A stretch of 64,000 nt of DNA from Elusimicrobia bacterium GWF2_62_30 (GTDB lineage: Bacteria; Elusimicrobiota; Elusimicrobia; Elusimicrobiales; UBA9959), in assembly GCA_001799995.1 (NCBI GenBank), contig MGUK01000070.1, positions 9,056 through 73,055 on the forward strand, in the 5' to 3' direction. A model generated the notes under the pieces. The model worked only from the letters and a program-made list of their open reading frames with translations, was not told the origin of the DNA and did not search any database. The stretch's first letter is position 1. Each line of letters begins with the position of its first letter. This document shows positions 1-64,000 of this stretch, piece after piece. The position numbers were made by a program, and so were the translations under genes.

Positions 1-534
1 CAGTAGTTCGCGGAAGGCCTTTATGACGGTGCCCTCGTACTCCTTGGACATGGTGATGTAGGGCGCGGCCCAGGCGCCCAGCACGCCGAGGCGCTTGAAG
101 CCCTCGCGCTGTATGTCTAAGAAGCGGTTGGCGAAGTCGCGGGCCTTCTGGCGGAAAGCGGGGATGTCGTCGATGTGGCGCTTGCCCATCTTCATCTCTT
201 TGAGCAGGGCCTGCTCTATCGGCAGCCCGTGACAGTCCCAGCCCGGGACATAAGGGGTGAAGAAACCCAGGATAGCGTGGGACTTCACGACCATATCCTT
301 CAGTATCTTGTTGAGCGCGGTACCGATATGTATGGGGCCGTTGGCGTAAGGCGGGCCGTCGTGCAGGATGAAAGGCTTGGAATCGCGGCGCTTGGCCAGG
401 ATCTTGCCGTAAAGGTCCATTTTCTCCCACTCGGCCAGTATGCCGGGCTCTTTTTTAACCAGGTCCCCCCTCATGGAAAATGCCGTATTGGGGAGGAAAA
501 CGGTCTTTGAATAATCAGCGTTGGTCGTTGTCAT
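1..534 (-). CDS. ileS: Isoleucyl-tRNA synthetase, N-terminal 178 codons (gene runs off the left window edge)
   Basis: Not in the ORF track because it is open at the window edge. Hand translation of the reverse strand from ATG 534-532 gives MTTTNADYSKTVFLPNTAFSMRGDLVKKEPGILAEWEKMDLYG...LHDGPPYANGPIHIGTALNKILKD...PYVPGWDCHGLPIEQ, the IleS N-terminal/HIGH-region pattern. Confidence 0.85.
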   Translation of the reverse strand, partial: MTTTNADYSKTVFLPNTAFSMRGDLVKKEPGILAEWEKMDLYGKILAKRRDSKPFILHDGPPYANGPIHIGTALNKILKDMVVKSHAILGFFTPYVPGWDCHGLPIEQALLKEMKMGKRHIDDIPAFRQKARDFANRFLDIQREGFKRLGVLGAWAAPYITMSKEYEGTVIKAFRELL

Positions 535-566
535 GTTGAGAGCCTTGGAATACAATAATAGTATAA

Positions 567-572
567 ATTATA
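567..572 (-). promoter_or_regulatory. Possible -10 box (TATAAT on minus strand) upstream of ileS
   Basis: Reverse strand reads ttttgtagTATAATttatactatt about 33 nt upstream of the ileS ATG, inside a short AT-rich island. No convincing -35 seen. Confidence 0.25.
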
Positions 573-645
573 CTACAAAACCGCGCCCGGCGGCCTTGGG
601 TGGCGGCGGGTTTACGGTAAAACCGGGGTTTTTAGGGTAACTGCT

Positions 646-1329
646 CTATTCGGACTTCATCAGCGATATCTCGATGCGGCGGTTCTGGGCGCGGCCCACC
701 GGGGTTGCGTTATCGCCTATGGGGCGGTTCTCGCCGTAACCTATGCCGGCCAGGTTCTTGGCCGGGATGCCCTGTTCGGCGAAGAAGAGGAGCACGCTGT
801 AGGCGCGGGCCATGGAAAGCTCCCAGTTGGACTCGTACTTGCCGCTTCTTATCGGCACGTTGTCGGTGTGGCCTTCGATGATGATATCGTTGGGGACCTT
901 CTTGAGCTCAGCGGCTATGGGCGCCAGCACCTTCTTAGCCGGCTCCTTGAGGTCCGCGTGGCCCGAAGTGAAAAGCACGCCCTCGGTAAGCACCAGCTTC
1001 ACCTTGCGCTCGTTGGACTGGATGGACACCAGGTTGGCCAGGGAGTCGTTCTCCTTCAGGGTGTCTTCCACGTTCTGCTCCGCCGCCTTGGCCTTGGCCC
1101 GGTCCACCACCTTCTGGTCCTTTTTGCCGCCGAACGCGCTCTGGATATTGCTGAGCGATTCTTCGTATTTCCGGCTCTTGGTCTTATCCTGCTTGGCGAC
1201 GGCGAAGGAGAACATCATGAGGAAAAAGATCATCATGTAGCTCATCAGGTCGCCGTACGTGATCGCCCACAGCGCGCCCTTGTTGAGCTGGTTTTCCAGT
1301 TCCTCCCTGCGGTTTCGGTAGACGCCCAT
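646..1329 (-). CDS. motB: MotB-like stator protein (N-terminal TM helix with conserved Asp, C-terminal OmpA-like peptidoglycan-binding domain)
   Basis: ALWAITYGDLMSYMMIFFLMMF plug/TM region with the invariant Asp. C-terminus EGHTDNVPI...NWELSMARAYSVLLFF...GYGENRPI...NRRIEI is the OmpA/MotB signature. Last gene of the motA operon. Confidence 0.75.
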   Translation of the reverse strand: MGVYRNRREELENQLNKGALWAITYGDLMSYMMIFFLMMFSFAVAKQDKTKSRKYEESLSNIQSAFGGKKDQKVVDRAKAKAAEQNVEDTLKENDSLANLVSIQSNERKVKLVLTEGVLFTSGHADLKEPAKKVLAPIAAELKKVPNDIIIEGHTDNVPIRSGKYESNWELSMARAYSVLLFFAEQGIPAKNLAGIGYGENRPIGDNATPVGRAQNRRIEISLMKSE

Positions 1330-1330
1330 T

Positions 1331-2908
1331 TCAACGTTCCTTGAAGATGTCCCTGAATTTTTCTTCCATGCCGGCCTTTATCTCGCGCAGGCGCGATCCC
1401 TCGGCCTGCAGCGTCTTAAGGGTGGAGGCCATGGTCCCGAACTGGCGGCGCACGACGTCCCCCGAAACTCCGCCGGCTTTTTCCAGCTGCAGCGGGTCCA
1501 CTTCCTTCAGGAAGCCGGCCAGCGCTTTCTCGTAGCCTTCCAGCTTGCCGACGATCTCGGCGAGGGAGGAGCTGAAATTCTCGACGAAGGTGGCGGAAAG
1601 CAGCGCGTCCGCGTATTTGGCGCCGAACTTGTCGAACCGGGCGTCGTTCTCGGCCTTCACGGCGGAGGCCAGATCCGAGTTCATCGCGCGGATCTCCGAC
1701 TGCAGCCGCCCGGAAAAATCCTGCAGGGCCTGGGCCTGGCGGCGCGCCGCTTCGTCCAGCGCGTCCTGGACGCCCTCGGCCTTGAGGATGTTCGCCTGCG
1801 CTATCCGCTCGAACTCCAGCGTCTTTTCCGTCGCGAAGGACGCCTGCTCGCGCAGGAACTTCCTGGACTCGTCGGTGGACGCGGCGAGCTCGCGGCGCAG
1901 CGCTTCGGTTTCGGCGCCGACCTTGCTGCCGATTATCTCTATTTCCTTGCGCACGTAATTCTCGAACACATCTTTGAAGGAGGCGGAGCTTTCCTTTATC
2001 CCGCCCATCATCTCCTGGCGCGACGCTTCCTGGGCGTCGGCGCGGCGGCGCCACTCCTCGCTCATGCGGGCGAAGAACTCTTCCTGCGAGGCGCGGACCT
2101 CGCCGGCCTGCGATGACGCTGAAAGTTTCTGCATCCCGGCGAGCATTTCGGCGCGCAAAGCATCGATAGCGGCGGCCTGGGCGCGGGACTGTTCCTCGGC
2201 ACGGCGGGCGAACTCCTGCTGGGAAGCGCGCAGTTCGTCGGAGGGCTTGCTGTCGGCAAGCCTGGCCTCCAGGGAAGCCAGCCTGGCGGTAAGCGCGTCC
2301 AGGGCCGCCGTGGTGGAGGAGGAGCTGCGGTCGGCGTCCTCGCGGCGCTTGGTCTCCAGCGCCAGCACGGAGGAGTAGAACTCCATCAGCTTCTTTTCCA
2401 GCTCTTCGGCGCGCGTCCAGGCGCGCTCGAGCTGCTCGTGCATCTGCCGGTCCATCTCCGAATATTTCTGCTGGTCCCGCACGGCTTTGAGCAGGTCCTC
2501 TATCTCGCGGCGGGCGCTGATCTTGGATTCTTCTATATTGCGCAGCTGCGACGCGGACATCGCCGCCGACTGGCTGAAATCGGACAGCCTGCGGTCCATC
2601 TCCTCGAATTTGCGGACGAGCATATCCATCTCCGGTATGCGCGCCGGCGGAGGAGGCGGGGCCTGCATATACTGCTGCGGCGCGCCCGGGGCCGGCGCGG
2701 CGGCCTTGAGCTGGGCCACGATGTTCTTTTCAAGCGCGTCTATCTTAAGTTTGAGGGCGGCCAGCGCGTCGGAGTCCACCGCCGGCCTGGGAGCGGCCGC
2801 CGGCGCGGGCGCGGGCCTGGGAGCGGCCGCCGGCGCGGGCGCCGGGGCCAGGCTTCCGAAGATGGAGCCCTTCTGGGTCCCGCCAGAACCGGTGGAGCCT
2901 AAAGCCAT
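1331..2908 (-). CDS. Long coiled-coil protein with Pro/Ala-rich N-terminus, function unknown
   Basis: 525-aa ORF. Its start overlaps the upstream stop by 1 nt (TAATG) and its stop abuts the motB start. Heptad-like Glu/Arg/Ala/Leu-rich sequence throughout, no enzymatic motif. Confidence 0.6.
   Translation of the reverse strand: MALGSTGSGGTQKGSIFGSLAPAPAPAAAPRPAPAPAAAPRPAVDSDALAALKLKIDALEKNIVAQLKAAAPAPGAPQQYMQAPPPPPARIPEMDMLVRKFEEMDRRLSDFSQSAAMSASQLRNIEESKISARREIEDLLKAVRDQQKYSEMDRQMHEQLERAWTRAEELEKKLMEFYSSVLALETKRREDADRSSSSTTAALDALTARLASLEARLADSKPSDELRASQQEFARRAEEQSRAQAAAIDALRAEMLAGMQKLSASSQAGEVRASQEEFFARMSEEWRRRADAQEASRQEMMGGIKESSASFKDVFENYVRKEIEIIGSKVGAETEALRRELAASTDESRKFLREQASFATEKTLEFERIAQANILKAEGVQDALDEAARRQAQALQDFSGRLQSEIRAMNSDLASAVKAENDARFDKFGAKYADALLSATFVENFSSSLAEIVGKLEGYEKALAGFLKEVDPLQLEKAGGVSGDVVRRQFGTMASTLKTLQAEGSRLREIKAGMEEKFRDIFKER
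2784..2843. repeat. 30-bp tandem duplication (2 units, 29/30 identical) inside the coiled-coil gene
   Basis: ggcctgggagcggccgccggcgcgggcgc occurs at 2784-2812 and again at 2814-2842. It encodes the duplicated decapeptide PRPAPAPAAA in the N-terminal low-complexity region. Confidence 0.8.
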
Positions 2909-4665
2909 TACTTACCTCCCTTCGCCGCGGGCGGCTGCGGCGGCACCGAAGGTTTTCCCGGCTGCTGGGCGGGGGCCGGAGGGGCCCCGGGAGACGGCGC
3001 AGGGGGCTGCGGCGCGCCGGGCGCCGCGGGAACGGCCGCGGCTGCTTCGGGCCCCGGCAGGGAAGGCTGGGCGCCGGGCGCCGCGGCTGGCTGCGCTTTG
3101 AGCGGGTTGGCCACGCGCCCGTCCCGTACAAGCTTCATGGCCGTCAGCACTACGGCTTCCACCGCGCGCTCGGTCTTCTCCGGAGAGGGAGCGCCGTACT
3201 TCATGGTCTGCTCCAGCATCATCCAGGTCTTTTCCGTGAGCTGCGCCTTGAGTTTGTCCTTGAAGTCCTGGTCGAAATCCCAGAGCGCCATGGCCCAGTC
3301 CTCTATCTTCACGCTGGTAGCCAGCACGGAAAGGTCCTTGTCCGAGAATTTCTTGATGTCGTCCGGCAGGAAGATGCGCGGGCGCACTTTTTTCGCCACG
3401 TCCGGGTGGCGGGCTTCCAGCTGGGCCAGCATATCGCGTTTGGCCTTCAGGCTCACCTTGTCCAGGGCGTCTATCACCATGTTTACGCCGCCGAACGCGC
3501 CCGCCAGGCGCTTTTCTATCTCTTCCTTGATGGTCGATACCACATCGGGGTCCACGAAGCGCATACTGGCCATATTGGCCATTACTTCGGAAGAAACTTC
3601 CGTGGGGAGCATGCGCAGGAACTCGCTCTTCGCCTCTTCCGGCAGGTGCCCGGCTACCAGCGAAATATTCGCGGGGTCCTCACCGGACATAAGATTCACA
3701 AGGAAATCCACCTGCTCAACCTTGACGTTGAACATAGATTCGGCGTCCATTTCGATCTGGGGATGCCGTTCCTTCCTCTCCGTGATGTCCAGCTCCAGCT
3801 TGCCGCCGCCGCCCACGCCGCCCACGCTGACCCCTCCCCCTCCTCCTCCTCCCCCGGGGGCGCCTCCGGGGCCTCCGGGCCCTCCGGCTCCGCCTTTACC
3901 CAGGTCCATGGTGATCTGGTGGCTCTGCTGGGCCTTGGCCATCATGTTCATGGCGCCGGCCAGCTTCAGGAAGCCTACGGAGACCACCATCATCGAAACT
4001 ATGCCCATAAGGGTAAGTACACTGTATTTAAATATAAGGCCCACGGCTTCCGGGGTATACCAGATGGTGCGCCAGACCGGGGCGAAAGGCGTCTTTATCA
4101 CGGCCAGGTCGTCGCCGCGCTTGGCGTCCAGGCCCAGGACCTCCGAGACCACGGAGCGCACGTTCTGCGCGTCCGCATCGCTCATATTCTTATTAACAAC
4201 TACTGTTACTATTAATTTCTTTACAAAAGAGGCCGGGAAGATCAACTGCTTCTGGTACGACTGGTTTTCCGCCTCGGCGTTCATGGAAGGAAAGCCGGGC
4301 AGGAGGTATTCGTTGAAAGGCTGGCCCTCGGTGGAAGGGTTCTGCCACTTGAACATTTCGCCCGCGGCGCCATCCGCCGGCTTTTCGGCCCCGCCTTTGA
4401 CGATCTGCACCTGCTCGGTGCGCGTAAAGTCCATAGAGGCCTGCACCACCACCTTGGCCTGGTTGGGCCCCAGCAGCTTCAGCAGCACCTCGTCTATCTT
4501 TATCTCAAGGGATTTCTCGTAGCGGGCCTTGTCGTCCAGCGGCAGGCTCTGCGCCGTCAGCGCCGGGGCCGCGAGAACCTGCAGAAAAGACAGCAAAAGA
4601 GCGGCCGCCAGGATGGTCGTGACCTTCCCGGGGCGTTTGCAGTTGCTGAGAGCCGTCTTTTCCAT
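2908..4665 (-). CDS. FliF-like (YscJ/FliF ring-building) N-terminal half fused through a TM helix and a Gly-rich linker to FliG-like middle/C-terminal domains
   Basis: N-half: signal/TM, then KVVVQASMDFTRTEQ and LIVTVVVNKNMS...VLGLDAKRGDDLAVIKTPF (the FliF ...RGD.v.V...pF pattern), then a TM helix. After GGAGGPGGPGGAPGGGGGGGG the C-half follows the FliG layout: ISLVAGHLPEEAKSEFLRMLP..., RPRIFLPDDIKKFSDKDL, ALWDFDQDFKDKL, GAPSPEKTERAVEAVVLTAMKLVRDGRV. Confidence 0.6.
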   Translation of the reverse strand: MEKTALSNCKRPGKVTTILAAALLLSFLQVLAAPALTAQSLPLDDKARYEKSLEIKIDEVLLKLLGPNQAKVVVQASMDFTRTEQVQIVKGGAEKPADGAAGEMFKWQNPSTEGQPFNEYLLPGFPSMNAEAENQSYQKQLIFPASFVKKLIVTVVVNKNMSDADAQNVRSVVSEVLGLDAKRGDDLAVIKTPFAPVWRTIWYTPEAVGLIFKYSVLTLMGIVSMMVVSVGFLKLAGAMNMMAKAQQSHQITMDLGKGGAGGPGGPGGAPGGGGGGGGVSVGGVGGGGKLELDITERKERHPQIEMDAESMFNVKVEQVDFLVNLMSGEDPANISLVAGHLPEEAKSEFLRMLPTEVSSEVMANMASMRFVDPDVVSTIKEEIEKRLAGAFGGVNMVIDALDKVSLKAKRDMLAQLEARHPDVAKKVRPRIFLPDDIKKFSDKDLSVLATSVKIEDWAMALWDFDQDFKDKLKAQLTEKTWMMLEQTMKYGAPSPEKTERAVEAVVLTAMKLVRDGRVANPLKAQPAAAPGAQPSLPGPEAAAAVPAAPGAPQPPAPSPGAPPAPAQQPGKPSVPPQPPAAKGGK

Positions 4666-4680
4666 AGCCGCCTTGCCGCC

Positions 4681-5421
4681 TTAGCCGAGGTATGACTGGA
4701 GCCTGCGCTCCACCACCATGGGGATGCTGCCTTTCATTATTTCCAGGACGCCTTCGAGGATCATCGCCTTAAGCTTGATCTGGGCCACCATGCGCGAGCG
4801 TATCTTGCCGGCTATCGGGGTACAGACCATGCTGGCGAAGAAGATGCCGTAGAAAGCGGAAGTGATGGCCGTGGCCATGGCGGGCCCCACGGAGTCGGGA
4901 TCGGAGACCTGTTTGAGCACGCCGATTATGCCGATCAGCGTTCCCAGCAGGCCGAACATCGGGGACTGGATGCCGAAGGTGCGGTAGACGTTGGCTATTT
5001 CATTGAGTTCGTCGGCGCCCTGGTTTATCTCCAGCTCGATGACGTGTTTCACGAAATTGGAATCGTTGTACTCCAGCGCGGCCAGGGAGACGCGCGCCAG
5101 GAAGCCGTTGGCATGCCTGGGGTCCGCTTCCCGCAGCGCGGAAAGGCCGGTGGCGCGGCACTGTTCGGCCAGGCCCACCATTATCGGGATGGTGCGCTGG
5201 ATCTCCGCCGTTTCGTCGGCGAACATCAGCGAGCGCAGTTCCGTGACGGACTTCACCAGGTACTTGAAAGGGGTGTTGATGAGCATGGAGATACTGCCGC
5301 CGCCGAGCACGACGAAGACGGCGTGGAAGTTCACCAGGGAGGATTCGAGCTGCCCTGTCTGTACGCCCACCACGATGAACGCGATGAACGCGACTATCCC
5401 GAGAACTGTGGCGAAGTCCAT
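4681..5421 (-). CDS. motA: MotA/PomA-type stator proton-channel protein (MotA/TolQ/ExbB family)
   Basis: 246 aa with four predicted TM segments. C-terminal MFGLLGTLIGIIGVL...GPAMATAITSAFYGIFFA matches the MotA/ExbB channel core. First gene of the four-gene module. Confidence 0.8.
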   Translation of the reverse strand: MDFATVLGIVAFIAFIVVGVQTGQLESSLVNFHAVFVVLGGGSISMLINTPFKYLVKSVTELRSLMFADETAEIQRTIPIMVGLAEQCRATGLSALREADPRHANGFLARVSLAALEYNDSNFVKHVIELEINQGADELNEIANVYRTFGIQSPMFGLLGTLIGIIGVLKQVSDPDSVGPAMATAITSAFYGIFFASMVCTPIAGKIRSRMVAQIKLKAMILEGVLEIMKGSIPMVVERRLQSYLG

Positions 5422-5592
5422 AGATCAGGTATCCTTGTTCTTAATGTACGTTACTCTTCATCCTGTTAAATTATAGATATCCCATGTTTCAGAAAAGTTA
5501 TAAAGCTGTTACACTAATAGTCCGCTTCCCCCCCGGGCCTTAGGCCGCGGCCGGGTCGCGATACGGGGGATAACAGGCTTTATCCGTTATTT

Positions 5593-6534
5593 TCATGAAG
5601 TAAAAGGTATCTTGAAATAGAAAGTGGACCCTTTGCCCAGGCCCGGGCTGGTGGCCTTTATTATCCCGTTATGCCCGCGGATGATCTCGCCGGCGATGGA
5701 AAGGCCCAGGCCCCAGCCCTGCTTGCGCAGTTTCTCGTCCTTCTGGTGCTTGGCCTGGTAGAATTTCTCGAAGATCAGCGCCGTCTCGCTGCGGTGGATG
5801 CCGATGCCGGAGTCCTTAACGTAGGCGCAGGCCTTGTTCCCCTCCTGGCGCAGGGTGACCTCCACGCGCTTGCCCACCGGTGTGAACTTGATGGCGTTAT
5901 TAATAAGATTCATCAGAACCTGCGACAGCCTGAACCGGTCCCCGGTGATCATGACGCCCTCGGGCAGCGGGTTGGCCACGAACTCCACCCCGCGCTTCTG
6001 CGCGTTGATGGTCATGGCGGGCAGGATGTCCCGGGCCACGTACGCGAAATCGAAAAGGGTCTTTTCCATCTTGAGCTTGCCGGCCTCGATCATGGCCAGG
6101 TCGGTGAGGTCGGCGATCAGGTGGCCCAGCTGGTCGGTGGAGCCCACTATGTTCTTGAGGTACTGCGCCTCTTTCTCCCCCACGTTCTTCTTCATCAGCA
6201 GTTCGCTGAAGCCCCTGATGGAGGCGAGCGGGGTGCGCACGTCGTGCACGACCATCGACAGGAACTTGGACTTCATATCGTTGAGCCGGCCCAGCTCCTG
6301 GTTGGACAGGGCCAGCCTGGACGTGAGGATCTCCAGGTCCTGCGAGCGCTGGAACACCTGCGTCTGCGCCAGGGCTATCTCCATCACGTACTGCTTTATC
6401 AGGTTCTGCGAGAACTGCTCGCGCCTGCTGAAAGAGCTGTTCTGCATGAAGCCCGTCACCTGCATGACGAATATTGCGCCTGCAGCCAGGAACATGAGGA
6501 GCATCGGCCCGAGAGCTACTATCGCGAATTCCAT
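5593..6534 (-). CDS. Membrane-anchored sensor histidine kinase (HisKA + HATPase_c)
   Basis: N-terminal TM helix, coiled coil, H-box FLSMVVHDVRTPLASIRGF, N box LMNLINNAIKFT, G boxes DSGIGI and GWGLGLSIA. Confidence 0.85.
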   Translation of the reverse strand: MEFAIVALGPMLLMFLAAGAIFVMQVTGFMQNSSFSRREQFSQNLIKQYVMEIALAQTQVFQRSQDLEILTSRLALSNQELGRLNDMKSKFLSMVVHDVRTPLASIRGFSELLMKKNVGEKEAQYLKNIVGSTDQLGHLIADLTDLAMIEAGKLKMEKTLFDFAYVARDILPAMTINAQKRGVEFVANPLPEGVMITGDRFRLSQVLMNLINNAIKFTPVGKRVEVTLRQEGNKACAYVKDSGIGIHRSETALIFEKFYQAKHQKDEKLRKQGWGLGLSIAGEIIRGHNGIIKATSPGLGKGSTFYFKIPFTS

Positions 6535-6575
6535 AGTCTTATCCTACCATACAGTATAAAAAATTCGGAGCGCGT

Positions 6576-6953
6576 TCAGGCGGCCCCGAGGATCCTCCGC
6601 TCCAGCACCCTGACCCTCGCCACCAGCACCTCGTTGGCGAAAGGCTTCGCCAGGTAGTCGTCGGCGCCGCTGTCGTAGCCCTCCACCTGGTCCGTGACCG
6701 CGGAGCGCACCGTCATCATCAGCACGGGCAGCCCGGCCAGGCTGTTGCTCTCCCTGATGAGCTTGAGCAGCTCGAAGCCGCCCATCTCCGGCATGTTCAC
6801 GTCCAGCACGGCTATGTCCGCCCCCTCCGCCTGCAGGGCTTCCCAGGCGAGCTGCCCGTTCTCGTGGGCGGAGACCTCGAAGCCCTCGTCCTGCAGGATC
6901 TCGGAAAGCAGCATCCTGAAGTTGTCGTCGTCGTCGGCTAAAAGCACTTTCAT
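6576..6953 (-). CDS. Stand-alone CheY-like response-regulator receiver domain
   Basis: 125 aa. MKVLLADDDD acidic pocket, phospho-acceptor context IAVLDVNMPEMGG, PVLMMT, YLAKPF. No output domain. Confidence 0.85.
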   Translation of the reverse strand: MKVLLADDDDNFRMLLSEILQDEGFEVSAHENGQLAWEALQAEGADIAVLDVNMPEMGGFELLKLIRESNSLAGLPVLMMTVRSAVTDQVEGYDSGADDYLAKPFANEVLVARVRVLERRILGAA

Positions 6954-7015
6954 AAGAGCGCCTCCTGTGCTTCCCGCGTACTTCCGGTCGGTCTTTGCAT
7001 AGCTTTCGTCCGTCC

Positions 7016-8758
7016 TTAGTTCCAGCCCTGCGCGTCCATGAACTGGCGGGTCACGGTGTCGGAGGGGTTGAGCTCCATCACTTTCTCGTAGGCCTTGCGG
7101 GCTTTCACCTTGTCGCCCATCATGTAGTAGGCGGAACCAAGGCGGGTCCAGCCCATGGGGTTGGTCTCATCGAGGAGGACCACTTCTTCGCATTCCTTGG
7201 CGGCCATGTCGAACTGCTGGATGTAGAAGCCCTTGGCGGCTTTCTTGAGCTTCTCTTTGAGCAGGGCGGCTTTGGGCATGATCTCGTCGCGGCGGACGCT
7301 GTTGCGGGTCAGGTCGCCCAGGTTGTAGAGCAGCTCTTCGAAGAGGGCGTCGCCGCGGGGATTCTCGCCGAGGGCCGCGTGCGCCAGCAGGAAGGCTTTC
7401 AGCTCGCGGCCTTCGATGTAGGAGACCACCGCTTCGTGCGCGACGTTGGACTGCTCTTCGCTCTTCTGGAAGATCTTCTCGCGGACGGGGGTCGCTTTGA
7501 GCTGCAGGCGCTTGTTGAGCTTCTCGAGCCTGTCGGCTTTGTCGCCCCACGCGCCGTTCTTCAGCTCGGGCTCCAGGTTGAAGGCCTTGTTCAGGTTGTC
7601 GACCGCCAGGGTGTATTCGCGGGAGTCAACGTTCTTGCGGGCAAGCTCGACATAGTCATTGGCGTAGAGCTTGAGGGCTTCGATCTTTTCCTGGGGGGCG
7701 AGGATCGCGGCGCGGGCGACGCGGGCGGTGGCGCCGGCCAGGGGCTGCTTCGCGCGGGAAGAGCCGAAGCGGACGGTCGCGCCGAGCTTCTGCATGGAGC
7801 CGAGCTCGCCGAAGGGAGACATTGAGTAGTCCAGGTCCATGAAGGAGAGGCGGAAGCCCACGCCCAGGCGAAGGCCGGAACCGATGTCCTGGCCGGAAAC
7901 GTAGCCGCCGCGGACGGAGAGCAGCTGGAACATGAAGTACTCGGCGCCGAGGTTCACTTTGTACTTGTCGTAGTTGGAGATGGTCTGGTCGAGAGAAACG
8001 GTCAGCGTGTGCGCGCCGGCGGGATGGGAGATCCAGGCCAGGCCCAGGGTCTCGGACTGGGGAAGAGGGAAGGCGTCCTTATCGAACTTCATCGAAGTGC
8101 CCAGGTTCTTGACGGAGAGGGCGACGCGGAATTCCTGGGCGGGGATGTTCTTCATCCAGTACTTGGAAGGGCGGATGTGGTAGATGGCGCCCAGGTCGAT
8201 GGCCATCGCGCTGGCGGAGGCGCTGTCGAGCTTGGAGGAGATGCTCTTCACGTTCACGCCGACGTTGAGGACGGGGCGCTCGATCTCGTCTTTAATAAAC
8301 GTGCGCGCGTAAGAAGCGGCGATGGAAGTGTCGGAAGCCTGCAGCTTGCGGGTCGCCGCGCCGGCCGCGTCGTAGCCCTGGAAAGGGGCGACGCTCTGGC
8401 GCGTTATATTAACGCCGAGGGTGGAGCCGTAGCGCAGGGGATACGCGAAGGAAGCGAACTGGTTGGTCACGTCGGCGAAGGAGGCGTTGTGGGTGGCGGC
8501 CAGCTCGGGCACTTCGATGCTGGCCAGACCCGCCGGGTTCCACCAGGCGGAGTAGGCGTCCTGCGTGACGGCGGTGTAGGCTTCGCCCATCGCGGTGCCG
8601 CGGGGGCTGGGATCGAATTTCAGGAAGGCGGCCGACGTGGTGCCGGCTTCACCGGCGGAAACGCGAACAGCAAAAAAACCGCAGGCGGCGATGATTATCG
8701 CGGCCGCTGCGGCAAGAAGTTTTTTGGTGTTCGCGAGGTTCATAATATTTACATTCAT
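7016..8758 (-). CDS. PorV/UPF0164-like outer-membrane beta-barrel fused to a C-terminal TPR region (tentative)
   Basis: Signal peptide, then AAFLKFDPSPRGTAMGEAYTAVTQDAYSAWWNPAGLA, which resembles the PorV/PorQ-family N-terminal motif. Alternating beta-strand-like sequence to about residue 330, then TPR-like repeats (...GSAYYMMGDKVKARKAYEKVMELNP). Confidence 0.5.
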   Translation of the reverse strand: MNVNIMNLANTKKLLAAAAAIIIAACGFFAVRVSAGEAGTTSAAFLKFDPSPRGTAMGEAYTAVTQDAYSAWWNPAGLASIEVPELAATHNASFADVTNQFASFAYPLRYGSTLGVNITRQSVAPFQGYDAAGAATRKLQASDTSIAASYARTFIKDEIERPVLNVGVNVKSISSKLDSASASAMAIDLGAIYHIRPSKYWMKNIPAQEFRVALSVKNLGTSMKFDKDAFPLPQSETLGLAWISHPAGAHTLTVSLDQTISNYDKYKVNLGAEYFMFQLLSVRGGYVSGQDIGSGLRLGVGFRLSFMDLDYSMSPFGELGSMQKLGATVRFGSSRAKQPLAGATARVARAAILAPQEKIEALKLYANDYVELARKNVDSREYTLAVDNLNKAFNLEPELKNGAWGDKADRLEKLNKRLQLKATPVREKIFQKSEEQSNVAHEAVVSYIEGRELKAFLLAHAALGENPRGDALFEELLYNLGDLTRNSVRRDEIMPKAALLKEKLKKAAKGFYIQQFDMAAKECEEVVLLDETNPMGWTRLGSAYYMMGDKVKARKAYEKVMELNPSDTVTRQFMDAQGWN

Positions 8759-9119
8759 AGTCTACGAGGAAAAATGAGTGTAATCCCGAAGAAAAGGCGA
8801 AGTCGTAAAATTAACGATTTCAGGGGGGGGTCAGGGGCCGCCAGGCGGGCCCCAAAAAGCCGGAGGGACGGACGCCCTAACCTCAAAAAAACCGGGAGGT
8901 TTTGTCGTTTTCAATCAACTTTTCGGCCCAAAAACCGCATTGACGACAAAAACGCAAAAAAATGCAAAAAAGGCGGTTTTTTGCCTATTTTTTAACAAAA
9001 TAGTGCAAAAAACCGCCATTTCTCCGCAATTTTGAGTGATTTAAGGCCCAAACAGAAGCAAAAAATCCCAGCCAATCCCACCGTTTCCGTGAAATTCTCC
9101 AGTAGGTTGAGGAAGTTTG

Positions 9120-9136
9120 AGGGACAGTATACTTAA
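9120..9136. repeat. Left inverted repeat of the Y1-transposase element
   Basis: agggacagtatacttaa. Its exact reverse complement is found at 9967-9983. Confidence 0.85.
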
Positions 9137-9174
9137 CTAAAATTTATGCCTGCGGCAAGTTGTAAAAAAACTGG

Positions 9175-9891
9175 TCAATCAACCTCAGTATTTTCATCAC
9201 GATATCGCACTGCTGAGGCATTTTTTGCACCTTTTTGCGGGCCTGGTTTCTTTTTAAAAAGAACCTTCGGCGGGATCTTAAAATCCGCCTGCAATTTCTT
9301 CAGGAATTCAGCCCCCCCCGCCGGACGCCCGTTAGATAAATGTTCCTGGATCCCGGAGACCATCTCTTTGCCGACATCCCCGGAAAGGAACTCGTTCCAA
9401 TTCCCGATCAGCTGCCCGACTCCGGAAACATTGACGAACCCGTCGTCCTTGTTGCGCATATGGGCTCTCGCGCTGCTCCAGCGATAATCCTCCGGCTTTT
9501 TCACGAGCTTAGCGCGAACTGGGTTAAGTTCAATATACCTGGTCGCCGCCAGGAGATACCGTTCATCCATGGCGAACGACGAGAAACGCTCCTGCCACAG
9601 GTGCCCTTTCCAGCCCTCGCGGAAGTTTACGTGGAGGGTATATCTCCGGTGCGCCTCCCCTATCGCCAGCCGCAAGCTTGTTTCATCCTGAGGAACAAGG
9701 ATCAGGTGAACATGGTTGGGCATCAGGCAATACCCCCACACGTCTACCCCCCGCTTCTGGCACCATTCCCCCATCAGTTTTAGGTAGGTGCGATAATCGT
9801 TTTCCGTAAAAAAAACCGGCTGCCGCCTGTTCCCTCGCTGGGTCACATGATGCGGATACCCCGGGATAACGACACGCGCAATTCTTGGCAT
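9175..9891 (-). CDS. REP-associated/IS200-like tyrosine (HUH, Y1) transposase
   Basis: MPRIARVVIPGYPHHVTQRGNRRQPVFF..., HUH motif in CLMPNHVHLIL, catalytic-Tyr region RYIELNPVRAKLV..PEDYRWSS. This is the typical RayT/Y1_Tnp layout. Confidence 0.8.
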   Translation of the reverse strand: MPRIARVVIPGYPHHVTQRGNRRQPVFFTENDYRTYLKLMGEWCQKRGVDVWGYCLMPNHVHLILVPQDETSLRLAIGEAHRRYTLHVNFREGWKGHLWQERFSSFAMDERYLLAATRYIELNPVRAKLVKKPEDYRWSSARAHMRNKDDGFVNVSGVGQLIGNWNEFLSGDVGKEMVSGIQEHLSNGRPAGGAEFLKKLQADFKIPPKVLFKKKPGPQKGAKNASAVRYRDENTEVD

Positions 9892-9966
9892 ACTCCCTCA
9901 GAAGCGTACAATAGATTCTCGAATTAATACCCACTCGAGCACAGAAAGTATAGCAACTATGGTGAA

Positions 9967-9983
9967 TTAAGTATACTGTCCCT
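9967..9983. repeat. Right inverted repeat of the Y1-transposase element
   Basis: ttaagtatactgtccct, the exact reverse complement of 9120-9136. Confidence 0.85.
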
Positions 9984-9991
9984 TTAATTCA

Positions 9992-10000
9992 TGCTATACT
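9992..10000 (+). promoter_or_regulatory. Extended -10-like box TGcTATACT upstream of the 10033 gene
   Basis: TGCTATACT lies 33 nt upstream of the ATG at 10033, which is itself preceded by a GGGAGG Shine-Dalgarno. Confidence 0.3.
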
Positions 10001-10032
10001 AAGGGGGATGGATTATTTTGGGAGGTGTTACG

Positions 10033-10566
10033 ATGAAACGCTGCTTTATTTTTTGGGCCATACTTGCGGCCGGGACCGGTTTAGCCTTCGCGCAGGAGCT
10101 AAATATGCCTGCCGCCGATAACCCGCCGGCCGCGACAACGCCCCCCCTGCCGGCCGAGAACGCCGCGCAAAAGAATAAGCTTGAAATGGCCGAACTGGAC
10201 AAGAAACAGGCGGGAGAAATACGGGCGCTGGAAGAAAAGATGGAGCTCAACAGGAAGAAACTGCTGGAAGAGATAAAAAGCTACCAGGAACAGATAGTCC
10301 TGGTGAAAAAGAAATACAACTCCGAAAAATACGCCATAATGGACCGCCTCGAACCCGGCTCCGGCAGCAGGCTGGCCAAGCGGGACAAGGACCTTGCCGA
10401 GCTGGAGATCCAGTTAAAAAAAGACCTTAACGAGGTCAACTCCGCTCAGGGCCTGGAGGCCTCAAAGGGCTCGCTGACAAAAGAGAAGCAGGACAAATTC
10501 CAGACCGACAGGAAGAGGATAATAGACGGGCACAGCGCAAAGAAGCGCGAGCTCCTTTCTAAATAA
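10033..10566 (+). CDS. Secreted coiled-coil protein, unknown function
   Basis: The ORF-track entry starts at a TTG (10018). The ATG at 10033 follows GGGAGG and gives MKRCFIFWAILAAGTGLAFAQ (signal peptide), then a Lys/Glu-rich coiled coil. Confidence 0.55.
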   Translation: MKRCFIFWAILAAGTGLAFAQELNMPAADNPPAATTPPLPAENAAQKNKLEMAELDKKQAGEIRALEEKMELNRKKLLEEIKSYQEQIVLVKKKYNSEKYAIMDRLEPGSGSRLAKRDKDLAELEIQLKKDLNEVNSAQGLEASKGSLTKEKQDKFQTDRKRIIDGHSAKKRELLSK

Positions 10567-10590
10567 GCCGCGGTGTCCGGCCGCCGGACG

Positions 10591-10752
10591 CTAAACCCCG
10601 GCGTAGATGAAGGAAATGACGATGCCCGGGCCGATATGGAAAGCCAGCATGGCCAGCAGCGCAAGGCAGATAAGCAGCGGCAGCAGAAAATAGAATTTAT
10701 GCTTCTTAACCAGCAGCAGGCTTTCTTTTAACAGGAGTATCAGTTTTTTCAT
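10591..10752 (-). CDS. 53-aa membrane peptide resembling DUF5989 (usual companion of carbamoyltransferase/SxtJ-like genes)
   Basis: Below the ORF-track size cut-off. Hand translation: MKKLILLLKESLLLVKKHKFYFLLPLLICLALLAMLAFHIGPGIVISFIYAGV. The KKxxF(W/Y)xLLP...FIY pattern and the position after a carbamoyltransferase match my memory of DUF5989. Confidence 0.5.
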   Translation of the reverse strand: MKKLILLLKESLLLVKKHKFYFLLPLLICLALLAMLAFHIGPGIVISFIYAGV

Positions 10753-10755
10753 AGA

Positions 10756-10977
10756 TCAGGACTGTTCCGCGGCGTCCGCCGCCTCCCCTCCGCCTTTCAG
10801 CGTTTCTTTCCAGAAAGTTTTCCCGGGCGCGCACGGGCGCGGGCTAAAATGGAAGATACGGTCGAGCGCGGCCATCGCGCCGACGGCGAAGATATAAGCG
10901 AGAAAGAGGCAGCACGGCACCAGGACCCGCTGGACGGCCAGGAATACGGCGCGGGTAAACCGTTTAAACCTGTCCAT
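10756..10977 (-). CDS. Small membrane protein in the SxtJ-like position downstream of the carbamoyltransferase
   Basis: 73-aa ORF overlapping the carbamoyltransferase stop by 14 nt. One hydrophobic helix (VLVPCCLFLAYIFAVGAMAAL). The assignment rests on position only. Confidence 0.4.
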   Translation of the reverse strand: MDRFKRFTRAVFLAVQRVLVPCCLFLAYIFAVGAMAALDRIFHFSPRPCAPGKTFWKETLKGGGEAADAAEQS

Positions 10978-12658
10978 TCTTCTTCTCCAGGATATAGTTT
11001 CCCATTACCAGGGCGTCCATCTCCGTCCCAAGGAACACCTGCAGCGCTTCGCCGGGAGACCTTACTATAGGCTCCCCGCGCCTGTTGAAGGAAGTATTTA
11101 AGACCAGCGGCACACCGGTAAGTCCGCCGAAGGCCTCGATCAGGGCATAAAACCGCGGATTGGACGCCCGGTCGACCGTCTGCACGCGCGCGGTGCCGTC
11201 GTCGTGGCAGGCGGCCGGCACGCCGGGGGCCGTCTCCGCGCGCACCGGGGGCGCCATCAGCATGAAGGGAGAATCCCCGATAAGCCCGAAATATTCCTTC
11301 GCGCGCTCCGCCAGGACCGCCGGCGCGTAAGGCCGGAACGTTTCCCGGTGCTTGACCTTATCATTGAGCAGGCGCTTCATGTCCGGGTTCCGCGGGTCCC
11401 CGAGTATCGTCCGGTTCCCCAAAGCCCGCGGGCCGAATTCCATACGTCCCTGGAACCAGCCCGCCACCTTACCGCCGGCTACCAGCTTCGCCGTACGGGA
11501 CACCAGTTCTTCGTCTGAAAGTTTTTCCGCCTTCAGTCCCGCGGCGGAGACGGCCCGCTCTATTTCCCGGTCCGGGAATTCCGGCCCGAGGCAGGCGTGG
11601 GTCATCGCCCCGGGGCGCGGCTCCCCCAGGAGCCCGCACGCGGCGTAGAGCGCCGCTCCCAGCGCCCCGCCGCAATCCCCCGCGGCGGGCTGGACGAAGA
11701 TCTCGCTGAAGCCGGAAGTTTCCAGTATCTTATGGTTCGCCACGCAGTTAAGGAAGACCCCGCCGGCGAGGCAGAGGTTGCGCTGCCCCGTCCGCGCGCG
11801 CAGGTCCCGCGCCTGTTTGCTCAGGATATCTTCGGTGAATTTCTGCAGGCTGGCCGCGATGTCGGCGTGCCGCCCGTCCAGCGGGCCTTCCGGCGCCCTT
11901 GCGGGCCCGAGCAGGTCTTCAAGTTTCCTGCGGTACATGCGTTCCGCGCCATAAAAAGAGAAGTAAGCCGGGTTAAGCCTGTAGCTGCCGTCGGGCGCCA
12001 CTTCCGCCAGCTCGCCGAACTCCTTCATGAACCCGGGCTTGCCGCAGCCCGCCAGCCCCATCACCTTGCCCTCCCCTTCGTGGGCTTCGAACCCCAGGAA
12101 GGTAGTGAGAGCGGTATAGAACAGCCCGATGGAATCCGGGAAGGAGATCTCGCGCTCTATGCTGACGCTGCTGCCCGTTCCGGTCCCGCAGGTGTTGGTG
12201 GCCCATTCGCCCACGGCGTCCGCCGTAAGGATGGCGGCCGAATCGAAAGCGGAGGGCAGGAAGGCGGAAGCCGCGTGGGAAAGATGGTGCCTGAGAAAGA
12301 AGACCCGCCCGCCGTAGCCCATCTTTTCCTTGAGCGTGAGCGGCAGGGTAAGCCGGTCGTCCAGCCACAGCGGCATGGAGCGCATGAAACTCCCGAACGA
12401 GCCCGGCCAGGCTCCGATATGCCCGGTCAGCACGCGGGCGAACTTAAGAAAAGGCTTTTCGTAAAAAACCACGCAGTCCAGGTCGTCCGCCGTGATGTTT
12501 CCCGCCTGCAGGCAGTAGTTTACAGCGGCCAGCGGGAAATCGGGCGTGTTCTTCCGGCGCGAGAAGCGCTCTTCCTGCGCCGCCGCGGTTATTTTTCCGC
12601 CCTGCACCAGGCAGGCGGAAGAATCATGATAGTAGGCCGAAATGCCGAGAATGTTCAT
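10964..12658 (-). CDS. Carbamoyltransferase (NodU/CmcH family)
   Basis: MNILGISAYYHDSSACLVQGGKITAAAQEERFSRRKNTPDFP is the canonical NodU/CmcH N-terminus. The ATG at 12658 is preferred over the track TTG at 12682, which would sit on the putative -10 box. Confidence 0.85.
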   Translation of the reverse strand: MNILGISAYYHDSSACLVQGGKITAAAQEERFSRRKNTPDFPLAAVNYCLQAGNITADDLDCVVFYEKPFLKFARVLTGHIGAWPGSFGSFMRSMPLWLDDRLTLPLTLKEKMGYGGRVFFLRHHLSHAASAFLPSAFDSAAILTADAVGEWATNTCGTGTGSSVSIEREISFPDSIGLFYTALTTFLGFEAHEGEGKVMGLAGCGKPGFMKEFGELAEVAPDGSYRLNPAYFSFYGAERMYRRKLEDLLGPARAPEGPLDGRHADIAASLQKFTEDILSKQARDLRARTGQRNLCLAGGVFLNCVANHKILETSGFSEIFVQPAAGDCGGALGAALYAACGLLGEPRPGAMTHACLGPEFPDREIERAVSAAGLKAEKLSDEELVSRTAKLVAGGKVAGWFQGRMEFGPRALGNRTILGDPRNPDMKRLLNDKVKHRETFRPYAPAVLAERAKEYFGLIGDSPFMLMAPPVRAETAPGVPAACHDDGTARVQTVDRASNPRFYALIEAFGGLTGVPLVLNTSFNRRGEPIVRSPGEALQVFLGTEMDALVMGNYILEKKNGQV

Positions 12659-12683
12659 CAGAGCGCCACGCGGCGCGAACAAG

Positions 12684-12692
12684 ATTCTAGCA
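12684..12692 (-). promoter_or_regulatory. Extended -10-like box TGcTAGAAT (minus strand) upstream of the carbamoyltransferase
   Basis: The reverse strand reads cgcaaaaTGCTAGAATcttg. A near-identical cgcaaaaTGCTAAAAT occurs at 33390-33398 upstream of another minus-strand operon. Confidence 0.35.
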
Positions 12693-12761
12693 TTTTGCGC
12701 CTTTTCCGGCCGACGGCGGCCGCGGTGAATTTAGTATACTTTCATTCGGCGCCGCCTGCTT

Positions 12762-13679
12762 ATGTATACCCGCATAGACATCAAAATCACTTTCCGCTGC
12801 AATAACAAATGCGATTTCTGCGCCCAGGGGCATAAGCGGGATATCGTGACTGACCGCACGCTGGAACAGGTCCACAAAGACCTGACTTCCGCCTACGCCA
12901 ACGGCAGCCGCGACGTGGTCTTTACCGGGGGCGAACCGACCATGCACCCGCATATCATCGACTGCGTGGCTATGGCCAAGAAGCTGGGCTATCACAGGAT
13001 ACAGCTTCAGACCAACGGCCGCACTTTCGCGTATAAAGGCCTTCTCGAACGCCTCAAAGCCGCCGGCGCCAACGAAATGGGCCCCTCGCTGCATGGCGCC
13101 AAGCCGGAGACCCACGACGGGCTCACCCACGCGCCGGGCAGCTTCATGCAGACCGTTTCCGGCATAAAGAACGCGGCCAGCCTCGGGATGCACATTATCA
13201 CCAACTCCGTGATAACTTCCGCCAATTACAAAGAGCTCCCCGCCCTGGCGGCGCTGCTGGTGAAACTGGGCGTGAGGCAGTACCAGTTCGCTTTCGTGCA
13301 TATCATCGGCACCGCCCTCGAGAACAAGAAATGGATAGTGCCCAGGAAATCGGAGATAATGCCGTGGGTCAAGAAGGGCCTGGACGTGGGCATAGAAAAA
13401 GACGTCCTCTGCTTCACCGAGGCTATCCCGTTCTGCCTGATGAAAGGCTACGAGCAGTGCGTAGCGGAACGGATAATCCCCGAGGGCCCGGTGGCCGACG
13501 GCGAAAAATTCATCAAAAGCTACGGCGACTACCGCCGCAACGAAGGCAAGATCAAAGCCCCCTCCTGCAGGCCCTGCAGGTATTTCAAGATCTGCGAAGG
13601 TCCCTGGCGCGAGTACCCGGAGCTCTACGGCTGGAAGGAATTCCGGCCGGTGCCGGGAAAGCCCGTTCTCAGGAAATGA
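12762..13679 (+). CDS. Radical SAM enzyme, HxsC-like paralogue family
   Basis: CNNKCDFC (CxxxCxxC), FTGGEPT, C-terminal CRPCRYFKICEGPWREYPELYGWKEFRPV (CxxCx5CxG ... YG..E..P), the motif shared by ten genes in this window. Confidence 0.85.
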   Translation: MYTRIDIKITFRCNNKCDFCAQGHKRDIVTDRTLEQVHKDLTSAYANGSRDVVFTGGEPTMHPHIIDCVAMAKKLGYHRIQLQTNGRTFAYKGLLERLKAAGANEMGPSLHGAKPETHDGLTHAPGSFMQTVSGIKNAASLGMHIITNSVITSANYKELPALAALLVKLGVRQYQFAFVHIIGTALENKKWIVPRKSEIMPWVKKGLDVGIEKDVLCFTEAIPFCLMKGYEQCVAERIIPEGPVADGEKFIKSYGDYRRNEGKIKAPSCRPCRYFKICEGPWREYPELYGWKEFRPVPGKPVLRK

Positions 13680-14992
13680 AGAACACCGCAACGGAAATCC
13701 TGAACCCGCTGCCGGGCGTAACAATTCACGCCGACCGCGCGCGCCGCAGGGTGAGCGTCCGCGTCAGGCCCGGACCCGCCGCCCACGGCCCGCTCCGGGA
13801 ATTACTCTATCGCGTCCTCAACGCCTACGAAAAGCGCTTTACCGTATCCATAGCGGGAGTTCCCTTCTGCTTCCTGCCCGACGCCGCGGACCATATTACG
13901 GCACAGCCCGGGACTGGCGCGGGCGGGCGCCTGAATATCTGCCGGGACTGCCGCCTGAGGCACGCCTGCCCCGGGCCGGGCGGCCCGTTCTTCCGCCGCC
14001 CGGACGCCGGGCTAAGGCCGGTGCTCGCGGTCCCGTCGGAAATAGTCTTCGAGGTCAACCGCAAGTGCAACCTGGCCTGCCGCGTCTGTTCGTCCAGGCA
14101 CCTGCAGGAAGAGCTCAGCCTCCCGCGGGTAAAGCGGGAACTTGCCCGCGCCCGACGGCTGGGGATAAAGAACGTCCGCTTCACCGGCGGTGAGCCGTTC
14201 CTCCACCCGCGGCTCCTTGAAATGCTTTCGGCGGCCAGGAAGAACGGGTTCTACGTCCTCGTGAACACCAACGCCACGCTGCTGACCCCCTCCCTGATAA
14301 AAAAGGCTGCGCCCCTGATGGACAACGTGCTGGTCTCGCTGCAGGGCTGGGACGCGGCTTCGGACGCCGCGGAAACGGGCGCGGCCGGCCTTTTCGCCGC
14401 CAAGCTCCGGAACATAAAAGCGCTGCGGCGCGCGGTGACTACGCTGCGTTTAGGCACTGTGATTTCCGCCGCCCTGCCCGGCGTCCTGGACAAATATCTC
14501 GGGCTGGCAGCCGGGCTTCAGGCCGACATCTGGGAGCTGTACCGGCCGATGGCCGGCGCCTCCCCCGGCCGGGGCCGGGAAGTAACCCCCGCGCTTTTGC
14601 GCGGGCTGGCGGACCGCCTGGAAACCGCCGCCGGGACAAAGCCGCAGGTGCTTTTCGCCAACCCGGCGCCGCTCTGCCTTTTTCCCGCCAGGCAGGCGCC
14701 GCTCTTTCTCGGCGCGCGCTTCGACGACGGGCATACGCGGCTGGTGCTGGACCCGCGCGGTTTCTACAAGCCCAGTTATTACATACAGAAGGACCTGGGC
14801 CGCGACCTCATGGCGGCCTGGAACAGCCCCTGGCTGAAAAAGCTGGATAAAGCCGGGTACGCGCAAGGCTGCCGGGCCTGCGTTTTCCGCCTGCGCTGCC
14901 TTGGCGGCAGCCGGTTCCTGGCCGGCGCGGACGGCGCGCGCCGCGGCGGGCGGGACCCCTGGCTGCGCAGCGGTTTGACAGCACGGAAGTAA
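13676..14992 (+). CDS. Radical SAM enzyme with an N-terminal Cys-rich extension and a SPASM/twitch-like C-terminus
   Basis: The ATG at 13676 overlaps the upstream stop (ATGA). Core CNLACRVC and FTGGEPF. The CxxCx5CxG motif occurs twice (CRDCRLRHACPG near the N-terminus, CRACVFRLRCLG near the C-terminus). Confidence 0.75.
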   Translation: MKNTATEILNPLPGVTIHADRARRRVSVRVRPGPAAHGPLRELLYRVLNAYEKRFTVSIAGVPFCFLPDAADHITAQPGTGAGGRLNICRDCRLRHACPGPGGPFFRRPDAGLRPVLAVPSEIVFEVNRKCNLACRVCSSRHLQEELSLPRVKRELARARRLGIKNVRFTGGEPFLHPRLLEMLSAARKNGFYVLVNTNATLLTPSLIKKAAPLMDNVLVSLQGWDAASDAAETGAAGLFAAKLRNIKALRRAVTTLRLGTVISAALPGVLDKYLGLAAGLQADIWELYRPMAGASPGRGREVTPALLRGLADRLETAAGTKPQVLFANPAPLCLFPARQAPLFLGARFDDGHTRLVLDPRGFYKPSYYIQKDLGRDLMAAWNSPWLKKLDKAGYAQGCRACVFRLRCLGGSRFLAGADGARRGGRDPWLRSGLTARK

Positions 14993-15047
14993 AATTGGAG
15001 AATGGATTCCGGGCTGACGCCGGGCCGGCGGACAGCTCCCACCTAAT

Positions 15048-17378
15048 ATGAAAATCGCCTTTTTAACCCCCTCCCCGACGGTGCTCAAGCATGACTGGTA
15101 CCGGGACCTGCTCTGGCAGAAAGTGGGCATCCCCAACCTGGCCGGCTTTCTCAAGCGGGCCGGGTTCCCGGACATCACCCAGTACGATTTCAATAACCAG
15201 ATCTGCCGCGCCTACGAGAAGACCCCGGGGAAAGTCAGGCTGATGCTCTATGCCGACGAGGCTTCAGTGGCCGCCTTCCTGGGCGGGAAGACCAAAACCC
15301 CGGGAGCGCGCGAGATAAGCAGGCAGACGGCGTTCTTTATCGACGAGCTCGGGGTTAAGGAACATGACCTGTTCGGGATCTCGCTGAGCCATTTCCTCGG
15401 CGACAACAGGGAGATAGATCTCGGGATCCGCCTGGCCGAATGCCTGGCCAAGGCGCTCAAAGAACGCTTCCCGGGCGCCAAGATCATGCTTGGGGGCATG
15501 CAGAACATGTCCGGCCAGTTCCAGCGCGACAATTATAAAAAGATGCTCAGGGACTGCCCGGAGATAGATTACGCCGTCTGCGGCGAAGCCCACGCCGCCA
15601 TGCTGGAGCTCTGCCGCGCCGTAGAGGCCGGACGCGAGTTCAGGGGAACTACGCAACTGAACATAGAAAAGGCGGGCGCAGGCCTCCTGATACAAGGCGG
15701 GATCACCGGCAAGATGGATGACGCGCACAGCTATTATTTCGCCCCCCGGCTCGCCGGGGAGGTTAAGGACCCCTCTGTTCCTTTCGGCTTCCCCGCCTAC
15801 GACAAAGCCAACAGCCGGGACTTCAGCTACACCGGCCGGAGGATCAGGGAGTTCTACCATCTGCCGCCGCCGCTGGCCAGGGAGGAGAAGCGCTTTGCGC
15901 CCGACAACTACCTGACCCTGCAGGTGAGTTTCAGCGAAGGCTGCAATTTCAACTGCCTGTTCTGCAGCAACGCCGGCAGCGGGGTGTTCGCGCTGGACCT
16001 CGACGAATCCATACGGATGCTGAAGATCTTCCGGGACGAGCTGGGCTGCCGCCATTTCCTTTTTTACAATCCGAATTTCAACCCCACCTATAAATACGCC
16101 CGCGCCTTCCTCGAGCGCATAATCAAGGAGAAGCTGGACATCCTCTGGGCGGACTGCTTCAACCTGCGCAACATGGACGGCGAAATGATCGCGCTGATGC
16201 GCGAAGCCGGTGTGATCAAGGTGGTAGCCGGAGTAGAATACCCGACGCCGCGCATGCTAAAGTACATCAACAAGGGCATTACCGTCGACAAGATAAACCG
16301 CAACCTGGAAGACCTGCACAAGGCGGGCATCTGGAACCACGTCCTGCTGATAACCGGCATGCCCACGGAAACGGCCGCCGACATAAAGGAGCTGGAAGCC
16401 TGGCTCCGGGACACCAAGGACCTGATAAACGCCTATACCGTAGGCTCCTTCCACATGGCGGACGGCTCGCCGTTCAGCAAGGACCCGGAAAAATTCGGGT
16501 TCAAGCTTAAAGACGCCATGAAGCTCTACTGCCAGACGGAGTTCGACGAGGAAGGCGGGCTGGCCTGGCGCGAGAAAGCCAGGCAGAACGAGCTTAACAA
16601 CCGGCACATACGCCGCTATATCGACGACCTGAAGGGCAGCCAGAAACCTACCGCCTCCAGGATGGACGATTCCCACCTGCTGATGTACCTGTACCGCGTA
16701 CTGGGGCACGGCCGGAAAAAAGAAATTGAGCGGCTTTATGAGGACGCCTATACGGTGAACCCTCACATAGCCGAGTCCTACGCGCACCTTAACTCCCAGG
16801 TCCGGCTGCCCTCCTCCGGGCTTAACGCCGCGCTGCGCCGCGCGGGAGTGTCCATTGAGCTGGAGGGCAGCACGCCGGAGAACATAAGCTTCAGCCTGGG
16901 CAAAGGCGCCGCGCGCCTGGGCTGTTCGGTCATGGCCAGGAGCGAGGCCACCCTGATCAACCCCGGCGACGACCGCGTGCACGGCGATTTTTTCCTGCTC
17001 ACTTCGCAGGAAACGGACATGAAGGACCGCTATAACCGGGAGCTGGCGGAACTGCTGGGCTCGGCCGGGGGCAGGCTGGTAACGGAGGGTTCAGAGCCGG
17101 AGAAAGGGCGCTTCACGCTGCGCCTGGACGCGAAGAGCGGCAGCGCCCGCTTCGTGGTCTCGCTGCGCTCAAGGCCGCCCTCATGCGGCTACGCCGTGAT
17201 CTCGGGAAAACCCGGCAGGGAATTGCTGGGCCGCGCGGCGGACCTGCTGCTGGCTTCGGCCTCCGCCGGGAGCGGAGCGGGGTCGCTTGCCGGCGACCTC
17301 ACGACGGTAAAGCGCTGCCTGCCCGAAGTGCTGGCCGCCGCGGAAAGCTGGCCGGCGGCGAAAAAAGCTATTCGATAA
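15048..17378 (+). CDS. B12-binding-domain radical SAM enzyme with a long C-terminal extension
   Basis: N-terminal Rossmann-like segment (MKIAFLTPSP..., IMLGGMQ) typical of the cobalamin-binding domain of class B rSAMs, then FSEGCNFNCLFCSN. About 250 C-terminal residues are unassigned. Confidence 0.75.
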   Translation: MKIAFLTPSPTVLKHDWYRDLLWQKVGIPNLAGFLKRAGFPDITQYDFNNQICRAYEKTPGKVRLMLYADEASVAAFLGGKTKTPGAREISRQTAFFIDELGVKEHDLFGISLSHFLGDNREIDLGIRLAECLAKALKERFPGAKIMLGGMQNMSGQFQRDNYKKMLRDCPEIDYAVCGEAHAAMLELCRAVEAGREFRGTTQLNIEKAGAGLLIQGGITGKMDDAHSYYFAPRLAGEVKDPSVPFGFPAYDKANSRDFSYTGRRIREFYHLPPPLAREEKRFAPDNYLTLQVSFSEGCNFNCLFCSNAGSGVFALDLDESIRMLKIFRDELGCRHFLFYNPNFNPTYKYARAFLERIIKEKLDILWADCFNLRNMDGEMIALMREAGVIKVVAGVEYPTPRMLKYINKGITVDKINRNLEDLHKAGIWNHVLLITGMPTETAADIKELEAWLRDTKDLINAYTVGSFHMADGSPFSKDPEKFGFKLKDAMKLYCQTEFDEEGGLAWREKARQNELNNRHIRRYIDDLKGSQKPTASRMDDSHLLMYLYRVLGHGRKKEIERLYEDAYTVNPHIAESYAHLNSQVRLPSSGLNAALRRAGVSIELEGSTPENISFSLGKGAARLGCSVMARSEATLINPGDDRVHGDFFLLTSQETDMKDRYNRELAELLGSAGGRLVTEGSEPEKGRFTLRLDAKSGSARFVVSLRSRPPSCGYAVISGKPGRELLGRAADLLLASASAGSGAGSLAGDLTTVKRCLPEVLAAAESWPAAKKAIR

Positions 17379-17865
17379 GGACGAGCCCGTAGCAGTCCTG
17401 CCCGGACTTCCTGTCCCCCAGAACTTCCAGGTGCATGCCGCTCTTGCGCACCGTCGCAAAGACGTCTATCCCGCACGCTTCCATGGCGGGGCGGGCTTTC
17501 TCCGGGTGCCGGCAGGCCGGCGCGCAGGACCGGCACAGGGAACACGGGCCGGCCGCCAGCGCGAAAGCCTTATAGAAGCCGCGCAGGAAAACCTCCCGCT
17601 CCAGCAGCGGGGCTATGCGGCGTATCTCGCGGCACCGCTCAGCCCGGAACAGCAGCCCGTACTTATACCCGTCCAGCAGTTTACGGGTCACTTCCGGGGC
17701 GGGCGCGTGAGGCGGGCAGGTGAGGGCGGCCCCGAACCTGTCGCAGCCGTACCGGCAGCGCCATCTCACCCATTCGGCGGTAACTACGGAGCCGGCGCGG
17801 ATTATCTTCGCCTTGGCGGCGCCGAGAGCTTCGGCCTTTTTGAGGAATTCGGAGTATTTTTTCAT
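17368..17865 (-). CDS. DUF2284-like predicted metal-binding (Cys-rich) protein
   Basis: CRYGCDRFGAALTCPPHAP and CSLCRSCAPACRHPEKARPAMEACGIDV match the C..YG....CPP / C..C..C....RP.mEa.GiDV pattern I associate with DUF2284, a family often found next to corrinoid enzymes. Confidence 0.6.
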   Translation of the reverse strand: MKKYSEFLKKAEALGAAKAKIIRAGSVVTAEWVRWRCRYGCDRFGAALTCPPHAPAPEVTRKLLDGYKYGLLFRAERCREIRRIAPLLEREVFLRGFYKAFALAAGPCSLCRSCAPACRHPEKARPAMEACGIDVFATVRKSGMHLEVLGDRKSGQDCYGLVLIE

Positions 17866-17887
17866 CTTTCTCCCGTTACGCCCGCCG

Positions 17888-19237
17888 TCAGATGCGCGCT
17901 TTTACCGCGATCAGCTTGCGGATCGCGGCCTTCATCTCCTGTATCTCTGAAAAACCGGCCGAACAGAAATGGCCCACCCAGTCTTCGAACATCCGCCTGA
18001 AATCGAAGATATCGTCGCCGGCGTATTTCTTCTCCACGCCGAGGAGCTGGTGCCAGACGGCCGAGCCCGGGATCATGTTCATCGTGTGGATGATGGCCGT
18101 TTCCCAGGCCTGCGCCGGCAGGTCGAGGCTGTTAAGCTCCCGGAAAGTCGTCTTCAGGCTTTTAACGCTCTCGCCGGGAGCGCCGGCCAGCAGGTACATC
18201 TCCGGGACCACGCCGGCTTTGGCCAGGGTCAGTATCCCCCGCTTGTTGGTCTCGCAGGTGCAGCCCTTGTGCAGGCGGCGCAGGATCCCGTCGTCGAATG
18301 ATTCAACGCCGAGTATGGCGTTGCGGACGTTTATCGAGCGCAGGGACTTCGCGCTGCGCTCCGTCACGTCGTCCAGCCGCAGCGCCACTTTCATCACCGG
18401 CTTTTCCCGGCAGGCTGAGGCGCCCGCGCAGAAGTCCCGGAACCATTCTTTCCCGCCCATAAAATCGGCGCTGGAATCGTACAGGCCGCGTATCCCGTAG
18501 CGCTTCGTCAGGCGGGCAATGCGCTTCCAGAGCAGGTCCGGGGAGATAGTGCGATAGCCCCTGTCCTTGATGCTGCAGAAAACGCAGCGCCCGGCTTTGG
18601 AGGCCCGCATGCAGCCCCGCTGCGTGATAAAAGGGATGATCCTCCCGGCGTACGGTGACTGCCGCGAGAAATATTCCTCCAGGTCGACGAGGGAATAGTC
18701 CAGCTCGGGCAGTTCGGAGGCGTCGGGCGTCGCCACCGGGTTTTCCACGATCTGCCCGCTGCCGGCGCGGTAGACGAGATTGTTTATTTTCGAAAAAGCG
18801 GCGCCTTTCACCAGCTCCAGCAAAGCCCGCTCGCCGTCGTACTGCACCACCGCGTCGACGCAGTGGTCCGCGGAGCCGGGCCCCCTGTTGAGCAGTATCT
18901 CCCGTTTGAGAGGCGTGGCGTAGTTCCCGCCGAAAACGACGAAGGCGCCGTTGCGCTTGAGCAGCCTGGCATAACCGAGGTTATCGGCGTAAGTGAGGAA
19001 AATGGGGCTGAAGCAGGCGAAATCGTACCTGCCGGTCTTCAGCCTTTTCGCGAATTCCTCCCCCCCGAGTATCTGCTGGTCCAGGATGTCTATCCTGAGC
19101 CCGGGCAGGGCCTTCCTGAGATACGAGCCGAGGAAAAGCGCCCAGAGCGGCGGCATGGTGCCCCAGCCCTTTCTGCGCAGGAGAGTGCTCTTCAATACGG
19201 CCGGGGCGTAAACGAACGCGATCTTTTTAACGCGCAT
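17888..19237 (-). CDS. B12-binding-domain radical SAM enzyme with atypical Cys spacing
   Basis: N-terminal MRVKKIAFVYAP...VVFGGNYAT cobalamin-domain-like segment. The cluster motif reads GCMRASKAGRCVFCS (Cx8CxxC) instead of CxxxCxxC. Confidence 0.7.
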   Translation of the reverse strand: MRVKKIAFVYAPAVLKSTLLRRKGWGTMPPLWALFLGSYLRKALPGLRIDILDQQILGGEEFAKRLKTGRYDFACFSPIFLTYADNLGYARLLKRNGAFVVFGGNYATPLKREILLNRGPGSADHCVDAVVQYDGERALLELVKGAAFSKINNLVYRAGSGQIVENPVATPDASELPELDYSLVDLEEYFSRQSPYAGRIIPFITQRGCMRASKAGRCVFCSIKDRGYRTISPDLLWKRIARLTKRYGIRGLYDSSADFMGGKEWFRDFCAGASACREKPVMKVALRLDDVTERSAKSLRSINVRNAILGVESFDDGILRRLHKGCTCETNKRGILTLAKAGVVPEMYLLAGAPGESVKSLKTTFRELNSLDLPAQAWETAIIHTMNMIPGSAVWHQLLGVEKKYAGDDIFDFRRMFEDWVGHFCSAGFSEIQEMKAAIRKLIAVKARI

Positions 19238-19275
19238 ATTGAGATTGTATTAAACTATGCAGAGCGGCGCGGGCT

Positions 19276-19938
19276 TCACTCCACCGCGCGCCGCAGTTCC
19301 CAGTGCCTGTCGCCCTCTACGCGCAGCGAAAGCCCCTTCAGCCCGGCCTTCCGGGCGAAGGCCGCGGCCTCTTCCGGCAGCAGCGCCGCCAGCAGCGAGC
19401 CGCGCAGCAGTTCCCGCTGGCGGGGCGTATCGCCGCAGCAATGCCCCATGCGGTCGGCCAGTTCCCGGGCGGTCCGCGGGCGCCGGAGGTCCCTGATGAG
19501 AACGCCGCCGCCGGGGCGGAGCAGGCGGGCTATCTCCCGGAACAGCAGGCGCGGGTCCGCGATATGATGCGCCAGGTTGTTGCAGACGGCGAAATCGAAG
19601 GAGCGGGGCGGAAGGCCGGTGGCTTTGGCGTCGGCCCGCACCAGGCGTATGCAGCCGGAAAAGCCGCTGCGGGCTATCCGCCCCGAAGCGAGCTTCAGCA
19701 TCGGCAGGGCCATTTCCACGGCCGTGACCCGCGCCCCCTTTATGCGCCGGCAGATCTCGACGGGGATGCCGCAAGGGCCGGCGCCGAGGTCGATCAGCCC
19801 GCCCCGGGCGAAGCCGAGCTCTTCCGACAGGACCCTTACGAATTCCATCTCCGCGGCCGCGTGGTCGATCTTCCCGTATTCGCGGGCGTCGCGGTCCGTC
19901 TCCATCAGTTCGGGCTCAAGCACCCTTTTCAAGGCCAT
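19276..19938 (-). CDS. Class I SAM-dependent methyltransferase
   Basis: Motif I LIDLGAGPCGIP, acidic post-I residue (VTAVEMA), motif III-like FDFAVCNNLAHHI, LLRPGGGVLI. Confidence 0.8.
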   Translation of the reverse strand: MALKRVLEPELMETDRDAREYGKIDHAAAEMEFVRVLSEELGFARGGLIDLGAGPCGIPVEICRRIKGARVTAVEMALPMLKLASGRIARSGFSGCIRLVRADAKATGLPPRSFDFAVCNNLAHHIADPRLLFREIARLLRPGGGVLIRDLRRPRTARELADRMGHCCGDTPRQRELLRGSLLAALLPEEAAAFARKAGLKGLSLRVEGDRHWELRRAVE

Positions 19939-20015
19939 AGATTATAGAACGATTATATACAATTTCCCGGGAGCGGGTGCCGCTTTCCGGGCGGCGGCAC
20001 CGCGCCGGTCTTTAT

Positions 20016-20024
20016 TGTTATAAT
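20016..20024 (+). promoter_or_regulatory. Extended -10-like box TGtTATAAT upstream of the 20071 operon
   Basis: ctttatTGTTATAATttgtac, 47 nt upstream of the ATG at 20071, in the divergent intergenic region 19939-20070. Confidence 0.35.
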
Positions 20025-20070
20025 TTGTACTGTCGCCGGAGCACGCAAGCGCCTGTCCGGCGGCTGGCAT

Positions 20071-22119
20071 ATGGTCCTTAACTACATCCTATATTACGGC
20101 CTCGCCGCCTGCTGGGCGCTGAACATCTATTTCCTGGCGCTCTTCGCGCTGGAATGGCATGAGAACGAGCCGGAAAAACTGGGGGCCTGGCTGTCGATGG
20201 GGGCGCTGGCCGCGCTGGCCGTCGGCGTTATGTTCTTCCTGCCGGCGCGCGGCGGCTACGACAACAACCACGATTTCCTGTGCCTGGGCCAGGAGTTCTT
20301 CACTTCCCGCCCCGGCATACTGCTCACGTTCAAGGAGGTTTCCCCCCTGTTCACCGACGGGATCTCGGACTACGCCAGCGGCAAGTCCATTTTCGCCGTG
20401 CTGTGGAAGAACCGGCTGCTGCCGGTCTTTTCCCTATTCCTGTTCTTCACGGGCCTGCGCCGCCTGGGGGCGGGCATCCTGGTCTCCGCGGTCTCGGCGG
20501 CATTTTTCTTCCTGAATTTCCTTTCCCTTCTAAACGCCTCCTCGTTCTCCACCACCTCCTCTAACATTTTCATCATGCTGTTATGCCTGCTGTCGATCTT
20601 CGACGCCTACGCCTCGAAAGAGGGCCCGGGGGTATACGGCACCGCCTGGATAGCTTCCTCCCTGGTGCTGGTGATCGGCGCCAGGATAGAATTCTTGCCG
20701 GCCTGCCTGCTCCTTATAGCGGGCCTCATCGCCGTAAAAGCCGCCAGGGGCAACAGGTTCTTCCTTAAACCCGCCAACCTCGCGGTGATCGCGGCGGGCG
20801 TCCTGCTGGCCGCGGCCTGGGCCCGGCACACGCTCAACCCCAGCCCGGTCAGGCAGGTCGGCGGGGATATCCAGCCGCTTTTCAACCTGCTGTACCAGCT
20901 GGGGGCCAGGAACCTGGGAACGATGACGGGCTGGGCGCCGCACCTGCAGGGGATCCGCAAGCTCATAGATCACTCCATCCCCCCCGCCTGCTACGCGCTT
21001 TGCGCGGCGCTGTTCCTCTTTATTGCAGCGGGCATTGCGGCCGGCTGCCTGGCCGACCGGGAAAGCTGCAGGCGCAGGCTGGGAGCCCTCGCGCTATTGT
21101 CGGCGTGGGCGGGTTATTTTTCCGTTATTTTCCAGCCGCTGGATTTCTACCCGCTGCATTTCATGCGCCACCAGCTGTATTTTTTCCTGCCGTTCGCGTT
21201 CCTCTTCGCCGCGGGCCTGGACGGGTTCGAACGCGCCGCGGGCGCCCGCGCGAAGGGCTTTTTTACCGCGCTTTGCGTGCTGGCGGCCGCCCACTACGCC
21301 GTGCTCAACGCGCGCGCCGCGGTCGGCTTCAACCGGGAATTGCGCACCAACGACAGGGAACTGGAATTCCTGATGCAGGCGCGGCGGGAATGGCCGCCGG
21401 ACGCCCTGGCGGTGTACCCGGTACGCTCCAGGGCTAACACCCGGGCCGACGTGGTGCGGAAATATTTCCCGCTGATGCCGGACTGCGACCGCGGCGCGGG
21501 GCAAAAGCTGCTGAAGTACGTCTCGCCGGAAAACCTGGTCTTCAGGGATTCCGGGGCCGGCCCGCTCCGGCAGGCGCCGCTGCTCCCCGGCCCGCCGGGC
21601 TCCGCCTGGAAAGCCGTCGATTTCAAACATTCCTTTTACACCGCTATCGAGGGCTCTGTCACCGAAACGACGGAGCCGCTCCCGGTGACGGCTGGTTTCT
21701 TCAGCCTCGACGTTTCGGGACGCGACGCGGCTTTCCTTAAAACCATGGACGGCGCCTGCGCTTTCGACGCGGGCAATTACAGCGAAGCGGCCCTGCAGTT
21801 CGGCCGGGCGGCGGCCGCCGATCCCTCCTGCCTTAACTGCAAGTACTTCCTGGCGCTTTCCTACGCGGCGGAAAAGAAAAAGACCGCGGCGGCGGCCGAG
21901 CTGGCGAAGATAGAGAAGCTCTCCGGCGCGAAAGTTCCGCCGGAACACCGCGCCCTTATAGAAGCGCTCGCCCGGGGAGAGACCGCGGCGGCCGCGGGCC
22001 TGGCGCGCGAGCTGGGCGGCAAGGACACGGAATTCTTTTTCCGGAAGAACTTTCCGCGGGCCATAGAGGAACTGGGAACGGTCCGGCAATACCGGCCGGA
22101 GGCTCCCCCGAAGCGATGA
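20071..22119 (+). CDS. Polytopic membrane protein with C-terminal TPR domain (GT-C/ArnT-like layout, tentative)
   Basis: About 10-12 hydrophobic segments over the first ~400 aa, then a soluble region with TPR-like repeats (GNYSEAALQFGRAAAADPSCLNCKYFLALSYAA). No catalytic motif recognised. Confidence 0.5.
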   Translation: MVLNYILYYGLAACWALNIYFLALFALEWHENEPEKLGAWLSMGALAALAVGVMFFLPARGGYDNNHDFLCLGQEFFTSRPGILLTFKEVSPLFTDGISDYASGKSIFAVLWKNRLLPVFSLFLFFTGLRRLGAGILVSAVSAAFFFLNFLSLLNASSFSTTSSNIFIMLLCLLSIFDAYASKEGPGVYGTAWIASSLVLVIGARIEFLPACLLLIAGLIAVKAARGNRFFLKPANLAVIAAGVLLAAAWARHTLNPSPVRQVGGDIQPLFNLLYQLGARNLGTMTGWAPHLQGIRKLIDHSIPPACYALCAALFLFIAAGIAAGCLADRESCRRRLGALALLSAWAGYFSVIFQPLDFYPLHFMRHQLYFFLPFAFLFAAGLDGFERAAGARAKGFFTALCVLAAAHYAVLNARAAVGFNRELRTNDRELEFLMQARREWPPDALAVYPVRSRANTRADVVRKYFPLMPDCDRGAGQKLLKYVSPENLVFRDSGAGPLRQAPLLPGPPGSAWKAVDFKHSFYTAIEGSVTETTEPLPVTAGFFSLDVSGRDAAFLKTMDGACAFDAGNYSEAALQFGRAAAADPSCLNCKYFLALSYAAEKKKTAAAAELAKIEKLSGAKVPPEHRALIEALARGETAAAAGLARELGGKDTEFFFRKNFPRAIEELGTVRQYRPEAPPKR

Positions 22120-23312
22120 AGCACAGACTGCTGGCCCTTGCGCTCGGCTTCGCCGCCGCCCTGCTCCTGGCCGAGGCGGCGCTCAGGCTGACCGGCTCCG
22201 CCTGGAACAAGGCGGAGGCGCGCCCCGGCGCGCCCGGCTACAGGATCCTGTGCCTGGGGGACTCCTTCACCTATAATTTTTCGCTCAGCACGGACCAGAG
22301 CTACCCCGGGCAGCTGGAGCATCTCCTCAACCGCAACAGGGAGGGCCTGGCTTTCACCGTGATCAACGCGGGAGTCCCCGGCCAGAACACCTCGCAGATA
22401 CTGCGGGCGCTGGAGGGCGATCTTGCCGAAGCCAGACCCGCCCTGGTCCTCCTCCTGGCCGGCGGGGCGAACAGCTGGAACTATTACGGCTACCGCTCCT
22501 TCCTCTACACGGGCTGGTGGGCGCGCCTGGCGGACCGGCTTTATACCATCAGGGTGGTAAAACTGATAAGCCTGCTGCTGCCCGGCGGGGCCGGCGGCAA
22601 TCCAGCGGCGGCAGAGCCCGGCCGCGGCCGCGGGAAAATGGCCGCCGGGCAGTGCCTGCCCAAAGCCGCCGACGCCGCGATCTCGGAACATTACCGGCAG
22701 GCCGACGCGGCGGCGGGAAACGGAGACCGGCCCGGGGCCATCGACCGGTTGAAAGAAGCGGCGCTGCTGGACCCTGAGAACGCCTTTATCTGCTGGGACC
22801 TGGCCAGGCTGTACGAGGCCGCCGGGAACAGCGCCGAAGCGGCCGCCTGGCGCGCGAAGGGACTGCAGGCCCCGGCCGACTGCCCGCTGCACGCTCTCTA
22901 TCCGAACCTGCAGGGCGAACCGCAGCCCGCCCGGGACTTTTCCAGGTGGCTTTCCCACGACCTGGAAAAGATAATAGACATCTGCCGGGAAAAGGGCATC
23001 CCGGTCATCCTGCAGAATTACCCGGTGCGCAACAAGACCCTCTGGGCCTATCTCCCGGAAAACTACGCCGAGATAGCCCGGAAGAAGTCGGTGCCGCTGG
23101 TGGACAACTATTCCGTTTTCGAGAAGCTGACGGCCGGCGGCCGCAACCTGTTCAACGCGGACACGTTCGGCCATTGCACCGCCGAGGGTTACGGCATCAT
23201 GGCCGCCAACGCGGCGGATGCCATAATAAAGACCCGCATCTTCCCCCTCGCGGAGCTGCCGGTCCCCGCGCGCGCGGGGCCGCGCCCTGAAAAGGCGGCC
23301 GGCCATGACTAA
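22116..23312 (+). CDS. Membrane-anchored SGNH/GDSL-type hydrolase with an inserted TPR segment
   Basis: The start overlaps the upstream stop (ATGA). TM anchor, block I ILCLGDSFTYN, block II VINAGVPGQNTS, block III LLAGGANSWN, terminal FGHCTAEGY. TPR-like insert (DPENAFICWDLARLYEAAGN). Confidence 0.65.
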   Translation: MKHRLLALALGFAAALLLAEAALRLTGSAWNKAEARPGAPGYRILCLGDSFTYNFSLSTDQSYPGQLEHLLNRNREGLAFTVINAGVPGQNTSQILRALEGDLAEARPALVLLLAGGANSWNYYGYRSFLYTGWWARLADRLYTIRVVKLISLLLPGGAGGNPAAAEPGRGRGKMAAGQCLPKAADAAISEHYRQADAAAGNGDRPGAIDRLKEAALLDPENAFICWDLARLYEAAGNSAEAAAWRAKGLQAPADCPLHALYPNLQGEPQPARDFSRWLSHDLEKIIDICREKGIPVILQNYPVRNKTLWAYLPENYAEIARKKSVPLVDNYSVFEKLTAGGRNLFNADTFGHCTAEGYGIMAANAADAIIKTRIFPLAELPVPARAGPRPEKAAGHD

Positions 23313-24513
23313 AGGTTTAAAAAGCTTTGTCGTCAAACTGGCGGCCTTCCTGGCCGGCGCCCTGCTCCTGACGCTCTGCCTCGAAGTCTCGCTGCGGCTG
23401 TTCGGAAGCCGTTACGCGGCCCGCCTGTCCGCCCGCGGGCAGGACGGGGCCTACACCGTGCTCTGCGTGGGAGACTCCTTCACGTACGGGGCCGGAGCCC
23501 CGGCGGAGAGCAGTTACCCGCGCCAGCTCGAGAACGTGCTTAAGGAAAGATTTCCCGGGCAGGCTTTCAGCGTTGTGAACTTCGGCGAGTCCGGCCAGAA
23601 CACGGCCCAGCTCCTCGACCGGCTGCCGCAGGCGCTGGATAAAGTCCGCCCCGACGCGGTAATCCTGCTGTCCGGCCTCAACAACTTCTGGAACTACTGG
23701 GGCTACCGCGACGACAAGGGCCCGCGCCGCCCGGAGGCGCTGGACCGTGTGCGCGTAGCGCGCCTGGCAAAGCTCCTCTGGCGGGAAGTTTCGCGCCGGG
23801 CCGCGGACAGGGCCGCGCGCAGGAAAGAAGAACGCCGGCTGCGGTGCCGCGGCGTGCCGGAGCACGGCCTTTGCATAGAAAAGATGAAGGAGTTCAAGGA
23901 CATCGACGGGATACTGGAGGTCTGCAAGACCGCGGTCCGCAAATGTCCCCAGGATATGGACGCCCTGAAAAGCGTCGGCTTCACCTACCTTAACACCTTC
24001 AGGCCGGTGGAGGCGCTGGAATGGCTGAAAAAAGCGGCCGACGAGGACCCCGGCGACCCGCTCGTCTATATCGGGATAAGCAACGCCCTCGGCAAGGACC
24101 GCGCGGAGGCCGAGAGATGGATGAGGCTGGGCGCGCTGCGCACCGGCGGCGGGACCGCGGCCCTGCTATCCGGGAACTACGACGTGCCCGCCTGGATAAA
24201 GCTGGACCTGGACGAGATCTCCGGGCTGGCCTCGGCGCACGGCACGGCGCTCATCTTCCAGAACTATCCAAGCGCTGAACTTAAAGAAGCGGTCACCGCC
24301 TCGGACCTGCTGCGCCGGGCGGCCGCCGCCCGCTCGCTGCCGTTCGCGGACCAGGCTTTTGTATTCTCAAAATTCGTGGCGGCCGGCCGCCGGGACGACT
24401 ACTTCGCGTACAAGGACCCGCATTGCTCGGCGCGCGGCTACCGCATAATGGCGGAGCAGGTCGCGGACGTCCTGGCTAAAAAAGGTTTAGTGAGGCGGGG
24501 CGCGGCGAAATGA
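23305..24513 (+). CDS. Membrane-anchored SGNH/GDSL-type hydrolase with an inserted TPR segment (paralogue)
   Basis: VLCVGDSFTYGAG, VVNFGESGQNT, LLSGLNNFWNY, DPHCSARGY. Same block order as 22116-23312. Confidence 0.65.
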   Translation: MTKGLKSFVVKLAAFLAGALLLTLCLEVSLRLFGSRYAARLSARGQDGAYTVLCVGDSFTYGAGAPAESSYPRQLENVLKERFPGQAFSVVNFGESGQNTAQLLDRLPQALDKVRPDAVILLSGLNNFWNYWGYRDDKGPRRPEALDRVRVARLAKLLWREVSRRAADRAARRKEERRLRCRGVPEHGLCIEKMKEFKDIDGILEVCKTAVRKCPQDMDALKSVGFTYLNTFRPVEALEWLKKAADEDPGDPLVYIGISNALGKDRAEAERWMRLGALRTGGGTAALLSGNYDVPAWIKLDLDEISGLASAHGTALIFQNYPSAELKEAVTASDLLRRAAAARSLPFADQAFVFSKFVAAGRRDDYFAYKDPHCSARGYRIMAEQVADVLAKKGLVRRGAAK

Positions 24514-24532
24514 CCGGCCCGGGCGAAGGGCT

Positions 24533-26050
24533 TCACCTGCCGAGATAGCCGGCCAGTGCGTCGGCGGCATTGGCCGCTATCAGCTCGTTCCCGGCCCCGG
24601 TGCAGTGGCCGAAATTCCCCGCGAACATGTCCTGGAAGTAATAGGTATAGCCCTTTTCATTTACCGCCTTCCTGAAAGTCCGCTCGTTCGCGATAAAAAT
24701 AATATCGCCGGGCTCCTCGAAGAGCGCCTTCAGGGGGGCCGGGTCGCACAGGGGATACTGCATCACCGCGAGCCGGATGCCGCGTTCCTTCAGTATGCGG
24801 CGGAGTTCGCGGAAATTGGTCCGCGTCTTATACGTGAACAGGGCGCGGGTAGAAGAAAGCTTCTGCGCGTACCCGGCAGCCAGGGCGGGGCGCCCGCTCT
24901 CGGTGTAAAGGCTGGCCAGCGCGCCGGAGACCTTCTCGTTGTACGGGTCCAGCGAACGCGCTTTCTGCAGCAGTTTCTCCGCTTTTAAATAATCCTTGTC
25001 GGCGATGTACATCCAGGAAAGCTCGAGGATTGCTTCCTCCCGCACCTCCAGCGGGTTTTCGGGGGCCAGCGCCCGGAGCATCGCGGCTTCCGCTTTCTCT
25101 CGCCGGCCCTGGAATTTATAAGCCCTTCCGAGGTAGGTCCAGTTCTCCCCCGTCGGGTTAAGCTCGGCCGCCTTCTGCAGGTACGGGAGGCCGCGCCCGG
25201 CGTCATTCCGGATAAGCAGGTAATACATCCCGAGCGTCCACGCCACGAAAGAATTATTTGGTTCCAGTTTCTCCGCCCGCAGCAGCAGGTCCTTTCCCTT
25301 CCCGCTCTGGTCCGTCCCCGTCTCCCGCCAGGACTTGTGCAGCACCCAGTACCGGCCCAGCAGGTACAGGGAAGCGGCGTCGCGCGGGTCGCGCTCTATC
25401 TTCTGGAGAAGTTCCTTCTCGTGCCGGGTAATGTCCAGCGTACCGTCATGGTACGGCCCGTAAGGGTCCATCAGCGCCGGCGCGCGCGATACCTGCGGCG
25501 CCACCCGCACCGGCAGCGGCCGCTCGGCTTTTTCTTTATTGAGCAGCAGCTTGAACAGTTTGTATACACGGAGGTGCCTGAACAGGGGGCTGCCGGGATC
25601 GCTGACGCCTTCGTAATACCGGACAAAGCCGTCGTTCATGCCCATCATCGCTATCACCAGGTCCGGCCGGACCTCGTCGAGGTTCTTTTCAAGCTCGCGC
25701 AGGATGTCGGTAGTGTTGACCGCCGGGACCCCTTTATTCACCACGCTGAACCGGAGGGCCGGGTAGCGTTTTGCGAGCGTATCCTCCAGCAGGAAGGGCC
25801 AGGAGCCTTTGCCTCCGGCGGTGGTCGATTCGCCCAGGCACATGATGCGGTAACCCTCGCGCCCTACGGCAAGGCTGTTGCGCTTTTCCTGGGAGGCGCG
25901 GTAAAAGAAACCGCCCAGGCGCAGCGCCGCCTCCGCGCTGAAAAGCGCGAAAATAATTCCCAGGGCCAGCGCCAGGGCCTTCCGGGCCGCCGGCCGGGAG
26001 AGCGGCGGCTTTTTTTCCCCTGCCGGGGGAACGTGTGTTGGAGTTGTCAT
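24533..26050 (-). CDS. Membrane-anchored SGNH/GDSL-type hydrolase with TPR repeats (paralogue)
   Basis: An internal ATG at 26050 (MTTPTHV...) is preferred so that the gene does not overlap the upstream gene. IMCLGESTTAGG, VVNKGVPAVNT, AMMGMNDG, FGHCTGAGN. Several TPR-like repeats in between. Confidence 0.65.
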   Translation of the reverse strand: MTTPTHVPPAGEKKPPLSRPAARKALALALGIIFALFSAEAALRLGGFFYRASQEKRNSLAVGREGYRIMCLGESTTAGGKGSWPFLLEDTLAKRYPALRFSVVNKGVPAVNTTDILRELEKNLDEVRPDLVIAMMGMNDGFVRYYEGVSDPGSPLFRHLRVYKLFKLLLNKEKAERPLPVRVAPQVSRAPALMDPYGPYHDGTLDITRHEKELLQKIERDPRDAASLYLLGRYWVLHKSWRETGTDQSGKGKDLLLRAEKLEPNNSFVAWTLGMYYLLIRNDAGRGLPYLQKAAELNPTGENWTYLGRAYKFQGRREKAEAAMLRALAPENPLEVREEAILELSWMYIADKDYLKAEKLLQKARSLDPYNEKVSGALASLYTESGRPALAAGYAQKLSSTRALFTYKTRTNFRELRRILKERGIRLAVMQYPLCDPAPLKALFEEPGDIIFIANERTFRKAVNEKGYTYYFQDMFAGNFGHCTGAGNELIAANAADALAGYLGR

Positions 26051-26063
26051 TTGCGGGGCGGCT

Positions 26064-28004
26064 TCAGCGCGGGGAACCGTCCTCTTGGACCTCGCGGCGG
26101 GCCTTTGCGAGGCCGGGCCAGGAAGCGGGGGCGTTGGCGACGGTCCAGAGCAGGGCCTCGCGGGCCTCCTCGGCGCGGCCGAGCGCGGCAAGCAGTTTAG
26201 AGCTCTGGTACGAAGCGTCGCTTTCGAGGACGCCGGCTTCGCGCTCGTCGCGCAGCTCGCCGGAACCGGAAAGGTAAACTACCGACTGGCAGGCCTGCAG
26301 CGCGACGCCCCTGGCAGCCTTCTCCTTTGCCGGGGAGAAGCAGCTCTCGATAAGTTTTTCCCCTTTGGTCTTTTCCTTCGGCGGGGCTTCCGGTTCCAGC
26401 CGGGGGTCCGTGTCCTTATGGGCTGAAACGATGACCCCGTACGCGCGCCCGAGGGATTCGGCTTCCTTGAAATCGCCGGCGTCCAGCAGGGCGGTAAATT
26501 CCGACTCCGCTTCTTTCAGCCTTCCCATTCCGGCCAGGATCTGGGCATGCTCAAGCCTTAAAGCCGCATGACCGGGGTTCAGGAACAGGGCCCTTTTACA
26601 CAAAGCGAGGGCGCCGTCATAATTCCCGGCGCGCCTGTCCGCCTCCGCCAGGTGCGCCAGGAATAAAGGAAAAACCATCCGCAGCGCGGCCGGGTCCGGC
26701 GCGGGCCCGCTGCCGCGCACGAGGAGCCCGGCAAGAGCGCCCGCGGAAACGGCGGCCTCTTTGAGCAGGCCCGGGACTTTTTCTCCGATGTAGGAAAGCT
26801 CGGCCAAAGCCGCCTCGTTAAGTTCCTTCCCGTCTACCAGGGCGGCGGCATAGGTAAGCCTTTTGGCGGCGTCAAGCCGCGCCGGCTCGGAGGCTCCGGG
26901 GGCAAGCGGCCCGCCGAGCCCCTCAAGGCCGCAGGCGCCCGCCGCCCGGGAGATCTCCCCCCAGACCGCCTTGTTGTACCCGGGACGCCAATGCGCCTCG
27001 TCGGTGAATTCCCGGAAGCCCGGCAGCCCGTCCCAGGATAGCCTCAGGAAAAGAGCGCCGAGGTCGGCCACGCAGGCGCCCTCCGCGGCCGCCACGCGTT
27101 TTATCATGGCGTTGCGGTCGCCGGCCGTTCCCGACATGTCCAGGCGCGAGCTCAGCGCCGTCAGGTAGTGAGGCCCGGCCTCCGCGGTCCTGCCCAGCTT
27201 TTCCAGGGTTTTGGCGATGTAATAATTTACCATGGCATGCCCCGCGCCTGCCGCCGGGGAGGCGGAGAATTTATCCAGGGCGGCCTGGTATTTTTTTTCG
27301 TAAAAAAGCCTGTAGCCGTAAGCGAAGCCCTGCTCGGCCAGGGGAAGCGGTACGGCCGGGGGCATGTCCTTTATATTCACCGGCAAGGTGCAGAAGACCG
27401 CAGGTATCCCGGCTTTTTTCGCCGCCCGGGCCGACGCCTTTAGCGCCGCTTCCTGTATTTTAACCGACACCAGGGCCGAGGCCCGCCGCGGATCGTATTT
27501 CCAGGAATAATATAACTCCAGCAGCCTGTAGCCGGCGCGGCGAAGCGCGCCGGAGGAGCCGGCGCATTGCAGGCGGGCGGGCAGCTCCCGGGCGTCCCCC
27601 AGTACGACCAGCAGGTCGGGGCTGTACTTAACGGCCTCACCCAGGACGTCCTTTACCGGCGCCCCGCCGTAACCGTTTATGCCGCAGTTGATCACTTCGA
27701 CGTCCGCGCGGGCGCCGGCTTTAGCGTCCCCGGGCACCCTGCCGCCGGGCCCCAGCAGAACGGCCGCGGCCCCTCCGGCGACGAAGACCCGCTTCAGCCC
27801 GGCGGGCTTGGGCATGGAAAATTCTCCGGGAAAGGCGGAGGCCCTGACGGGCCGGAAAACGCCCGTCCCGCCCGGGGCCTCGGCGAAGAACGGGGATGCG
27901 TCCCCGCAGGGATCCCCGTCCCTGGCGGGCCCGGGCCCGCAGGACAGGAGCAGGCAGGCCCCTATCAGGCCCGGCGCGCAAGCCGATATCTTTACGTTTA
28001 TCAT
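26064..28004 (-). CDS. Lipoprotein with a degenerate SGNH-like domain and C-terminal TPR repeats
   Basis: Lipobox LLLSC. Aligns by eye with 38266-40359 (KRVFV.G..., INCG..GY, FTD..HW), but block I reads VAGGAAA (no Ser) and block III reads LGDARE (no Asn). Confidence 0.55.
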   Translation of the reverse strand: MINVKISACAPGLIGACLLLSCGPGPARDGDPCGDASPFFAEAPGGTGVFRPVRASAFPGEFSMPKPAGLKRVFVAGGAAAVLLGPGGRVPGDAKAGARADVEVINCGINGYGGAPVKDVLGEAVKYSPDLLVVLGDARELPARLQCAGSSGALRRAGYRLLELYYSWKYDPRRASALVSVKIQEAALKASARAAKKAGIPAVFCTLPVNIKDMPPAVPLPLAEQGFAYGYRLFYEKKYQAALDKFSASPAAGAGHAMVNYYIAKTLEKLGRTAEAGPHYLTALSSRLDMSGTAGDRNAMIKRVAAAEGACVADLGALFLRLSWDGLPGFREFTDEAHWRPGYNKAVWGEISRAAGACGLEGLGGPLAPGASEPARLDAAKRLTYAAALVDGKELNEAALAELSYIGEKVPGLLKEAAVSAGALAGLLVRGSGPAPDPAALRMVFPLFLAHLAEADRRAGNYDGALALCKRALFLNPGHAALRLEHAQILAGMGRLKEAESEFTALLDAGDFKEAESLGRAYGVIVSAHKDTDPRLEPEAPPKEKTKGEKLIESCFSPAKEKAARGVALQACQSVVYLSGSGELRDEREAGVLESDASYQSSKLLAALGRAEEAREALLWTVANAPASWPGLAKARREVQEDGSPR

Positions 28005-28127
28005 GGTGTTGCAGGACTTATGTTATAAGATTAAGCGCGCGCAGCACAAGGCGATTGCCATCGGCGGCGGGGGATTTTGTATACTAGGTCGCGGTGACAC
28101 CGGGGAAAGATTTCCCCGGGATCCGGC

Positions 28128-29006
28128 ATGAAGACAATAGTAGGAATTAAATCCTTCCGCGAAGCGGAATATTTCTTCGCCAACGGCGCGGACTCGGTCT
28201 ACTGCGGCCTGTTCACTATCCCGAATAACCGTCCTTTCTGCGAGAATTTCTCGAGCGCCGCCGAGATCGAGCGGGTCATACGGCTGGCGGGCGGCCTCGG
28301 CAGGAAGGTGTACCTGGCCGCGAACCTGATGCTGCGCAGGAGCGACTATCTTAAAACGCTGAGACTGCTGGCGCGGCTGACCGACAAGGGCCTGGCCGGG
28401 GCGATCATCAGCGACCCGGCGCTGCTGGCCTATTTCAAGCGCGAAAGATTCCGCACGCATTTCACGCTCAGCACGCTGGTGAACTGCTTCAACACCCCGA
28501 CCCTGGAATTCTTCGCGGGGCTGGGCATTTCGCGGGTGGTGCTGCCGATACAGATGACGCCGGACAACGCCCGCGCGCTGCTGGCCAACCGCCTGGGGAT
28601 AGAGACCGAGATCTTCTGCCTGCCGCTTTACTACAGCGTGAACGTGGATTCCCACTGCTTCCTGCCCTGCCCTCACGACGGGAGCAAAAAGACGGCCCTG
28701 TTCGAGGATTATCCCTGCCTGCTCCCGTTCATGAGCCCGCAGGGGGACTATTTCATGCCGATGCCCGGCCAGGAGTTCCGGCTCAACGCGCTATACGACT
28801 TTTACAAGGCCGGGGCCGGCTACCTGAAGGTGGCCCGCTGGCCGAACACCCGGCGGGAGGCCGACCTCTTTTTAAAGGCGCGCTACCTGCTGGACCTGCT
28901 GGACAGGGGCCTGGCGCGCGCCGCGTTCGTCAAGCGCGGGCTGGAACTGGACACGAAGCCGATGGAATATGGAAAAAGCTTTACTTATTACCCCCTCCGA
29001 GGCTGA
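28128..29006 (+). CDS. Peptidase U32 family protein (UbiU/RlhA/TrhP-type fold)
   Basis: FANGADSVYCGLF...NFS..EIERVIRLAGGLGRKVYLAANL...GLAGAIISDPALL...FTLSTLVNCFN...GISRVVLPIQM follows the U32 TIM-barrel pattern. Cys-rich segment EIFCLPLYYSVNVDSHCFLPCP. Confidence 0.65.
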   Translation: MKTIVGIKSFREAEYFFANGADSVYCGLFTIPNNRPFCENFSSAAEIERVIRLAGGLGRKVYLAANLMLRRSDYLKTLRLLARLTDKGLAGAIISDPALLAYFKRERFRTHFTLSTLVNCFNTPTLEFFAGLGISRVVLPIQMTPDNARALLANRLGIETEIFCLPLYYSVNVDSHCFLPCPHDGSKKTALFEDYPCLLPFMSPQGDYFMPMPGQEFRLNALYDFYKAGAGYLKVARWPNTRREADLFLKARYLLDLLDRGLARAAFVKRGLELDTKPMEYGKSFTYYPLRG

Positions 29007-29673
29007 AAGCCTGCTTTCCGGGCGGAAGCTGCCGGGCGCGGGCTTTGCCGCGCTCATCGTGGGGAGCGAATTCTGCCAGAACCAGGTGCCCGCCCTGTCG
29101 CTGCTCAAAAGGCTGGCGCGCGCTTTCCCGGGCGTCGGGCTCTCCCTGGCGACGTCGATACTCACTGACAGCGGCCTGCGGCGCTGGGAGACCCTCTTCA
29201 GGGCCCTCAGGGGGACGAGGCTCGTGGCGGAGGTAGTCGCTAACGACTGGGGCATCTTCCCCCTGCTGAAAAAGACCGGGCCTTTTAAATTATCGTCCGG
29301 CAGGCTGCTGACGACCGAACTTACGCGCACCGACGCGGCCTGGGCGTCAGGCTTCATCCGTGAGCACGGCCTTGCCTCCGCGGAAACCGACGCCCCGCAA
29401 CGGGCGGCCGCCGCCGCCGCGCTGGGGCTAGCCGTTTCCTGGCACCCCGGGCCGGCGTTCAGGTCCGTTACCACGTTCTGCCCGTTCGAAAAACACTACA
29501 ACTCCCGCTGCGCCCATTCCTGCGGCGGCAAGCTGGTGAAACTCTCCAACCCTCTTATCCCCTATCCGCTGCTGCTGTCGGAAAAGGCCTATTTCGCCCC
29601 GGCCGGAAAGCAGCCCGGCCGCGCGGCCCGGCCGTGGCGGACGGTCACTACTTTCAACTTCCGGGCGAATTAG
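28969..29673 (+). CDS. Divergent U32-like partner subunit (UbiV-like position)
   Basis: Overlaps the upstream U32 gene by 38 nt. ALIVGSEFCQN..., VVANDWGIF, and the C-terminal Cys group TTFCPFEKHYNSRCAHSCGG parallel the second genes of the other two U32 pairs. Confidence 0.5.
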   Translation: MEKALLITPSEAESLLSGRKLPGAGFAALIVGSEFCQNQVPALSLLKRLARAFPGVGLSLATSILTDSGLRRWETLFRALRGTRLVAEVVANDWGIFPLLKKTGPFKLSSGRLLTTELTRTDAAWASGFIREHGLASAETDAPQRAAAAAALGLAVSWHPGPAFRSVTTFCPFEKHYNSRCAHSCGGKLVKLSNPLIPYPLLLSEKAYFAPAGKQPGRAARPWRTVTTFNFRAN

Positions 29674-29676
29674 ATC

Positions 29677-31197
29677 ATGCGTACCGTCCTGCTGCGTTTT
29701 CCCACAGTGATGCCGGAAGGACAGTTCAATGTCTCCTCCGTCGCCCCCCCTTTGTCCCTGGCCTGCCTGGCGGCTTACGCCGAGCTGCACGGCTTTCCCG
29801 TAACGGTAGTGGACTGCCTGGGCGAGGCCCCTGAACACGTCGGGACCCTCGGCGGTAAAAGGCTGAAATACCGCGGTTTGTCCCCGGAAAACATGCTGGC
29901 CAGGATCCCGCCCGGAACGGACGTCATCGGCATCTCCTGCATGTTCTCTTCCGAATGGCCTTTCTACAGGGAAATGTTGGCGGGCCTGCGCCGGGCCTTT
30001 CCGGGCGCGGTCCTTATCGCCGGGGGCGAACATGTTTCGGCCCTGCCGGAACTGGTCCTCGCCCAGGCCCCGGGCCTGGACCTGGCCGTGATCGGCGAGG
30101 GCGAGGAGACCTTAAGGGAACTGCTGGAGGCCATTTCGCGCGGCGCCGGCACCGGCGGGGTGAACGGCATCGCCTTCAGGCGCGGCGCCTCGATAGTAAT
30201 AACACCGCAGAGAGAACGGCTCAGGGCCGGCGACCTGCCGCTGCCCGCCTGGGACGCCGTGCCGATAGAGAATTATTTCAAAGCCAAAGTCTCGCACGGC
30301 CCGTACCTGGGCAGGACGCTGCCCGTCCTGGCCAGCAGGGGCTGCCCGTATGCCTGCAGGTTCTGTTCCAACGCGCGGATGTGGGGCGCCCGCCACGAGC
30401 AGAGACCGCCTGAAGACGTAGTGCGGGAGATAGAGTTGTACGTGGAGAAATATAACGTGCAGTGCGTCGATTTCTACGACCCGTCCCCCGTAACGGGGCG
30501 GCAGTGGCTGCGCGACTTCTGCGGGCTGATGCTCGCGCGCAAAGTAAAAGCGCGCTGGCAGATGGCCTCGGGCACCCGCGTCGAGTCCCTCGACGAGGAA
30601 CTTGTCGCGCTGGCCGGCGCCGCCGGGTGCCGCTACCTCGGTTTCGCCCCGGAAAGCGGCTCCCCGGAGACGCTGCGGGCTGTGGACAAAAAGCTGGACC
30701 TGGCGGACCTGCACAGGGCCGTAAAAGCCGCCAGGAAACACAAGCTCGGGGTCAAGGCGAACCTGGTGATCGGCTTTCCGGGAGAAACAAGACGGCAGAT
30801 CTTCAGGACCCTGCTCCTGCAGCTGCGCCTGGCGCTGGCGGGCGTCAGCGACGCGCCCATTTTCCAGTTCTCCCCCTACCCCGGTTCGGCATATTTCGAG
30901 GACCTGCGGCGGCGCAAGCTCATCCCGGAGCTGAACGACGCCTATTTCAATTCCCTCGGGCTTAACCTTTTTTCAGGCAACAGGAACCGCTACTGCGGCG
31001 CCGCCGGGCCCCTCGAGCTTTCCCTGTACCAGCTCTCGGGCACCCTGCTCTTCTACGCGGTGCATTACCTGACGCACCCGCTGGAGTTCTGCAAGGCCGT
31101 CCTGTTCTGGAATTCCTCAAGTTCGGTCTTCGAAGCCAGGCTCAAGCAGAACCTGAAGGCTTTGCTCGGCGGGAAGCCGGAGAATGAAGTGCGGTAG
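29677..31197 (+). CDS. B12-binding-domain radical SAM enzyme
   Basis: N-terminal cobalamin-domain-like segment (DVIGISCMFS..., LIAGGEHVSALPE), then ASRGCPYACRFCSN and an Elp3/class-B-like core. Confidence 0.8.
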   Translation: MRTVLLRFPTVMPEGQFNVSSVAPPLSLACLAAYAELHGFPVTVVDCLGEAPEHVGTLGGKRLKYRGLSPENMLARIPPGTDVIGISCMFSSEWPFYREMLAGLRRAFPGAVLIAGGEHVSALPELVLAQAPGLDLAVIGEGEETLRELLEAISRGAGTGGVNGIAFRRGASIVITPQRERLRAGDLPLPAWDAVPIENYFKAKVSHGPYLGRTLPVLASRGCPYACRFCSNARMWGARHEQRPPEDVVREIELYVEKYNVQCVDFYDPSPVTGRQWLRDFCGLMLARKVKARWQMASGTRVESLDEELVALAGAAGCRYLGFAPESGSPETLRAVDKKLDLADLHRAVKAARKHKLGVKANLVIGFPGETRRQIFRTLLLQLRLALAGVSDAPIFQFSPYPGSAYFEDLRRRKLIPELNDAYFNSLGLNLFSGNRNRYCGAAGPLELSLYQLSGTLLFYAVHYLTHPLEFCKAVLFWNSSSSVFEARLKQNLKALLGGKPENEVR

Positions 31198-31236
31198 ATC
31201 CCGAAACAGTTCGTCGCAAGGACGCGGGGGCCGCGA

Positions 31237-32028
31237 TCAGGGCTCGCGCGAATAGATTATATCGTACGAATATTCTATCCCGGCGGAAGGGCCCGGAGCG
31301 GAGAGGTGTTTAGGGTTCACCAGGCATTTCAGCAAAAGGAATAATATTTCCAGCCCCTGCCGGAAAGACCTGGCATTGCTTTTCTGGTCCTCTTCGGTCC
31401 AGCTGATAGGGAAAAATACGAACTTCGCCCCGGTCCACAGGCAGTGGAACAGCAGGTACACCTCGAAAGAAAGATTGTCGGGGAAACGCAGGTAGGACCC
31501 GCCCTTTAAATACGCCGCCGAATACAGCTGCAGCCCGGAGCCCAGGTCCGTTACTTTGCGGCCCGCCGCCAGGGACGTCAGGAGATTAAGCGCTTTGTTG
31601 CCCAGGGTCCTGGTCCTGGAATAGCCGCGGAGCCTGGACCGCGTATCGAACCGGGAACCGAACGCGCAATCATACGAAAAGAATTTCTCGTCCCGCAGAT
31701 AGGGCAGGATATCCCCGATATCGGCCTGGTCGTCGCCGTGCAGCACCAGGCAATGATCGAAATTATTGTCCAGGCAATATTTAAAAGCGAGCTTCAGCGA
31801 CCCGCCCAGGCTGTAATTTTTTTTGTTCTTTATCAGCACGGTCCGGACGCCCTTTATCCCGCTCAAAGCCAGCCGGGCGCTGTCGACGGACCCGTCCGCG
31901 CTGCCGTTATCCGCTACCAGTATCTCCGTGAGATATTCCCGGACCCCGGAGTCCACCTTAGCAAGGACCCGCTTTATCTGCTTTTCGCAGTTATACATGG
32001 GGATAAAGAGCAGGAGCTTCCTCTTCAT
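31237..32028 (-). CDS. Family 2 glycosyltransferase
   Basis: LLLFIPMYNCEKQI, ILVADNGSADGS, LVLHGDDQAD (DxD-like). Typical GT2 N-terminal half. Confidence 0.8.
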   Translation of the reverse strand: MKRKLLLFIPMYNCEKQIKRVLAKVDSGVREYLTEILVADNGSADGSVDSARLALSGIKGVRTVLIKNKKNYSLGGSLKLAFKYCLDNNFDHCLVLHGDDQADIGDILPYLRDEKFFSYDCAFGSRFDTRSRLRGYSRTRTLGNKALNLLTSLAAGRKVTDLGSGLQLYSAAYLKGGSYLRFPDNLSFEVYLLFHCLWTGAKFVFFPISWTEEDQKSNARSFRQGLEILFLLLKCLVNPKHLSAPGPSAGIEYSYDIIYSREP

Positions 32029-33353
32029 ACGGCGCCGGCCCTCCCCCTGTAAACGCTCCTCGCTACTATCAGGCAGAAGGCGAGGTAGGCGGGGACCAGG
32101 TAATTGTAAGACAGCCCTATCATCACCGCCATGTTCGCCAGGTGATAGATCAGGAACAGGGAACAGATATACGCCGCGAGTACGGCCAGGTATTTCAGTT
32201 CGCCGCGCAGATAGCGCAGGTTCAGGAGGCCCGCCAGCAGGACCGCCAGCCAGGCCGCGGTCAAAAGCAGGAACAGGCCCGACCTGTATTTCAGGTTATA
32301 CCAGACGTTCCGGAGAGAAGGCTGCGGGGCGAAGTAGGCAAGCCTGACCGCGTCGACGAACTCCTGCCTGCCCATGCCCCCCCGGCTGCCGTTCTTGATA
32401 TTGGTGGCGGCGTTAAGAAGCAGGCCGTCCGCAGCCGCCACCCCAGAGAAGTCCTGCGCGCCGGGAGGCGCGGAGTAGACCTGTTCGACCAGCTCCTGGT
32501 TCCAGCTGTAGCTGAGGACCTGGTTCTCCTCGTGGGTCCAGTCGCGGTAAAGAAAAGGGAGATACAGCACCGCCCCGGCCAGCAGGCTGAGGAGCGCTTT
32601 TTTGAACAAAGCCTTCCCGGCGAAAGCCATGCCCGTGAAATATACCAGGAACAGGACCACGCTTTCCTGCCTGAACAGGGAGGCCAGCAGGATGAGGTAG
32701 ACCGGCTGCGACAAACGCAGGAAGGAAACCTCTTCCGGCGGCTTTTTAACGATAGCCAGGAGGCTGTAGAGGAACAGCGCGGAAAAGCAGAGGGCGAAAA
32801 TGGCATAGGCGGAGAAGAAGTAAAAAGTTTTCACGTGCGCTACGGCCGCCAGGCACAGCAGCGGGACCACTAACTTGTTGCTGAAGCCGAACACGTCCGA
32901 CAGTATCAGCGCCCAGACCGAGTAGAACAACCCCAGTAAGCCCCACAGCAGGACCTTCAGGACCTGGAGATTGGAGAAATACAGCACGGCGCCGAAGATC
33001 AGCGGGACTATGCGGGTCTGGCGGACGACAGGCGCAAGCTCCCCGGCGCCGACCGCGGCCGCCGCGTCGGCGAGGTTCTGCACCTCGTAGGAAGGGGCCG
33101 AATAGATATTATTGTTCCCGCCGAAGAGAAAGAAAAAAGCCGCCAACCCAAGCGCCAGCAGCAGGCAGGGGCCCGGGAACAGCTTCGGGAGCAGCTCCCT
33201 GCGGTTCTTCACCAGCAGGTAGATCAGCCCGGGCCAGAACCCGGCGAACAGCAGCGCTATATAAACGTAGTACAGGCTGACCCCGCCGAGGTCGGCGTTC
33301 ACCAGCCGCCCGATAAATTCGAATCTGCTTAAAAGTTCCCAGACGTTGGACAT
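32025..33353 (-). CDS. Polytopic membrane protein of unknown function (possible glycan polymerase/GT-C-like)
   Basis: Twelve or so hydrophobic segments. Its stop overlaps the GT2 start. The ATG at 33353 (MSNVWELL) is preferred over the track TTG at 33383, which abuts the putative -10 box. Confidence 0.5.
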   Translation of the reverse strand: MSNVWELLSRFEFIGRLVNADLGGVSLYYVYIALLFAGFWPGLIYLLVKNRRELLPKLFPGPCLLLALGLAAFFFLFGGNNNIYSAPSYEVQNLADAAAAVGAGELAPVVRQTRIVPLIFGAVLYFSNLQVLKVLLWGLLGLFYSVWALILSDVFGFSNKLVVPLLCLAAVAHVKTFYFFSAYAIFALCFSALFLYSLLAIVKKPPEEVSFLRLSQPVYLILLASLFRQESVVLFLVYFTGMAFAGKALFKKALLSLLAGAVLYLPFLYRDWTHEENQVLSYSWNQELVEQVYSAPPGAQDFSGVAAADGLLLNAATNIKNGSRGGMGRQEFVDAVRLAYFAPQPSLRNVWYNLKYRSGLFLLLTAAWLAVLLAGLLNLRYLRGELKYLAVLAAYICSLFLIYHLANMAVMIGLSYNYLVPAYLAFCLIVARSVYRGRAGAV

Positions 33354-33389
33354 ATGCGCTTTGGCCCGGCCGCTGCCCGGCAAAACTTA

Positions 33390-33398
33390 ATTTTAGCA
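33390..33398 (-). promoter_or_regulatory. Extended -10-like box TGcTAAAAT (minus strand) upstream of the membrane-protein/GT2 operon
   Basis: The reverse strand reads ccgcaaaaTGCTAAAATtaag. It shares cgcaaaaTGCTA.AAT with 12684-12700. Confidence 0.35.
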
Positions 33399-33446
33399 TT
33401 TTGCGGATTGCCGGCCGCGCGCTTGAGCCCGCCCGCTTAAACTAAG

Positions 33447-33452
33447 TATAAT
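33447..33452 (+). promoter_or_regulatory. Possible sigma70-type promoter (TTGAGC-18 nt-TATAAT) for nitrogenase-like operon 1
   Basis: gcTTGAGCccgcccgcttaaactaagTATAATtgataatt. The -10 box lies 41 nt upstream of the ATG at 33493. Confidence 0.3.
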
Positions 33453-33492
33453 TGATAATTCAGCCGCACAGCCGCCGGCCCGGAAACATCTA

Positions 33493-35991
33493 ATGGAAAA
33501 CATAGTTTTCTTCGGCAAAGGCGGCATCGGCAAAAGCACCATCGCCTCCAACGTTACCGCGGCGCTCGCCCAGGGCAGCGCCAGGATCCTCCACGTGGGC
33601 TGCGACCCGAAAATGGATTCTTCGGTCTCCCTGATGGGCCGGGGCATCCCGCCCTTCACCTCCTCCGGGCTCCTCGAGGACGAGGAGACCCTCCGCAAGA
33701 GCATCCACCCTTCCCCGGTAAACGGCGTTTTCTGCATCGAGGCCGGCGGCCCCGACCCCGGGCTGGGCTGCGCCGGCGCGGGAATAAGCGCCATGCTCGA
33801 CACCATCCGCTCCGTCGCCCTGCTGGAGAAGGACCGCTACGACGCCGTGATCTTCGACGTGCTGGGCGACGTGGTCTGCGGCGGGTTCGCGGCCCCGCTC
33901 AGGCGCGGCTTCGCGCAAAAGGCCGTGATAGTCGTCTCCGAGGAAATACTGGCCCTCTACGCCGCCAACCGCCTGGTAAAGATGGTTGAGAACTATTCCC
34001 GCAACGGGGTTTACCTGGCCGGCCTGGCCGCCAACCTCAAGAACGCGGACGGCCTTAAAATAGTGCAGGATTTCGCCAGGGCGGTAAACACGAAGGTGCT
34101 GGGCGTGGTGCTGCGCAGCGCCGAGATCACGCGCGCGGAGAAGGCCCAGCGCGTAGCGGTGCTCCACGCCCCGCACAGCGACGCCGCCAGGCGCCTGCGC
34201 GCCCTGAGCCGGGCGATCGCTTCGGCCAGGCCGCCGGCCGCCCCCTGCCGGGCCCTGTCCGACCCCGAGATCTTCGCCTTCCTCAAAGGAGAGGCCGTAA
34301 AGCGCAGGCCGCCGGCCCCGCGGGCGGGCCCCGCTGCCCCCCGGTCCGGGCTCTCCCCCGTCGAGATGCGGGAGCTGCTGGACGAAATGGGTTTCAAGCT
34401 TTCGGGCATAGCCGGCGGCCAGGTGCTCTGCCGCCTGGGGCTGGACGGCCGCGAACTTAGGGTATTCATAGTCCCCGCGGGCAGGTGCGCCGAGGGAATG
34501 CAGCTCGTCAACGACTGGGGCATCTGCGTCGCCCCCGACGAGAAGGACGTGGACGGCGAACTCACGGGCAAGGTCCAGGCGGCGGCGCGCCGGCTCCGGC
34601 CCCTGCGCTTCGACGATTTCGTGGCCGCGTTCTGCGGCAGCGAAAGCTTTTACGGCAGCGTGATGACCTACAACCTCTCCGGGAACACCGCCGGGGACGG
34701 CCCGCCGGAGCGGCCTTATTACGCCTTCGGCCAATGGCAGAAATTCCTTTTCTCGAACTGCGACGGCAAATTCATCCCGCCTGGCTTCCCGATAGTCGAG
34801 CACGGCGACATCGAATGCCGCTTCGCCTTCTATAACGTAACGCCGCTGAGCATGTTCCAGACCTGGGGCGGCCTCGCGGGCAGCCCGGGCACTTCCCCCG
34901 TCCCGCGCCTGCCCAAGCAGGAAAAGAACGTCTTCAGCACCGGTTTCGATGCCCAGGACGCGTTCGCCGGGGACGAGGCGAAGATAGAGAAAGCCCTCAA
35001 CGTCGCCGCCGGCAGGACCGGGAAAAGCGGGCACGTAGAGCTTTATATGTGCTGCCCCGCCCACATGGTAGCGGGCGACGTGCGCGCCCCGGTGGAGCGC
35101 GTTTCCGAAAGAACGGGCATAAACGTCTTCATCGAGAGCTGCAACAGCATTTCGGTCCATGCCCCCGCCAAGACGGCCGCGCGCGCGGACTTCGTGGAGA
35201 AAGAACTGTCTTCCCGCGGCCGGCGCAAGCCTTCCCGCGACGTGAATTTTATAAACTTCGGCGATCCCCGGAAGCCGCTTTCCGCGCTGCTGGAAAGCGG
35301 CGGCCTTACGATAACGGCCCCTTCGGACGACCTCTACGCCGATATCCTCTCGGCCAGGCTGCAGATCCTGCCGGAGCCTGAGCCGGTACTGGTGCGGGCT
35401 TTCGAGCGGCGCGGCATAAAGTGGGTGTCGCCGCCGGCGCCTTACGGTTTCGCGGCCACCTCCAGGTGGCTGGCCGGCGTCTACTCGGCCCTGGGCCGGC
35501 CCGCGCCGCGCCCGCCGCGCGGCGGCGCCGCCGCGGCCCTGCGGCGCGGGCTGGCGGCCGGCTGCTCCGCGTTCACCGCCGGCTTCGTCGCCGCGCCCGA
35601 CGAGCTGCCCGTCCTTCTTTCGGACAGGTTCCCCGTTCTCGGCTTCATGGCCGAGGCGGGCTTCGCCCTCAGGCTGATGCTGTACGCGCCGGACAAGGAA
35701 GCAGAAAAGAAGGCTGAGCGGCGGACGCAGGAACTCCGCGCCAGGTTCAGCCGCGCCCGCGTGACGGCCGTTCTTTTCCGGACGCCGGCCCAGCTGGCCG
35801 CCGCCCTGGCCGGAGACCGCAAAATGCGGCTGGTCTATTCGGATATCGTCGCCGACCGGCGGATAGTCTCCGCCGGCAGGAACGTGCTGTCCCCCGCCGT
35901 CTTCGAGCCGGGCTACGACGGAGCGCTGGAAACCGCCAGGCGGCTGCTCAGGCTCTGCAAATGGAATTTCAATGAACGATACCTCCGCTGA
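33493..35991 (+). CDS. Nitrogenase-like fusion protein: NifH/BchL/CfbC-type ATPase (res 1 to ~265) + linker/insert + NifD/BchN/CfbD-type component-1 domain (res ~400 to 832)
   Basis: FFGKGGIGKST (P-loop), GCDPKMDS (switch I), CIEAGGPDPGLGCAG and FDVLGDVVCGGFA (both 4Fe-4S Cys contexts). Later VEHGDIECRF and ELYMCCPAHMVAGD resemble component-1 Cys contexts. Confidence 0.8.
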   Translation: MENIVFFGKGGIGKSTIASNVTAALAQGSARILHVGCDPKMDSSVSLMGRGIPPFTSSGLLEDEETLRKSIHPSPVNGVFCIEAGGPDPGLGCAGAGISAMLDTIRSVALLEKDRYDAVIFDVLGDVVCGGFAAPLRRGFAQKAVIVVSEEILALYAANRLVKMVENYSRNGVYLAGLAANLKNADGLKIVQDFARAVNTKVLGVVLRSAEITRAEKAQRVAVLHAPHSDAARRLRALSRAIASARPPAAPCRALSDPEIFAFLKGEAVKRRPPAPRAGPAAPRSGLSPVEMRELLDEMGFKLSGIAGGQVLCRLGLDGRELRVFIVPAGRCAEGMQLVNDWGICVAPDEKDVDGELTGKVQAAARRLRPLRFDDFVAAFCGSESFYGSVMTYNLSGNTAGDGPPERPYYAFGQWQKFLFSNCDGKFIPPGFPIVEHGDIECRFAFYNVTPLSMFQTWGGLAGSPGTSPVPRLPKQEKNVFSTGFDAQDAFAGDEAKIEKALNVAAGRTGKSGHVELYMCCPAHMVAGDVRAPVERVSERTGINVFIESCNSISVHAPAKTAARADFVEKELSSRGRRKPSRDVNFINFGDPRKPLSALLESGGLTITAPSDDLYADILSARLQILPEPEPVLVRAFERRGIKWVSPPAPYGFAATSRWLAGVYSALGRPAPRPPRGGAAAALRRGLAAGCSAFTAGFVAAPDELPVLLSDRFPVLGFMAEAGFALRLMLYAPDKEAEKKAERRTQELRARFSRARVTAVLFRTPAQLAAALAGDRKMRLVYSDIVADRRIVSAGRNVLSPAVFEPGYDGALETARRLLRLCKWNFNERYLR

Positions 35992-37249
35992 CGGCGAATT
36001 TTCAAGGACCTACGTGCTCCCGTACCTGCTGGGCGTTTACCTGGCGGCCAACGCGGTCAAGGACGTCTGCGTGGTGGTGGACGGGCCTGACTGCATCATG
36101 CAGAAGGCGGACCTCATCTGGGGCAACCACGACCTTTTTTCCACGCTGCTGTCGGGCGAAGGGCGGCACAGGATCCTCTGCACGATGGCCCACCCGGTCT
36201 CTTCCGACCGCAGCCCGGACACGAAGATAACCACGCTTGTCGGGAAGGTGGCCGCCTCGGGGCAATTCGGCGCGGTAGTGCTGACGGCGCTGCCTTTCAG
36301 CAGGATCTCCGGCGTGGATTACGCGGGGATAGCCGCCGCCGCGTCCGCCAGGACGCCGGTGGCCTATGTCCCCGCCAAGTCGCTGGAGCTGGACTGGCTG
36401 GACGGCTACGACGAGACGCTGGCCGCGCTGGCCCGGTCGCTCCCCGCGCCCCGCAAAGCTATAAAGCGCCGGCGCGCGGTAGTGCTGGCCGGCTATATGC
36501 TGGACCGCAACGAATTCGACCACTCGGCCAACCTGGCCGAGCTGCGGCGGCTGCTGGCGGCGGCCGGGCTTGAGACGGTCTCTGTCTGGCCTTCCGGCGG
36601 CGATTGCGCGGAGCTCGCCCGCGCCGCGCAAGCGGGGCTGGTAGTTTCCCTGCCGCACGGCAGGAAGACGGCGAAGGCGCTGTCCGAAAGGTTCGGCGCC
36701 CCGCTCGTGGAGACAGGGCTGCCGCTGGGTCTGCAGGGGACCCTCGACTGGCTTCGGACCATAACCCGGGCGGCCGGGCTCCGCGGGGAGCTGCCGGTAG
36801 CCCTGCGCGAGGAAGCCAGGCGGACGGCCGCGGTCATCGCCCCGGCCCTGCCGGCGCTCCTCCACAAGAACATCCTTTTCACCGGCGACCCGGGCCTTTA
36901 CTCGGCCCTGGCCTCCTTCGCGGAGGAACTGTGCATGGACGCCTCCTGCGCGCTGCTTAACACCAGGCGGCGCCCGGTCCGTACGGCCGGAACGCCTGCG
37001 GTAATGCTGTTCGGCCCGGAGATCCCGGCCGCGCGCGCCGCGGTACAGGCGCTGCCGGCCTACCAGAAGCCGCATCTCGCCGTCGGCGATTCGTTCGCGC
37101 TGTCCGAGGGGCTGAACTGCGGGCTGCCTTTCATGGAGTTCGGCTTCCCTTCGTACGCGCATCACTGCCTGACGGACGAGCCCTTCCTCGGTTTTTCCGG
37201 CGCAAGGAGCCTGGCCGCGCGCCTCCTTAACTGCCTGCACTCCGGTTAG
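35972..37249 (+). CDS. Nitrogenase component-1-like partner subunit (NifK/NifN/BchB-type)
   Basis: Overlaps the fusion gene by 20 nt. YLLGVYLAANAVKDVCVVVDGPDCIMQK resembles the HGP.GC-type N-terminal region of Oxidored_nitro proteins. Rossmann-like repeats follow (RRAVVLAGY..., NILFTGDPG). Confidence 0.65.
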   Translation: MNDTSADGEFSRTYVLPYLLGVYLAANAVKDVCVVVDGPDCIMQKADLIWGNHDLFSTLLSGEGRHRILCTMAHPVSSDRSPDTKITTLVGKVAASGQFGAVVLTALPFSRISGVDYAGIAAAASARTPVAYVPAKSLELDWLDGYDETLAALARSLPAPRKAIKRRRAVVLAGYMLDRNEFDHSANLAELRRLLAAAGLETVSVWPSGGDCAELARAAQAGLVVSLPHGRKTAKALSERFGAPLVETGLPLGLQGTLDWLRTITRAAGLRGELPVALREEARRTAAVIAPALPALLHKNILFTGDPGLYSALASFAEELCMDASCALLNTRRRPVRTAGTPAVMLFGPEIPAARAAVQALPAYQKPHLAVGDSFALSEGLNCGLPFMEFGFPSYAHHCLTDEPFLGFSGARSLAARLLNCLHSG

Positions 37250-37295
37250 CTCCGGGGGAGCCGCAGGAAGTTTCTTCAGCGGCGGGAATTTTACG

Positions 37296-38249
37296 ATGAG
37301 ACAAAAACGACCTGCGGCCCGCCGGAAGATAGAGCTGAACCAGATCATCAACGTGACCGCCGCGTGCAACCAGCGCTGCCTTTTCTGCTCGAGGGACAGC
37401 TGGCTGCCCCCTCACCCCCCCAAGCTCATCCGGGCCTCGATACGGAAGTTCAAGGACTCCGTCTGCTTCGAAGGAGGCGAGCCGACCCTCTTCCCGGACA
37501 CCCTCAAATGGATACGCTTCGCGAAGAAGGAAGGGGTCAGGAACGTCGTCCTCGTCACCAACGGCTTTTCCCTGGACGACCCCGCGGCGGCGGAGAAATA
37601 CGTCGAGGCCGGCGTGGATTTTTTCAACGTGAACCTGCCGGCGCATACCCCGGCCCTTTACGACGCCCTCACCCGGACCCGGGCCAACTTCGCCCGGCGG
37701 GTCAAGGCGGTGCGCACACTCATCCGCGCCGCGGGCGGGCGCAAGGTCCGCGTCACGCTGGTAGCGACCTCCGTCATGATCCCGAAGCTGCCGGAGTACG
37801 CCCTGTTCGTGCTGCGGAATTTTCCCGAGCTGCTCTACCTGGAGATAAATTTCCCGAAGCTGCTCGGCGGCTGCGTGGAGCGCCCCTGGCTCATACCGGA
37901 CCTCGCCGCCTGCCGGCTGCCCCTGCGGACGGCGGTAAAGCTCCTGCAGGCGGGCGGGATGAAGGTGATTACCGACGGGTTCCCGCTCTGCGCGATGAAA
38001 GGCTTCGAATACTGCGCGATAGACGCGCACGCGGCGGCTTACGGCGACCTCGGCCAGGACTACCTGGCGGAAAAGGAGCAGCGCCCGCCCTGTTCAGGCT
38101 GCTCGCTGGCGGCCGTCTGCAGGGGCCCGCGCAAAGATTATGTTTCCCGTCACGGCTGGAAAGAGCTACGCCCGAGCCGGGTGACGCCGGCTTCGGTGAA
38201 GGCGAAGATAGAGAAGGTTTTCGGCAGGCGCGGCGGCGGCTCCCGCTAG
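37296..38249 (+). CDS. Radical SAM enzyme, HxsC-like paralogue family
   Basis: CNQRCLFC, FEGGEPT, C-terminal CSGCSLAAVCRGPRKDYVSRHGWKELRP. Confidence 0.85.
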   Translation: MRQKRPAARRKIELNQIINVTAACNQRCLFCSRDSWLPPHPPKLIRASIRKFKDSVCFEGGEPTLFPDTLKWIRFAKKEGVRNVVLVTNGFSLDDPAAAEKYVEAGVDFFNVNLPAHTPALYDALTRTRANFARRVKAVRTLIRAAGGRKVRVTLVATSVMIPKLPEYALFVLRNFPELLYLEINFPKLLGGCVERPWLIPDLAACRLPLRTAVKLLQAGGMKVITDGFPLCAMKGFEYCAIDAHAAAYGDLGQDYLAEKEQRPPCSGCSLAAVCRGPRKDYVSRHGWKELRPSRVTPASVKAKIEKVFGRRGGGSR

Positions 38250-38265
38250 GCCGCCGCGGGAAGGT

Positions 38266-40359
38266 TTACGGGGCCTTTTGCCCCAGCAGCTTCCTGGCTT
38301 CGGCCAGTTTCGGCCAGGAAGGAGACGCGTTCTCCACGGTCCAGAGCAGGGCTTCCCCGGCCTCCTCGTTACGGCCCAGGGCCGTGAGCAGCCTGTAACT
38401 TTCAAAAGAAGCTTCGCTTCCGAGGTACGGGTTCCCGCCACCGGGTTTCCCCGGGCCCGCCGCATAAGCCGCTCCCTGGCAGGCTTGCAGCGCCCTTTCC
38501 TTCCCCCCTTCCCCTGAAGCGTCAAGACACTGTTCCATAAGCGCCTCGACGCCCTCTTTAGGCGCGGGCCTGGGAGCGCCGTCAAACGGAACGGCTTTCA
38601 AAACGCTGTGCTTGCCGGGACCAGGGGTTAGGGAAGTATTACCGGGCGGCCTGGCCTGCCCGACCGGCGGCGGAGTTTTTTTCCCGGCCAGCGGACCGGG
38701 CCCGCCGCCTGCGGGCCGGGGGCCGGCGGCCTGCGTCTCAAAACCATAAGCGAGCCCCAGGCCGCGGGCTTCCCGCACCAGCCCTGACCCGTTAAATTCC
38801 CGCTCCGCTTCCTTCTTATTTCCCTGGCCGGCCAGGATCTGGGCCCGCAGAAGCTTCAGGAAGCCGCGCGCGGGGTCCAGGGCCAGGGCCCTGTCGCACA
38901 ATATCATAGCGGCGCCGTAATTTCCCTGGCGCCGCTCGACCTCGGAGAGATGCCCCAGGAAAAGCGGGAAAAGCGCTTCGAGCTGGACGACCTTGCCGAT
39001 AGACCAGAAATTGCGGAGGATCGCTTTATCCAGGGCCTGGGCGGAAACCGCGGCGTTCTCCAGCAGCCCGGGCGCCTCCTGCCGGACATAGGCGAGTTCC
39101 GCCAGCGAAGCCTCGTTAAAGGACCTGTCCCCCGGGTTCAGCCAGGTAGCCGCGTAACTGAGCCGCTTGAGCGCGTCCTCCCGGGCCGTCTCCTTCCACG
39201 TCGGGCTGTCCGCGGCCCTGAACTTCTCGAAGCCCTTCAGCCCGCAGGCGGAGGCCGAGCGGAAGATCTCGTTCCAGACCGCACGGTTGTAGGAAGTGCG
39301 CCAATGCATGCCGTCGGTGAATTCGCGGAAGCCGGGAAGCCCGCTGTCCGCCACGCCGCGGAAAAGCTTGTCGAGGTCGGCCACGCACGCGCCTTCGGCG
39401 GCGGCCGCGCCGCGGATGCTGTCGTTGCGGGCCTCGCTGGCCCGGGCCATATCCGCGTCCACGTCCACCGCCTTCCGGTAATAGGCCGCGGCCTCGGCGG
39501 CGCGCCCCAGCTTGTCCAGGGTCCTGGCCGTATAGAAATTCAGCAGGCTGTCGTACGGCTGCGCCGCCAGCCCCGCGCGGAATTTTTCGAGGGCGGCCTT
39601 GTGGTCGTTCTCGTAAAAAAGTTTATACCCGGCGGCGAACTGCGGGTCCTCCAGTAAAAGCTGGGTCCGCGAAGGCATATCCCTGACGTTGGCCGGCAGC
39701 GTGCAGAAAACCACCGGCACGCCGGCTTTCCGGGCCGCGGCGGACATATCGGAGACCATGGCGGCATGTATCTTCAGCGAGGCTTTTTTAACGGCCTGCT
39801 GCGGCACGTCCGTGCGCGAATAATATTTCTCAAAGAGGCGGAATTTCCTGCGCTTCAGCTCGAAATCCAGGCCCGGGCAGTTCTGGTCGGGCGAGCCCTC
39901 GTGGTTCCCGCTCAGTATAACGAGCAGGTCCGGGTCATAGCGCAGGACCTCCTTGAAAATGCCGTAGATCCTTACGCTTTCGTAGCCGCCCATACCGCAG
40001 TTTATGATCTCGAAACCGGAGTTATCCACTGCGTCCGCGCCCTTCTCCCAGGGCAGGTCGGCGCAGCTGGAGAGCGCGCAGACACCCCTGTCCAGCAGGG
40101 CGGCGACGGACTCCCCCAGGACGAAAACCCTTTTTACCCCGGCGGGCTTCGGCATAGTGAACTTTTCAGGCATGGCCAGTTTTCGCTGCGCCGCGAATTC
40201 CCCTTTAGCGGTTTCGGCGAAGAACGGTTTTTTTATGTCGCCGCAATAATAGCCGGCCTGCCCGTCGTCCCTGGCGGCGCCGCTCCCCGGCGCGGCCCCG
40301 GCCCGCCGCGGCGCGGACAGCAGCAGGAACACCGGCAGGACCAAGAATAATTTGATCAT
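38266..40359 (-). CDS. Secreted SGNH-like hydrolase domain protein with TPR repeats and a Pro/Gly-rich spacer
   Basis: The ATG at 40359 (MIKLFLVLPVFLLLSA, signal peptide) overlaps the upstream stop (TGATG). KRVFVLGESVAAL (block I), IINCGMGGYES, ILSGNHEG (block III), FTDGMHW (block V). Paralogue of 26064-28004. Confidence 0.55.
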   Translation of the reverse strand: MIKLFLVLPVFLLLSAPRRAGAAPGSGAARDDGQAGYYCGDIKKPFFAETAKGEFAAQRKLAMPEKFTMPKPAGVKRVFVLGESVAALLDRGVCALSSCADLPWEKGADAVDNSGFEIINCGMGGYESVRIYGIFKEVLRYDPDLLVILSGNHEGSPDQNCPGLDFELKRRKFRLFEKYYSRTDVPQQAVKKASLKIHAAMVSDMSAAARKAGVPVVFCTLPANVRDMPSRTQLLLEDPQFAAGYKLFYENDHKAALEKFRAGLAAQPYDSLLNFYTARTLDKLGRAAEAAAYYRKAVDVDADMARASEARNDSIRGAAAAEGACVADLDKLFRGVADSGLPGFREFTDGMHWRTSYNRAVWNEIFRSASACGLKGFEKFRAADSPTWKETAREDALKRLSYAATWLNPGDRSFNEASLAELAYVRQEAPGLLENAAVSAQALDKAILRNFWSIGKVVQLEALFPLFLGHLSEVERRQGNYGAAMILCDRALALDPARGFLKLLRAQILAGQGNKKEAEREFNGSGLVREARGLGLAYGFETQAAGPRPAGGGPGPLAGKKTPPPVGQARPPGNTSLTPGPGKHSVLKAVPFDGAPRPAPKEGVEALMEQCLDASGEGGKERALQACQGAAYAAGPGKPGGGNPYLGSEASFESYRLLTALGRNEEAGEALLWTVENASPSWPKLAEARKLLGQKAP

Positions 40360-41174
40360 CAGGGAAAAGGGCAATAGACCAGCCGGTCGATACGCAGCTC
40401 CCGCAGTTCTTCGGCCGTGGAATAGAACTTTTCGGGGAACTCGAGGAAGACGGTGTTGCCCCGCACCGCGAGCTTTTCCTTTATCCAGGGATGGTCGACG
40501 GTGAAGGCGCAGGCCCGGCATTCCTGGCGGCACTCGATACCGCGCATGGAATCCTCCGGGCCGATATACGGCATCCCGACCATGCAGGTCCGCGTGGTCG
40601 TCAGGGGAAGGTAAGGGTAATAAAGAGTAAGGCTGAATTTCTCCCGGACGAACGGGCTGTCGTCCGACACGTAGTTGGCTACGGGCCTGGTGCCGGTGGA
40701 GGAGAACTCGTAGCGGCTTATCCCGCGTTTCGCCAGGAACGCCAGCGACAGGCTGTTCAGGACGGCTATGCCGTGGGCCTGCCTGACGAAGGCGTTGAGG
40801 GAGAACTGCCGTCCGGCGTTAAGCGTGAAGGGCAGCTTTTCGCGCGCGGCGAGCGCCAGCGCGCCGAAGTCGTTCACTGTTATCTCCAGCCTGTCCGCTG
40901 CCAGGCGCCCGGCGCGGTGCAGCTTCTTCAGCCCCTTGAAGACGGCCGACAGGCTTTCGACGCCCCTCTCCGTCAGGAGCGGGGTGAGCAGGCAGACTTT
41001 CTTGCCCAGCTCCTGGTACCCGGCCGCTTCGGCGCAGACGGACGCGTCCAGGAGGTTCTCGCAGAATTCCGAACCGATATAGACCCAGTCGAACCGCTTC
41101 AGCGCGTCCTTCACCCTGGTCTCCGGGAAGACGGAGCCGCCGAGCCTGATGCCGTGTTCGACGCGCCCCGTCAT
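40359..41174 (-). CDS. Divergent U32-like partner subunit (UbiV-like position)
   Basis: Only the last 271 codons of track ORF 40359..42050 are used; the ATG at 41174 overlaps the upstream stop (ATGA). FDWVYIGSEFCENLL, ITVNDFGAL, Cys group TTTRTCMVG...IECRQECRACAF. Confidence 0.5.
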   Translation of the reverse strand: MTGRVEHGIRLGGSVFPETRVKDALKRFDWVYIGSEFCENLLDASVCAEAAGYQELGKKVCLLTPLLTERGVESLSAVFKGLKKLHRAGRLAADRLEITVNDFGALALAAREKLPFTLNAGRQFSLNAFVRQAHGIAVLNSLSLAFLAKRGISRYEFSSTGTRPVANYVSDDSPFVREKFSLTLYYPYLPLTTTRTCMVGMPYIGPEDSMRGIECRQECRACAFTVDHPWIKEKLAVRGNTVFLEFPEKFYSTAEELRELRIDRLVYCPFP

Positions 41175-42124
41175 AGCTTGGGCTCCCGCCACCCGGACAT
41201 CTTTTCGATGAACCGCCGCCTGGCCTCGGCGGGCGGGAGGCAAGCGCGCAGCTCTTCGGCCAGGTCCAGCATAAGCCGCATCTCGCGCACCTTTTTGAAC
41301 TTTTGCGCGGAGGGGTCCTGGCGTATCCCGTACTTGAGGTAGCCGAGCCCGCCCGCGAAGAAGTCGAAGAAAGACGCCGCGTTGGCTATGCGCGGGGTGG
41401 TGCCGCAGCCGAACCTTTCGGAAAAGCGTTTTATGATCCCGCCCAGCCGCGGCTTCCACGCCGGGGAGAGGTTTATCACTCCCGGCGCGGGCATGCCGCA
41501 GGCCCCCATATCGGGGTGGCACATGGAGCCGCCTTTGTATTTGCGGGTGGCGCTGTAATATTCCGGCCTGTGCATATGGCAGCGGCCGTTCAGGTAGGAG
41601 CAGCCGAAGAACCGGTAGTCGAACATCTCCGTCTCTATCTTCTTCCGGCGGCAAAGGGCGAAGAGCTTCTTCGCTTCGTAAGGGGAAAGCTGGTTCGGGA
41701 GGATTATCCGCTTTATCCCAAGCCTTATGAAAAAATCCGCCGTCAGGCTGTTGAAGCAGGGCTGTAAAGAACTGAGATGAAGCCCCGCCCGGAGCCGCTT
41801 CAGCCTTGAGAAAAGCGTGAACATGGCGGGGTTCGCCACGATGAAATAATCCACCCCGAGCCCGTCGGCCTCCCCCAGGAGTTCGACCATGGAGGCCTCG
41901 CTGCGGGGATCGAAGTTCAGCGTCACGCTGTTGACCGCGAGGGAGATCTTCAGGCCCTCGGCGTGCGCGCTGCGCACGGCGTCCCCTAGCGCCTTCATGT
42001 CCGGCAGGGATTCCTGCGGCCCGAAGGAGGGCAGCTGGGCCACGCCGCAATAAAGCTCGTCCGCGCCGGCTTTAGCCAGCGCCCGGATCTCCGCGGGGTC
42101 AACGAAGCAGGAAACTATCTTCAT
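41171..42124 (-). CDS. Peptidase U32 family protein (UbiU-like)
   Basis: KAGADELYCGV..., GLKISLAVNS, GVDYFIVANPAM, LHLSSLQPCFN, GIKRIILPNQLS, and EMFDYRFFGCSYLNGRCHMH, which resembles the U32 E.F..G..C....G.C signature. Confidence 0.7.
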   Translation of the reverse strand: MKIVSCFVDPAEIRALAKAGADELYCGVAQLPSFGPQESLPDMKALGDAVRSAHAEGLKISLAVNSVTLNFDPRSEASMVELLGEADGLGVDYFIVANPAMFTLFSRLKRLRAGLHLSSLQPCFNSLTADFFIRLGIKRIILPNQLSPYEAKKLFALCRRKKIETEMFDYRFFGCSYLNGRCHMHRPEYYSATRKYKGGSMCHPDMGACGMPAPGVINLSPAWKPRLGGIIKRFSERFGCGTTPRIANAASFFDFFAGGLGYLKYGIRQDPSAQKFKKVREMRLMLDLAEELRACLPPAEARRRFIEKMSGWREPKL

Positions 42125-43044
42125 CAGAATCTTTCGGGCTCTATGGAAGCGGGGTCTTTTTTAGACGCCTTAAGTTCGCCGGACCCGTGCGCTTGCAGGT
42201 AATCGGCCCGGGCGCCGCAGCAGGCGGGCTCCAGCGCGCAGCGGGAGCAGGCCGGGCAGGCGGCTTTCGCGTCCACCCCGCCTTCCAGCACCTTGTCTCC
42301 CCGCCGCCAGCGGTGGAACTCGAAGGAAAAGCCCTCGGTGCCTTTCAGTTGGCAGAGGGGCACGTTCTGCGCCACGGTCTTGAGGCCGTTCATTTTCAGC
42401 GTAGCCAGGGCCATGTTCAGGAAAGGGGCCACCTGGGAGTAGCGCGGGATGATGGCGGGAGTTTTCAGCGCCCTGCCCTTGTTGCGGACGAAAGTGAAAT
42501 TGACCAGGGCCGCGCGGGGAAAATTCCTGGAAGCCCAGAGCGCGAATTCCGGCAGGAACCTGTAGTTAAGGCTGGAGATAATATGAAAGAGCCGGAGCTT
42601 TTCCTCCGCCCCGGCGGCCTTGAGGTTGGCCAGCCCCCTGACGGCCAGCTGGAACTTGACGCTGCGGGTGGCCCGCGCGTAAACCTCGGGCCGGTGGGAA
42701 GGGAAGTTAACGGTGAAATACTCTATTTCCTTTACCGATTTTTTACAGAAAGCGGGATCGGAAAGAGCCACCGCGTTGGTGGAAAGCATGAAATTCCTGA
42801 CCCCGGCGGCTTTAAGGGTTTTTATCCAGGTGAAAAAGTCACCACTGGCCGTGGGTTCGCCCCCGCCCTCCAGGCTTACGGCTTTGATCCCCGTTCTTTT
42901 AAGCTCCGCGGCGGTTTCGGGGAGGCCGCGCCTTTCGCCGGTGGGCGGGTTATGGCAATAGACGCAGTACAGGTTGCAGGTGCGCGCCATGCTGACGCAG
43001 GCCTGCTCGCTTATCCATTTCTTTTTCACGCCGGGATTCGCCAT
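42124..43044 (-). CDS. Radical SAM enzyme, HxsC-like paralogue family
   Basis: CNLYCVYC, LEGGGEPT, C-terminal CSRCALEPACCGARADYLQAHGSGELK. Its stop overlaps the U32 start (TGATG). Confidence 0.85.
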   Translation of the reverse strand: MANPGVKKKWISEQACVSMARTCNLYCVYCHNPPTGERRGLPETAAELKRTGIKAVSLEGGGEPTASGDFFTWIKTLKAAGVRNFMLSTNAVALSDPAFCKKSVKEIEYFTVNFPSHRPEVYARATRSVKFQLAVRGLANLKAAGAEEKLRLFHIISSLNYRFLPEFALWASRNFPRAALVNFTFVRNKGRALKTPAIIPRYSQVAPFLNMALATLKMNGLKTVAQNVPLCQLKGTEGFSFEFHRWRRGDKVLEGGVDAKAACPACSRCALEPACCGARADYLQAHGSGELKASKKDPASIEPERF

Positions 43045-43182
43045 ATGGCACGCTTTTATTATACCATTATAGCAGGAGACGGGAATTTAAGGGAAAACCC
43101 GCCCGGAACCGGGAAAAGCGCCCTCTGCCGGGCCCCGGCAGACTACCCGCGGACACCGTTCACCGTTGAGCAAACCACCCAG

Positions 43183-45714
43183 ATGGAAAGCATCGTATTC
43201 TTCGGCAAAGGCGGCATAGGCAAGAGCACCATTGCCGCCAGCGTCACGTCCCTCCTCGCGGCCGGGGGCAAGAAGGTCCTGCATATCGGCTGCGACCCCA
43301 AGATGGACTGCACCCTTTCCCTCATGGGCAGGCATATCGAGCCTTTCGCCATCCTGGGCGGCAGTTCCGGCCGCCCCGGCCTGCGCGACAGCATTTACCA
43401 GTCCCCGGTCCGCGGCGTCCACTGCATCGAGGCCGGCGGCCCGCAGCCCGGCGTAGGCTGCGGCGGCACCGCCATAGGCTCCATGCTGGACGCGATGAAG
43501 GACGAGGCCCTGCTCGAAAAAGACGGCTACGGCGCCGCCGTGTTCGACGTGCTCGGCGACGTGGTCTGCGGCGGCTTCGCGGCCCCGCTCCGGCGCGGCT
43601 TCGCGAAAAAGATGGTGATAGTCACGTCGGAAGAGATCCTTTCCCTTTACGCGGCCAACAGGCTGATAATGATGGCCGCCAACTACGCGCGCAACGGCGT
43701 CTACCTGGCCGGGCTCGCGGTGAACCTGAAGGACCAGACCCGCCTTAAGACCGTGGAGGAGTTCGCCCGCGCCGTGAACACCCGCATCCTGGGAGTGATG
43801 CTGCAGGACCCGGCCGTCTCCTCCGCCGAGCGCGAGCACAGGCCCGCGGCCATCGCCTACCCCAAGAGCGGCTTCGCGCGCCGGGTCTGGGCGCTGACGC
43901 AGGAGATACGGACGGCCAGGCCGCCGGCCACGCCGCCGCGCGCCCTGCCGGACCCGGATTTTTTCGCTTTCGCCGAAGGCAGGAGGACGGCCGTGCCCGC
44001 GGGCGCGCCCGCCGGGAAGGGCAGGAAGCAGGCCGTGAGATCCGCCAAGGCCCTTTTTTCCGCCGCCGGCTTCAAACCGGCCGGCATGGAAGACAGCCAG
44101 ATAATCTGCGACTGGAAATGCGGGCAGTCCCTTTACAAGGTAGTGATAGCGCCGGGCTCCTCGGCGAAGGGCGACATGCCCCGCATCTCGGACTGGGCCG
44201 TCTGCTTCCACCCGACGACCCCGCAGGAACCGCCCCCCCCGGGAGGCGCGCTGATGAAAGCCGCCGGGACCCTGGCCGGGCTGCGCTTCGACGAGATGCT
44301 GTCCGTTTTCACCGGGTCCAGGGATTTTTACGGGCCGCTCCTTAACCTGTCCGGCCCGGAAGACACGACCCTGGCCGCCCCCGACACGCCGCGGCGGCCG
44401 CACATGGGCTTCGGCCAGTGGCAGCGCTTCATCTTCCCCGCCGGGCTGAGCCAGGCCTACATCCCCCCCGGCTCGGTCATGGTCGAGCACGGCGATATCG
44501 AATGCCGCTTCTGCTCCTCCGAAAGCGGCATCCTGAACATGTTCAACGACAACCCCGGCATCAAGACCCCCGGCAAGGCCCTGAACATGCCGGTGCTGCC
44601 GAGGATAGACAAGCGCATCGTCAACACGGGCTTTTCCTCCGACGACGCGCTCTTCGGCGACGAGAAGAAAGTGGCGCGGTCCCTGGAAGCCGCGGCGGAT
44701 AAGGCCGGCCCCGGCGGGCTCGTGGAATTCTACGTCGGCTGCTCCCCCATCATGCTCGCCGGCGACACTTCCTCCCTGGCCGCGCGGGTCGAGCGGGAGA
44801 AGGGCGTAAAGATCATGCTGGAGCGCTTCAACAGTTTTTACGAGCACGGCAGCGCCAAGGGCGCCGTGCGCGTTTCGTACATGGCCCACAAACTTTCCAA
44901 GGCTGGCGCCGCGAAGGACCGCGACGTCTACCTGGCGGACTCTCACGACCCCACGGGCGTCCTGGACAAGCTGCTGGCCGAACACGGGATCTCCACCGTG
45001 GACCGCCGCAAGGATTTTTACCGCGAGGCGGCCTCGGCGCGCCTGCAGGTGCTCTCCCATCCCGATACCGTGCTGACCCCGGCTTTCGACAAGGCGGGCC
45101 TGAAGTGGATAATGCCGCCCCAACCCTACGGTTTCGGCGGCACGCACAAGTGGCTCGGCGCCATTGCCTCGGCGCTGGGCAGGAAAAAAGCCCCCGCGGG
45201 CCCCTCGGCGGCCCAGAAGGCGCTGGCGGCGGGGCTTTGGGCCCGCGCCAGCCGCTATACGGCGGCTTTCGTCCTGGCCACCGAGGAGATCGGCCTTCTT
45301 TCCGGGAGCACCGCGCTTAAAATGGTGCCCGTGCTGCCGGTGCTGGCCGAAGCCGGTTTCAAGGTGCGCCTGCTCCTGATGACCGCGGAAGGCCGGGACG
45401 GGAAGGCCGGCAAGCCCGGGCTCCCTGCCGAAGCGGCGGCGCAGCTCCGGGCGCTGAAAGCCTCCCTGCCGGGCACGCACCTCTCCACGGACACCTTCTC
45501 GAAGCAGGAAGAGCTGGCCAGGCTGCTGCGGGCTGACCCGCCCACGCGCCTGGTCTACTCGGACATACGCCGCGACCCGCGCGTGGTCTCCGCCGGGAAA
45601 TATCCGTTTTCGACCTCGCTCTTTGAACCGGGCTACGACGGCGCGCTGGAAACCTGGCGCAGGCTGCTGGCCCTCTGCGAATGGGATTTCAATGAAAGAT
45701 ACCTCCGGAACTGA
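43183..45714 (+). CDS. Second nitrogenase-like NifH-type/NifD-type fusion protein (843 aa)
   Basis: The ATG at 43183 (MESIVFFGKGGIGKST) lies inside track ORF 42187..45714. GCDPKMDC, CIEAGGPQPGVGCGG, FDVLGDVVCGGFA, later VEHGDIECRF and EFYVGCSPIMLAGD. 31 of the first 42 residues are identical to copy 1 (hand count). Confidence 0.8.
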   Translation: MESIVFFGKGGIGKSTIAASVTSLLAAGGKKVLHIGCDPKMDCTLSLMGRHIEPFAILGGSSGRPGLRDSIYQSPVRGVHCIEAGGPQPGVGCGGTAIGSMLDAMKDEALLEKDGYGAAVFDVLGDVVCGGFAAPLRRGFAKKMVIVTSEEILSLYAANRLIMMAANYARNGVYLAGLAVNLKDQTRLKTVEEFARAVNTRILGVMLQDPAVSSAEREHRPAAIAYPKSGFARRVWALTQEIRTARPPATPPRALPDPDFFAFAEGRRTAVPAGAPAGKGRKQAVRSAKALFSAAGFKPAGMEDSQIICDWKCGQSLYKVVIAPGSSAKGDMPRISDWAVCFHPTTPQEPPPPGGALMKAAGTLAGLRFDEMLSVFTGSRDFYGPLLNLSGPEDTTLAAPDTPRRPHMGFGQWQRFIFPAGLSQAYIPPGSVMVEHGDIECRFCSSESGILNMFNDNPGIKTPGKALNMPVLPRIDKRIVNTGFSSDDALFGDEKKVARSLEAAADKAGPGGLVEFYVGCSPIMLAGDTSSLAARVEREKGVKIMLERFNSFYEHGSAKGAVRVSYMAHKLSKAGAAKDRDVYLADSHDPTGVLDKLLAEHGISTVDRRKDFYREAASARLQVLSHPDTVLTPAFDKAGLKWIMPPQPYGFGGTHKWLGAIASALGRKKAPAGPSAAQKALAAGLWARASRYTAAFVLATEEIGLLSGSTALKMVPVLPVLAEAGFKVRLLLMTAEGRDGKAGKPGLPAEAAAQLRALKASLPGTHLSTDTFSKQEELARLLRADPPTRLVYSDIRRDPRVVSAGKYPFSTSLFEPGYDGALETWRRLLALCEWDFNERYLRN

Positions 45715-46987
45715 GTTCCCCAAGACCTTCAACCTGCCCTACCAGCTGGGAGTCTACCTGGCGGCGAACGCCGTATCGGATTCCTGCGCGTTCATGGACG
45801 GCTCGAACTGCGTGATGCCGAAGATAGATTTCATCGCGGGCAATCACGACCTGTATTCCACGCTGCTCTCCCCCGCCGGCACGCACAGGGTCATCTGCAA
45901 CATGGCGGGCCCGCTCCCGCAGAAGAGCAACCCCGAAAAAGCCCTTTCGGGCATGCTTTCCGGCGTGGCCGGCTCCGGCCTTTACTCGGTGATCATGGTG
46001 ACCGGCCTTCCCTTCCAGAAGCTGGCCGGCATGGATTACGAAGGGATAGCCGCCGGGATCAAGGGCCCGGTGCCGGTAGTGGACGTGCCCCCCTCTTCGC
46101 TCGAAGGCGACTGGCTCGACGGCTATGCCGGCGCCCTGGACGCGCTGGCCCGCGCCCTGCCGGAGCGGAAGCTGAAAAAACGCAGGCGCACGGTGGCGCT
46201 AGCCGGCTACCTGCTGGACCGCAACGAGGGCGACCATAAGGCGAACATCGCGGAGCTGCGGCGGCTGCTCGGCCTCTGCGGGCTGGAGCTGGTCTGCGTT
46301 TTCCCCTCCGGCGGCACTTTTGCGGAACTCTCGCGCGCCCTGGAGGCCGAAGTGGTGGTCTCGCTGCCGTACGGGCGCAAGGCCGCCGCCAGGCTGGCGC
46401 AGCGGTCCGGCGCCGTCCTGGTGGAGACCGGGCTGCCGCTGGGCCTCAAAGGCACCGCCGGCTGGCTTAAGGACATCTGCGCGGCCGCGGGGATAAAGGG
46501 CGGGCTCCCGCAGGCCGTAAAGGACCTTGAGCGGCAGGCCGCCGCCGACATCGCCCCCCTGCTCGACGCCATAGCCCACCTGAGCCTGGTCTACGCCGGC
46601 GATCCCTATCTCTTCTCCGGGCTTTCCGCCTTTACCGCCGAGCTCGGCATGCGGCTGCCGCTGGCCATCATAGATTCTTTTCCCAAACCCCTAGGCACCG
46701 GGAAAGTCCCGGAAAGCCTCCTTTTTTCGCCCGGCACCGGGGAGGCCGCCGCGGCGATAGCCGCTTTGTCCGGCTATTCCAGGCCGGCCCTGCTCGCCGG
46801 GAACACGTTCGCCCTCACGGAAGGTTATTCCAGGGGGATCGCCTTCCTGGAGATCGGGTTCCCGTCCTACAGCCACCATTGCCTCGGCCCGGAGCCGTAC
46901 TTCGGCTTCGCGGGAGCGGCGACCCTGGCGGGCCGCATCCTGAACTCCGTCTGCGGCCCCATGACCGAACTGGGCAAGCTGGGCTGA
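45692..46987 (+). CDS. Second nitrogenase component-1-like partner subunit
   Basis: The ATG at 45692 (MKDTSGTEFPKTFNLPYQLGVYLAANAVSDSCAFMDGSNCVMPK) overlaps the fusion gene by 23 nt. It is collinear with 35972-37249. Confidence 0.65.
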   Translation: MKDTSGTEFPKTFNLPYQLGVYLAANAVSDSCAFMDGSNCVMPKIDFIAGNHDLYSTLLSPAGTHRVICNMAGPLPQKSNPEKALSGMLSGVAGSGLYSVIMVTGLPFQKLAGMDYEGIAAGIKGPVPVVDVPPSSLEGDWLDGYAGALDALARALPERKLKKRRRTVALAGYLLDRNEGDHKANIAELRRLLGLCGLELVCVFPSGGTFAELSRALEAEVVVSLPYGRKAAARLAQRSGAVLVETGLPLGLKGTAGWLKDICAAAGIKGGLPQAVKDLERQAAADIAPLLDAIAHLSLVYAGDPYLFSGLSAFTAELGMRLPLAIIDSFPKPLGTGKVPESLLFSPGTGEAAAAIAALSGYSRPALLAGNTFALTEGYSRGIAFLEIGFPSYSHHCLGPEPYFGFAGAATLAGRILNSVCGPMTELGKLG

Positions 46988-47034
46988 CGGAAGGGCCGGC
47001 GCAAGAACCACGCCGGAGGCGGTCTGAAAAAATC

Positions 47035-48234
47035 GTGAAAACATTTTACCTGTCCCTGCTCTGGGACTGCAACGAGAACTGCGTGTTCTGCCTTAAGAAG
47101 GCCCCCCCCGAGCAGGAGAACTCCGTCCCCCCGCTGCTGGAATGCCTGGCGGCCCTGAAGCGCCAGCGCGCCAGGGGGTTCGCCTCGGTCTCCCTCGACG
47201 GCGGCGAGCCTACGCTCAGGCGTGACCTGCCGCGCATCCTGAAGTACGCCCTTTTGCTCGGCTACAAAAAAATAATGGTCATGACCAACGGCGCCGCGCT
47301 GAGCGCGGAGAACGTCCGGCGGCTGGCCGCGCCGGAAGGCGGCCGCCCCTCGCGAATTTCTTTCTGCGTCTCGCTCCACTCCCATAAACGGGCCGTCTCC
47401 GAAAAGCTGACGCGCTCCCGCGGGACCTTCCGGCGGACCGTGGACGGAATAAAGAACCTGCTGGCCGCCGGCTTCGACGTCTCGGTCTATCACGTCATAA
47501 CGCGCCAGAACTACCGCGCTCTCCCGGGCTTCGCAGATTTCGCCGCGCGGGAATTAAAGGGCGTTTCAAAGGTGGTCTTTTCGCACATTTACCCCGTGCA
47601 GCACAACCTGGCCGCCATGCGCGGCGTCTACCCCAGATTTTCAAGCGCCCTGCCTTTCCTGGCCGGGGCCATAAGCCGGCTTGAGCGCGCGGGGGTAACG
47701 CCCATGCTGGGCAATTCCGGCATGATGCCGGTCTGCCTGCTGCGGGGACAGGAAAGTTTTTTCACGCAGGCCTATCTCAAGCATGACGGGGACGCCGTCA
47801 CCTTCGACAGGAACAAGTGGGATACGCGCGACAGCCGGAAGCTGGAGCTGCTCCCCTTTTTCCGGGACGATTTCAACGAGCGCAACCGGGTCAAGGCCGC
47901 GGCCTGCGGGAAGTGCGCCCTCAGGGACGTCTGCAGCGGGATCTGGCGTTTTTACGAGGAGCTCTACGGCGCCGGAGAGCTCAAGCCCTACAAAAAAGAC
48001 GCTTTCAGCGGCATCCCGGCGGACGGCCCCCGGGCCGTGATACGGGCGGCCGGGAGCCGCGCGGCCGGCCTGCAGCCCCTCCTGGTGCGGTTGCTCGACG
48101 CGAGGCTTAAGGGGCACGGCTCGGCGCTGGTCCCGGGCCTGCACGGCAAAAGCCGGAAGACCGCGGCGGCTGAATTCGCGCGGGGCATCGGGATGAAATT
48201 ATATTTCGGAAGAACTCAGGGCCGCGGGCAATAG
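47035..48234 (+). CDS. Radical SAM enzyme, HxsC-like family, with a C-terminal extension
   Basis: CNENCVFC, LDGGEPT, CGKCALRDVCSGIWRFYEELYGAGELKP. There is no in-frame ATG after the upstream stop, so a GTG at 47035 is inferred as the start. About 80 extra C-terminal residues. Confidence 0.7.
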   Translation: MKTFYLSLLWDCNENCVFCLKKAPPEQENSVPPLLECLAALKRQRARGFASVSLDGGEPTLRRDLPRILKYALLLGYKKIMVMTNGAALSAENVRRLAAPEGGRPSRISFCVSLHSHKRAVSEKLTRSRGTFRRTVDGIKNLLAAGFDVSVYHVITRQNYRALPGFADFAARELKGVSKVVFSHIYPVQHNLAAMRGVYPRFSSALPFLAGAISRLERAGVTPMLGNSGMMPVCLLRGQESFFTQAYLKHDGDAVTFDRNKWDTRDSRKLELLPFFRDDFNERNRVKAAACGKCALRDVCSGIWRFYEELYGAGELKPYKKDAFSGIPADGPRAVIRAAGSRAAGLQPLLVRLLDARLKGHGSALVPGLHGKSRKTAAAEFARGIGMKLYFGRTQGRGQ

Positions 48235-49025
48235 ACCAGCCTGTCCACGCCCAGCTTTGCCAGTTCGCTTTCCTTCGCGTAGAACTTCTCCGGGAAATAC
48301 AGGAAAGTGGTATTCCCCTTCACTATCAGCCTCTCCCTCACCCTCGGGTGCGAAAGCTCCAGGGCGCAGGCGCCGCATTCCCTGCCGCAGGAGTCAGGGT
48401 CCGGCTCTTTGCCTGCGGCCGGCGCGGCAAGCCCCGGCAGGCAGGCCCTGGTGCTGGTCAGGTTCAGGTAAGGGTAGTACAGGGAAATAGCGAACTTGCC
48501 GCCGGCGCGGCCCAGGTCCGCCCGGAAGCGCCGCCCCGGTGAAGAAAGCTCGAAGCGGCTCACCCCGGCCTTGAGGAAGAAATCGAGAGCGGCGCGGCTC
48601 GTCAGCAGCAGCCTGCCGGCGCTGAACATGAAAAGATTATCGTAGAGCAGCCTGCCCAGGTTCAGCTTCAGGGGCAGCTTCAGCTGCGCCGCCAGCTCCA
48701 GCGCCCCGAAATCGTTCACGGTCAACTCAAGCGTTCCCTTTTGCCGGCCCGGCCGGGAGAGGCGCGAGAGGGCCTTCAGTACGGCCTTCAGCTTGGGCAG
48801 CCCCGCCGGGCCGGACATGGGCGTAAGGAAGGTGACCTTCTTCCCCCTTGAAAGGAAGAACGCGGCCTGGGCGCGGGCGGTTTCCGGGGAAGGCAGCAGG
48901 TTCGCGCAGAATTCGGCCCCCAGGTAAACCCTGTCGAACCTTGCGAGGACGGCGCGGAGCTTTTCCGGGGAGGCGGCCGTCGCGGCGGCCGCGGCTTCCA
49001 GCCGCACGGCTTTTTCAAGCTTCAT
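48216..49025 (-). CDS. Divergent U32-like partner subunit (UbiV-like position)
   Basis: FDRVYLGAEFCANLL, LTVNDFGAL, TSTRACLPG...DSCGRECGACAL. Collinear with 40359-41174. Its ATG overlaps the upstream stop (ATGA). Confidence 0.5.
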   Translation of the reverse strand: MKLEKAVRLEAAAAATAASPEKLRAVLARFDRVYLGAEFCANLLPSPETARAQAAFFLSRGKKVTFLTPMSGPAGLPKLKAVLKALSRLSRPGRQKGTLELTVNDFGALELAAQLKLPLKLNLGRLLYDNLFMFSAGRLLLTSRAALDFFLKAGVSRFELSSPGRRFRADLGRAGGKFAISLYYPYLNLTSTRACLPGLAAPAAGKEPDPDSCGRECGACALELSHPRVRERLIVKGNTTFLYFPEKFYAKESELAKLGVDRLVYCPRP

Positions 49026-49975
49026 AGGGAAAGCCTCGCCGGGTCCCAGGCGCGCATTCTAGAGACGAACGCCGCGCGGGCCTTTTCCGGGCCCAGTTCC
49101 CCCTTCAGTTCTTCCGCCAGCAGGATCATCTGCCGCATGGCCGCGACCTTGCGGACCTTGAGCGGGGAGGGGTCGGAGCGCGTCCCGTACTTGAGGAAAC
49201 CGGCCCCGGCCGCGAAGGCGTCGAAGAACGCCCCGGCCCCGGACAACCGCAGCGGCCCGCCCGAGTTCACGCGCACGGCCACGCGGGCGGTAATGGCGGA
49301 CAGCTCCCGCTTCCCGGCGGGATCGGCGTCGAGCGTTTTTACGCTGACCTCTCCCCCGCAGCCGCCTATGCGGCACAGCTCGCCCGCCTGGCTCATATCG
49401 TTGAAGGTGTGGAAGACGGGGCGGTGCAGCTTGCAGCGCCCGTTGACGTAGCCGCAGCCGAAGAACCTGTAGTCGAAGAGCTCGGTCTCGGCCCCGGCCC
49501 TGCGGCAGGCGCGGACCATCAGCGCGGTCTCCGGGCCGGTAAGCTGGACGGGGAAGATCACGCGGGAGGCCCCGAGGCGCATGAAGAAGGCCGCGGCGGC
49601 CGGGTTGAAGCAGGGCTGGACGGAACTCAGGTGGATGGCGGCTTTGAACGGGCCCGCCTTGCGCGCGAGCGCGAAGAAGGCCGGGCTCGAGACGATGAAG
49701 GAGTCCAGACCCGCGCGGTCCAGCTTCAGGAGTTCCTCCCCGAAACGCCTCCAGCCGGGAGCGTCGAAATCCAGGTAGAGGGAATTTACGGCGAGCGAGA
49801 GCTTAACGCCCAGCTCGTGCGCCCTCTTCACGGCGGGAAGCAGCCGGCGCGTCCCGAGCCTGGCGGCCAGCCCGTAGCTGGGAAAGGCGGGCACGGCGCA
49901 ATACAGCTCGCCGGCCCCGGCCGCCACGAGCGGGGCCATTTCCGCGGTATCGGTAAAACAGGAAACGACCTTCAT
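49022..49975 (-). CDS. Peptidase U32 family protein (UbiU-like)
   Basis: 317 aa, the same length as and collinear with 41171-42124. AAGAGELYCAV, GVKLSLAVNS, IHLSSVQPCFN, ELFDYRFFGCGYVNGRCKLH. Confidence 0.7.
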   Translation of the reverse strand: MKVVSCFTDTAEMAPLVAAGAGELYCAVPAFPSYGLAARLGTRRLLPAVKRAHELGVKLSLAVNSLYLDFDAPGWRRFGEELLKLDRAGLDSFIVSSPAFFALARKAGPFKAAIHLSSVQPCFNPAAAAFFMRLGASRVIFPVQLTGPETALMVRACRRAGAETELFDYRFFGCGYVNGRCKLHRPVFHTFNDMSQAGELCRIGGCGGEVSVKTLDADPAGKRELSAITARVAVRVNSGGPLRLSGAGAFFDAFAAGAGFLKYGTRSDPSPLKVRKVAAMRQMILLAEELKGELGPEKARAAFVSRMRAWDPARLSL

Positions 49976-50916
49976 CAGAAATTCTCCGGCTTTACCGAGC
50001 CCGGGGCGACAGCGGAAGCCTTCAGCTCCCCGCTGCCGTGCACGGCCAGATAATCCGGCCTGGCCCCGCAGCAGGCGGGCTCGAGGCGGCAGCGGCGGCA
50101 GGCGGGGACGGCGGCCTTGGGCGCCGCGTTAGGCGGCAGCACCGGGTCGCCCCGGCGCCAGCGGTGCAGCTCGAAGGCGAAGCCCTTGAACCTGCCAAGC
50201 ACGCAGAGCGGCGTGTTCTGTATGACCGCTTTTATCCCGCTTAGTTTCAGGTAGGCCAGCGCCGTCCGTATGTACGGCACCGCCTGCGTGTAGCTGGGCA
50301 GCAGCGGCTCGGGGCTGACCGCCGCGCGGCCGACATTGCGCATGAAGATGAAATTGACGAAGCCTATATCGGGATGATGCCGGGCCACCCAGCCCGCGAA
50401 AGCGGGCAGCCGGCGGTAATTATGCCGGAAGATTATGTGAAAAAGCCGCGTTTTCCCGGCGGCGCCCAGTTTTTCCAGGTTCTCCAGGCCTTTCAGGGCC
50501 GCCTGGAATTTCACGCTGCGGGTCGCCAGCCGGTAAGTCCTTTCGTCGCAGGCCGGCAGGTTCAGGATGAAGGAATCCACGCTCCCGGCCAGCCTGCGCG
50601 CCAGCCGCATGTCGGCCAGGGCCACGCCGTTGGTGGAAAGCATGAAGGTTTTAACGCCCCGCGCTTTCAGGAATTTTATCCAGCCCTGCAGGCCGGGGCT
50701 GATGGTAGGCTCCCCGCCCCCCTCCAGGCAGACGGCGCCGGCCCCGGTCCTGCCGAGGGCCGCGCGCACTTCAGCGCGGGTCATGGCGCGCCCCGTGGGC
50801 GGGCACTGGCAATAGACGCAGGCAAGGTTGCAGGAAGCCGCCAGGTGCACGGAAAGCTGCCTGCGGACGACCTTCTCCTCGCGCGGTGTCTTACATCTTC
50901 CTGTATGCATGTTCAT
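49975..50916 (-). CDS. Radical SAM enzyme, HxsC-like paralogue family
   Basis: CNLACVYC, LEGGGEPT, CRRCRLEPACCGARPDYLAVHGSGELK. Close paralogue of 42124-43044, with the same TGATG junction to the U32 gene. Confidence 0.85.
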   Translation of the reverse strand: MNMHTGRCKTPREEKVVRRQLSVHLAASCNLACVYCQCPPTGRAMTRAEVRAALGRTGAGAVCLEGGGEPTISPGLQGWIKFLKARGVKTFMLSTNGVALADMRLARRLAGSVDSFILNLPACDERTYRLATRSVKFQAALKGLENLEKLGAAGKTRLFHIIFRHNYRRLPAFAGWVARHHPDIGFVNFIFMRNVGRAAVSPEPLLPSYTQAVPYIRTALAYLKLSGIKAVIQNTPLCVLGRFKGFAFELHRWRRGDPVLPPNAAPKAAVPACRRCRLEPACCGARPDYLAVHGSGELKASAVAPGSVKPENF

Positions 50917-51010
50917 GGGAACCCGCCGCGGGTGCCGGCCGGGAAGGGCCCGGCGGCCCGGAGCGGGAAATACCGGGAGGCAAGTTCTGTCCGGGAACCT
51001 CCCCGGACGG

Positions 51011-51679
51011 TCAGTAGACTATGACCTGGTAGTTCCCCTTTACGAACGGGGCCAGATCCACGAAACCGACCGGGTCGGGGGAAAGCGGCAGGCCCAGCGC
51101 CTTGAGCTTGGCGTGCATCCCGAGCATGGTCGCCGAGCGGGAACACAGCGTATAAGGGATCTTGGCGGCGGTAAAATCGGTCATCGTCAGCCAGAAATAT
51201 TCCTCGCGCGTGCTGGTGAAAGGGCTGCCGAAAGTAAAGCCGGCCGCCGTCTTGACCAGCCTCCCGGGGAACTTGAACTCCTTCTCGACTATCGGGGCGC
51301 CGGGGGCCTCGCCCGCGGGGCGGGGATTTTCCTGCGGCAGGATATAGGTGGTGGTGTCTCCCAGCAGCAGCGGGACCGGCTTGACCTGGGAGAGCACCGG
51401 ATTGGAAGAAACAACGACCGCGCCGGTCGGGATGTTGCGGTAGGACTCCAGGGTGGCCTTGCCCAGGAAGAAAAGCACCGCTTCCCCCTCGAACAGGGCA
51501 TGGACCTCCACGCCGGCCACCTTCAGCTGCATGATATGCTGCACGGCCATCAGGAAGCCGAACCGGTCGTCCACGCTGGAGCGTACGACGACCAGCGCCT
51601 TTTTCGGGTCCTGCTGCGCGTAAGCCTGCGCCGAGAAAAGCGTAAAGAGCGTAAACACCAAAAGTATTTTCTTCAGCAT
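51011..51679 (-). CDS. Secreted protein, weakly DsrE/DsrF-like (tentative)
   Basis: The ATG at 51679 follows AGGAGGGGGG 16 nt after the hxsA stop. MLKKILLVFTLFTLFSAQAYA is a signal peptide. ALVVVRSS...VEVHALFEGEAVLFF and YTLCSRSATMLGM recall the DsrE-fold layout. The upstream RTARTA extension in the track is the repeat read in another frame. Confidence 0.4.
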   Translation of the reverse strand: MLKKILLVFTLFTLFSAQAYAQQDPKKALVVVRSSVDDRFGFLMAVQHIMQLKVAGVEVHALFEGEAVLFFLGKATLESYRNIPTGAVVVSSNPVLSQVKPVPLLLGDTTTYILPQENPRPAGEAPGAPIVEKEFKFPGRLVKTAAGFTFGSPFTSTREEYFWLTMTDFTAAKIPYTLCSRSATMLGMHAKLKALGLPLSPDPVGFVDLAPFVKGNYQVIVY

Positions 51680-51695
51680 TGTCCCCCCTCCTGTC

Positions 51696-52133
51696 CTAAT
51701 ATGACCCGTGCGAGCCGTGCGAGCCGTGCGAGCCGTGCGACCCATGCGAGCCGTGCGAGCCGTGCGAAGCATGCGAGCCGTGCGAAGAATGAGACCCGTG
51801 CGAGGTGTGCGAGCCGTGCGAGGCGTGGGAGCCGTGCGACCCGTGCGAAGAATGAGACGAGTGCGAGGTGTGCGAGCCGTGCGAGGCATGCGACGAGTGC
51901 GAAGCGTGCGACGAGTGCGAGCCGTGCGAGCCGTGCGAGGAATGCGAGCAGGCGGCTTCGGTGGATTTGACCGAAACCAGCAGCGCGCCGAGCCCCATGC
52001 CCAGGCCGATGGTGGCCCCGGCCATGTTGCCGATCTTCGTCTTGGTTATGCGTCCCTCCTCGCAGGTGAGGAACTTTTGAAGGCTCTTTTTAAGACGGGG
52101 AAGCTCGTCTTTTGGTTTTTTGCGTTCAGGCAT
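51696..52133 (-). CDS. hxsA: His-Xaa-Ser repeat protein (precursor/scaffold of the Hxs system)
   Basis: 145 aa. Basic N-region, hydrophobic GNMAGATIGLGMGLGALLVSV, then 27 uninterrupted S-H-x triplets (SHSSHGSHGSHSSHA...SHGSHGSY) running to the C-terminus. It lies immediately downstream of two rSAM maturase-like genes. Confidence 0.8.
   Translation of the reverse strand: MPERKKPKDELPRLKKSLQKFLTCEEGRITKTKIGNMAGATIGLGMGLGALLVSVKSTEAACSHSSHGSHGSHSSHASHSSHASHGSHTSHSSHSSHGSHGSHASHGSHTSHGSHSSHGSHASHGSHGSHGSHGSHGSHGSHGSY
51699..51947. repeat. Degenerate 9-bp-periodic tandem repeat encoding the H-x-S array
   Basis: The plus strand reads (gtgcgagcc/gtgcgaagc/gtgcgaccc...)n. All alternative frames are open, which creates several spurious track ORFs. 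Confidence 0.9.
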
Positions 52134-52155
52134 ATCGTCCCCTCATCCTTCGTCG

Positions 52156-52174
52156 GCGGGACCGCTTGTCCCGC
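52156..52174 (-). other. GC-rich hairpin in the hxsB-hxsA spacer (7-bp stem, 5-nt loop)
   Basis: Minus-strand RNA GCGGGAC-AAGCG-GTCCCGC, 23 nt upstream of the hxsA ATG. There is no following U-run, so it is not a classical terminator. Confidence 0.4.
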
Positions 52175-52183
52175 TCCGGTAAC

Positions 52184-53680
52184 TCACTTTTTGAACACGT
52201 CCTTATACCAGCCCTCGTTAAGCCAGGAGGCCAGGACCTTCCGGTCCTCCGGGCGCGAAAGCTTTTCGAAAATTATCTTCAGTATGCCCTTGTTCATCAT
52301 GCAGCGCTGGTCGTTGGCCTTCTGCGGGAACAGGCTGCCGGAAAAATAGCTGTTGATGGGGCAGACCCCGCAGAACGGCTTGAAAGCGCAGTCGGAGCAG
52401 CCCGGCAGGCTTTCGAGGCAGGAGGAGACGCACAAGGTCTTGGTGACGGGGCTTTCCAGCACCTGGGTATAGGAGGTGTCGGCCACGTTGCCCAGCCGAA
52501 AGCTCTCGTCCCCCATCACGGAAAGCATGCGGCCCTCGTCGCAGGTGTAGATGTCGCCGTTGTAGTTATAGGCCAACTGCCCTATGGCGGCGCCGCAGAT
52601 CATGCGGCAGTCCATATGCGCGGGATCGGAGCCGGACAGGATCTTGGTAAGCAGGGTCTGCGCCGTCTTCTCGCGGATCTTGACGCCCTTGAGGTTAAGG
52701 GTTATCAGGTACTCCAGCAGTTCCCGGTAGAACGCCAGGTACTCCGCCGCGCCGTAGCCGATGCGCTGCCAGTTGGCCGCGGTAAAGCCGAAAGGGTTCA
52801 GCGGGCGCGCGTAGATCTCGCGCAGGCCCAGGCGCAGGTATTCGTCCACCAGCGCGCGGGCGGAGCCGAGCGCCTGCCTGGTGACGGTGGCGAGGGCCGT
52901 TATCCTGTAGATGTAGCCCTTCTTGAGATAGCGCGGCCGGGCCTTGTTGAACTTCTTGATCCAGGAAACGACCTGCGCGTGGCTGGAGCCGCGGCTGTAG
53001 ACGCGCTGCGCGTCGTGCAGCTTGGCCGGGCCGTCGAGCGAGGTGGCGACGCCGATATTGTTGCGGAAGATGAAATGCAGCTTTTCCTCGTCCAGCGAAG
53101 AGAGGTTGGAGACCAGTTTGAAATCCACGCTCTTTTTGAGCTTGGCGGCCTTGTCCTGGGCGTACTTGACCGAGAAAAGCAGGGTCTCCCAGTTCAGGAA
53201 GGGTTCGCCGCCCTGGAACTCTATGACCAGATTCTTCCCGGCGGAGGCGAAAATGAAGTCCAGCGTCTTGCGGGCCGTCTCCACGTCCATGTCGAAGCGC
53301 TTGTCCTCCTCGCCCTTGGCGGAGGCGTGGCAGTACACGCATTTCTGGTTGCAGCGTATCGTGAGGATCATGATATGCAGCGTAGTGCCGGCGAACACCG
53401 AGGAATGGAGGTTGGCGAACTTCTCCGCGCAGGACGCGAAGCCGGCCGATTCCACGAAGAAGCCGCTCTCGGACAGCTCCGCGTATTTGGGATGGCCGCA
53501 GTCCAGCTTCCCGGAGGAGAAAGCCGTGAATTCGTTCTTGTCGAGCACGGCCCAGCCGCCCCAGTCGTTGGTGACCAGCATGCGGCCGAGGCCCATCGGC
53601 TCGAAATAATAAGCGCCGGTCTCGGGAGCGGGCACCACTTCCGTCACGGCCGCGGCGGGCTTGGTTTTCTTGGTCTTCAT
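52184..53680 (-). CDS. hxsB: Radical SAM/SPASM-like maturase (HxsB-like)
   Basis: CNQKCVYCHAS, FQGGEPF, C-terminal Cys clusters (...CDEG..., CSDCAFKPFCGVCPINS), an anSME/SPASM-type layout. The ATG at 53680 overlaps the upstream stop (ATGA); the track start at 53692 is a GTG. Confidence 0.7.
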   Translation of the reverse strand: MKTKKTKPAAAVTEVVPAPETGAYYFEPMGLGRMLVTNDWGGWAVLDKNEFTAFSSGKLDCGHPKYAELSESGFFVESAGFASCAEKFANLHSSVFAGTTLHIMILTIRCNQKCVYCHASAKGEEDKRFDMDVETARKTLDFIFASAGKNLVIEFQGGEPFLNWETLLFSVKYAQDKAAKLKKSVDFKLVSNLSSLDEEKLHFIFRNNIGVATSLDGPAKLHDAQRVYSRGSSHAQVVSWIKKFNKARPRYLKKGYIYRITALATVTRQALGSARALVDEYLRLGLREIYARPLNPFGFTAANWQRIGYGAAEYLAFYRELLEYLITLNLKGVKIREKTAQTLLTKILSGSDPAHMDCRMICGAAIGQLAYNYNGDIYTCDEGRMLSVMGDESFRLGNVADTSYTQVLESPVTKTLCVSSCLESLPGCSDCAFKPFCGVCPINSYFSGSLFPQKANDQRCMMNKGILKIIFEKLSRPEDRKVLASWLNEGWYKDVFKK

Positions 53681-53916
53681 ATTGAATTGCACAGCGCCAT
53701 GTTCACAAATTCCGCTTCTACGCGCTCGGCCGGCACCCCGCCCTTGGGCGTTATGACCGCCGTGATATAGGCGCCGCTGCCGGAAATGGAAAAGTCCGCC
53801 AGGGCGGAATATTCACGCGCCGCCTCTTTAACGGCGGCTTCCTTGTAGATCTCCCGGTGCAGCTTAATGCTTAGCTTTTTTAAGCTTGTCTTTTTGGGGC
53901 TTTTCTTTGTCGCCAT
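53677..53916 (-). CDS. Small protein resembling the N-terminal two-thirds of HxsD (second HxsD-like module)
   Basis: 79 aa. IKLHREIYKEAAVKEAAREYSALADFSIS...ITAVITPKGGVPAERVEAEFVNMAL parallels LNLDTYSLESVYQAAYSMLDKLYFYF...LMVEIKSKENLPMPALEKLKGEFLNELL of the upstream gene. Its stop is coupled to hxsB (ATGA). Confidence 0.4.
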   Translation of the reverse strand: MATKKSPKKTSLKKLSIKLHREIYKEAAVKEAAREYSALADFSISGSGAYITAVITPKGGVPAERVEAEFVNMALCNSI

Positions 53917-54274
53917 ATTTTTCTTCCCAGGGCAGCGCTATGCCCAGCGGGTCCTCGATGTAATCGGCCTTGTCGGCGGAGGCGCCTATCAGCGCCTGGG
54001 CTATCAGAGCTTCGCGGACCTTCCTGGTGCGCTTGGCCACGGAAACGCGCAGCTCGGAGTTGAGCAGCTCGTTGAGAAATTCTCCCTTCAGCTTTTCAAG
54101 GGCCGGCATGGGGAGGTTTTCCTTGGATTTTATCTCCACCATGAGGGTTTTGGCGTTGCGCTTGTCGAAATAGAAATAGAGCTTGTCCAGCATGGAATAA
54201 GCCGCCTGATAGACGCTTTCCAGGCTATAGGTGTCGAGGTTGAGGTTGAAGACCGATTTATTCATTTTATCCAT
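53864..54274 (-). CDS. hxsD: HxsD-like protein
   Basis: FLNELLNSELRVSVAKRTRKVREALIAQAL fits the LLNDYxLRE-type motif I recall for the HxsD family. The ATG at 54274 (MDKMNK) is preferred over the longer track ORF. Confidence 0.55.
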   Translation of the reverse strand: MDKMNKSVFNLNLDTYSLESVYQAAYSMLDKLYFYFDKRNAKTLMVEIKSKENLPMPALEKLKGEFLNELLNSELRVSVAKRTRKVREALIAQALIGASADKADYIEDPLGIALPWEEKYGDKEKPQKDKLKKAKH

Positions 54275-54440
54275 ACATTTTATACAAAAAAAGCCGCAGC
54301 GGGCGCACCATCTCCTGCTATATGTATACCACATTCTCCCTCGTGTTCGCAAGGAAAAATTGCCGCCCGTTCGCACGGGGCGTTCGCTAATTATATTATA
54401 TACCGGCCGGAGGCCGAAGTCCCGAAGAAATCATGAATGC

Positions 54441-55373
54441 TCAGCGCTTTTTGCCGGCAGCCGGCGCGCGGCCTTTCAGCACAGGGCGGAGCTCCCCGGC
54501 GCCGTACAGGTCCAGGTACTGCGGCCGGATGCCGGCGCATTCCCCCCCCAGCGCGCAGCCGGAGCAGACCGGCGGCTTCACCTTGTCTATCTGGATGTTC
54601 TTCTGGTTGAGCATCATATACCTGTCTATCGAAGCGTGCTCGAACCCCTTCATGAAGCAGATGGGGATATCGTCCACAATGTACTTTATGTCGTTCTTGT
54701 CGCAGACCCGCGCGGCCGCGGCCAGGTGGGGCCCTACCTTTTCAAAGCGGGGCACCAGCGAAAGCCGCTTGGGGACCATGCCGAGGATGCAGACCATGTT
54801 GAAAAGGACGTTGAGCACCCCGGGGAATTTTTCCGCCACGAAGGAGGCGTACTCCTCCATCGTATCGTAGTTGAGGGTGGTGATCACCATCAGGATACAC
54901 ATCGTCTTCTCGCCGCCGAGCTTCACGATGTTCTCCATGCCTTTGAGCCGGCGGAGGTATGACCCCTTGCTCTGCGTTATGCGGTCGGACAGCGCCGGCA
55001 GGTGCGACGGGAAATTGACGTGGAAAGTGGTGACGCCCGCGTCCAGCAGGGACCGGGTGAAAGCCAGGTCGGAAAGCCGGACGCCGTTGGTGCGCAGCAG
55101 CACTTTTTCAAAGCCGCTCTTGCGGGCGAAGCGCACCAGGTCCGGCAGCTTGTCGGACAGCGTGGGCTCCCAGAGGCCTATGCGCAGGGTGTCGGCGCCC
55201 GAAGCCAGCAGCTTCTTTATCTGGTCGGGCGCGGAAGGGATGTTATCGGGGAGATTGCTGCAGAACAGGCACTTCTGGTTGCACCTGGTGACCAGGTCCA
55301 CGATGGGATAGACGCTGTTTATCGTATCGTTCTTTTTCCGGCCCGCCGCGCCGCCGCCTTGTTTTTTCATCAT
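54441..55373 (-). CDS. hxsC: Radical SAM maturase (HxsC-like)
   Basis: The ATG at 55373 lies just after the upstream stop. CNQKCLFCSN, C-terminal CSGCALGGECAGIRPQYLDLYGAGELRPV. Its position in the hxs cassette supports the call. Confidence 0.65.
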   Translation of the reverse strand: MMKKQGGGAAGRKKNDTINSVYPIVDLVTRCNQKCLFCSNLPDNIPSAPDQIKKLLASGADTLRIGLWEPTLSDKLPDLVRFARKSGFEKVLLRTNGVRLSDLAFTRSLLDAGVTTFHVNFPSHLPALSDRITQSKGSYLRRLKGMENIVKLGGEKTMCILMVITTLNYDTMEEYASFVAEKFPGVLNVLFNMVCILGMVPKRLSLVPRFEKVGPHLAAAARVCDKNDIKYIVDDIPICFMKGFEHASIDRYMMLNQKNIQIDKVKPPVCSGCALGGECAGIRPQYLDLYGAGELRPVLKGRAPAAGKKR

Positions 55374-55377
55374 AATA

Positions 55378-56388
55378 TCAGCGGTGCCCGGCCGCCCGCT
55401 CCCCCGGGCCCTTTCGCCGGGCCGGTAATTTTTCAAAATTGAGCACGAAAGGCCTCGCGGCCAGCGTGGAGAACAGCGGTTTCCCGCCCCGGAAAGGCTC
55501 CGCCCTGCCGCCGGACACCCGGATCTCGTCCGAGAGCGCCAGCCGCCTGTAGAGCCCGTCGTCGAGCAGGGAGCGCGGCAGGGAGACGGCCGGGCCGGCG
55601 ATGCGCCCGTCCTTAAGGCGCCCGTCCACGAAGGCGTAGCGGTACTTCCCCCAGAAAAGGACGGGCTTGGCCAGCGCGGCTTCCAGCGCGGCCGCGTATT
55701 CCGGCGCGTAATGTTTTATGAAGGCGAAGATGTCCGCGGCCTTGCGGAGGCTTCTGGGGCAGTCATAGGAACAGGGATGCCAGCCTATGACGTGCAGCGT
55801 CTGGAAGACGTACCCGCTGTTGTACTTTTCCACCTTCGCGTAGCTGCGCTGGTCCGCGGCGTTGTCGTTATGGATGCGGGAGGAATAATTGTAGACGTTG
55901 TTCATCCTGAAATCCAGCTTCTCTTTTCCCGCCGTGCCCTTGTACGCCATCTCCACCAGGTCCTGCCCCTGCCCCATCGTGTCGAGCCACTGCCGGTACA
56001 TGCGGATGCAGCATTCCGGGTAGCCCAGCATCACGGACCAGCGCTCGTTGTTCTTCGGGTCCTTCCAGGTCAGCGCCGCCTTCGTCAGCAGTTTCTCGTC
56101 GCGGCCGATGAAGAAGATCTCTTTGCTGCCCTCCATGTGAAAGCAGCTCCTGCCGGCGAACTTTTCGGCCGGGATGCATTTAAGCTTCAGCCTGGCGCAA
56201 AGGTCCTGCAGGAGGGGCAGCCTTTCGTGCGAACAGGAGGTATAGGTGACGGGCTTGGCGCCGGTAAGCACGCCGGCCAGGTCGGAAAAGGTCGGGTCCG
56301 TGATGTTGACGCGGGAGACCCCGGGCGCCAGCGGCCTGGCCAGCCTGATGGTCCCTCCCTCGTAATTGCGGCTTAACAGCGCTTCCAT
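55378..56388 (-). CDS. Cys-motif protein (DUF483-like, tentative), unknown function
   Basis: MLGYPECCIRMY and IGWHPCSYDCPRS form a GYP.CC ... H.PCS..C pair that I associate with DUF483-type proteins. No other motif recognised. Confidence 0.4.
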   Translation of the reverse strand: MEALLSRNYEGGTIRLARPLAPGVSRVNITDPTFSDLAGVLTGAKPVTYTSCSHERLPLLQDLCARLKLKCIPAEKFAGRSCFHMEGSKEIFFIGRDEKLLTKAALTWKDPKNNERWSVMLGYPECCIRMYRQWLDTMGQGQDLVEMAYKGTAGKEKLDFRMNNVYNYSSRIHNDNAADQRSYAKVEKYNSGYVFQTLHVIGWHPCSYDCPRSLRKAADIFAFIKHYAPEYAAALEAALAKPVLFWGKYRYAFVDGRLKDGRIAGPAVSLPRSLLDDGLYRRLALSDEIRVSGGRAEPFRGGKPLFSTLAARPFVLNFEKLPARRKGPGERAAGHR

Positions 56389-56398
56389 TGACGGCTCC

Positions 56399-57364
56399 TC
56401 AGAAAAATATCAGGTACAGGAACGAACCTTTTATCAGCATCGTGGACGCCAGCCCGATCGTGATCCAGGCGGCGAAAGGCATGTCGTCCGCGCCTATCCC
56501 GTACTTGGCGGCCAGCGAAGGCAGTATCCCCACCAGCAGGTAAAGCACGAAGAACGTGGCCATCATGATGAGGGCCATGTGCAGGAACTGCAGGCGCACC
56601 GGCGACAGGAGCAGGGCCGAGAAGAACAGCCCGGCGAACACGCGGAACCGCCGCCTGAACGGCTCCTCCTCCAGCTTCCGCCCGGCGTCCCCCCCCCAGA
56701 AAAGCAGCGCTATCATGGCCGCCAGGGTCAGCATGGTGGAGACCCGCTTGTCGAAATGGAAGAACCAGGTAACGCACATCAGCACGCTGAAGAGCACCCC
56801 GGCGAGCAGCATCAGCCCGGCGGCGTTCTTCAGCTTTTCCAGCGAGGCCCCGGCCATTTCCCGCCAGAGGTTCTTTTCCGTGCTGGCCCGCGCGAACCGG
56901 ACCAGCTTCCAGGCGGTGTCCGCCCAGACGAAGACCGCGGCCACGGTGATGGTGTTGAGAAAAAGGTTGAAGGCGGGGAACAGCGGGATGTAATGGCGGA
57001 AATAATATTTCAGCGGGAGCAGGAGCACCAGCACGAAAAAGAGCTTGGCGTCGCCGGCCGACCACAGGTTGAAATGGAACAGCAGGAAACCGCAGACCAG
57101 CGCGAAGAGCGAGTTTACCGCGGTGAGCAGCAGCAGGCGCGGCCAGCTGCCCGCGAAAAGAGTGTTGAGCAGGAGCTCCTCGGTAACATAGGGGGCGTAC
57201 AGCCTGTAAAGAGAAACTCCGCCGTAAGCCAGCACCGCCCAGGCGAGCCCCGCGAGTATCCAGAAATTGCGGATCTTCCCCTCCCGGGAATCGGAGAAGG
57301 AGGTGGCCGCGCAGATAACGGCGAGGGCCGGGACCAGGGCCAGGTCGAGGATGTCGGGCTTCAT
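56399..57364 (-). CDS. A24-family (prepilin/preflagellin-type) aspartic membrane peptidase with extra C-terminal TM segments
   Basis: First Asp motif SDSREGKIRN (D-x5-I-x-N) in TM1-2, second Asp motif WSAGDAKLFFVL (G.GD.KL). About 190 additional polytopic residues follow. Confidence 0.6.
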   Translation of the reverse strand: MKPDILDLALVPALAVICAATSFSDSREGKIRNFWILAGLAWAVLAYGGVSLYRLYAPYVTEELLLNTLFAGSWPRLLLLTAVNSLFALVCGFLLFHFNLWSAGDAKLFFVLVLLLPLKYYFRHYIPLFPAFNLFLNTITVAAVFVWADTAWKLVRFARASTEKNLWREMAGASLEKLKNAAGLMLLAGVLFSVLMCVTWFFHFDKRVSTMLTLAAMIALLFWGGDAGRKLEEEPFRRRFRVFAGLFFSALLLSPVRLQFLHMALIMMATFFVLYLLVGILPSLAAKYGIGADDMPFAAWITIGLASTMLIKGSFLYLIFF

Positions 57365-57383
57365 AACAGGGGAGCGGGGAATT

Positions 57384-58334
57384 TCATGCCGCCTTCTTCC
57401 CGGCCGGCGGCTTTTTCCGGGGCGCCTTGATCTCCGAGAGGCCGAACACGGCGGCGTAAGTTTTCCAGATGCCGCCGCAGTCCTCCAGCTTGGGACAGGC
57501 CGCGCAGGCCTTCGGGCGGAGCTTGGAGCCCTGGGAGTTCAGGAAAACGTTCTCCTCCACCTGGCCGGGGGAGTTGACCTTCAGCTTCAGCCTGCCGCCG
57601 GGGATGAGGTCGTGCAGCTCCGCGTCGAAAAGGCAGTAGGGCATATTGAAAACTATGTGGCGGTCGATGAGGACCCCGCGCGCCAGGGCCAGGGCCTCTG
57701 TCACGTAAGGCAGCGCCTCCGACATCTTCACGCCCAGCCAGTCCGCGTTGGCGCGCATGGAGCCTTCGTAGATGGGGTAGATGAAACCGATGCCGCTGAC
57801 CCCTTCGCGGAGGGCGAAAGTTTCCACGTACTGCGGCAGGAAGCGGTAGTTCGGCCGCGTTATCACTATATCCACGCTGGTCCGCGCCCCCAGGGCCCGG
57901 ACATTGCGCAGCCCGCCCAGCGCGCGCGCGAAAGAGCCCTCTACCATGGTCAGGCGGTCGTGGATGGCGGCGTTGTGGCCGTGGATGGAGAACTTGAAGT
58001 AATCGGCGCCGGCCTCGACGAGACGGCGGGCGAAGTCCTTGTAGGAAAGCATGATGCCGTTGGTCTGCACGCGGATGGTGTCGAAGCCGGATTTGCGGGC
58101 GAAGGAGGTGAGCGAGAGTATATCCGGCCTTATCGTAGGCTCCCCGCCGCCGAAGCCGATGGTGCGGAAGCCTTCGCGGCGCGCCTGGGCGATATCCGCC
58201 AGCGCCTCGGCCGTATTTTTAGGCGGGCGCAGTTTCTTGTCCGTGATCGAGCAGAAGGCGCAATTGCAGTTGCAGGCGTAGCCGAGCGTCAGCTCGTAAA
58301 CCCGTTTGGAATTCTCCTTCCTGTCGAAGCTCAT
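57384..58334 (-). CDS. Radical SAM enzyme, HxsC-like paralogue family
   Basis: CNCNCAFC, FGGGEPT, C-terminal CAACPKLEDCGGIWKTYAAVFGLSEIK. Confidence 0.85.
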   Translation of the reverse strand: MSFDRKENSKRVYELTLGYACNCNCAFCSITDKKLRPPKNTAEALADIAQARREGFRTIGFGGGEPTIRPDILSLTSFARKSGFDTIRVQTNGIMLSYKDFARRLVEAGADYFKFSIHGHNAAIHDRLTMVEGSFARALGGLRNVRALGARTSVDIVITRPNYRFLPQYVETFALREGVSGIGFIYPIYEGSMRANADWLGVKMSEALPYVTEALALARGVLIDRHIVFNMPYCLFDAELHDLIPGGRLKLKVNSPGQVEENVFLNSQGSKLRPKACAACPKLEDCGGIWKTYAAVFGLSEIKAPRKKPPAGKKAA

Positions 58335-58343
58335 AGGCGGAGG

Positions 58344-58907
58344 TCAGTCGAGACGCTGGGCCTCCACCCGCCAGCTGGCGGTGGAGATATCCAGCCCGAT
58401 GGTAAAATCCTCGCCGGTGGTCAGGCAGACGTTCACCACCCCGAAAGCCCCCTCGTCCGCGGGGATCATGTCCTTGTTTATGCCCTGCAGGTATTTGGGG
58501 TCAGAAGGCGAGCGCACCTCCATCTTGAACGCGGTCTTTTCCTTTTTTTCCGTGATAGCGACTTTCCAGAGGACCCGCCAGTGCGCGCCTTCCGTCACTT
58601 TCAGTTTAAAGGTCTCCCTGACGGCCGACTCGCCCTTATAGACCGCGATGCTTTTAAAGCGTGAATACGGCTTGTCCGGCTCCAGCTCGTCGGCCATGTC
58701 GTTCATCGCCTTCTGCTTGAAACTCTTGCCGGTAGGCAAGGAACCCCCGCCCTGGTCGGGGATGCCCAGCGGCCAGTCATAAGGGGACATGCCGTTAAAA
58801 GTGGTCGTAGAAGTATCGGCATAAGGAAAACCTTTCCAGCCCTGGGCGTGCGCCGCGCAGGCGAACAGCAGGAGCGACGCCGCGATCAACCAGTTTTTTT
58901 TGTCCAT
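58344..58907 (-). CDS. Secreted protein, unknown function
   Basis: MDKKNWLIAASLLLFACAAHAQG signal peptide, beta-rich remainder, no motif recognised. Confidence 0.5.
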   Translation of the reverse strand: MDKKNWLIAASLLLFACAAHAQGWKGFPYADTSTTTFNGMSPYDWPLGIPDQGGGSLPTGKSFKQKAMNDMADELEPDKPYSRFKSIAVYKGESAVRETFKLKVTEGAHWRVLWKVAITEKKEKTAFKMEVRSPSDPKYLQGINKDMIPADEGAFGVVNVCLTTGEDFTIGLDISTASWRVEAQRLD

Positions 58908-59446
58908 ATGTATACCCCTCCGCGGTATTCCTTCGCGACCAGGCCCATGCGGATAAGCCGCTCGGCCGCCCTGAAAACCTCGCCCTCGTTGGAGCAGGAA
59001 GCGCAGATCTTTATCCCTTTGGCCAGCTTGAGCACCTGCGCGGTGGTGATCTTATTCTTCCGCGCCAGGACCGCCAGCATGCATTTCTCCAGGTCCGTCA
59101 GCGGGCGCGCCGGGGGTTTGAACGCCGCGGCGACGCCCGAATGCGCGGCCGGTATCCCGGCGCAGGCCCCCTGCAGGAAACAGCGCTCTTTCGCCGGGCA
59201 GGGCAGGGAGCGGCGGGAGGCCGACAAGTAGCGGGTATAGCCCGGGAGCAGGCAGGGGGTCACCCCTTCTATACTGAGGCCGGCCCCCTTTTCGATGCAG
59301 AGGTCCGCCGCCTCGCGCAGCAGGTCCAGCCCGCCCGGGGCGGCAAGCAGGGCGCTGTCCGGCACAAGCACGAACTTTTTATCCCCTGAACGCTTCAGGG
59401 CCCTCAGGGCCGCGGGCGCGCCGGCAAGCTTGAATTCCAGTTTCAT
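58886..59446 (-). CDS. Two-domain protein: rSAM-C-terminal-like Cys-rich module + winged-helix domain
   Basis: The ATG at 59446 overlaps the upstream stop (ATGA). GVTPCLLPGY...CPAKERCFLQGACAGIP mimics the C-terminal domain of the HxsC-like rSAMs but lacks the CxxxCxxC core. C-terminus LTDLEKCMLAVLARKNKITTAQVLKLA...ERLIRMGLVAKEYRGGVYIW is wHTH-like. Confidence 0.5.
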   Translation of the reverse strand: MKLEFKLAGAPAALRALKRSGDKKFVLVPDSALLAAPGGLDLLREAADLCIEKGAGLSIEGVTPCLLPGYTRYLSASRRSLPCPAKERCFLQGACAGIPAAHSGVAAAFKPPARPLTDLEKCMLAVLARKNKITTAQVLKLAKGIKICASCSNEGEVFRAAERLIRMGLVAKEYRGGVYIWTKKTG

Positions 59447-60696
59447 CTTTTCCCGCCGGTGCCGGCAAGATAGCCCTCCAGGGCGTCGCAAAAAAGCCGG
59501 ATTTCGCTTTCAGTATTATAGACAAAAAAGGACAGCCGCAACGACTGCTTCACCCCGCGGCTGCGGTGCAGCGGGATGGCGCAATGGTTGCCGCAGCGCG
59601 CGCAGATCACGTGCCCGGGCAGCTCGTTGTTGAGGAAAAGGTTGAAGTCCTGGGCGAAGACGCGCCGGTCCCTGAAAGAGAAGGAAACTATCGGGGAGCC
59701 GGGCAGGTCCGCCGGGCCGAGCAGCTCCACCGCCTCCACGCCGGCAAGGCGGCGCCGGCAGGAGGCCGCCAGCGCGGCCGTGCGCTCCTTTATCAGGCCG
59801 AGCCCGGTCCGGGAAAGGAAGTCTATGGCGGCGCCGAGGCCGATGATCCCGGCGTAGTTCTGGATGCCGGCCTCGAAGCGCCGGCAATCCCCGAAGTAAT
59901 GCGCCTCGGGGAGACCGCCTGCAAGGGTCACGTCGGAAACGGTGCCGCCGCCCACTTTGAAATTCTTCAGCCGGCGCATCAGGTCCGCGCGGCAGTAGAG
60001 CGCCCCTATGCCGGGAGGCGCGCCCAGCTTGTGGCCGGAAAAGGCCAGCATGTCGATGCCGGCGGCGCGCACGTCCTCGCGGCTGGTGGAAAGGTACTGC
60101 GCCGCGTCAGCCAGCACCACCGCGCCGCGGCGGTGCGCTTCGCGCGCCACTTCTTCCACCGGGAAGAACTGCCCGGTCACGTTGGAGGCGCGCGGCAGGC
60201 TCACCAGGGCCGTGCGGGAATTGATAAGCGGGCAGATGCGGTCCGCGTCCAGCTTCCAGCCGCCGTCCAGGCCGGCGATGCGGACCTTGAGGTTCCCGCG
60301 CTTCTGCTCCTCCAGGAAGGGCAGCAGGTTGCTGTGATGGTCGAAAGCGGTCACCACCACCTCGTTCTTCCCCTTCGTGAACGGGAAGCTGCGCGCGGCC
60401 AGGTTGATGCCTTCGGTGGTGTTGGAGGTGAAGATGATCTCCGAAGCGGACGCGGCGTTGACGAAAGCCGCGGTCTTGGCGCGCGCCTCGTGGCACAGCT
60501 CCTCCACGGCCGCGCTCAGCGCGTGGCCGGAGCGCCCCCCCGCGCAGGCGCCCAGCGCCGACAGGTAATGGTTCACCGCCTTGATGACCGGGCGGGGCTT
60601 GAGCACGCTGCAGGCGTTGTCGAGGTAGACGAGTTTCTTGCCGCCCACCTTGCGCGCCAGCGCCGGGAACGATGCCCGTATATCCGTTAATCCCAT
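59443..60696 (-). CDS. Class V aminotransferase-fold cysteine desulfurase (SufS/CsdA-like)
   Basis: YLDNACSVLKP, FSGHKLGAPPGIGALY (PLP Lys), C-terminal ARCGNHCAIPLH (catalytic Cys loop R.G.HCA.P). Confidence 0.8.
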   Translation of the reverse strand: MGLTDIRASFPALARKVGGKKLVYLDNACSVLKPRPVIKAVNHYLSALGACAGGRSGHALSAAVEELCHEARAKTAAFVNAASASEIIFTSNTTEGINLAARSFPFTKGKNEVVVTAFDHHSNLLPFLEEQKRGNLKVRIAGLDGGWKLDADRICPLINSRTALVSLPRASNVTGQFFPVEEVAREAHRRGAVVLADAAQYLSTSREDVRAAGIDMLAFSGHKLGAPPGIGALYCRADLMRRLKNFKVGGGTVSDVTLAGGLPEAHYFGDCRRFEAGIQNYAGIIGLGAAIDFLSRTGLGLIKERTAALAASCRRRLAGVEAVELLGPADLPGSPIVSFSFRDRRVFAQDFNLFLNNELPGHVICARCGNHCAIPLHRSRGVKQSLRLSFFVYNTESEIRLFCDALEGYLAGTGGKR

Positions 60697-60700
60697 ATGG

Positions 60701-61573
60701 TCAGCCCGCCTTTCCCGGCAGCTTGGTTACAGGGCGGATGAACTCCGCCCCCTTGAGCATAGCCACATGTTCCTTGCGCGGGCCGAAGCAGTTCGCCTTG
60801 AGCAGGCAGGGGCGGCAGCCCGGCAGGCGCTTCTTCTCCAGCTTTGAAAGCGAAGTGTCCCAGCCGGCGGCGCACTTGATGAAATCGATGTGCCGGCCGT
60901 AGAAGGGGCCGAGGAAACAGGGCGGGATATGGTCTACCACGGTCTCTATACCGGCCCTGGCGCAAAGCCCCAGTGCTTTGACCAGGTGCGGTGAGACTTT
61001 CGCGTAGGCGGGCAGCAGCCAGGAGTTCTCCTGCGCGGCCCCCATCCCCTTGAGGTAGCTGAACTGTATGTATTTCACGCCGGGGAAATTTTTGGCCGCG
61101 TAGGTTATGAAGGCGGGCAGGCTGCGGTAATTCAGGGAGGAGATGATATGCGTAAGGCGCACCCGCCCCCCGGCCCTGAGCAGGTTCTTCACGCCGGCGG
61201 CGCGCAGCTTCAGCGTGCCCTTGGTGCCGGTGATGCGGTCGTTGCCGGCGCTCTCGTGGGAAGGGAAGTTGATATTGAAAAGTTCCACGCCCAGCCCGAC
61301 GAGCCAGGCGGCTTTTTCGGGATAGCAGGAGGTGAGGGCGTTGGTCTGGAGCTCTATTTTCAGGCCGAGCTTCTTCGCGAACAGCACTATCCGCTCCAGG
61401 TCCGGAGAGAACGTGGTCTCCCCCCCGGAAAGTATCACGGTGCCGGCGCCGGCGGCGGCCTGTCTTTTTATTTCCTTGAGCACCCAGGGCAGGGACGGGG
61501 TATCCCCCCGGCCCTGGGCCGAGCAGAACAGGCAGCGCTGGTTGCAGGCGGTTATCAGCGGTATCAGGGACAT
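60701..61573 (-). CDS. Radical SAM enzyme, HxsC-like paralogue family
   Basis: CNQRCLFC, LSGGETT, C-terminal CRPCLLKANCFGPRKEHVAMLKGAEFIRPV. Confidence 0.85.
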   Translation of the reverse strand: MSLIPLITACNQRCLFCSAQGRGDTPSLPWVLKEIKRQAAAGAGTVILSGGETTFSPDLERIVLFAKKLGLKIELQTNALTSCYPEKAAWLVGLGVELFNINFPSHESAGNDRITGTKGTLKLRAAGVKNLLRAGGRVRLTHIISSLNYRSLPAFITYAAKNFPGVKYIQFSYLKGMGAAQENSWLLPAYAKVSPHLVKALGLCARAGIETVVDHIPPCFLGPFYGRHIDFIKCAAGWDTSLSKLEKKRLPGCRPCLLKANCFGPRKEHVAMLKGAEFIRPVTKLPGKAG

Positions 61574-62493
61574 TTTTCCCCCGTGACCCCGATTATGGGA
61601 TGGCAGACGTTGGGAGAAAGTTTCAGGCGCGGCGCCGACGCCAGCGGAACGAACCCGGCCGCGCCGAAATGCCTGAGGTAGTCCTTGTGGACGCCGAGGC
61701 AGTATTTTTTAACGGCGCAGCGGGAGCAGACCGCCGGGAAGGAGACCTCCTTGCGCGGCAGGGTGCGCCAGGCGTACTTCCAAAGCCCCTGCGGGAGAGT
61801 GCAGAGCGGGAAATGGTACAGCTTCAGTTCGAACGGCGCTTTGCCCCGGGCGCCTTCCAGCCGCGAGAAGAACTTTTCCACGGGCCCGCGGGCCTGGCCG
61901 TACGTCAGGCCGACGGACTTCAGGTTGACCCCGGCGTGGCCCTCCATCTCCATGAAGATGAAGACCAGCGATTTTATGCCCTGGAGCGAGCCGGAGACCA
62001 GCCGGTAAACCCCGTCCAGGTTGCCCAGGCTGAGCCTGGTCAGCACGAACCGCACCTCCACGTCGATGCCGGCGCCCTTGAGCGCCAGGAGGTTCTTGAT
62101 GCCCGCCAGGGCCTGCTTGAAACTGCCGGGAGTGCGCGTGACCCCGTCGTGCGCCGCCGGGGTGTGGCCGCAGAGCGAAACCTGGAATTCAATATTGCCC
62201 AAAGCCGCGCAGCCGGCGGCGAACGCCGGGTAGGAGAACATCCGGCCGTTGGTATCCATCATTATCCTGGCCCGCGGGAGCCGTTTGCGGATGTGGGCGA
62301 GCAGGGGCAGCAGCGCCGGGGAAAGCGACGGCTCCCCCCCGGTCAGGTAGATCTCCGTCTCCCCGGCCTTGATGCGGTTTATCCTGGCCTTAAGGCTGGC
62401 GAGGTCGTACTTCCCGAACCTGTGGTAGTCCGGCGGGTTCGAGCACATGGCGCATTTGTTGTTGCAGCGGTTCCAGACGGGGATACATCTCAT
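61564..62493 (-). CDS. Radical SAM enzyme, HxsC-like paralogue family
   Basis: CNNKCAMC, LTGGEPS, C-terminal CSRCAVKKYCLGVHKDYLRHFGAAGFVP. Overlaps the next rSAM gene by 10 nt. Confidence 0.85.
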   Translation of the reverse strand: MRCIPVWNRCNNKCAMCSNPPDYHRFGKYDLASLKARINRIKAGETEIYLTGGEPSLSPALLPLLAHIRKRLPRARIMMDTNGRMFSYPAFAAGCAALGNIEFQVSLCGHTPAAHDGVTRTPGSFKQALAGIKNLLALKGAGIDVEVRFVLTRLSLGNLDGVYRLVSGSLQGIKSLVFIFMEMEGHAGVNLKSVGLTYGQARGPVEKFFSRLEGARGKAPFELKLYHFPLCTLPQGLWKYAWRTLPRKEVSFPAVCSRCAVKKYCLGVHKDYLRHFGAAGFVPLASAPRLKLSPNVCHPIIGVTGEKCP

Positions 62494-62533
62494 AAAAGCG
62501 AAGGCCCTAGATAAACGCGTGTCACGCGGATAA

Positions 62534-63550
62534 TTATATTATTTTTTTAGCGCCGGGTTTTTTTACCGGCTTGAGCTCGCCGCCCCCGTAGACCCGCAGG
62601 TATTCCTTCCAGATGCCTTCGCAGCCGGCGTAAAGGGCGCAGCCCCGGCACTTGGGCGGCTTGGCGCGGCCCAGTTCCCGGCGGCCCTTGATATAGTCGA
62701 GGCTGACATAGTCCGGTGCCACGTGCTGCACGTTGCGGTAGATCAGGAGCTCGCGGGCTTCGCTGACCTGCAGCGGGTAATAGCCTTCGAAATAACACAG
62801 CGGCACGTAGCGCGCGGACCAGTTGCAGGAGGCCAGGGCGTTGGTGGCCCCCGCCAGGCGCGGGGCGGCGATGTCGAGGCAGTCGCGCATGTACGGGGCG
62901 CAGTCGGAAATGCGCGGCATAAGTTCCTTGAAATTGTCGTGCACGCCGCCATAGCTGGGGTCGGCGAAAATGAACTCGGCGTTATAAAGGCCCAGGCCGG
63001 CTATGAATTTGCCGGTGGCGGGCAGGGAGCGGTAGTTGAGCCGCGTCACGGCGGTGTTGGTGGCTATTATCCCCTTGAAGATCTTCCTGACGTTCTCTAT
63101 GCCCTTGAGCAGCTGGCGGAAGCTGCCTTCCACCCGGGTAAGGGCGTCGTGCACCCGGGCGTCCGGGCCGTGGATGGAGAAGATTATCTCGCTCAGGCCG
63201 CTGTCCACCGCGGCGCGCGCGAAAGCGGGGTAGGAGAAGAGGCGCCCGTTGGTGGCTATGGCCACCCGCTTGAAACCGGAGCGGCGCGCGAAAGCGACGA
63301 GGCGGAAGAAATCGGGGTTGATGGTATTCTCGCCGCCGGCGAACTCCAGGTAGTCGCAGCCCCGGGCCGCGGCTTCCTTTATCTCCAGCCTGAGCTCGAA
63401 GATGGTCTTGGGCTTGATATCCCTTTTGCCGGAATTAATGCAGAAGACGCAGCGGTTGTTGCACTGGTAGCCGGGCACCAGCACGACTTTTTTAAAGGAG
63501 ATCTCATTTGCCATTACAGGTAGCGGGAGGGCGGCGGCGGCGCGGGTCAC
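62534..63550 (-). CDS. Radical SAM enzyme, HxsC-like paralogue family
   Basis: CNNRCVFC, FAGGENT, C-terminal CRGCALYAGCEGIWKEYLRVYGGGELKP. The start is either a GTG at 63550 (GTGA overlap with the upstream stop) or an ATG at 63514. Confidence 0.8.
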   Translation of the reverse strand: MTRAAAALPLPVMANEISFKKVVLVPGYQCNNRCVFCINSGKRDIKPKTIFELRLEIKEAAARGCDYLEFAGGENTINPDFFRLVAFARRSGFKRVAIATNGRLFSYPAFARAAVDSGLSEIIFSIHGPDARVHDALTRVEGSFRQLLKGIENVRKIFKGIIATNTAVTRLNYRSLPATGKFIAGLGLYNAEFIFADPSYGGVHDNFKELMPRISDCAPYMRDCLDIAAPRLAGATNALASCNWSARYVPLCYFEGYYPLQVSEARELLIYRNVQHVAPDYVSLDYIKGRRELGRAKPPKCRGCALYAGCEGIWKEYLRVYGGGELKPVKKPGAKKII

Positions 63551-64000
63551 CTTACCGCGGCGGGCGCGGAGGGCGGCGCGGCTTTAGGCGTCGGCACGTT
63601 CAGGTACCCGGTGGAAGCGGGAGGGAGCGCGGCCGGGCCCAGGTCGCTCAGAGCCTTGAGCCTGATCTGGATATCCGCCTTGATAACCGGGTCCTTGGCC
63701 TTCAGGAGCAGCCCGGTAAGCAATACCGAGGCGCCGCTCTTGTTGCCCTGCTGAAAATAGACGGAAGACAGCGTGGGGCCGAGACATTGGTCGCCGTTGG
63801 GGACTTTCGCCATGCCCGCCTCCAGCGTCCTTGCCGCTTCGTCATATTTCTTCTCCTGGAAATACAGGTCGGCCAGGAGCTGGTAATCGGAACACTGCGG
63901 GTCCAGCCTGATAACCTTCTTGACGGTCTCCTCGGCTTTCCAGTCGTTAAGCCCGCGCTGGATGACGGACATCTGCCGGAGCAGGGTCACGTTGTCGGGA
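63547..64000 (-). CDS. TPR-repeat protein, C-terminal part (ORF remains open to the right window edge)
   Basis: TPR-like DYQLLADLYFQEKKYDEAARTLEAGMAKVP and LSSVYFQQGNKSGA. There is no stop between 63990 and 64000 in frame, so the N-terminus is probably outside the window. Confidence 0.55.
   Translation of the reverse strand, partial: PDNVTLLRQMSVIQRGLNDWKAEETVKKVIRLDPQCSDYQLLADLYFQEKKYDEAARTLEAGMAKVPNGDQCLGPTLSSVYFQQGNKSGASVLLTGLLLKAKDPVIKADIQIRLKALSDLGPAALPPASTGYLNVPTPKAAPPSAPAAVR

What the first reader, a model, noticed from the sequence alone, without database searches (positions are those of the whole stretch)
40359..43044. Three copies of an rSAM + U32 + U32-partner triad (UbiU/UbiV-like pairs) with conserved overlapping junctions
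Two collinear minus-strand triads are present:
- 43044 to 40359
- 50916 to 48216

Each consists of an HxsC-like rSAM (306 and 313 aa), a 317-aa U32 protein carrying E.FDYRFFGC.Y.NGRC, and a 269-271-aa divergent U32-like protein with its own Cys group. In both triads the junctions are identical in type: TGATG between the rSAM and the U32 gene, and ATGA between the U32 gene and its partner.

A third pair (28128-29673) is followed by a B12-rSAM instead.

Heteromeric Fe-S U32 proteins are implicated in O2-independent hydroxylation: UbiU/UbiV for ubiquinone, RlhA for 23S rRNA C2501, and TrhP for tRNA U34. Three such pairs hard-wired to rSAMs and next to the nitrogenase-like reductases suggest a wholly anaerobic reduce/hydroxylate/alkylate tailoring line. 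I know of no described pathway with this composition.
Basis: partly seen in the sequence, partly recalled or inferred. Interest (0 to 1): 0.8.

Follow-up and report, generated by a model that had tools for sequence, protein, structure and literature searches.

The report
Radical-SAM plus paired U32 enzyme modules
Two three-gene modules (a radical SAM enzyme, a UbiU-like iron-sulfur U32 protein and an unannotated UbiV-like partner) and a third U32 pair really are there, and they most likely tailor a 27-repeat His-Xaa-Ser peptide encoded in the same gene string, not a tetrapyrrole or quinone.

Summary
Two paralogous triads sit at the stated coordinates: HxsC-like radical SAM, Pfam U32 protein, 269-271-aa partner. 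They share 45-53% identity and the TGATG and ATGA junctions. A third U32 and partner pair precedes a B12-radical SAM gene.

- **U32 proteins.** They align with E. coli UbiU (hhalign 99%). Three of its four cluster cysteines are conserved.
- **Partners.** They have no Pfam domain. They model as a TIM barrel that matches the only solved U32 structure, and they carry four invariant cysteines in the UbiV layout (CXnCX17CX3C).

Triad 2 lies in one same-strand gene string with bona fide HxsD, HxsB and a 145-aa HxsA4 protein carrying 27 His-Xaa-Ser repeats.

- **Triad conservation.** The triad is conserved in 31 of 35 Elusimicrobia loci, often with HxsB.
- **Nitrogenase-like genes.** They are a recurrent but dispensable neighbour.
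- **Distant partner relatives.** About 20 loci in other phyla carry a partner and U32 pair inside quinohemoprotein amine dehydrogenase operons, where the O2-dependent peptide hydroxylase QhpG normally sits.

Best reading: heterodimeric Fe-S U32 enzymes acting as O2-independent hydroxylases on radical-SAM-matured peptides. This is inferred, not shown. It is a new variant of known kinds.

The parts
42124..43044 (-). Triad 1 radical SAM protein, 306 aa, HxsC-like. It has CX3CX2C and a Cys-rich C-terminus.
   Evidence: Pfam Radical_SAM 41.6 bits. Best NCBIfam hit is HxsC TIGR03977 at 64.5 bits against a cutoff of 267.9. 53% identical to the triad 2 rSAM.
41171..42124 (-). Triad 1 U32 protein, 317 aa, the UbiU-like subunit. 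Cysteine pattern: C175-X6-C182-X19-C202-X37-C240.
   Evidence: Pfam PF01136 45.4 bits. hhalign against E. coli UbiU 99.1%. AF2 model pLDDT 82.7, and its top PDB fold hit is the U32 protein Mk0906 (5d88), E 4e-8.
40359..41174 (-). Triad 1 partner, 271 aa. It has no Pfam domain and is a UbiV-like TIM barrel with invariant C38, C197, C215 and C219.
   Evidence: The ATGA overlap with the U32 gene was read.
38266..40359 (-). 697-aa TPR protein, translationally coupled (TGATG) to the triad 1 partner. Its paralogue lies at 26064-28004, next to pair 3.
   Evidence: junction; 43% identity between the paralogues; TPR hits.
49975..50916 (-). Triad 2 radical SAM protein, 313 aa, HxsC-like.
49022..49975 (-). 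Triad 2 U32 protein, 317 aa.
   Evidence: Pfam PF01136 39.4 bits. 45% identical to the triad 1 U32.
48216..49025 (-). Triad 2 partner, 269 aa.
   Evidence: 46% identical to the triad 1 partner. All four cysteines are conserved.
28128..29006 (+). Pair 3 U32 protein, 292 aa. It belongs to a second paralogous U32 family with a different cysteine spacing.
   Evidence: Pfam PF01136 45 bits. The same family is found in L013, L034, L035, L038-L041, L043 and L073.
28969..29673 (+). Pair 3 partner, 234 aa.
   Evidence: 29% identical to the triad 1 partner, E 2e-7. The four partner cysteines are retained.
29677..31197 (+). B12-binding radical SAM protein, 506 aa, directly after pair 3.
   Evidence: Pfam B12-binding plus Radical_SAM.
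51696..52133 (-). HxsA4-type protein, 145 aa: a basic N-terminus, a hydrophobic segment, then 27 His-Xaa-Ser repeats running to the C-terminus. This is the proposed substrate.
   Evidence: Sequence. NCBIfam HxsA4 NF038313 87.7 bits against a cutoff of 55.
52184..53680 (-). HxsB radical SAM/SPASM maturase, 498 aa.
   Evidence: TIGR03978 467.5 bits against a cutoff of 370.
53677..54265 (-). HxsD (53864-54265) and an HxsD-like protein (53677-53916).
   Evidence: TIGR03976 60.3 bits against a cutoff of 50; NF038315 59.1 bits against 41.
43045..48234 (+). Nitrogenase-like module 2:
- NifH-NifD-like fusion (43045-45714, 889 aa)
- NifK-like protein (45692-46987)
- HxsC-like rSAM (47035-48234)

It is divergent from triad 1 with 0 nt between the start codons, and convergent with triad 2.
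33493..38249 (+). Nitrogenase-like module 1:
- NifH-NifD-like fusion (33493-35991, 832 aa)
- NifK-like protein (35972-37249)
- HxsC-like rSAM (37296-38249)

It is convergent with the triad 1 operon.

Best explanation
Each triad is a tailoring module of an enlarged His-Xaa-Ser (Hxs) peptide-maturation system.

**The module.** It consists of an HxsC-like radical SAM enzyme, translationally coupled to a two-subunit iron-sulfur U32 enzyme. The large subunit is UbiU-like. The small subunit is UbiV-like and belongs to a family without any Pfam model.

**The substrate.** It is most likely the 145-aa HxsA4 protein with 27 His-Xaa-Ser repeats, encoded in the same gene string as triad 2. The substrate could also be an intermediate made from HxsA4 by HxsB, HxsD and the many HxsC-like radical SAM paralogues.

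**The reaction.** All characterised U32 Fe-S enzymes hydroxylate sp2 carbons without O2. Relatives of this pair also occupy the QhpG position in quinohemoprotein amine dehydrogenase operons. By both analogies, I propose that the pair hydroxylates an aromatic or heteroaromatic side chain of the radical-SAM-bound peptide without O2. Here that would be the imidazole of the repeat histidines.

**The other modules.** The nitrogenase-like reductase modules and the B12-rSAM methylases are optional further tailoring steps on the same substrate.

**Shown:** gene presence, paralogy, coupling, family assignments, cysteine conservation and gene-neighbourhood statistics.

**Inferred:** heterodimer formation, Fe-S binding, the peptide substrate, the hydroxylation chemistry and the target residue.
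For: **The proteins**
- U32: Pfam PF01136 above cutoff in all three copies. The family profile aligns with E. coli UbiU at 99.1% over 278 columns, matching UbiU ligands C169, C176 and C193. The top fold hit is U32 Mk0906.
- Partner: four invariant cysteines, C38...C197-X17-C215-X3-C219, in 41/41 and 21/21 sequences. This mirrors the UbiV pattern CXnCX12CX3C, including the far-upstream first Cys (C38 against UbiV C39).
- Partner fold: a TIM-barrel model (pLDDT 85) that hits U32 5d88 with the best TM score in the list. hhalign against the neighbouring U32 family gives 83%. There is a weak NCBIfam U32 hit.

**Pairing**
- The partner is adjacent to a U32 gene in about 57 of 63 loci across phyla.
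- The U32-to-partner gap is -17 to +6 nt in 40 of 41 Elusimicrobia pairs.
- The ATGA and TGATG junctions are present in the window.

**Peptide link**
- HxsB, HxsA4, HxsD and HxsD-like all score above curated cutoffs. They lie in the same same-strand gene string as triad 2.
- The triad is conserved in 31 of 35 Elusimicrobia loci. An HxsB homologue is within 10 kb in 19 of them. HxS-repeat ORFs are present in 5 of them, and a short one lies next to the archaeal pair in L044.
- L077 repeats the whole set in another organism.

**Independent context**
- About 20 loci, mostly Acidobacteria, carry the order qhpA, qhpD (rSAM), qhpC (peptide), qhpB, partner, U32, ABC transporter, qhpE.
- No QhpG-like gene is found there.
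- QhpG is the O2-dependent hydroxylase that binds the QhpC-QhpD complex (PMC7876137).
Against: - No experiment or complex model supports heterodimer formation, Fe-S binding or activity.
- The fourth UbiU ligand (C232) has no conserved equivalent: 18 of 44 family members have no candidate fourth Cys.
- The cysteine loop of the U32 model is low-confidence (residues 176-210).
- Sequence homology of the partner to UbiV specifically is weak. It is 67% with the narrow profile, but only 10-24% with the broad one.
- Pfam does not recognise the partner. Generic TIM barrels outrank U32 by E-value in its fold search.
- HxS-repeat ORFs were found in only 5 of 35 Elusimicrobia loci. The commonest locus type has HxsD and an HxsB-like gene but no visible HxsA within 10 kb.
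- None of the small radical SAM proteins reaches the HxsC or HxsC4 cutoff.
- Two QHNDH loci have the partner without an adjacent U32 gene.
- Histidine as the target residue is pure inference.
Confidence: 0.5

Rival explanations
1. The triads tailor a small molecule. Together with the Group VI nitrogenase-like reductases, the U32 pairs and radical SAM enzymes would reduce, hydroxylate and alkylate a tetrapyrrole-type or other cofactor, and the Hxs genes would be a separate neighbouring system. This combines the published reading of the locus with the first reader's tailoring line.
For: - Group V and IV-B nitrogenase-like enzymes reduce tetrapyrroles. The locus type was predicted to do so.
- Known U32 substrates are small aromatic rings or nucleobases.
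- NFL modules sit directly beside triads in the window, and beside U32 genes, pairs or triads in 8 of 21 close NFL loci. In L073 the NifK-like gene is directly followed by a U32 gene.
- The archaeal locus L058 keeps NFL next to rSAM, U32 and partner.
- B12-rSAM, SAM methyltransferase, carbamoyltransferase and GT2 genes are typical of small-molecule clusters.
Against: - No tetrapyrrole biosynthesis gene was seen in the window.
- Every small radical SAM protein has the peptide maturase HxsC as its best family hit.
- Triad 2 is co-directional with HxsA and HxsB, with gaps of 16-94 nt.
- Triads exist in genomes scored as lacking Group VI NFL.
- The QHNDH context shows the pair working in a protein-modifying operon.
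Confidence: 0.2
2. The U32 pair is a peptidase, the original meaning of U32 (PrtC collagenases). It would remove the leader of HxsA or cut its glycine-rich period-3 repeats. In the QHNDH operons it would help process QhpC.
For: - The HxsA repeat region weakly hits collagen-like adhesin models.
- E. coli HxsA undergoes N-terminal processing that depends on HxsB and HxsC, by an unidentified protease.
- U32 is named for collagenase activity (own knowledge).
Against: - The conserved Fe-S cysteine motifs are those required for hydroxylase function in UbiU and UbiV.
- The QHNDH operons already carry the dedicated protease QhpE. What they lack is the hydroxylase QhpG.
- No catalytic protease residues are defined for U32 (own knowledge).
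Confidence: 0.1
3. The pair does not hydroxylate. It would be an auxiliary Fe-S or scaffold component of the adjacent radical SAM enzyme, for example for electron delivery or substrate holding. It might also carry out another prephenate-independent reaction.
For: - The fourth cluster ligand of the U32 subunit is variable, which would fit a site-differentiated or different cluster.
- The genes are tightly coupled to a radical SAM gene.
- QhpG also acts as a chaperone for the rSAM-peptide complex.
Against: All characterised Fe-S U32 proteins are hydroxylases. The position in QHNDH operons matches a missing hydroxylase.
Confidence: 0.15
4. The triads are housekeeping genes. They would be orthologues of UbiU/UbiV (quinone synthesis) or RlhA/TrhP (rRNA and tRNA hydroxylation) that happen to lie in the cluster.
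For: The best NCBIfam hits of the U32 proteins are UbiU and TrhP.
Against: - Scores are far below the equivalog cutoffs: 28-54 bits against 440, and 27-46 bits against 534.
- There are three paralogous copies inside one cluster.
- Named members of the family are all Elusimicrobia, about 110 clusters.
- There are no ubiT or other ubi genes.
- A radical SAM gene is always next door.
Confidence: 0.03

Closest known systems
UbiU-UbiV, the O2-independent ubiquinone hydroxylase of E. coli (Pelosi 2019, PMC6747719; prephenate as O donor, PMC10990095)
   Same: - Two adjacent U32-type genes, one large and one small.
- The large subunit aligns over 278 columns and shares the CX6C...C cluster cysteines.
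- The small subunit has the unusual UbiV layout, with one Cys near residue 38/39 and a distal C...CX3C.
- The gene order is large subunit then small subunit.
   Different: - About 20% identity, far below the equivalog cutoffs.
- The partner is not recognised by Pfam U32.
- The fourth UbiU ligand is not conserved.
- There is no UbiT or ubi gene context.
- The pair is always joined to a radical SAM gene.
- The context is peptide maturation (Hxs, QHNDH), not quinone synthesis.
HXS antiphage system HxsABCD (Nat Commun 2026, PMC13128918)
   Same: HxsB, HxsD and a His-Xaa-Ser repeat protein are present above curated cutoffs. The small radical SAM proteins are HxsC-like. The logic is the same: radical SAM enzymes mature a repeat protein that has an N-terminal export or anchor segment.
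   Different: - The canonical system has four genes, five repeats and a peptidoglycan-binding domain, and 99.7% of systems are in Pseudomonadota.
- Here there are 27 repeats with no such domain, and about ten HxsC-like paralogues, none reaching the HxsC cutoff.
- U32 pairs, nitrogenase-like reductases, B12-rSAMs, a carbamoyltransferase and a GT2 are added.
- An antiphage role is untested here.
Group VI nitrogenase-like (Nfl) loci of groundwater Elusimicrobia (Meheust 2020; Chem Rev 2026, PMC13474568)
   Same: The same phylum and habitat, NifH/D/K-like genes surrounded by many radical SAM and B12-rSAM genes, and several copies per genome. The window is very likely one of these loci.
   Different: Those papers do not mention U32 genes, Hxs genes or any peptide substrate, and they propose tetrapyrrole reduction. 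Here NifH and NifD are fused. Triads also occur without NFL.
QhpG, the FAD monooxygenase of quinohemoprotein amine dehydrogenase maturation (PMC7876137)
   Same: This is a functional analogy. QhpG is a hydroxylase that acts on a peptide held by its radical SAM maturase (the QhpC-QhpD-QhpG complex). Partner and U32 relatives occupy its operon position in about 20 loci.
   Different: There is no sequence or fold relationship. QhpG needs O2 and FAD, whereas the pair is predicted to be Fe-S and O2-independent. The replacement is inferred from gene order only.

Membership tests
Peptidase_U32 (Pfam PF01136), middle genes | Score above the Pfam gathering threshold | tested here: met
   45.4, 39.4 and 45 bits against a cutoff of 22.4. 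Only the N-terminal half of the model is matched.
Peptidase_U32 (Pfam PF01136), partner genes | Score above the Pfam gathering threshold | tested here: not met
   No Pfam hit for any of the three partners. There is only a weak NCBIfam PRK15447 hit, E 9e-4. hhalign against the U32 family gives 67-83%.
U32 fold, partner genes | TIM-barrel fold that matches a solved U32 structure | tested here: inconclusive
   The model has pLDDT 85. 5d88 is hit at E 2.8e-3 with TM 0.45/0.49, the best TM score listed, but it ranks 33rd by E-value behind generic TIM barrels.
UbiU (NCBIfam NF047963 equivalog) | Score above the curated cutoff of 440 bits | tested here: not met
   45, 27.7 and 53.9 bits.
UbiU | Four cluster cysteines, CX6CX16CX38C | tested here: inconclusive
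   C175, C182 and C202 are conserved in 43-44 of 44 sequences. The fourth position (C240) is Cys in 21 of 44, and 18 of 44 have no candidate. The triad 1 protein itself has CX6CX19CX37C.
UbiV (NCBIfam NF047965 equivalog) | Score above the curated cutoff of 275 bits | tested here: not met
   The partners give no hit. hhalign against UbiV gives 67% with the narrow profile and 10-24% with the broad one.
UbiV | Cysteine layout CXnCX12CX3C, with the first Cys far upstream | tested here: met
   C38...C197-X17-C215-X3-C219 is invariant in 41/41 and 21/21 sequences. The spacing is X17 rather than X12.
UbiU-UbiV type enzyme | Heterodimer with one [4Fe-4S] cluster per subunit | not testable with these tools
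   Only indirect evidence is available: adjacency in about 57 of 63 loci and overlapping stop and start codons.
HxsC (TIGR03977) and HxsC4 (NF038332), triad rSAMs | Score above the curated cutoffs of 267.9 and 500 bits | tested here: not met
   64.5 and 67 bits for HxsC; 42 and 60 bits for HxsC4. These are nonetheless the best-hitting families.
His-Xaa-Ser system | HxsA repeat protein, HxsB and HxsD present together | tested here: met
   HxsA4 87.7 against 55, HxsB 467.5 against 370, HxsD 60.3 against 50, HxsD-like 59.1 against 41.
His-Xaa-Ser system | A bona fide HxsC next to HxsB | tested here: not met
   About ten HxsC-like paralogues are present, but none reaches the cutoff. The best is 57384-58334, with 99 and 110 bits.
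Group VI nitrogenase-like (Nfl) | NifH-like ATPase plus divergent NifD/K-like proteins, in Elusimicrobia, surrounded by rSAM genes | tested here: met
   Pfam Fer4_NifH plus Oxidored_nitro. There is a NifH-like region at E 6e-44. The taxon is inferred from homologues.
Group VI nitrogenase-like (Nfl) | Placement in the Group VI clade of a NifH/NifD tree | not tested
   No reference Group VI sequences were available to build the tree.
TrhP / RlhA (RNA hydroxylases) | Score above the TrhP equivalog cutoff of 534 bits | tested here: not met
   28.7, 26.7 and 46 bits.

The most novel reading that the evidence does not exclude
Pairs of a U32 protein and this unannotated partner would be a general, previously unrecognised class of O2-independent hydroxylases. 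They would act on peptides and proteins held by radical SAM maturases.

- **In QHNDH operons.** In Acidobacteria and a few other phyla, they would replace the O2-dependent QhpG in making the cysteine tryptophylquinone cofactor.
- **In groundwater Elusimicrobia.** They would work with HxsC-like radical SAM enzymes, Group VI nitrogenase-like reductases and B12-rSAM methylases. Together these would convert the histidines of a 27-repeat HxsA protein into new hydroxylated, reduced or methylated residues.

Group VI nitrogenase-like enzymes would then be the first of their superfamily to act on a peptide rather than a tetrapyrrole or small molecule.
Probability: 0.3. Interest if true: 0.9.

Novelty: new variant of a known kind. 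Interest (0 to 1): 0.75.

Why it matters
- **Group VI nitrogenase-like enzymes.** As of 2026 this group has no characterised member, and its only functional guess is tetrapyrrole reduction. A genuine HxsA/HxsB/HxsD core and peptide-type radical SAM enzymes lie in the same gene strings as the nitrogenase-like genes and the U32 pairs. This gives a concrete substrate that can be tested by expression.
- **U32 Fe-S hydroxylases.** They are known only for quinones and RNA bases. A peptide-directed branch would extend O2-independent hydroxylation to protein side chains.
- **The QHNDH operons.** They offer a simple test with a known product, CTQ.
- **The partner family.** It has about 1,700 clusters at 50% identity and no Pfam model, so it is a sizeable blind spot in annotation.
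- **The HXS antiphage system.** This would be a greatly expanded relative of a recently described system, found outside Pseudomonadota.

Tried and rejected
- **PDB sequence searches.** The partner profile, the triad 1 U32 and the triad 1 rSAM gave no meaningful hit.
- **UbiV homology.** I tried to strengthen it with a broader partner profile (A3) and a UbiV family alignment (A4). The probability fell to 10-24%. The UbiV homologue search listed only proteins at least 72% identical to E. coli UbiV, nearly all 85% or more, so A4 is shallow.
- **A possible fourth U32-like pair.** The 321-aa and 336-aa ORFs (55378-57364) follow another HxsC-like rSAM. I rejected them: no BLAST, Pfam or NCBIfam similarity, and the 321-aa protein looks like a polytopic membrane protein.
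- **QhpG in the Acidobacterial loci.**
  - No conserved QhpG-sized family was found among 18 loci.
  - The flanks of L050 are housekeeping genes.
  - The FAD protein in L050 is GlpD-like.
  - QhpG elsewhere in those genomes is not excluded.
- **HxS-repeat ORFs in the commonest Elusimicrobia locus type (L019-like).** None lies within 10 kb. That locus type has only HxsD, an HxsB-like gene and an inserted barnase/barstar-like pair.
- **PADLOC.** It gave only generic viperin-type rSAM similarity.
- **Rfam.** It found nothing in the window.
- **Cysteine geometry.** Coordinates of the models were not available to me, so I could not measure it.
- **Bias in the gap statistics.** Start codons were chosen as the nearest in-frame start, which biases gaps towards small values.

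Full report
**1. The observation**

The window is 60-68% G+C, so raw ORF lists are noisy. They were called identically in several independent public assemblies of the same sequence.

- Triad 1 (minus strand): rSAM 42124-43044, U32 41171-42124, partner 40359-41174.
- Triad 2 (minus strand): rSAM 49975-50916, U32 49022-49975, partner 48216-49025.

The junctions are as stated: TGATG between rSAM and U32, and ATGA between U32 and partner, in both triads. The triad 1 partner is coupled by another TGATG to a 697-aa TPR protein.

The triads are paralogues: 53% (rSAM), 45% (U32) and 46% (partner) identity. A third pair, U32 at 28128-29006 and partner at 28969-29673, is more distant: 28.5% and 29% identical to triad 1. 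It is followed after 3 nt by a B12-binding radical SAM gene.

**2. What the three proteins are**

*U32 proteins.* All three pass the Pfam Peptidase_U32 threshold.
- A 44-sequence profile aligns with E. coli UbiU at 99.1% probability over 278 columns.
- C175, C182 and C202 correspond to the UbiU cluster ligands C169, C176 and C193.
- The fourth ligand (UbiU C232) has no conserved counterpart. The triad 1 protein has C240 in the right place (CX6CX19CX37C, against CX6CX16CX38C in UbiU). However, 18 of 44 relatives have no candidate.
- The AF2 model (pLDDT 82.7) has U32 Mk0906 as its top PDB match, E 4e-8. Its cysteine loop is poorly predicted.

*Partners.* They have no Pfam domain, and all named homologues are 'hypothetical protein' from Elusimicrobia.
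- They carry four invariant cysteines: C38 in a GxEFCENL motif, then C197, C215 and C219.
- This matches the special UbiV layout, with one Cys near residue 39 and a distal C...CX3C.
- The model (pLDDT 85, pTM 0.86) is a TIM barrel. U32 Mk0906 gives the best TM score listed (0.45/0.49) but is outranked by generic barrels on E-value.
- Profile comparisons support a relationship to the U32 barrel at 67-83%. Support for a relationship to UbiV itself is weak: 67% with the narrow profile and 10-24% with the broad one.
- I therefore call the partner U32-like and UbiV-like in architecture, not a UbiV family member.

*Radical SAM proteins.* They have CX3CX2C and a Cys-rich C-terminus. Their best family hit is the peptide maturase HxsC, far below its cutoff.

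**3. Context in the window**

From about 10.9 kb to the end of the window there is one very large cluster. It holds:
- a carbamoyltransferase;
- about ten HxsC-like radical SAM paralogues;
- two B12-rSAMs and one other large rSAM;
- a SAM methyltransferase, DUF2284 and GT2;
- TPR and GDSL/TPR proteins;
- a class V aminotransferase;
- two nitrogenase-like modules, each consisting of a NifH-NifD-like fusion, a NifK-like protein and an HxsC-like rSAM.

Immediately upstream, that string contains an HxsC-like rSAM, HxsD, an HxsD-like protein, HxsB, and a 145-aa protein with 27 His-Xaa-Ser repeats (HxsA4). All four Hxs proteins score above curated NCBIfam cutoffs. This is a bona fide His-Xaa-Ser core.

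The canonical four-gene HXS system was shown in 2026 to be an antiphage system. In it, HxsB and HxsC mature HxsA, HxsC binds HxsD, and a +8 Da modification falls on an SHRSS motif.

**4. Related loci**

*Genome scan with the partner profile.* A scan of GTDB species genomes gave 63 loci.
- The partner lies next to a U32 gene in about 57 of them.
- Of 35 Elusimicrobia loci:
  - 31 have the rSAM, U32, partner order;
  - 19 have an HxsB homologue within 10 kb;
  - 8 also have the pair-3 type;
  - 5 have HxS-repeat ORFs;
  - only 1 has nitrogenase-like genes.
- An archaeal locus (L058) keeps NFL genes next to rSAM, U32 and partner. Another (L044) has a short His-rich ORF ending ...HSSHGSY beside the pair.

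*Scan from the NFL side.* In metagenome contigs, 8 of 21 close relatives of the NifK-like gene have a U32 gene, a pair or a triad in the locus. The arrangements are the same divergent and convergent ones seen in the window. Eight other loci of 7 kb or more have none. One 176-kb contig (L077) repeats the whole set: HxsB, two HxsA, HxsD, NFL and a triad.

*Published genome table.* In the table of Meheust et al., four triad-bearing genomes are scored positive for Group VI. Two genomes of at least 90% completeness are scored negative.

The nitrogenase-like module is therefore a recurrent but optional companion. The constant companions are radical SAM peptide-maturase genes.

**5. An independent context**

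About 20 of the 27 non-Elusimicrobia loci are quinohemoprotein amine dehydrogenase operons. Most are Acidobacteria; one each is an Alphaproteobacteria MAG and a Desulfobacteraceae MAG.
- The gene order is qhpA, qhpD (rSAM maturase), qhpC (gamma peptide), qhpB, partner, U32, ABC exporter, qhpE.
- The four partner cysteines are invariant there too.
- Canonical operons contain QhpG, an FAD monooxygenase. It binds the QhpC-QhpD complex and uses O2 to dihydroxylate the Trp that becomes cysteine tryptophylquinone.
- No QhpG-like gene is conserved in these loci. The one FAD protein near L050 is GlpD-like.

The simplest reading is that the pair supplies the missing peptide hydroxylation. This is gene-order inference only. 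Two loci have the partner without a neighbouring U32 gene.

**6. Mechanism proposed**

*Shown:*
- paralogous, tightly coupled three-gene modules;
- a UbiU-like subunit and a UbiV-like subunit with conserved cluster-type cysteines;
- co-location with Hxs genes and with peptide-type radical SAM enzymes;
- a second, unrelated peptide-maturation context for the same kind of pair.

*Inferred:*
- The two U32-type proteins form a heterodimer with Fe-S clusters.
- They dock on the HxsC-like radical SAM enzyme or on its peptide complex, as QhpG does with QhpD-QhpC.
- They hydroxylate a side chain without O2. All known substrates of Fe-S U32 enzymes are sp2 ring carbons (quinone precursors, C5 of U and C). 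By that pattern the imidazole of the repeat histidines is the most likely target, but nothing here tests it.
- The nitrogenase-like reductases and B12-rSAM methylases would add further steps on the same substrate.

I put 0.5 on the module-on-peptide explanation as a whole, and much less on histidine specifically.

**7. Rivals**

| Rival | Weight | Main point |
|---|---|---|
| Small-molecule or tetrapyrrole tailoring with the nitrogenase-like enzymes | 0.2 | Favoured by the precedent of nitrogenase-like enzymes and typical small-molecule genes. Weakened by the absence of tetrapyrrole genes, the HxsC-like nature of all small rSAMs and triads in Group VI-negative genomes. |
| Non-hydroxylating Fe-S or scaffold role | 0.15 | Fits the variable fourth ligand. 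|
| Peptidase role | 0.1 | The QHNDH operons already have QhpE and lack the hydroxylase. |
| Housekeeping UbiUV, RlhA or TrhP | 0.03 | Contradicted by scores, copy number, taxon restriction and context. |

**8. Novelty and limits**

- The Group VI NFL locus type is published. Neither that paper nor the 2026 review mentions U32, Hxs or peptides. A full-text search for U32 with radical SAM and RiPP found nothing relevant.
- The partner family has about 1,700 clusters at 50% identity and no Pfam model.
- I rate this a new variant of known kinds: U32 Fe-S hydroxylases and Hxs maturation systems.
- Limits:
  - there was no complex modelling and no access to model coordinates;
  - flanks were limited to 10 kb;
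  - the loci come from draft MAGs;
  - HxsA was detected only through a simple repeat pattern;
  - the host phylum is inferred from homologues, because names for the window's own proteins are withheld.

Noticed in passing
window 51696-52133 (-), with 52184-54265 (-): A 145-aa HxsA4-type protein with 27 His-Xaa-Ser repeats running to the C-terminus (...GSHGSHGSY). It lies directly downstream of bona fide HxsB, an HxsD-like protein and HxsD, and upstream of a 222-aa secreted protein and triad 2. This is a greatly expanded relative of the HXS antiphage system, outside Pseudomonadota.
   Followed up: yes
L050 5252-13975, and about 19 other loci (L046, L049-L057, L059-L062, L064-L068, L071, L072): Quinohemoprotein amine dehydrogenase operons (mostly Acidobacteria) carry a partner and U32 pair between qhpB and the ABC exporter. 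No QhpG-like gene is present. This may be an O2-independent route to the cysteine tryptophylquinone cofactor.
   Followed up: partly
window 33493-35991 (+) and 43045-45714 (+): The NifH-like and NifD-like parts are fused into single proteins of 832 and 889 aa. The start codon of the second fusion (43045) abuts the start codon of the triad 1 rSAM (43044) on the other strand, with no intergenic base.
   Followed up: partly
window 12735-13679, 37296-38249, 42124-43044, 47035-48234, 49975-50916, 54441-55370, 57384-58334, 60701-63583: There are about ten paralogous small radical SAM proteins (22-53% identical). For every one that was scanned, the best family hit is HxsC or HxsC4, and none reaches either curated cutoff. 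Each nitrogenase-like module and each triad has its own copy.
   Followed up: partly
window 9175-9891 (-): A 238-aa ORF whose sequence looks like an IS200/RAYT-type Y1 transposase, judged by eye only. It lies in a lower-GC patch (about 54%) at the border between flagellar and two-component genes and the biosynthetic cluster.
   Followed up: no
window 21837-26191 and 26064-28004 / 38266-40359: Three paralogous GDSL/SGNH-hydrolase plus TPR proteins, and two paralogous large TPR proteins (43% identical). One of each of the TPR pair sits next to a U32 pair. Their role is unknown.
   Followed up: no
L073 (4.8-kb metagenome contig): The NifK-like gene is directly followed by a pair-3-type U32 gene that is 85% identical to window 28128-29006. 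This is a tighter NFL-U32 link than in the window.
   Followed up: no
L019 6970-7928 (-): Two ORFs (130 and 186 aa) are inserted between the HxsD-like gene and the triad in the commonest Elusimicrobia locus type. By eye they look like a barstar and a secreted guanyl-specific RNase (barnase-like). No family search was run on them.
   Followed up: no
L064 9863-10720 (+) (Bryobacterales bacterium F-183, a nearly complete genome whose record title, unlike the others, is not marked as a MAG): The partner-like gene ends the qhp operon and no U32 gene follows it. L061 is similar. The partner may therefore sometimes work alone or with a distant U32.
   Followed up: partly
L044 8642-9049 (-) (Nanobdellota archaeon MAG): An ORF ending ...QHQHHYNHTSHSSHGSY lies divergently next to a U32 and partner pair. 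Its C-terminal SHGSY matches the end of the window's HxsA.
   Followed up: no

Follow-up and report, generated by a model that had tools for sequence, protein, structure and literature searches.

Two diverged nitrogenase-like cassettes in a predicted His-Xaa-Ser peptide-maturation locus of an Elusimicrobia bacterium

The genome of Elusimicrobia bacterium GWF2_62_30 (GCA_001799995.1) harbors, within a 64,000-nucleotide stretch of MGUK01000070.1 (9056-73055; hereafter the window), two cassettes that, judged from sequence, each encode a two-component nitrogenase-like (NFL) reductase, i.e., a NifH-type ATPase fused to a NifD-type subunit, together with a NifK-type partner. Both are predicted to sit inside an enlarged HxsA4-type His-Xaa-Ser peptide-maturation locus, and this NFL–His-Xaa-Ser linkage is apparently new. 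An earlier note had missed the His-Xaa-Ser system, the recognition of which changes the likely substrate. Gene context suggests, at about an even chance, that the cassettes carry out an ATP-driven reduction in the maturation of HxS-repeat peptides and not in tetrapyrrole metabolism.

The order of fusion, partner and HxsC-like radical SAM (rSAM) protein recurs ∼10 kb downstream, as the earlier note had described, with 9,690 nt from the start of fusion 1 to that of fusion 2 (Table 1). The fusion and partner genes overlap by 20 nt in cassette 1 (35972-35991) and by 23 nt in cassette 2 (45692-45714), both lengths being as previously given, and a recount on the translations again showed 31 identical residues among the first 42 of the fusions. 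A sigma-70-like promoter match was found near the start of fusion 1 (33423-33452). R2 has a GTG start with a GGAGG ribosome-binding site upstream, and the identical 399-aa gene call is present in public contigs.

Table 1. Position, strand and profile matches or relationships of the features discussed, in window coordinates.
Feature	Position	Strand	Match or relationship
TPR protein	26064-28004	-	Paralogue of 38266-40533, 43% over 674 aa
Third, more distant U32-like	28128-29006	+	Pairs with X1
X1	28969-29673	+	Pairs with U32-like 28128-29006
B12-binding rSAM	29677-31197	+	
Fusion 1 (NflH-NflD-like, 832 aa)	33493-35991	+	Pfam Fer4_NifH 217 bits + Oxidored_nitro
Partner 1 (NflK-like, component-1-like, 425 aa)	35972-37249	+	Oxidored_nitro 139 bits
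R1, HxsC-like rSAM (317 aa)	37296-38249	+	Radical_SAM; HxsC4 89, HxsC 65 bits
TPR protein between cassettes (697 aa in public call)	38266-40533	-	Homologue of 26064-28004
X2 (Cys-rich, 271 aa), triple upstream of fusion 2	40359-41174	-	
U32/UbiU-like, triple upstream of fusion 2	41171-42124	-	
rSAM, divergent triple upstream of fusion 2	42124-43044	-	Triple spans 40359-43044
Fusion 2 (NflH-NflD-like, 843 aa)	43183-45714	+	Fer4_NifH 187 bits + Oxidored_nitro
Partner 2 (NflK-like, 431 aa)	45692-46987	+	Oxidored_nitro 123 bits
R2, HxsC-like rSAM (399 aa)	47035-48234	+	HxsC4 109, HxsC 97 bits
X3 (269 aa), second triple	48216-49025	-	
U32-like, second triple	49022-49975	-	
rSAM, second triple	49975-50916	-	Triple spans 48216-50916
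HxsA4 His-Xaa-Ser repeat precursor (145 aa)	51696-52133	-	NCBIfam NF038313, 87.7 bits vs 55
HxsB rSAM/SPASM maturase	52184-53692	-	TIGR03978, 467 bits vs 370
HxsD-like (HxsD_rel)	53677-53916	-	NF038315, 59.1 bits vs 41
HxsD	53864-54376	-	TIGR03976, 59.5 bits vs 50
HxsC-like rSAM heading the hxs gene string	54441-55436	-	HxsC 67.6 bits, cut-off 268
NifS/IscS-like cysteine desulfurase	59443-60696		

Pairwise alignment showed the two copies to be clearly diverged. The fusions share 46% identity (BLASTP, E = 0), falling to 30-42% beyond the H domain, and the partners share 53% (E 8e-144), while the codon-aligned DNA is 58.8% and 61.2% identical, respectively, and the longest exact word common to both cassettes is 21 nt. 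In neighbor-joining (NJ) trees, the two fusions fell into separate clades, one of 27 members holding fusion 1 (bootstrap 94) and one of 19 members holding fusion 2 (bootstrap 83). The same held for the partners (bootstraps 100 and 98), and each copy grouped with its own orthologues from other genomes. The nearest relative of fusion 1 is P0044 (75%), and the orthologue clade of fusion 2 (P0002-P0019) shows 56-69% identity. The dN/dS values against orthologues were in the purifying range (0.14-0.25) for fusion 1, fusion 2 and partner 2, with dS made too low by saturation and partner 1 left out for want of a clean orthologue. The P-loop, the switch motifs and all the conserved cysteines (C37, C81, C93, C129, C441, and C520 in fusion-2 numbering) were found in both fusions in an alignment of 89 sequences (87 homologues and the two copies), in agreement with the earlier remark that neither copy carries disabling substitutions. 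Only four columns are fixed differently between the two fusion clades as against 174 conserved alike.

An assembly artefact (a chimeric or collapsed repeat) or the decay of one copy is extremely improbable, and no supporting point was found for either. The DNA identity of only 59-61% and the short common word speak against an artefact, as does the identical two-cassette order in independent assemblies, namely, ENA contig k141_1486644 (67.7 kb) and NCBI contig DNKL01000157.1 (82 kb); cassette 2 was found on a JGI contig too. The view that the copies are not assembly duplicates was thus upheld. Decay is contradicted by the intact frames, the retained residues and the dN/dS values. The cassettes are distinct, ancient, diverged and intact paralogues with signs of purifying selection, and look like functional ATP-dependent reductase modules.

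The third gene does not share this history. R1 and R2 are only 27-31% identical (BLASTP 27%, E 7e-19), the closest paralogue of R1 is the rSAM at 54441-55436 (35%), and the rSAM following the partner is often absent from orthologous loci. Hence, the third gene was not co-duplicated, and the notion of a duplicated three-gene cassette has to be given up; the conserved unit is the fusion with its partner. The repeated material nevertheless exceeds three genes, as TPR proteins and rSAM-U32-X triples are also paralogous. The two TPR proteins show 43-47% identity, and in L086, L104, and L106 the fusion is directly preceded by a homologue of the one between the cassettes. The rSAM, U32 and X proteins of the two triples are 53, 45, and 46% identical, and the second triple follows hxsA in the same orientation. 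A syntenic triple accompanies fusion-2 orthologues in L081, L092, L094, L096, and the P0021 contig, and was seen with the fusion-2 type only. The U32-like proteins match Pfam Peptidase_U32 only and were rejected as UbiU/UbiV equivalogs (54, 45, and 28 bits; cut-off 440).

In their predicted sequences, the fusion and partner match the family of uncharacterised nitrogenase-like proteins designated Group VI (Méheust et al., 2020). Their homologues come almost exclusively from Elusimicrobia MAGs, and relatives occur in RBG_16_66_12 (L001) and GWD2_63_28 (P0200), both Group VI-positive in the Méheust supplement. In each H domain, the P-loop and switch I/II are accompanied by the cysteine pair that, in NifH, bridges a [4Fe-4S] cluster across an H-H dimer; GKGGIGKST, C93, and C129 (equivalents of Cys97 and Cys132) show no variation among the 89 aligned fusions, which include both copies. 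The AF2 model of fusion 2 (pLDDT 76.8) gave a target-normalised TM-score of 0.9 for the H domain against NifH/MarH. The D part showed weak Pfam Oxidored_nitro matches (41-45 bits) and, in fusion 2, the best PDB sequence match was MarD (9fmg_A), with C520 aligned on the 'SCPT' cysteine, whereas the partner family profile matched best the beta-type chains AnfK/NifK/NifN. Universally conserved cysteines of the D/K parts number only three, i.e., fusion C441 (EHGDxEC), fusion C520 (GCSP), and partner C40 (DGxNC), the last being the sole invariant cysteine of partner 2. In a look for the FeMo-co ligands (NifD Cys275 and His442), the only conserved cysteine of the fusion beyond C520 was C832 (81%). 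With only three such cysteines, a P-cluster plus FeMo-co would not fit; mapped to ligands by motif similarity and one HMMER alignment, they fit a single simple [4Fe-4S]-type cluster that would have a non-Cys fourth ligand, as in DPOR. Assignment as NifHDK nitrogenase was rejected (nifH 217/183 bits, cut-off 394; nifK 34/21, cut-off 427), as were the DPOR/COR equivalogs (BchL 163 vs 345, BchX 137 vs 331, BchB 59 vs 490) and the CfbC equivalog (225 and 187 bits vs 402). No NifE/NifN equivalog was found in the 64-kb window, and NifB is absent from the listed NCBIfam matches of its rSAM genes, which number at least 15.

Downstream of cassette 2, at a distance of 3.5-6 kb, HxsB, HxsA4, HxsD, and HxsD_rel score above their curated cut-offs. 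HxsA4 contains 27 consecutive HxS units (51702-51944), and the closest homologues of HxsB are from Elusimicrobia, three of them on contigs equal in length to contigs with NFL partner matches. None of the nine HxsC-like rSAMs in the window reached the HxsC equivalog cut-off of 268, the best (61564-62493) scoring 166 bits; the HxsC4 model gave at most 129 bits against a cut-off of 500. R1 lies far below both cut-offs, and R2 is below them as well. PADLOC 2023 yielded generic rSAM similarity only.

Among 20 independent related loci, 10 encode full-length HxsB (37-68% identity) or HxsD no more than 10 kb from an NFL cassette, and an HxS-repeat ORF was seen in six. In the Myxococcales locus L003, the genes hxsD-hxsB-orf-nflH-nflD-nflK-hxsA4 are co-directional and tightly packed, and the P0021 contig carries rSAM-U32-X-fusion-partner-HxsD-x-rSAM497, all on one strand. 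HxsA4 precursors across NFL-linked loci share one common architecture. No Hxs gene was found within 10 kb in the other half of the loci (L006, L085, L087, L089, L090, L095, L109, and others). H and D are separate genes in RBG_16_66_12 and the Myxococcales, and ∼86 full-length fused homologues were found. Within ∼10 kb, 17 of the 20 loci have one cassette and three have two, because of which the DPOR/COR analogy of the earlier note is not supported in the sense of an obligatory pair. It is possible that the two cassettes serve two sequential reductions, or two substrates. L083 keeps both fusion types together, with a TP_methylase-family gene (25 bits to CysG) between its two cassettes.

The curated Hxs matches near cassette 2, the linkage in half of the related loci, and the gene order in L003 and P0021 together point to HxS-peptide maturation. 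In the proposed mechanism, MgATP would gate electron flow out of the H2 cluster, through that of D/K, and into a bound organic substrate, for which the gene neighborhood suggests the HxsA4 precursor or a heterocycle made on it by HxsB, HxsD, and HxsC-like rSAMs. In E. coli, HxsB/C/D covalently modify the HxS motif by +8 Da (+C −4H), giving an unsaturated product (PMC13128918). Cross-linked, unsaturated rings derived from His and Ser may receive reducing equivalents from the NFL enzymes, with the paralogues acting at separate steps or sites and the fusion-2 type cooperating with its syntenic rSAM/U32/X triple. Counting against this reading, the canonical HXS system works without an NFL enzyme, half of the related loci lack an Hxs gene within 10 kb, no HxsC-like rSAM reaches the HxsC cut-off, and the TP_methylase-family gene of L083 is in line with the tetrapyrrole idea.

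A role in tetrapyrrole or cofactor biosynthesis has been proposed for Group VI on the basis of phylogenetic position and of B12-binding and HemN_C domains (Méheust et al., 2020, bioRxiv 10.1101/765248); each cassette would reduce a tetrapyrrole C=C bond like DPOR, COR, and CfbCD, and two cassettes would mean two ring reductions on one macrocycle. Every characterised cluster-simple NFL enzyme does reduce tetrapyrroles (Chem Rev 2026, PMC13474568), and the B12-binding rSAMs of the window and the L083 gene agree with the proposal. However, no tetrapyrrole-pathway gene was detected among the ∼70 proteins scanned in the 64-kb window, uroporphyrinogen III capacity was present in only five genomes of Méheust et al. 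(bioRxiv 10.1101/765248), and B12 domains point to an rSAM cofactor and not to a substrate. As the scores also lie well under the DPOR, COR, and CfbC cut-offs, and the recurrent operon-level embedding in Hxs systems is left unexplained, this role is considered unlikely. A NifEN-like scaffold or maturase is far less probable still. In that case, the D/K pair and H domain would assemble or insert a metal cluster with the His/Ser-rich HxsA as metal carrier, to which the desulfurase of the window, another near the L086 cassette, the NifN and NifE chains among the PDB and NCBIfam matches, and the plausibility of HxS repeats as metal ligands could be related. Yet the conserved cysteines are only three, no NifB-like gene is seen in the window, the Fe-S demand of the many rSAM enzymes explains the desulfurase equally well, and E. 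coli HxsA is covalently modified and is not a metallochaperone (PMC13128918).

Another reading is that the paralogues do not perform two distinct steps but are interchangeable isoenzymes of one reaction, e.g., under different conditions or in different repeat contexts. One nearby cassette suffices in most related loci, and the clades differ at very few fixed columns, both of which would suit isoenzymes. The latter are nonetheless rather doubtful, since the paralogues have been separate long enough to form their own orthologue clades, at least one further genome (L083) has retained both types, the triple is confined to the fusion-2 type, and identity outside the H domain is low.

Among known systems, the Group VI Nfl proteins described from Elusimicrobia in groundwater (Méheust et al., 2020; PMC13474568) belong to the same host phylum and are similar in having a NifH-type protein equipped with ATP motifs and a pair of cluster cysteines, D/K-like proteins that have diverged strongly and keep few of the P-cluster cysteines (at most four of six), no nifB/E/N, many rSAM neighbors (some B12-binding), and relatives in the Myxococcales. 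Lineage IV Elusimicrobia carry several nifH/D/K copies per genome (Méheust et al., 2020, bioRxiv 10.1101/765248); multiple copies and rSAM neighbors of Group VI are, therefore, already published. The present proteins differ in that H and D form one polypeptide, and no mention of the H-D fusion, the His-Xaa-Ser link or the U32-like proteins was found in the Group VI accounts consulted. DPOR (BchLNB) and COR (BchXYZ) similarly combine an ATP-dependent H2 reductase with a D/K-type catalytic pair, are probably alike in relying on one [4Fe-4S] cluster held by three Cys and a fourth ligand of another kind, and represent two paralogous enzymes within one pathway; however, the context here is non-photosynthetic and without tetrapyrrole genes, and most relatives of the present cassettes have a single cassette nearby. 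CfbC of the coenzyme F430 pathway is the top NCBIfam match of the H domain, though below its cut-off, and the reported CfbC-CfbD association (PMC13474568) would be permanent here through the fusion, but CfbD forms a homodimer and lacks a K-type partner, and the present host is a bacterium and not a methanogen. Of the proteins with solved structures, the methylthio-alkane reductase MarHDK (PDB 9fmg, 9d9u) comes nearest to the H domain in fold (Foldseek E 4.7e-21, target-normalised TM-score 0.90) and to the D-like part in sequence (E 1.4e-5); Mar uses nitrogenase-type complex clusters (PMC12552129), whereas the cysteine set here is too small for these and identity is low.

The antiphage HXS system of Pseudomonadota (Nat Commun 2026, PMC13128918), which hold 99.7% of systems, consists of the four genes hxsD-hxsB-hxsC-hxsA with five repeats, and HxsA is exported following covalent maturation by HxsB/C/D (PMC13128918). 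HxsB, HxsD, and an HxS-repeat protein are likewise present here, but the precursor is of the HxsA4 type with many more repeats, the HxsC-like rSAMs fall below the cut-off, and the locus further encodes three pairs with a U32-like member as well as two NFL reductases. This Hxs setting suggests a testable substrate for the orphan Group VI enzymes.

Open reading frame listing and translation bore out the earlier note's description of two three-gene strings on the + strand, each encoding a fusion of a NifH-type and a NifD-like part (H-D fusion), a NifK-like partner and a radical SAM (rSAM) protein, R1 in cassette 1 and R2 in cassette 2. The coordinates reproduced the fusion/partner stop-start overlaps of 20 nt in cassette 1 and 23 nt in cassette 2, and a recount returned the same 31 identities over the first 42 fusion residues. 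Pairwise alignment by BLASTP showed 46% identity between the fusions, 53% between the partners and 27% between the rSAM proteins; within the fusions, identity was 63% in the H domain, 30% in the N-terminal D-like part and 42% over the remainder. Codon-aligned DNA of the two cassettes was 59-61% identical, with a longest common exact word of 21 nt. The start adopted for fusion 2 is supported by its NifH-like N-terminus (MESIVFFGKGG) and by the length of its homologues (~837-848 aa); public annotations extend it upstream across 43045-43182, to 889 or 1006 aa, and thereby overlap the divergent rSAM gene. The product of R2 is identical to that of the public gene call. Exact-protein look-ups recovered both cassettes, identically ordered, on an ENA contig (67.7 kb) and on NCBI DNKL01000157.1 (82 kb), and cassette 2 additionally on one JGI contig. 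Since two independent assemblies agree on both cassettes and their order, the assembly is neither collapsed nor chimeric here, and the copies are indeed not assembly duplicates.

Features of the cassettes and their surroundings (window positions; scores are followed by the model cut-off where one applies)
Feature	Position	Strand	Description
MotB/OmpA, FliF-C/FliG-like, MotA, then histidine kinase and response regulator	646-5421	-	Flagellar-motor-like; appear unrelated to the locus
IS200-type Y1 transposase	9175-9891	-	Y1_Tnp, 50 bits; left edge of rSAM-rich region, in the window's sole low-GC stretch (8-10 kb, GC 0.545)
DUF2284 predicted metal-binding protein	17368-17865	-	135 bits; adjoins B12-binding rSAM
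U32/UbiU-like + Cys-rich X pair	28128-29673		X ~234-271 aa over the three pairs
Cassette 1 fusion	33493-35991	+	832 aa; Fer4_NifH 217 bits then Oxidored_nitro (Pfam)
Cassette 1 partner	35972-37249	+	425 aa; Oxidored_nitro (Pfam)
Cassette 1 rSAM R1	37296-38249	+	317 aa; Radical_SAM (Pfam)
U32/UbiU-like + Cys-rich X pair	40359-42124		
Cassette 2 fusion	43183-45714	+	843 aa; Fer4_NifH 187 bits then Oxidored_nitro (Pfam)
Cassette 2 partner	45692-46987	+	431 aa; Oxidored_nitro (Pfam)
Cassette 2 rSAM R2	start 47035	+	399 aa; GTG behind GGAGG; Radical_SAM (Pfam)
U32/UbiU-like + Cys-rich X pair	48216-49975		
Signal-like N-terminus, no family match	51011-51682	-	223 aa; directly downstream of hxsA4
HxsA4-type precursor	51696-52133	-	NF038313 87.7 (55)
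HxsB	52184-53692	-	TIGR03978 467 (370)
HxsD-like	53677-53916	-	NF038315 59.1 (41)
HxsD	53864-54376	-	TIGR03976 59.5 (50)
HxsC-like rSAM	54441-55436	-	HxsC model 67.6 (268), below cut-off
NifS/IscS-like cysteine desulfurase	59443-60696	-	Aminotran_5, 315 bits; amid rSAM genes

The proposal that the whole three-gene cassette is duplicated held for the fusion and the partner but not for the rSAM gene in third place. R1 is more similar to the rSAM proteins encoded at 54441-55436 (35%) and at 42124-43044 and 49975-50916 (31-32%) than to R2, and orthologous loci have a hydrolase, unrelated genes or nothing comparable downstream of the partner. The conserved unit is a two-gene core of fusion and partner inside larger paralogous blocks, and its stop/start overlap recurs in the related loci L085, L086, L088, L089, and L090, at 23-32 nt. 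Paralogy in the window extends beyond three genes. The two cassettes have TPR proteins upstream of them that share 43-47% identity, and the divergent triple rSAM/U32-like/X2 (40359-43044), X2 being one of the Cys-rich proteins, shows 53/45/46% identity to the paralogous triple at 48216-50916, all of these values being close to the 46-53% found for fusions and partners. The third U32-like + X pair, upstream of cassette 1, is more distant. X2 has a weak U32 match (E 9e-4), and two of the three pairs come after an HxsC-like rSAM. The pairs are reminiscent of UbiU-UbiV, the Fe-S heterodimer of O2-independent hydroxylases. Around cassette 1 there are six TPR proteins (20071-28004 and 38266-40533), three of which (22116-26191) have clear GDSL/SGNH-hydrolase domains; 38266-40533 has a single, sub-threshold one. 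In L086, L104, and L106, too, a TPR homologue immediately precedes the fusion.

Both copies retain every invariant residue of a 24-sequence fusion alignment, every cysteine conserved over 89 aligned fusions (87 homologues and the two window copies) and every invariant column of a 30-sequence partner alignment, in agreement with the earlier reading that neither carries disabling substitutions. A search of 5.8 billion proteins identified ~86 full-length H-D fusions, the named ones nearly all from Elusimicrobia MAGs. Relatives of fusion 2 were 56-69% identical to it and ~44-48% identical to fusion 1, for which one relative at 75% was found. Neighbor-joining analysis (100 bootstraps) placed fusion 2 in a 19-member clade without fusion 1 (bootstrap 83) and fusion 1 in a 27-member clade without fusion 2 (bootstrap 94), and the partners likewise fell in separate nearest clades (bootstraps 98 and 100). 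As the copies belong to separate orthologue clades, for fusions and partners alike, the split predates the diversification of the sampled lineages. Selection was judged from orthologue comparisons only, which gave dN/dS of 0.23 for fusion 1, 0.25 for fusion 2 and 0.14-0.16 for partner 2, all upper bounds because dS is underestimated. The copy-versus-copy values (0.37-0.57) were discarded as not meaningful, since third-position identity of 47-51% at ~85% GC3 indicates saturated synonymous sites. Only four sites showed clade-specific fixed differences between the fusion clades, a low number that reflects the heterogeneity of the fusion-1 super-clade and is uninformative on functional divergence.

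The H domain scored far below the cut-offs of its best models, CfbC (225 bits, cut-off 402) and NifH (217 bits, cut-off 394), and the partners reached 21-59 bits against BchB, BchN, and NifK models with cut-offs > 320. Group VI nitrogenase paralogues, defined in groundwater Elusimicrobia of lineages IV and V, keep the NifH motifs, have very divergent D/K proteins with some P-cluster cysteines missing, are without M- and P-cluster assembly genes and have up to 13 rSAM genes in the neighborhood (Méheust et al., 2020, bioRxiv 10.1101/765248); none has been characterized so far (Chem Rev 2026, PMC13474568). The window cassettes fit this description closely in host phylum, NifH motifs, divergent D/K proteins and rSAM neighbors. 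Relatives of the window proteins were found in RBG_16_66_12 (locus L001) and GWD2_63_28, both Group VI-positive in the supplement of that study; the GWD2_63_28 relative is the partner homologue P0200, which has a contig family in common with the fusion P0039. Membership of the window proteins in Group VI is hence strongly indicated.

No mention of an H-D fusion was found in the Group VI texts consulted. RBG_16_66_12 encodes H (171-1007) and D (986-2794) in two genes that overlap; in the Myxococcales locus L003 (10001-12926), the H gene (10001-10816) has its TGA stop at 10816, with D immediately behind it; and locus L010 (10001-13173) has the unfused order D-K-H. In length, the fusion's D-like part (residues ~285-843, fusion 2 numbering) matches free D-like proteins, so that the fusion is an end-to-end join via a short linker (residues 269-284), of low confidence in the AF2 model. 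Queried with the D-like part, a full HMMER scan over 1.84 billion representatives gave 474 matches at E <= 1e-3, of which 189 reached <= 1e-10 and 21 reached <= 1e-30, indicating a small family with both fused (~800-880 aa) and free (~560-630 aa) forms. In the AF2 model (mean pLDDT 76.8), the H domain superposed on NifH and MarH with target-normalized TM-scores of ~0.9; Foldseek with the full-length model returned NifH-domain matches only and was uninformative on the D-like fold. By sequence, the best solved relative of the D-like part is MarD, in alignment with which C520 pairs with the "SCPT" cysteine, the NifD Cys154-type position. Among the established nitrogenase motifs, C441 (EHGDxEC) resembles NifD HGPVGC(88) and partner C40 (DGxNC) resembles NifK HGSQGC(95), a putative mapping from motif similarity. 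In DPOR, the cluster ligands are three Cys and one Asp; by analogy, the three conserved cysteines are consistent with a single [4Fe-4S] cluster whose fourth ligand is not Cys. Since tethering of H to D would leave a single H2 dimer per (HD-K)2 assembly, this dimer is predicted to serve two catalytic halves by alternating docking.

Downstream of cassette 2, on the - strand, lie genes of a His-Xaa-Ser peptide-maturation (Hxs) system, including an HxsA4-type precursor with 27 His-Xaa-Ser units in succession. Past hxsA4, the gene string runs on with a probable secreted protein and the second rSAM/U32/X triple; a 292-aa ORF call at the former is probably spurious because, in a different frame, its upstream part overlaps the repeats. 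At least 15 rSAM genes lie in ~51 kb (12762-63550), nine of them HxsC-like, none of which reached the HxsC cut-off (best 61564-62493, 166 bits versus 268). Three rSAM proteins (15048-17378, 17888-19237, 29677-31197) are B12-binding or B12-rSAM-like. A cysteine desulfurase of the class seen in the window also occurs in L086 (16576-17826), beside an rSAM trio near the nitrogenase-like (NFL) cassette. Defense assignment of the window by PADLOC gave generic rSAM/viperin similarity only, and Rfam and tRNA scans gave no matches.

Related loci came from exact-protein look-ups, from a scan of GTDB and from a metagenome-contig scan with a family-specific C-terminal alignment, the last yielding 20 loci; a genome-contig profile scan based on the full-length fusion alignment, which selected generic NifH peptides, gave for the most part ordinary nifH loci and at least about nine useful ones. 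Full-length HxsB (37-68% identical) or HxsD was encoded <= 10 kb from an NFL cassette in 10 of the 20 independent loci of at least 11 kb, with no Hxs gene within that distance in the other half; an HxS-repeat ORF was visible in six. By a rough estimate, a random 20-kb stretch takes in a genome's one Hxs system with a probability well under 1%, so that the observed frequency is far above chance. The precursors have a common architecture of basic N-terminus, FLxxEEGK, hydrophobic helix and an (HxS)n stretch closed by GSY or GSW, and the closest HxsB homologues (65-84%) are all from Elusimicrobia, three of them on contigs of the same length as contigs with NFL partner matches. In L003, hxsD, hxsB (477 bits), a small ORF, nflH, nflD, nflK, and hxsA4 (93.5 bits) are co-directional; compared with the canonical order hxsD-hxsB-hxsC-hxsA (PMC13128918), the NFL genes stand where hxsC stands. 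The contig of the homologous protein P0021 has rSAM-U32-X-fusion-partner-HxsD-x-rSAM (497 aa) on one strand. The Hxs-NFL linkage is therefore not peculiar to this genome and occurs in two phyla. No paper joining NifH with His-Xaa-Ser, or nitrogenase-like with RiPP, was found, which does not prove absence.

The earlier note had likened the two cassettes to the DPOR/COR pair. Two cassettes occur in three of 20 independent loci (each at least 11 kb), namely, the window, L083, with convergent orthologues of fusion 1 (74%) and fusion 2 (61%), and L085/L098, with a head-to-tail HD-K-HD-K tandem. The other 17 hold a single cassette within ~10 kb, a count of locus neighborhoods rather than whole genomes. 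The view of two distinct, old and functional-looking enzymes stands, but the DPOR/COR analogy is not backed by this distribution, because most loci hold a single cassette. A tetrapyrrole substrate is a rival explanation for which the gene context of Group VI, otherwise of little help, has offered a "tantalizing" association with tetrapyrrole genes (Chem Rev 2026, PMC13474568). L083 carries a TP_methylase-family gene (11069-11899, -) between its convergent cassettes; with only 25 bits to CysG, it is the sole tetrapyrrole-type hint in any locus, and no tetrapyrrole genes were found in the 64-kb window.

The gene neighborhood suggests instead that these orphan nitrogenase-like enzymes act in repeat-peptide maturation. 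In E. coli, HxsB, HxsC, and HxsD process HxsA, adding +8 Da (+C, -4H) in an SHRSS motif, and the matured product is exported and stops phage DNA entry; 99.7% of these four-gene systems are in Pseudomonadota (PMC13128918). The product of this chemistry is unsaturated and cross-linked, a type of substrate for which an ATP-driven low-potential reductase would be useful. In HxsA4 maturation, ATP-driven NFL reductases would hydrogenate radical-SAM-built unsaturated His/Ser cross-links in the precursors, cassettes 1 and 2 would each carry out a reduction step of their own, and enzymes of the fusion-2 type would work together with a UbiU/UbiV-like U32 pair. That all three parts hold together, with Group VI enzymes as HxsA4-maturation reductases, is proposed tentatively, as possible rather than probable.

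The duplication itself adds little, because several copies were already published for Group VI in 2020 (bioRxiv 10.1101/765248); the gain lies in the repeated association, at operon level, of NFL cassettes with HxsA4-type systems in two phyla. This embedding gives a plasmid-encodable candidate substrate, so that co-expression followed by mass spectrometry could test the function of the orphan branch. The natural H-D fusion is, in addition, a ready case for docking studies of a permanently tethered Fe-protein domain. If the proposal is true, Group VI enzymes would be the first of the nitrogenase family with a ribosomal peptide as substrate; confirmation would bring peptide chemistry into the range of nitrogenase-type ATP-coupled reduction and would mean that Hxs systems, known as a four-gene antiphage module, have far more elaborate relatives.
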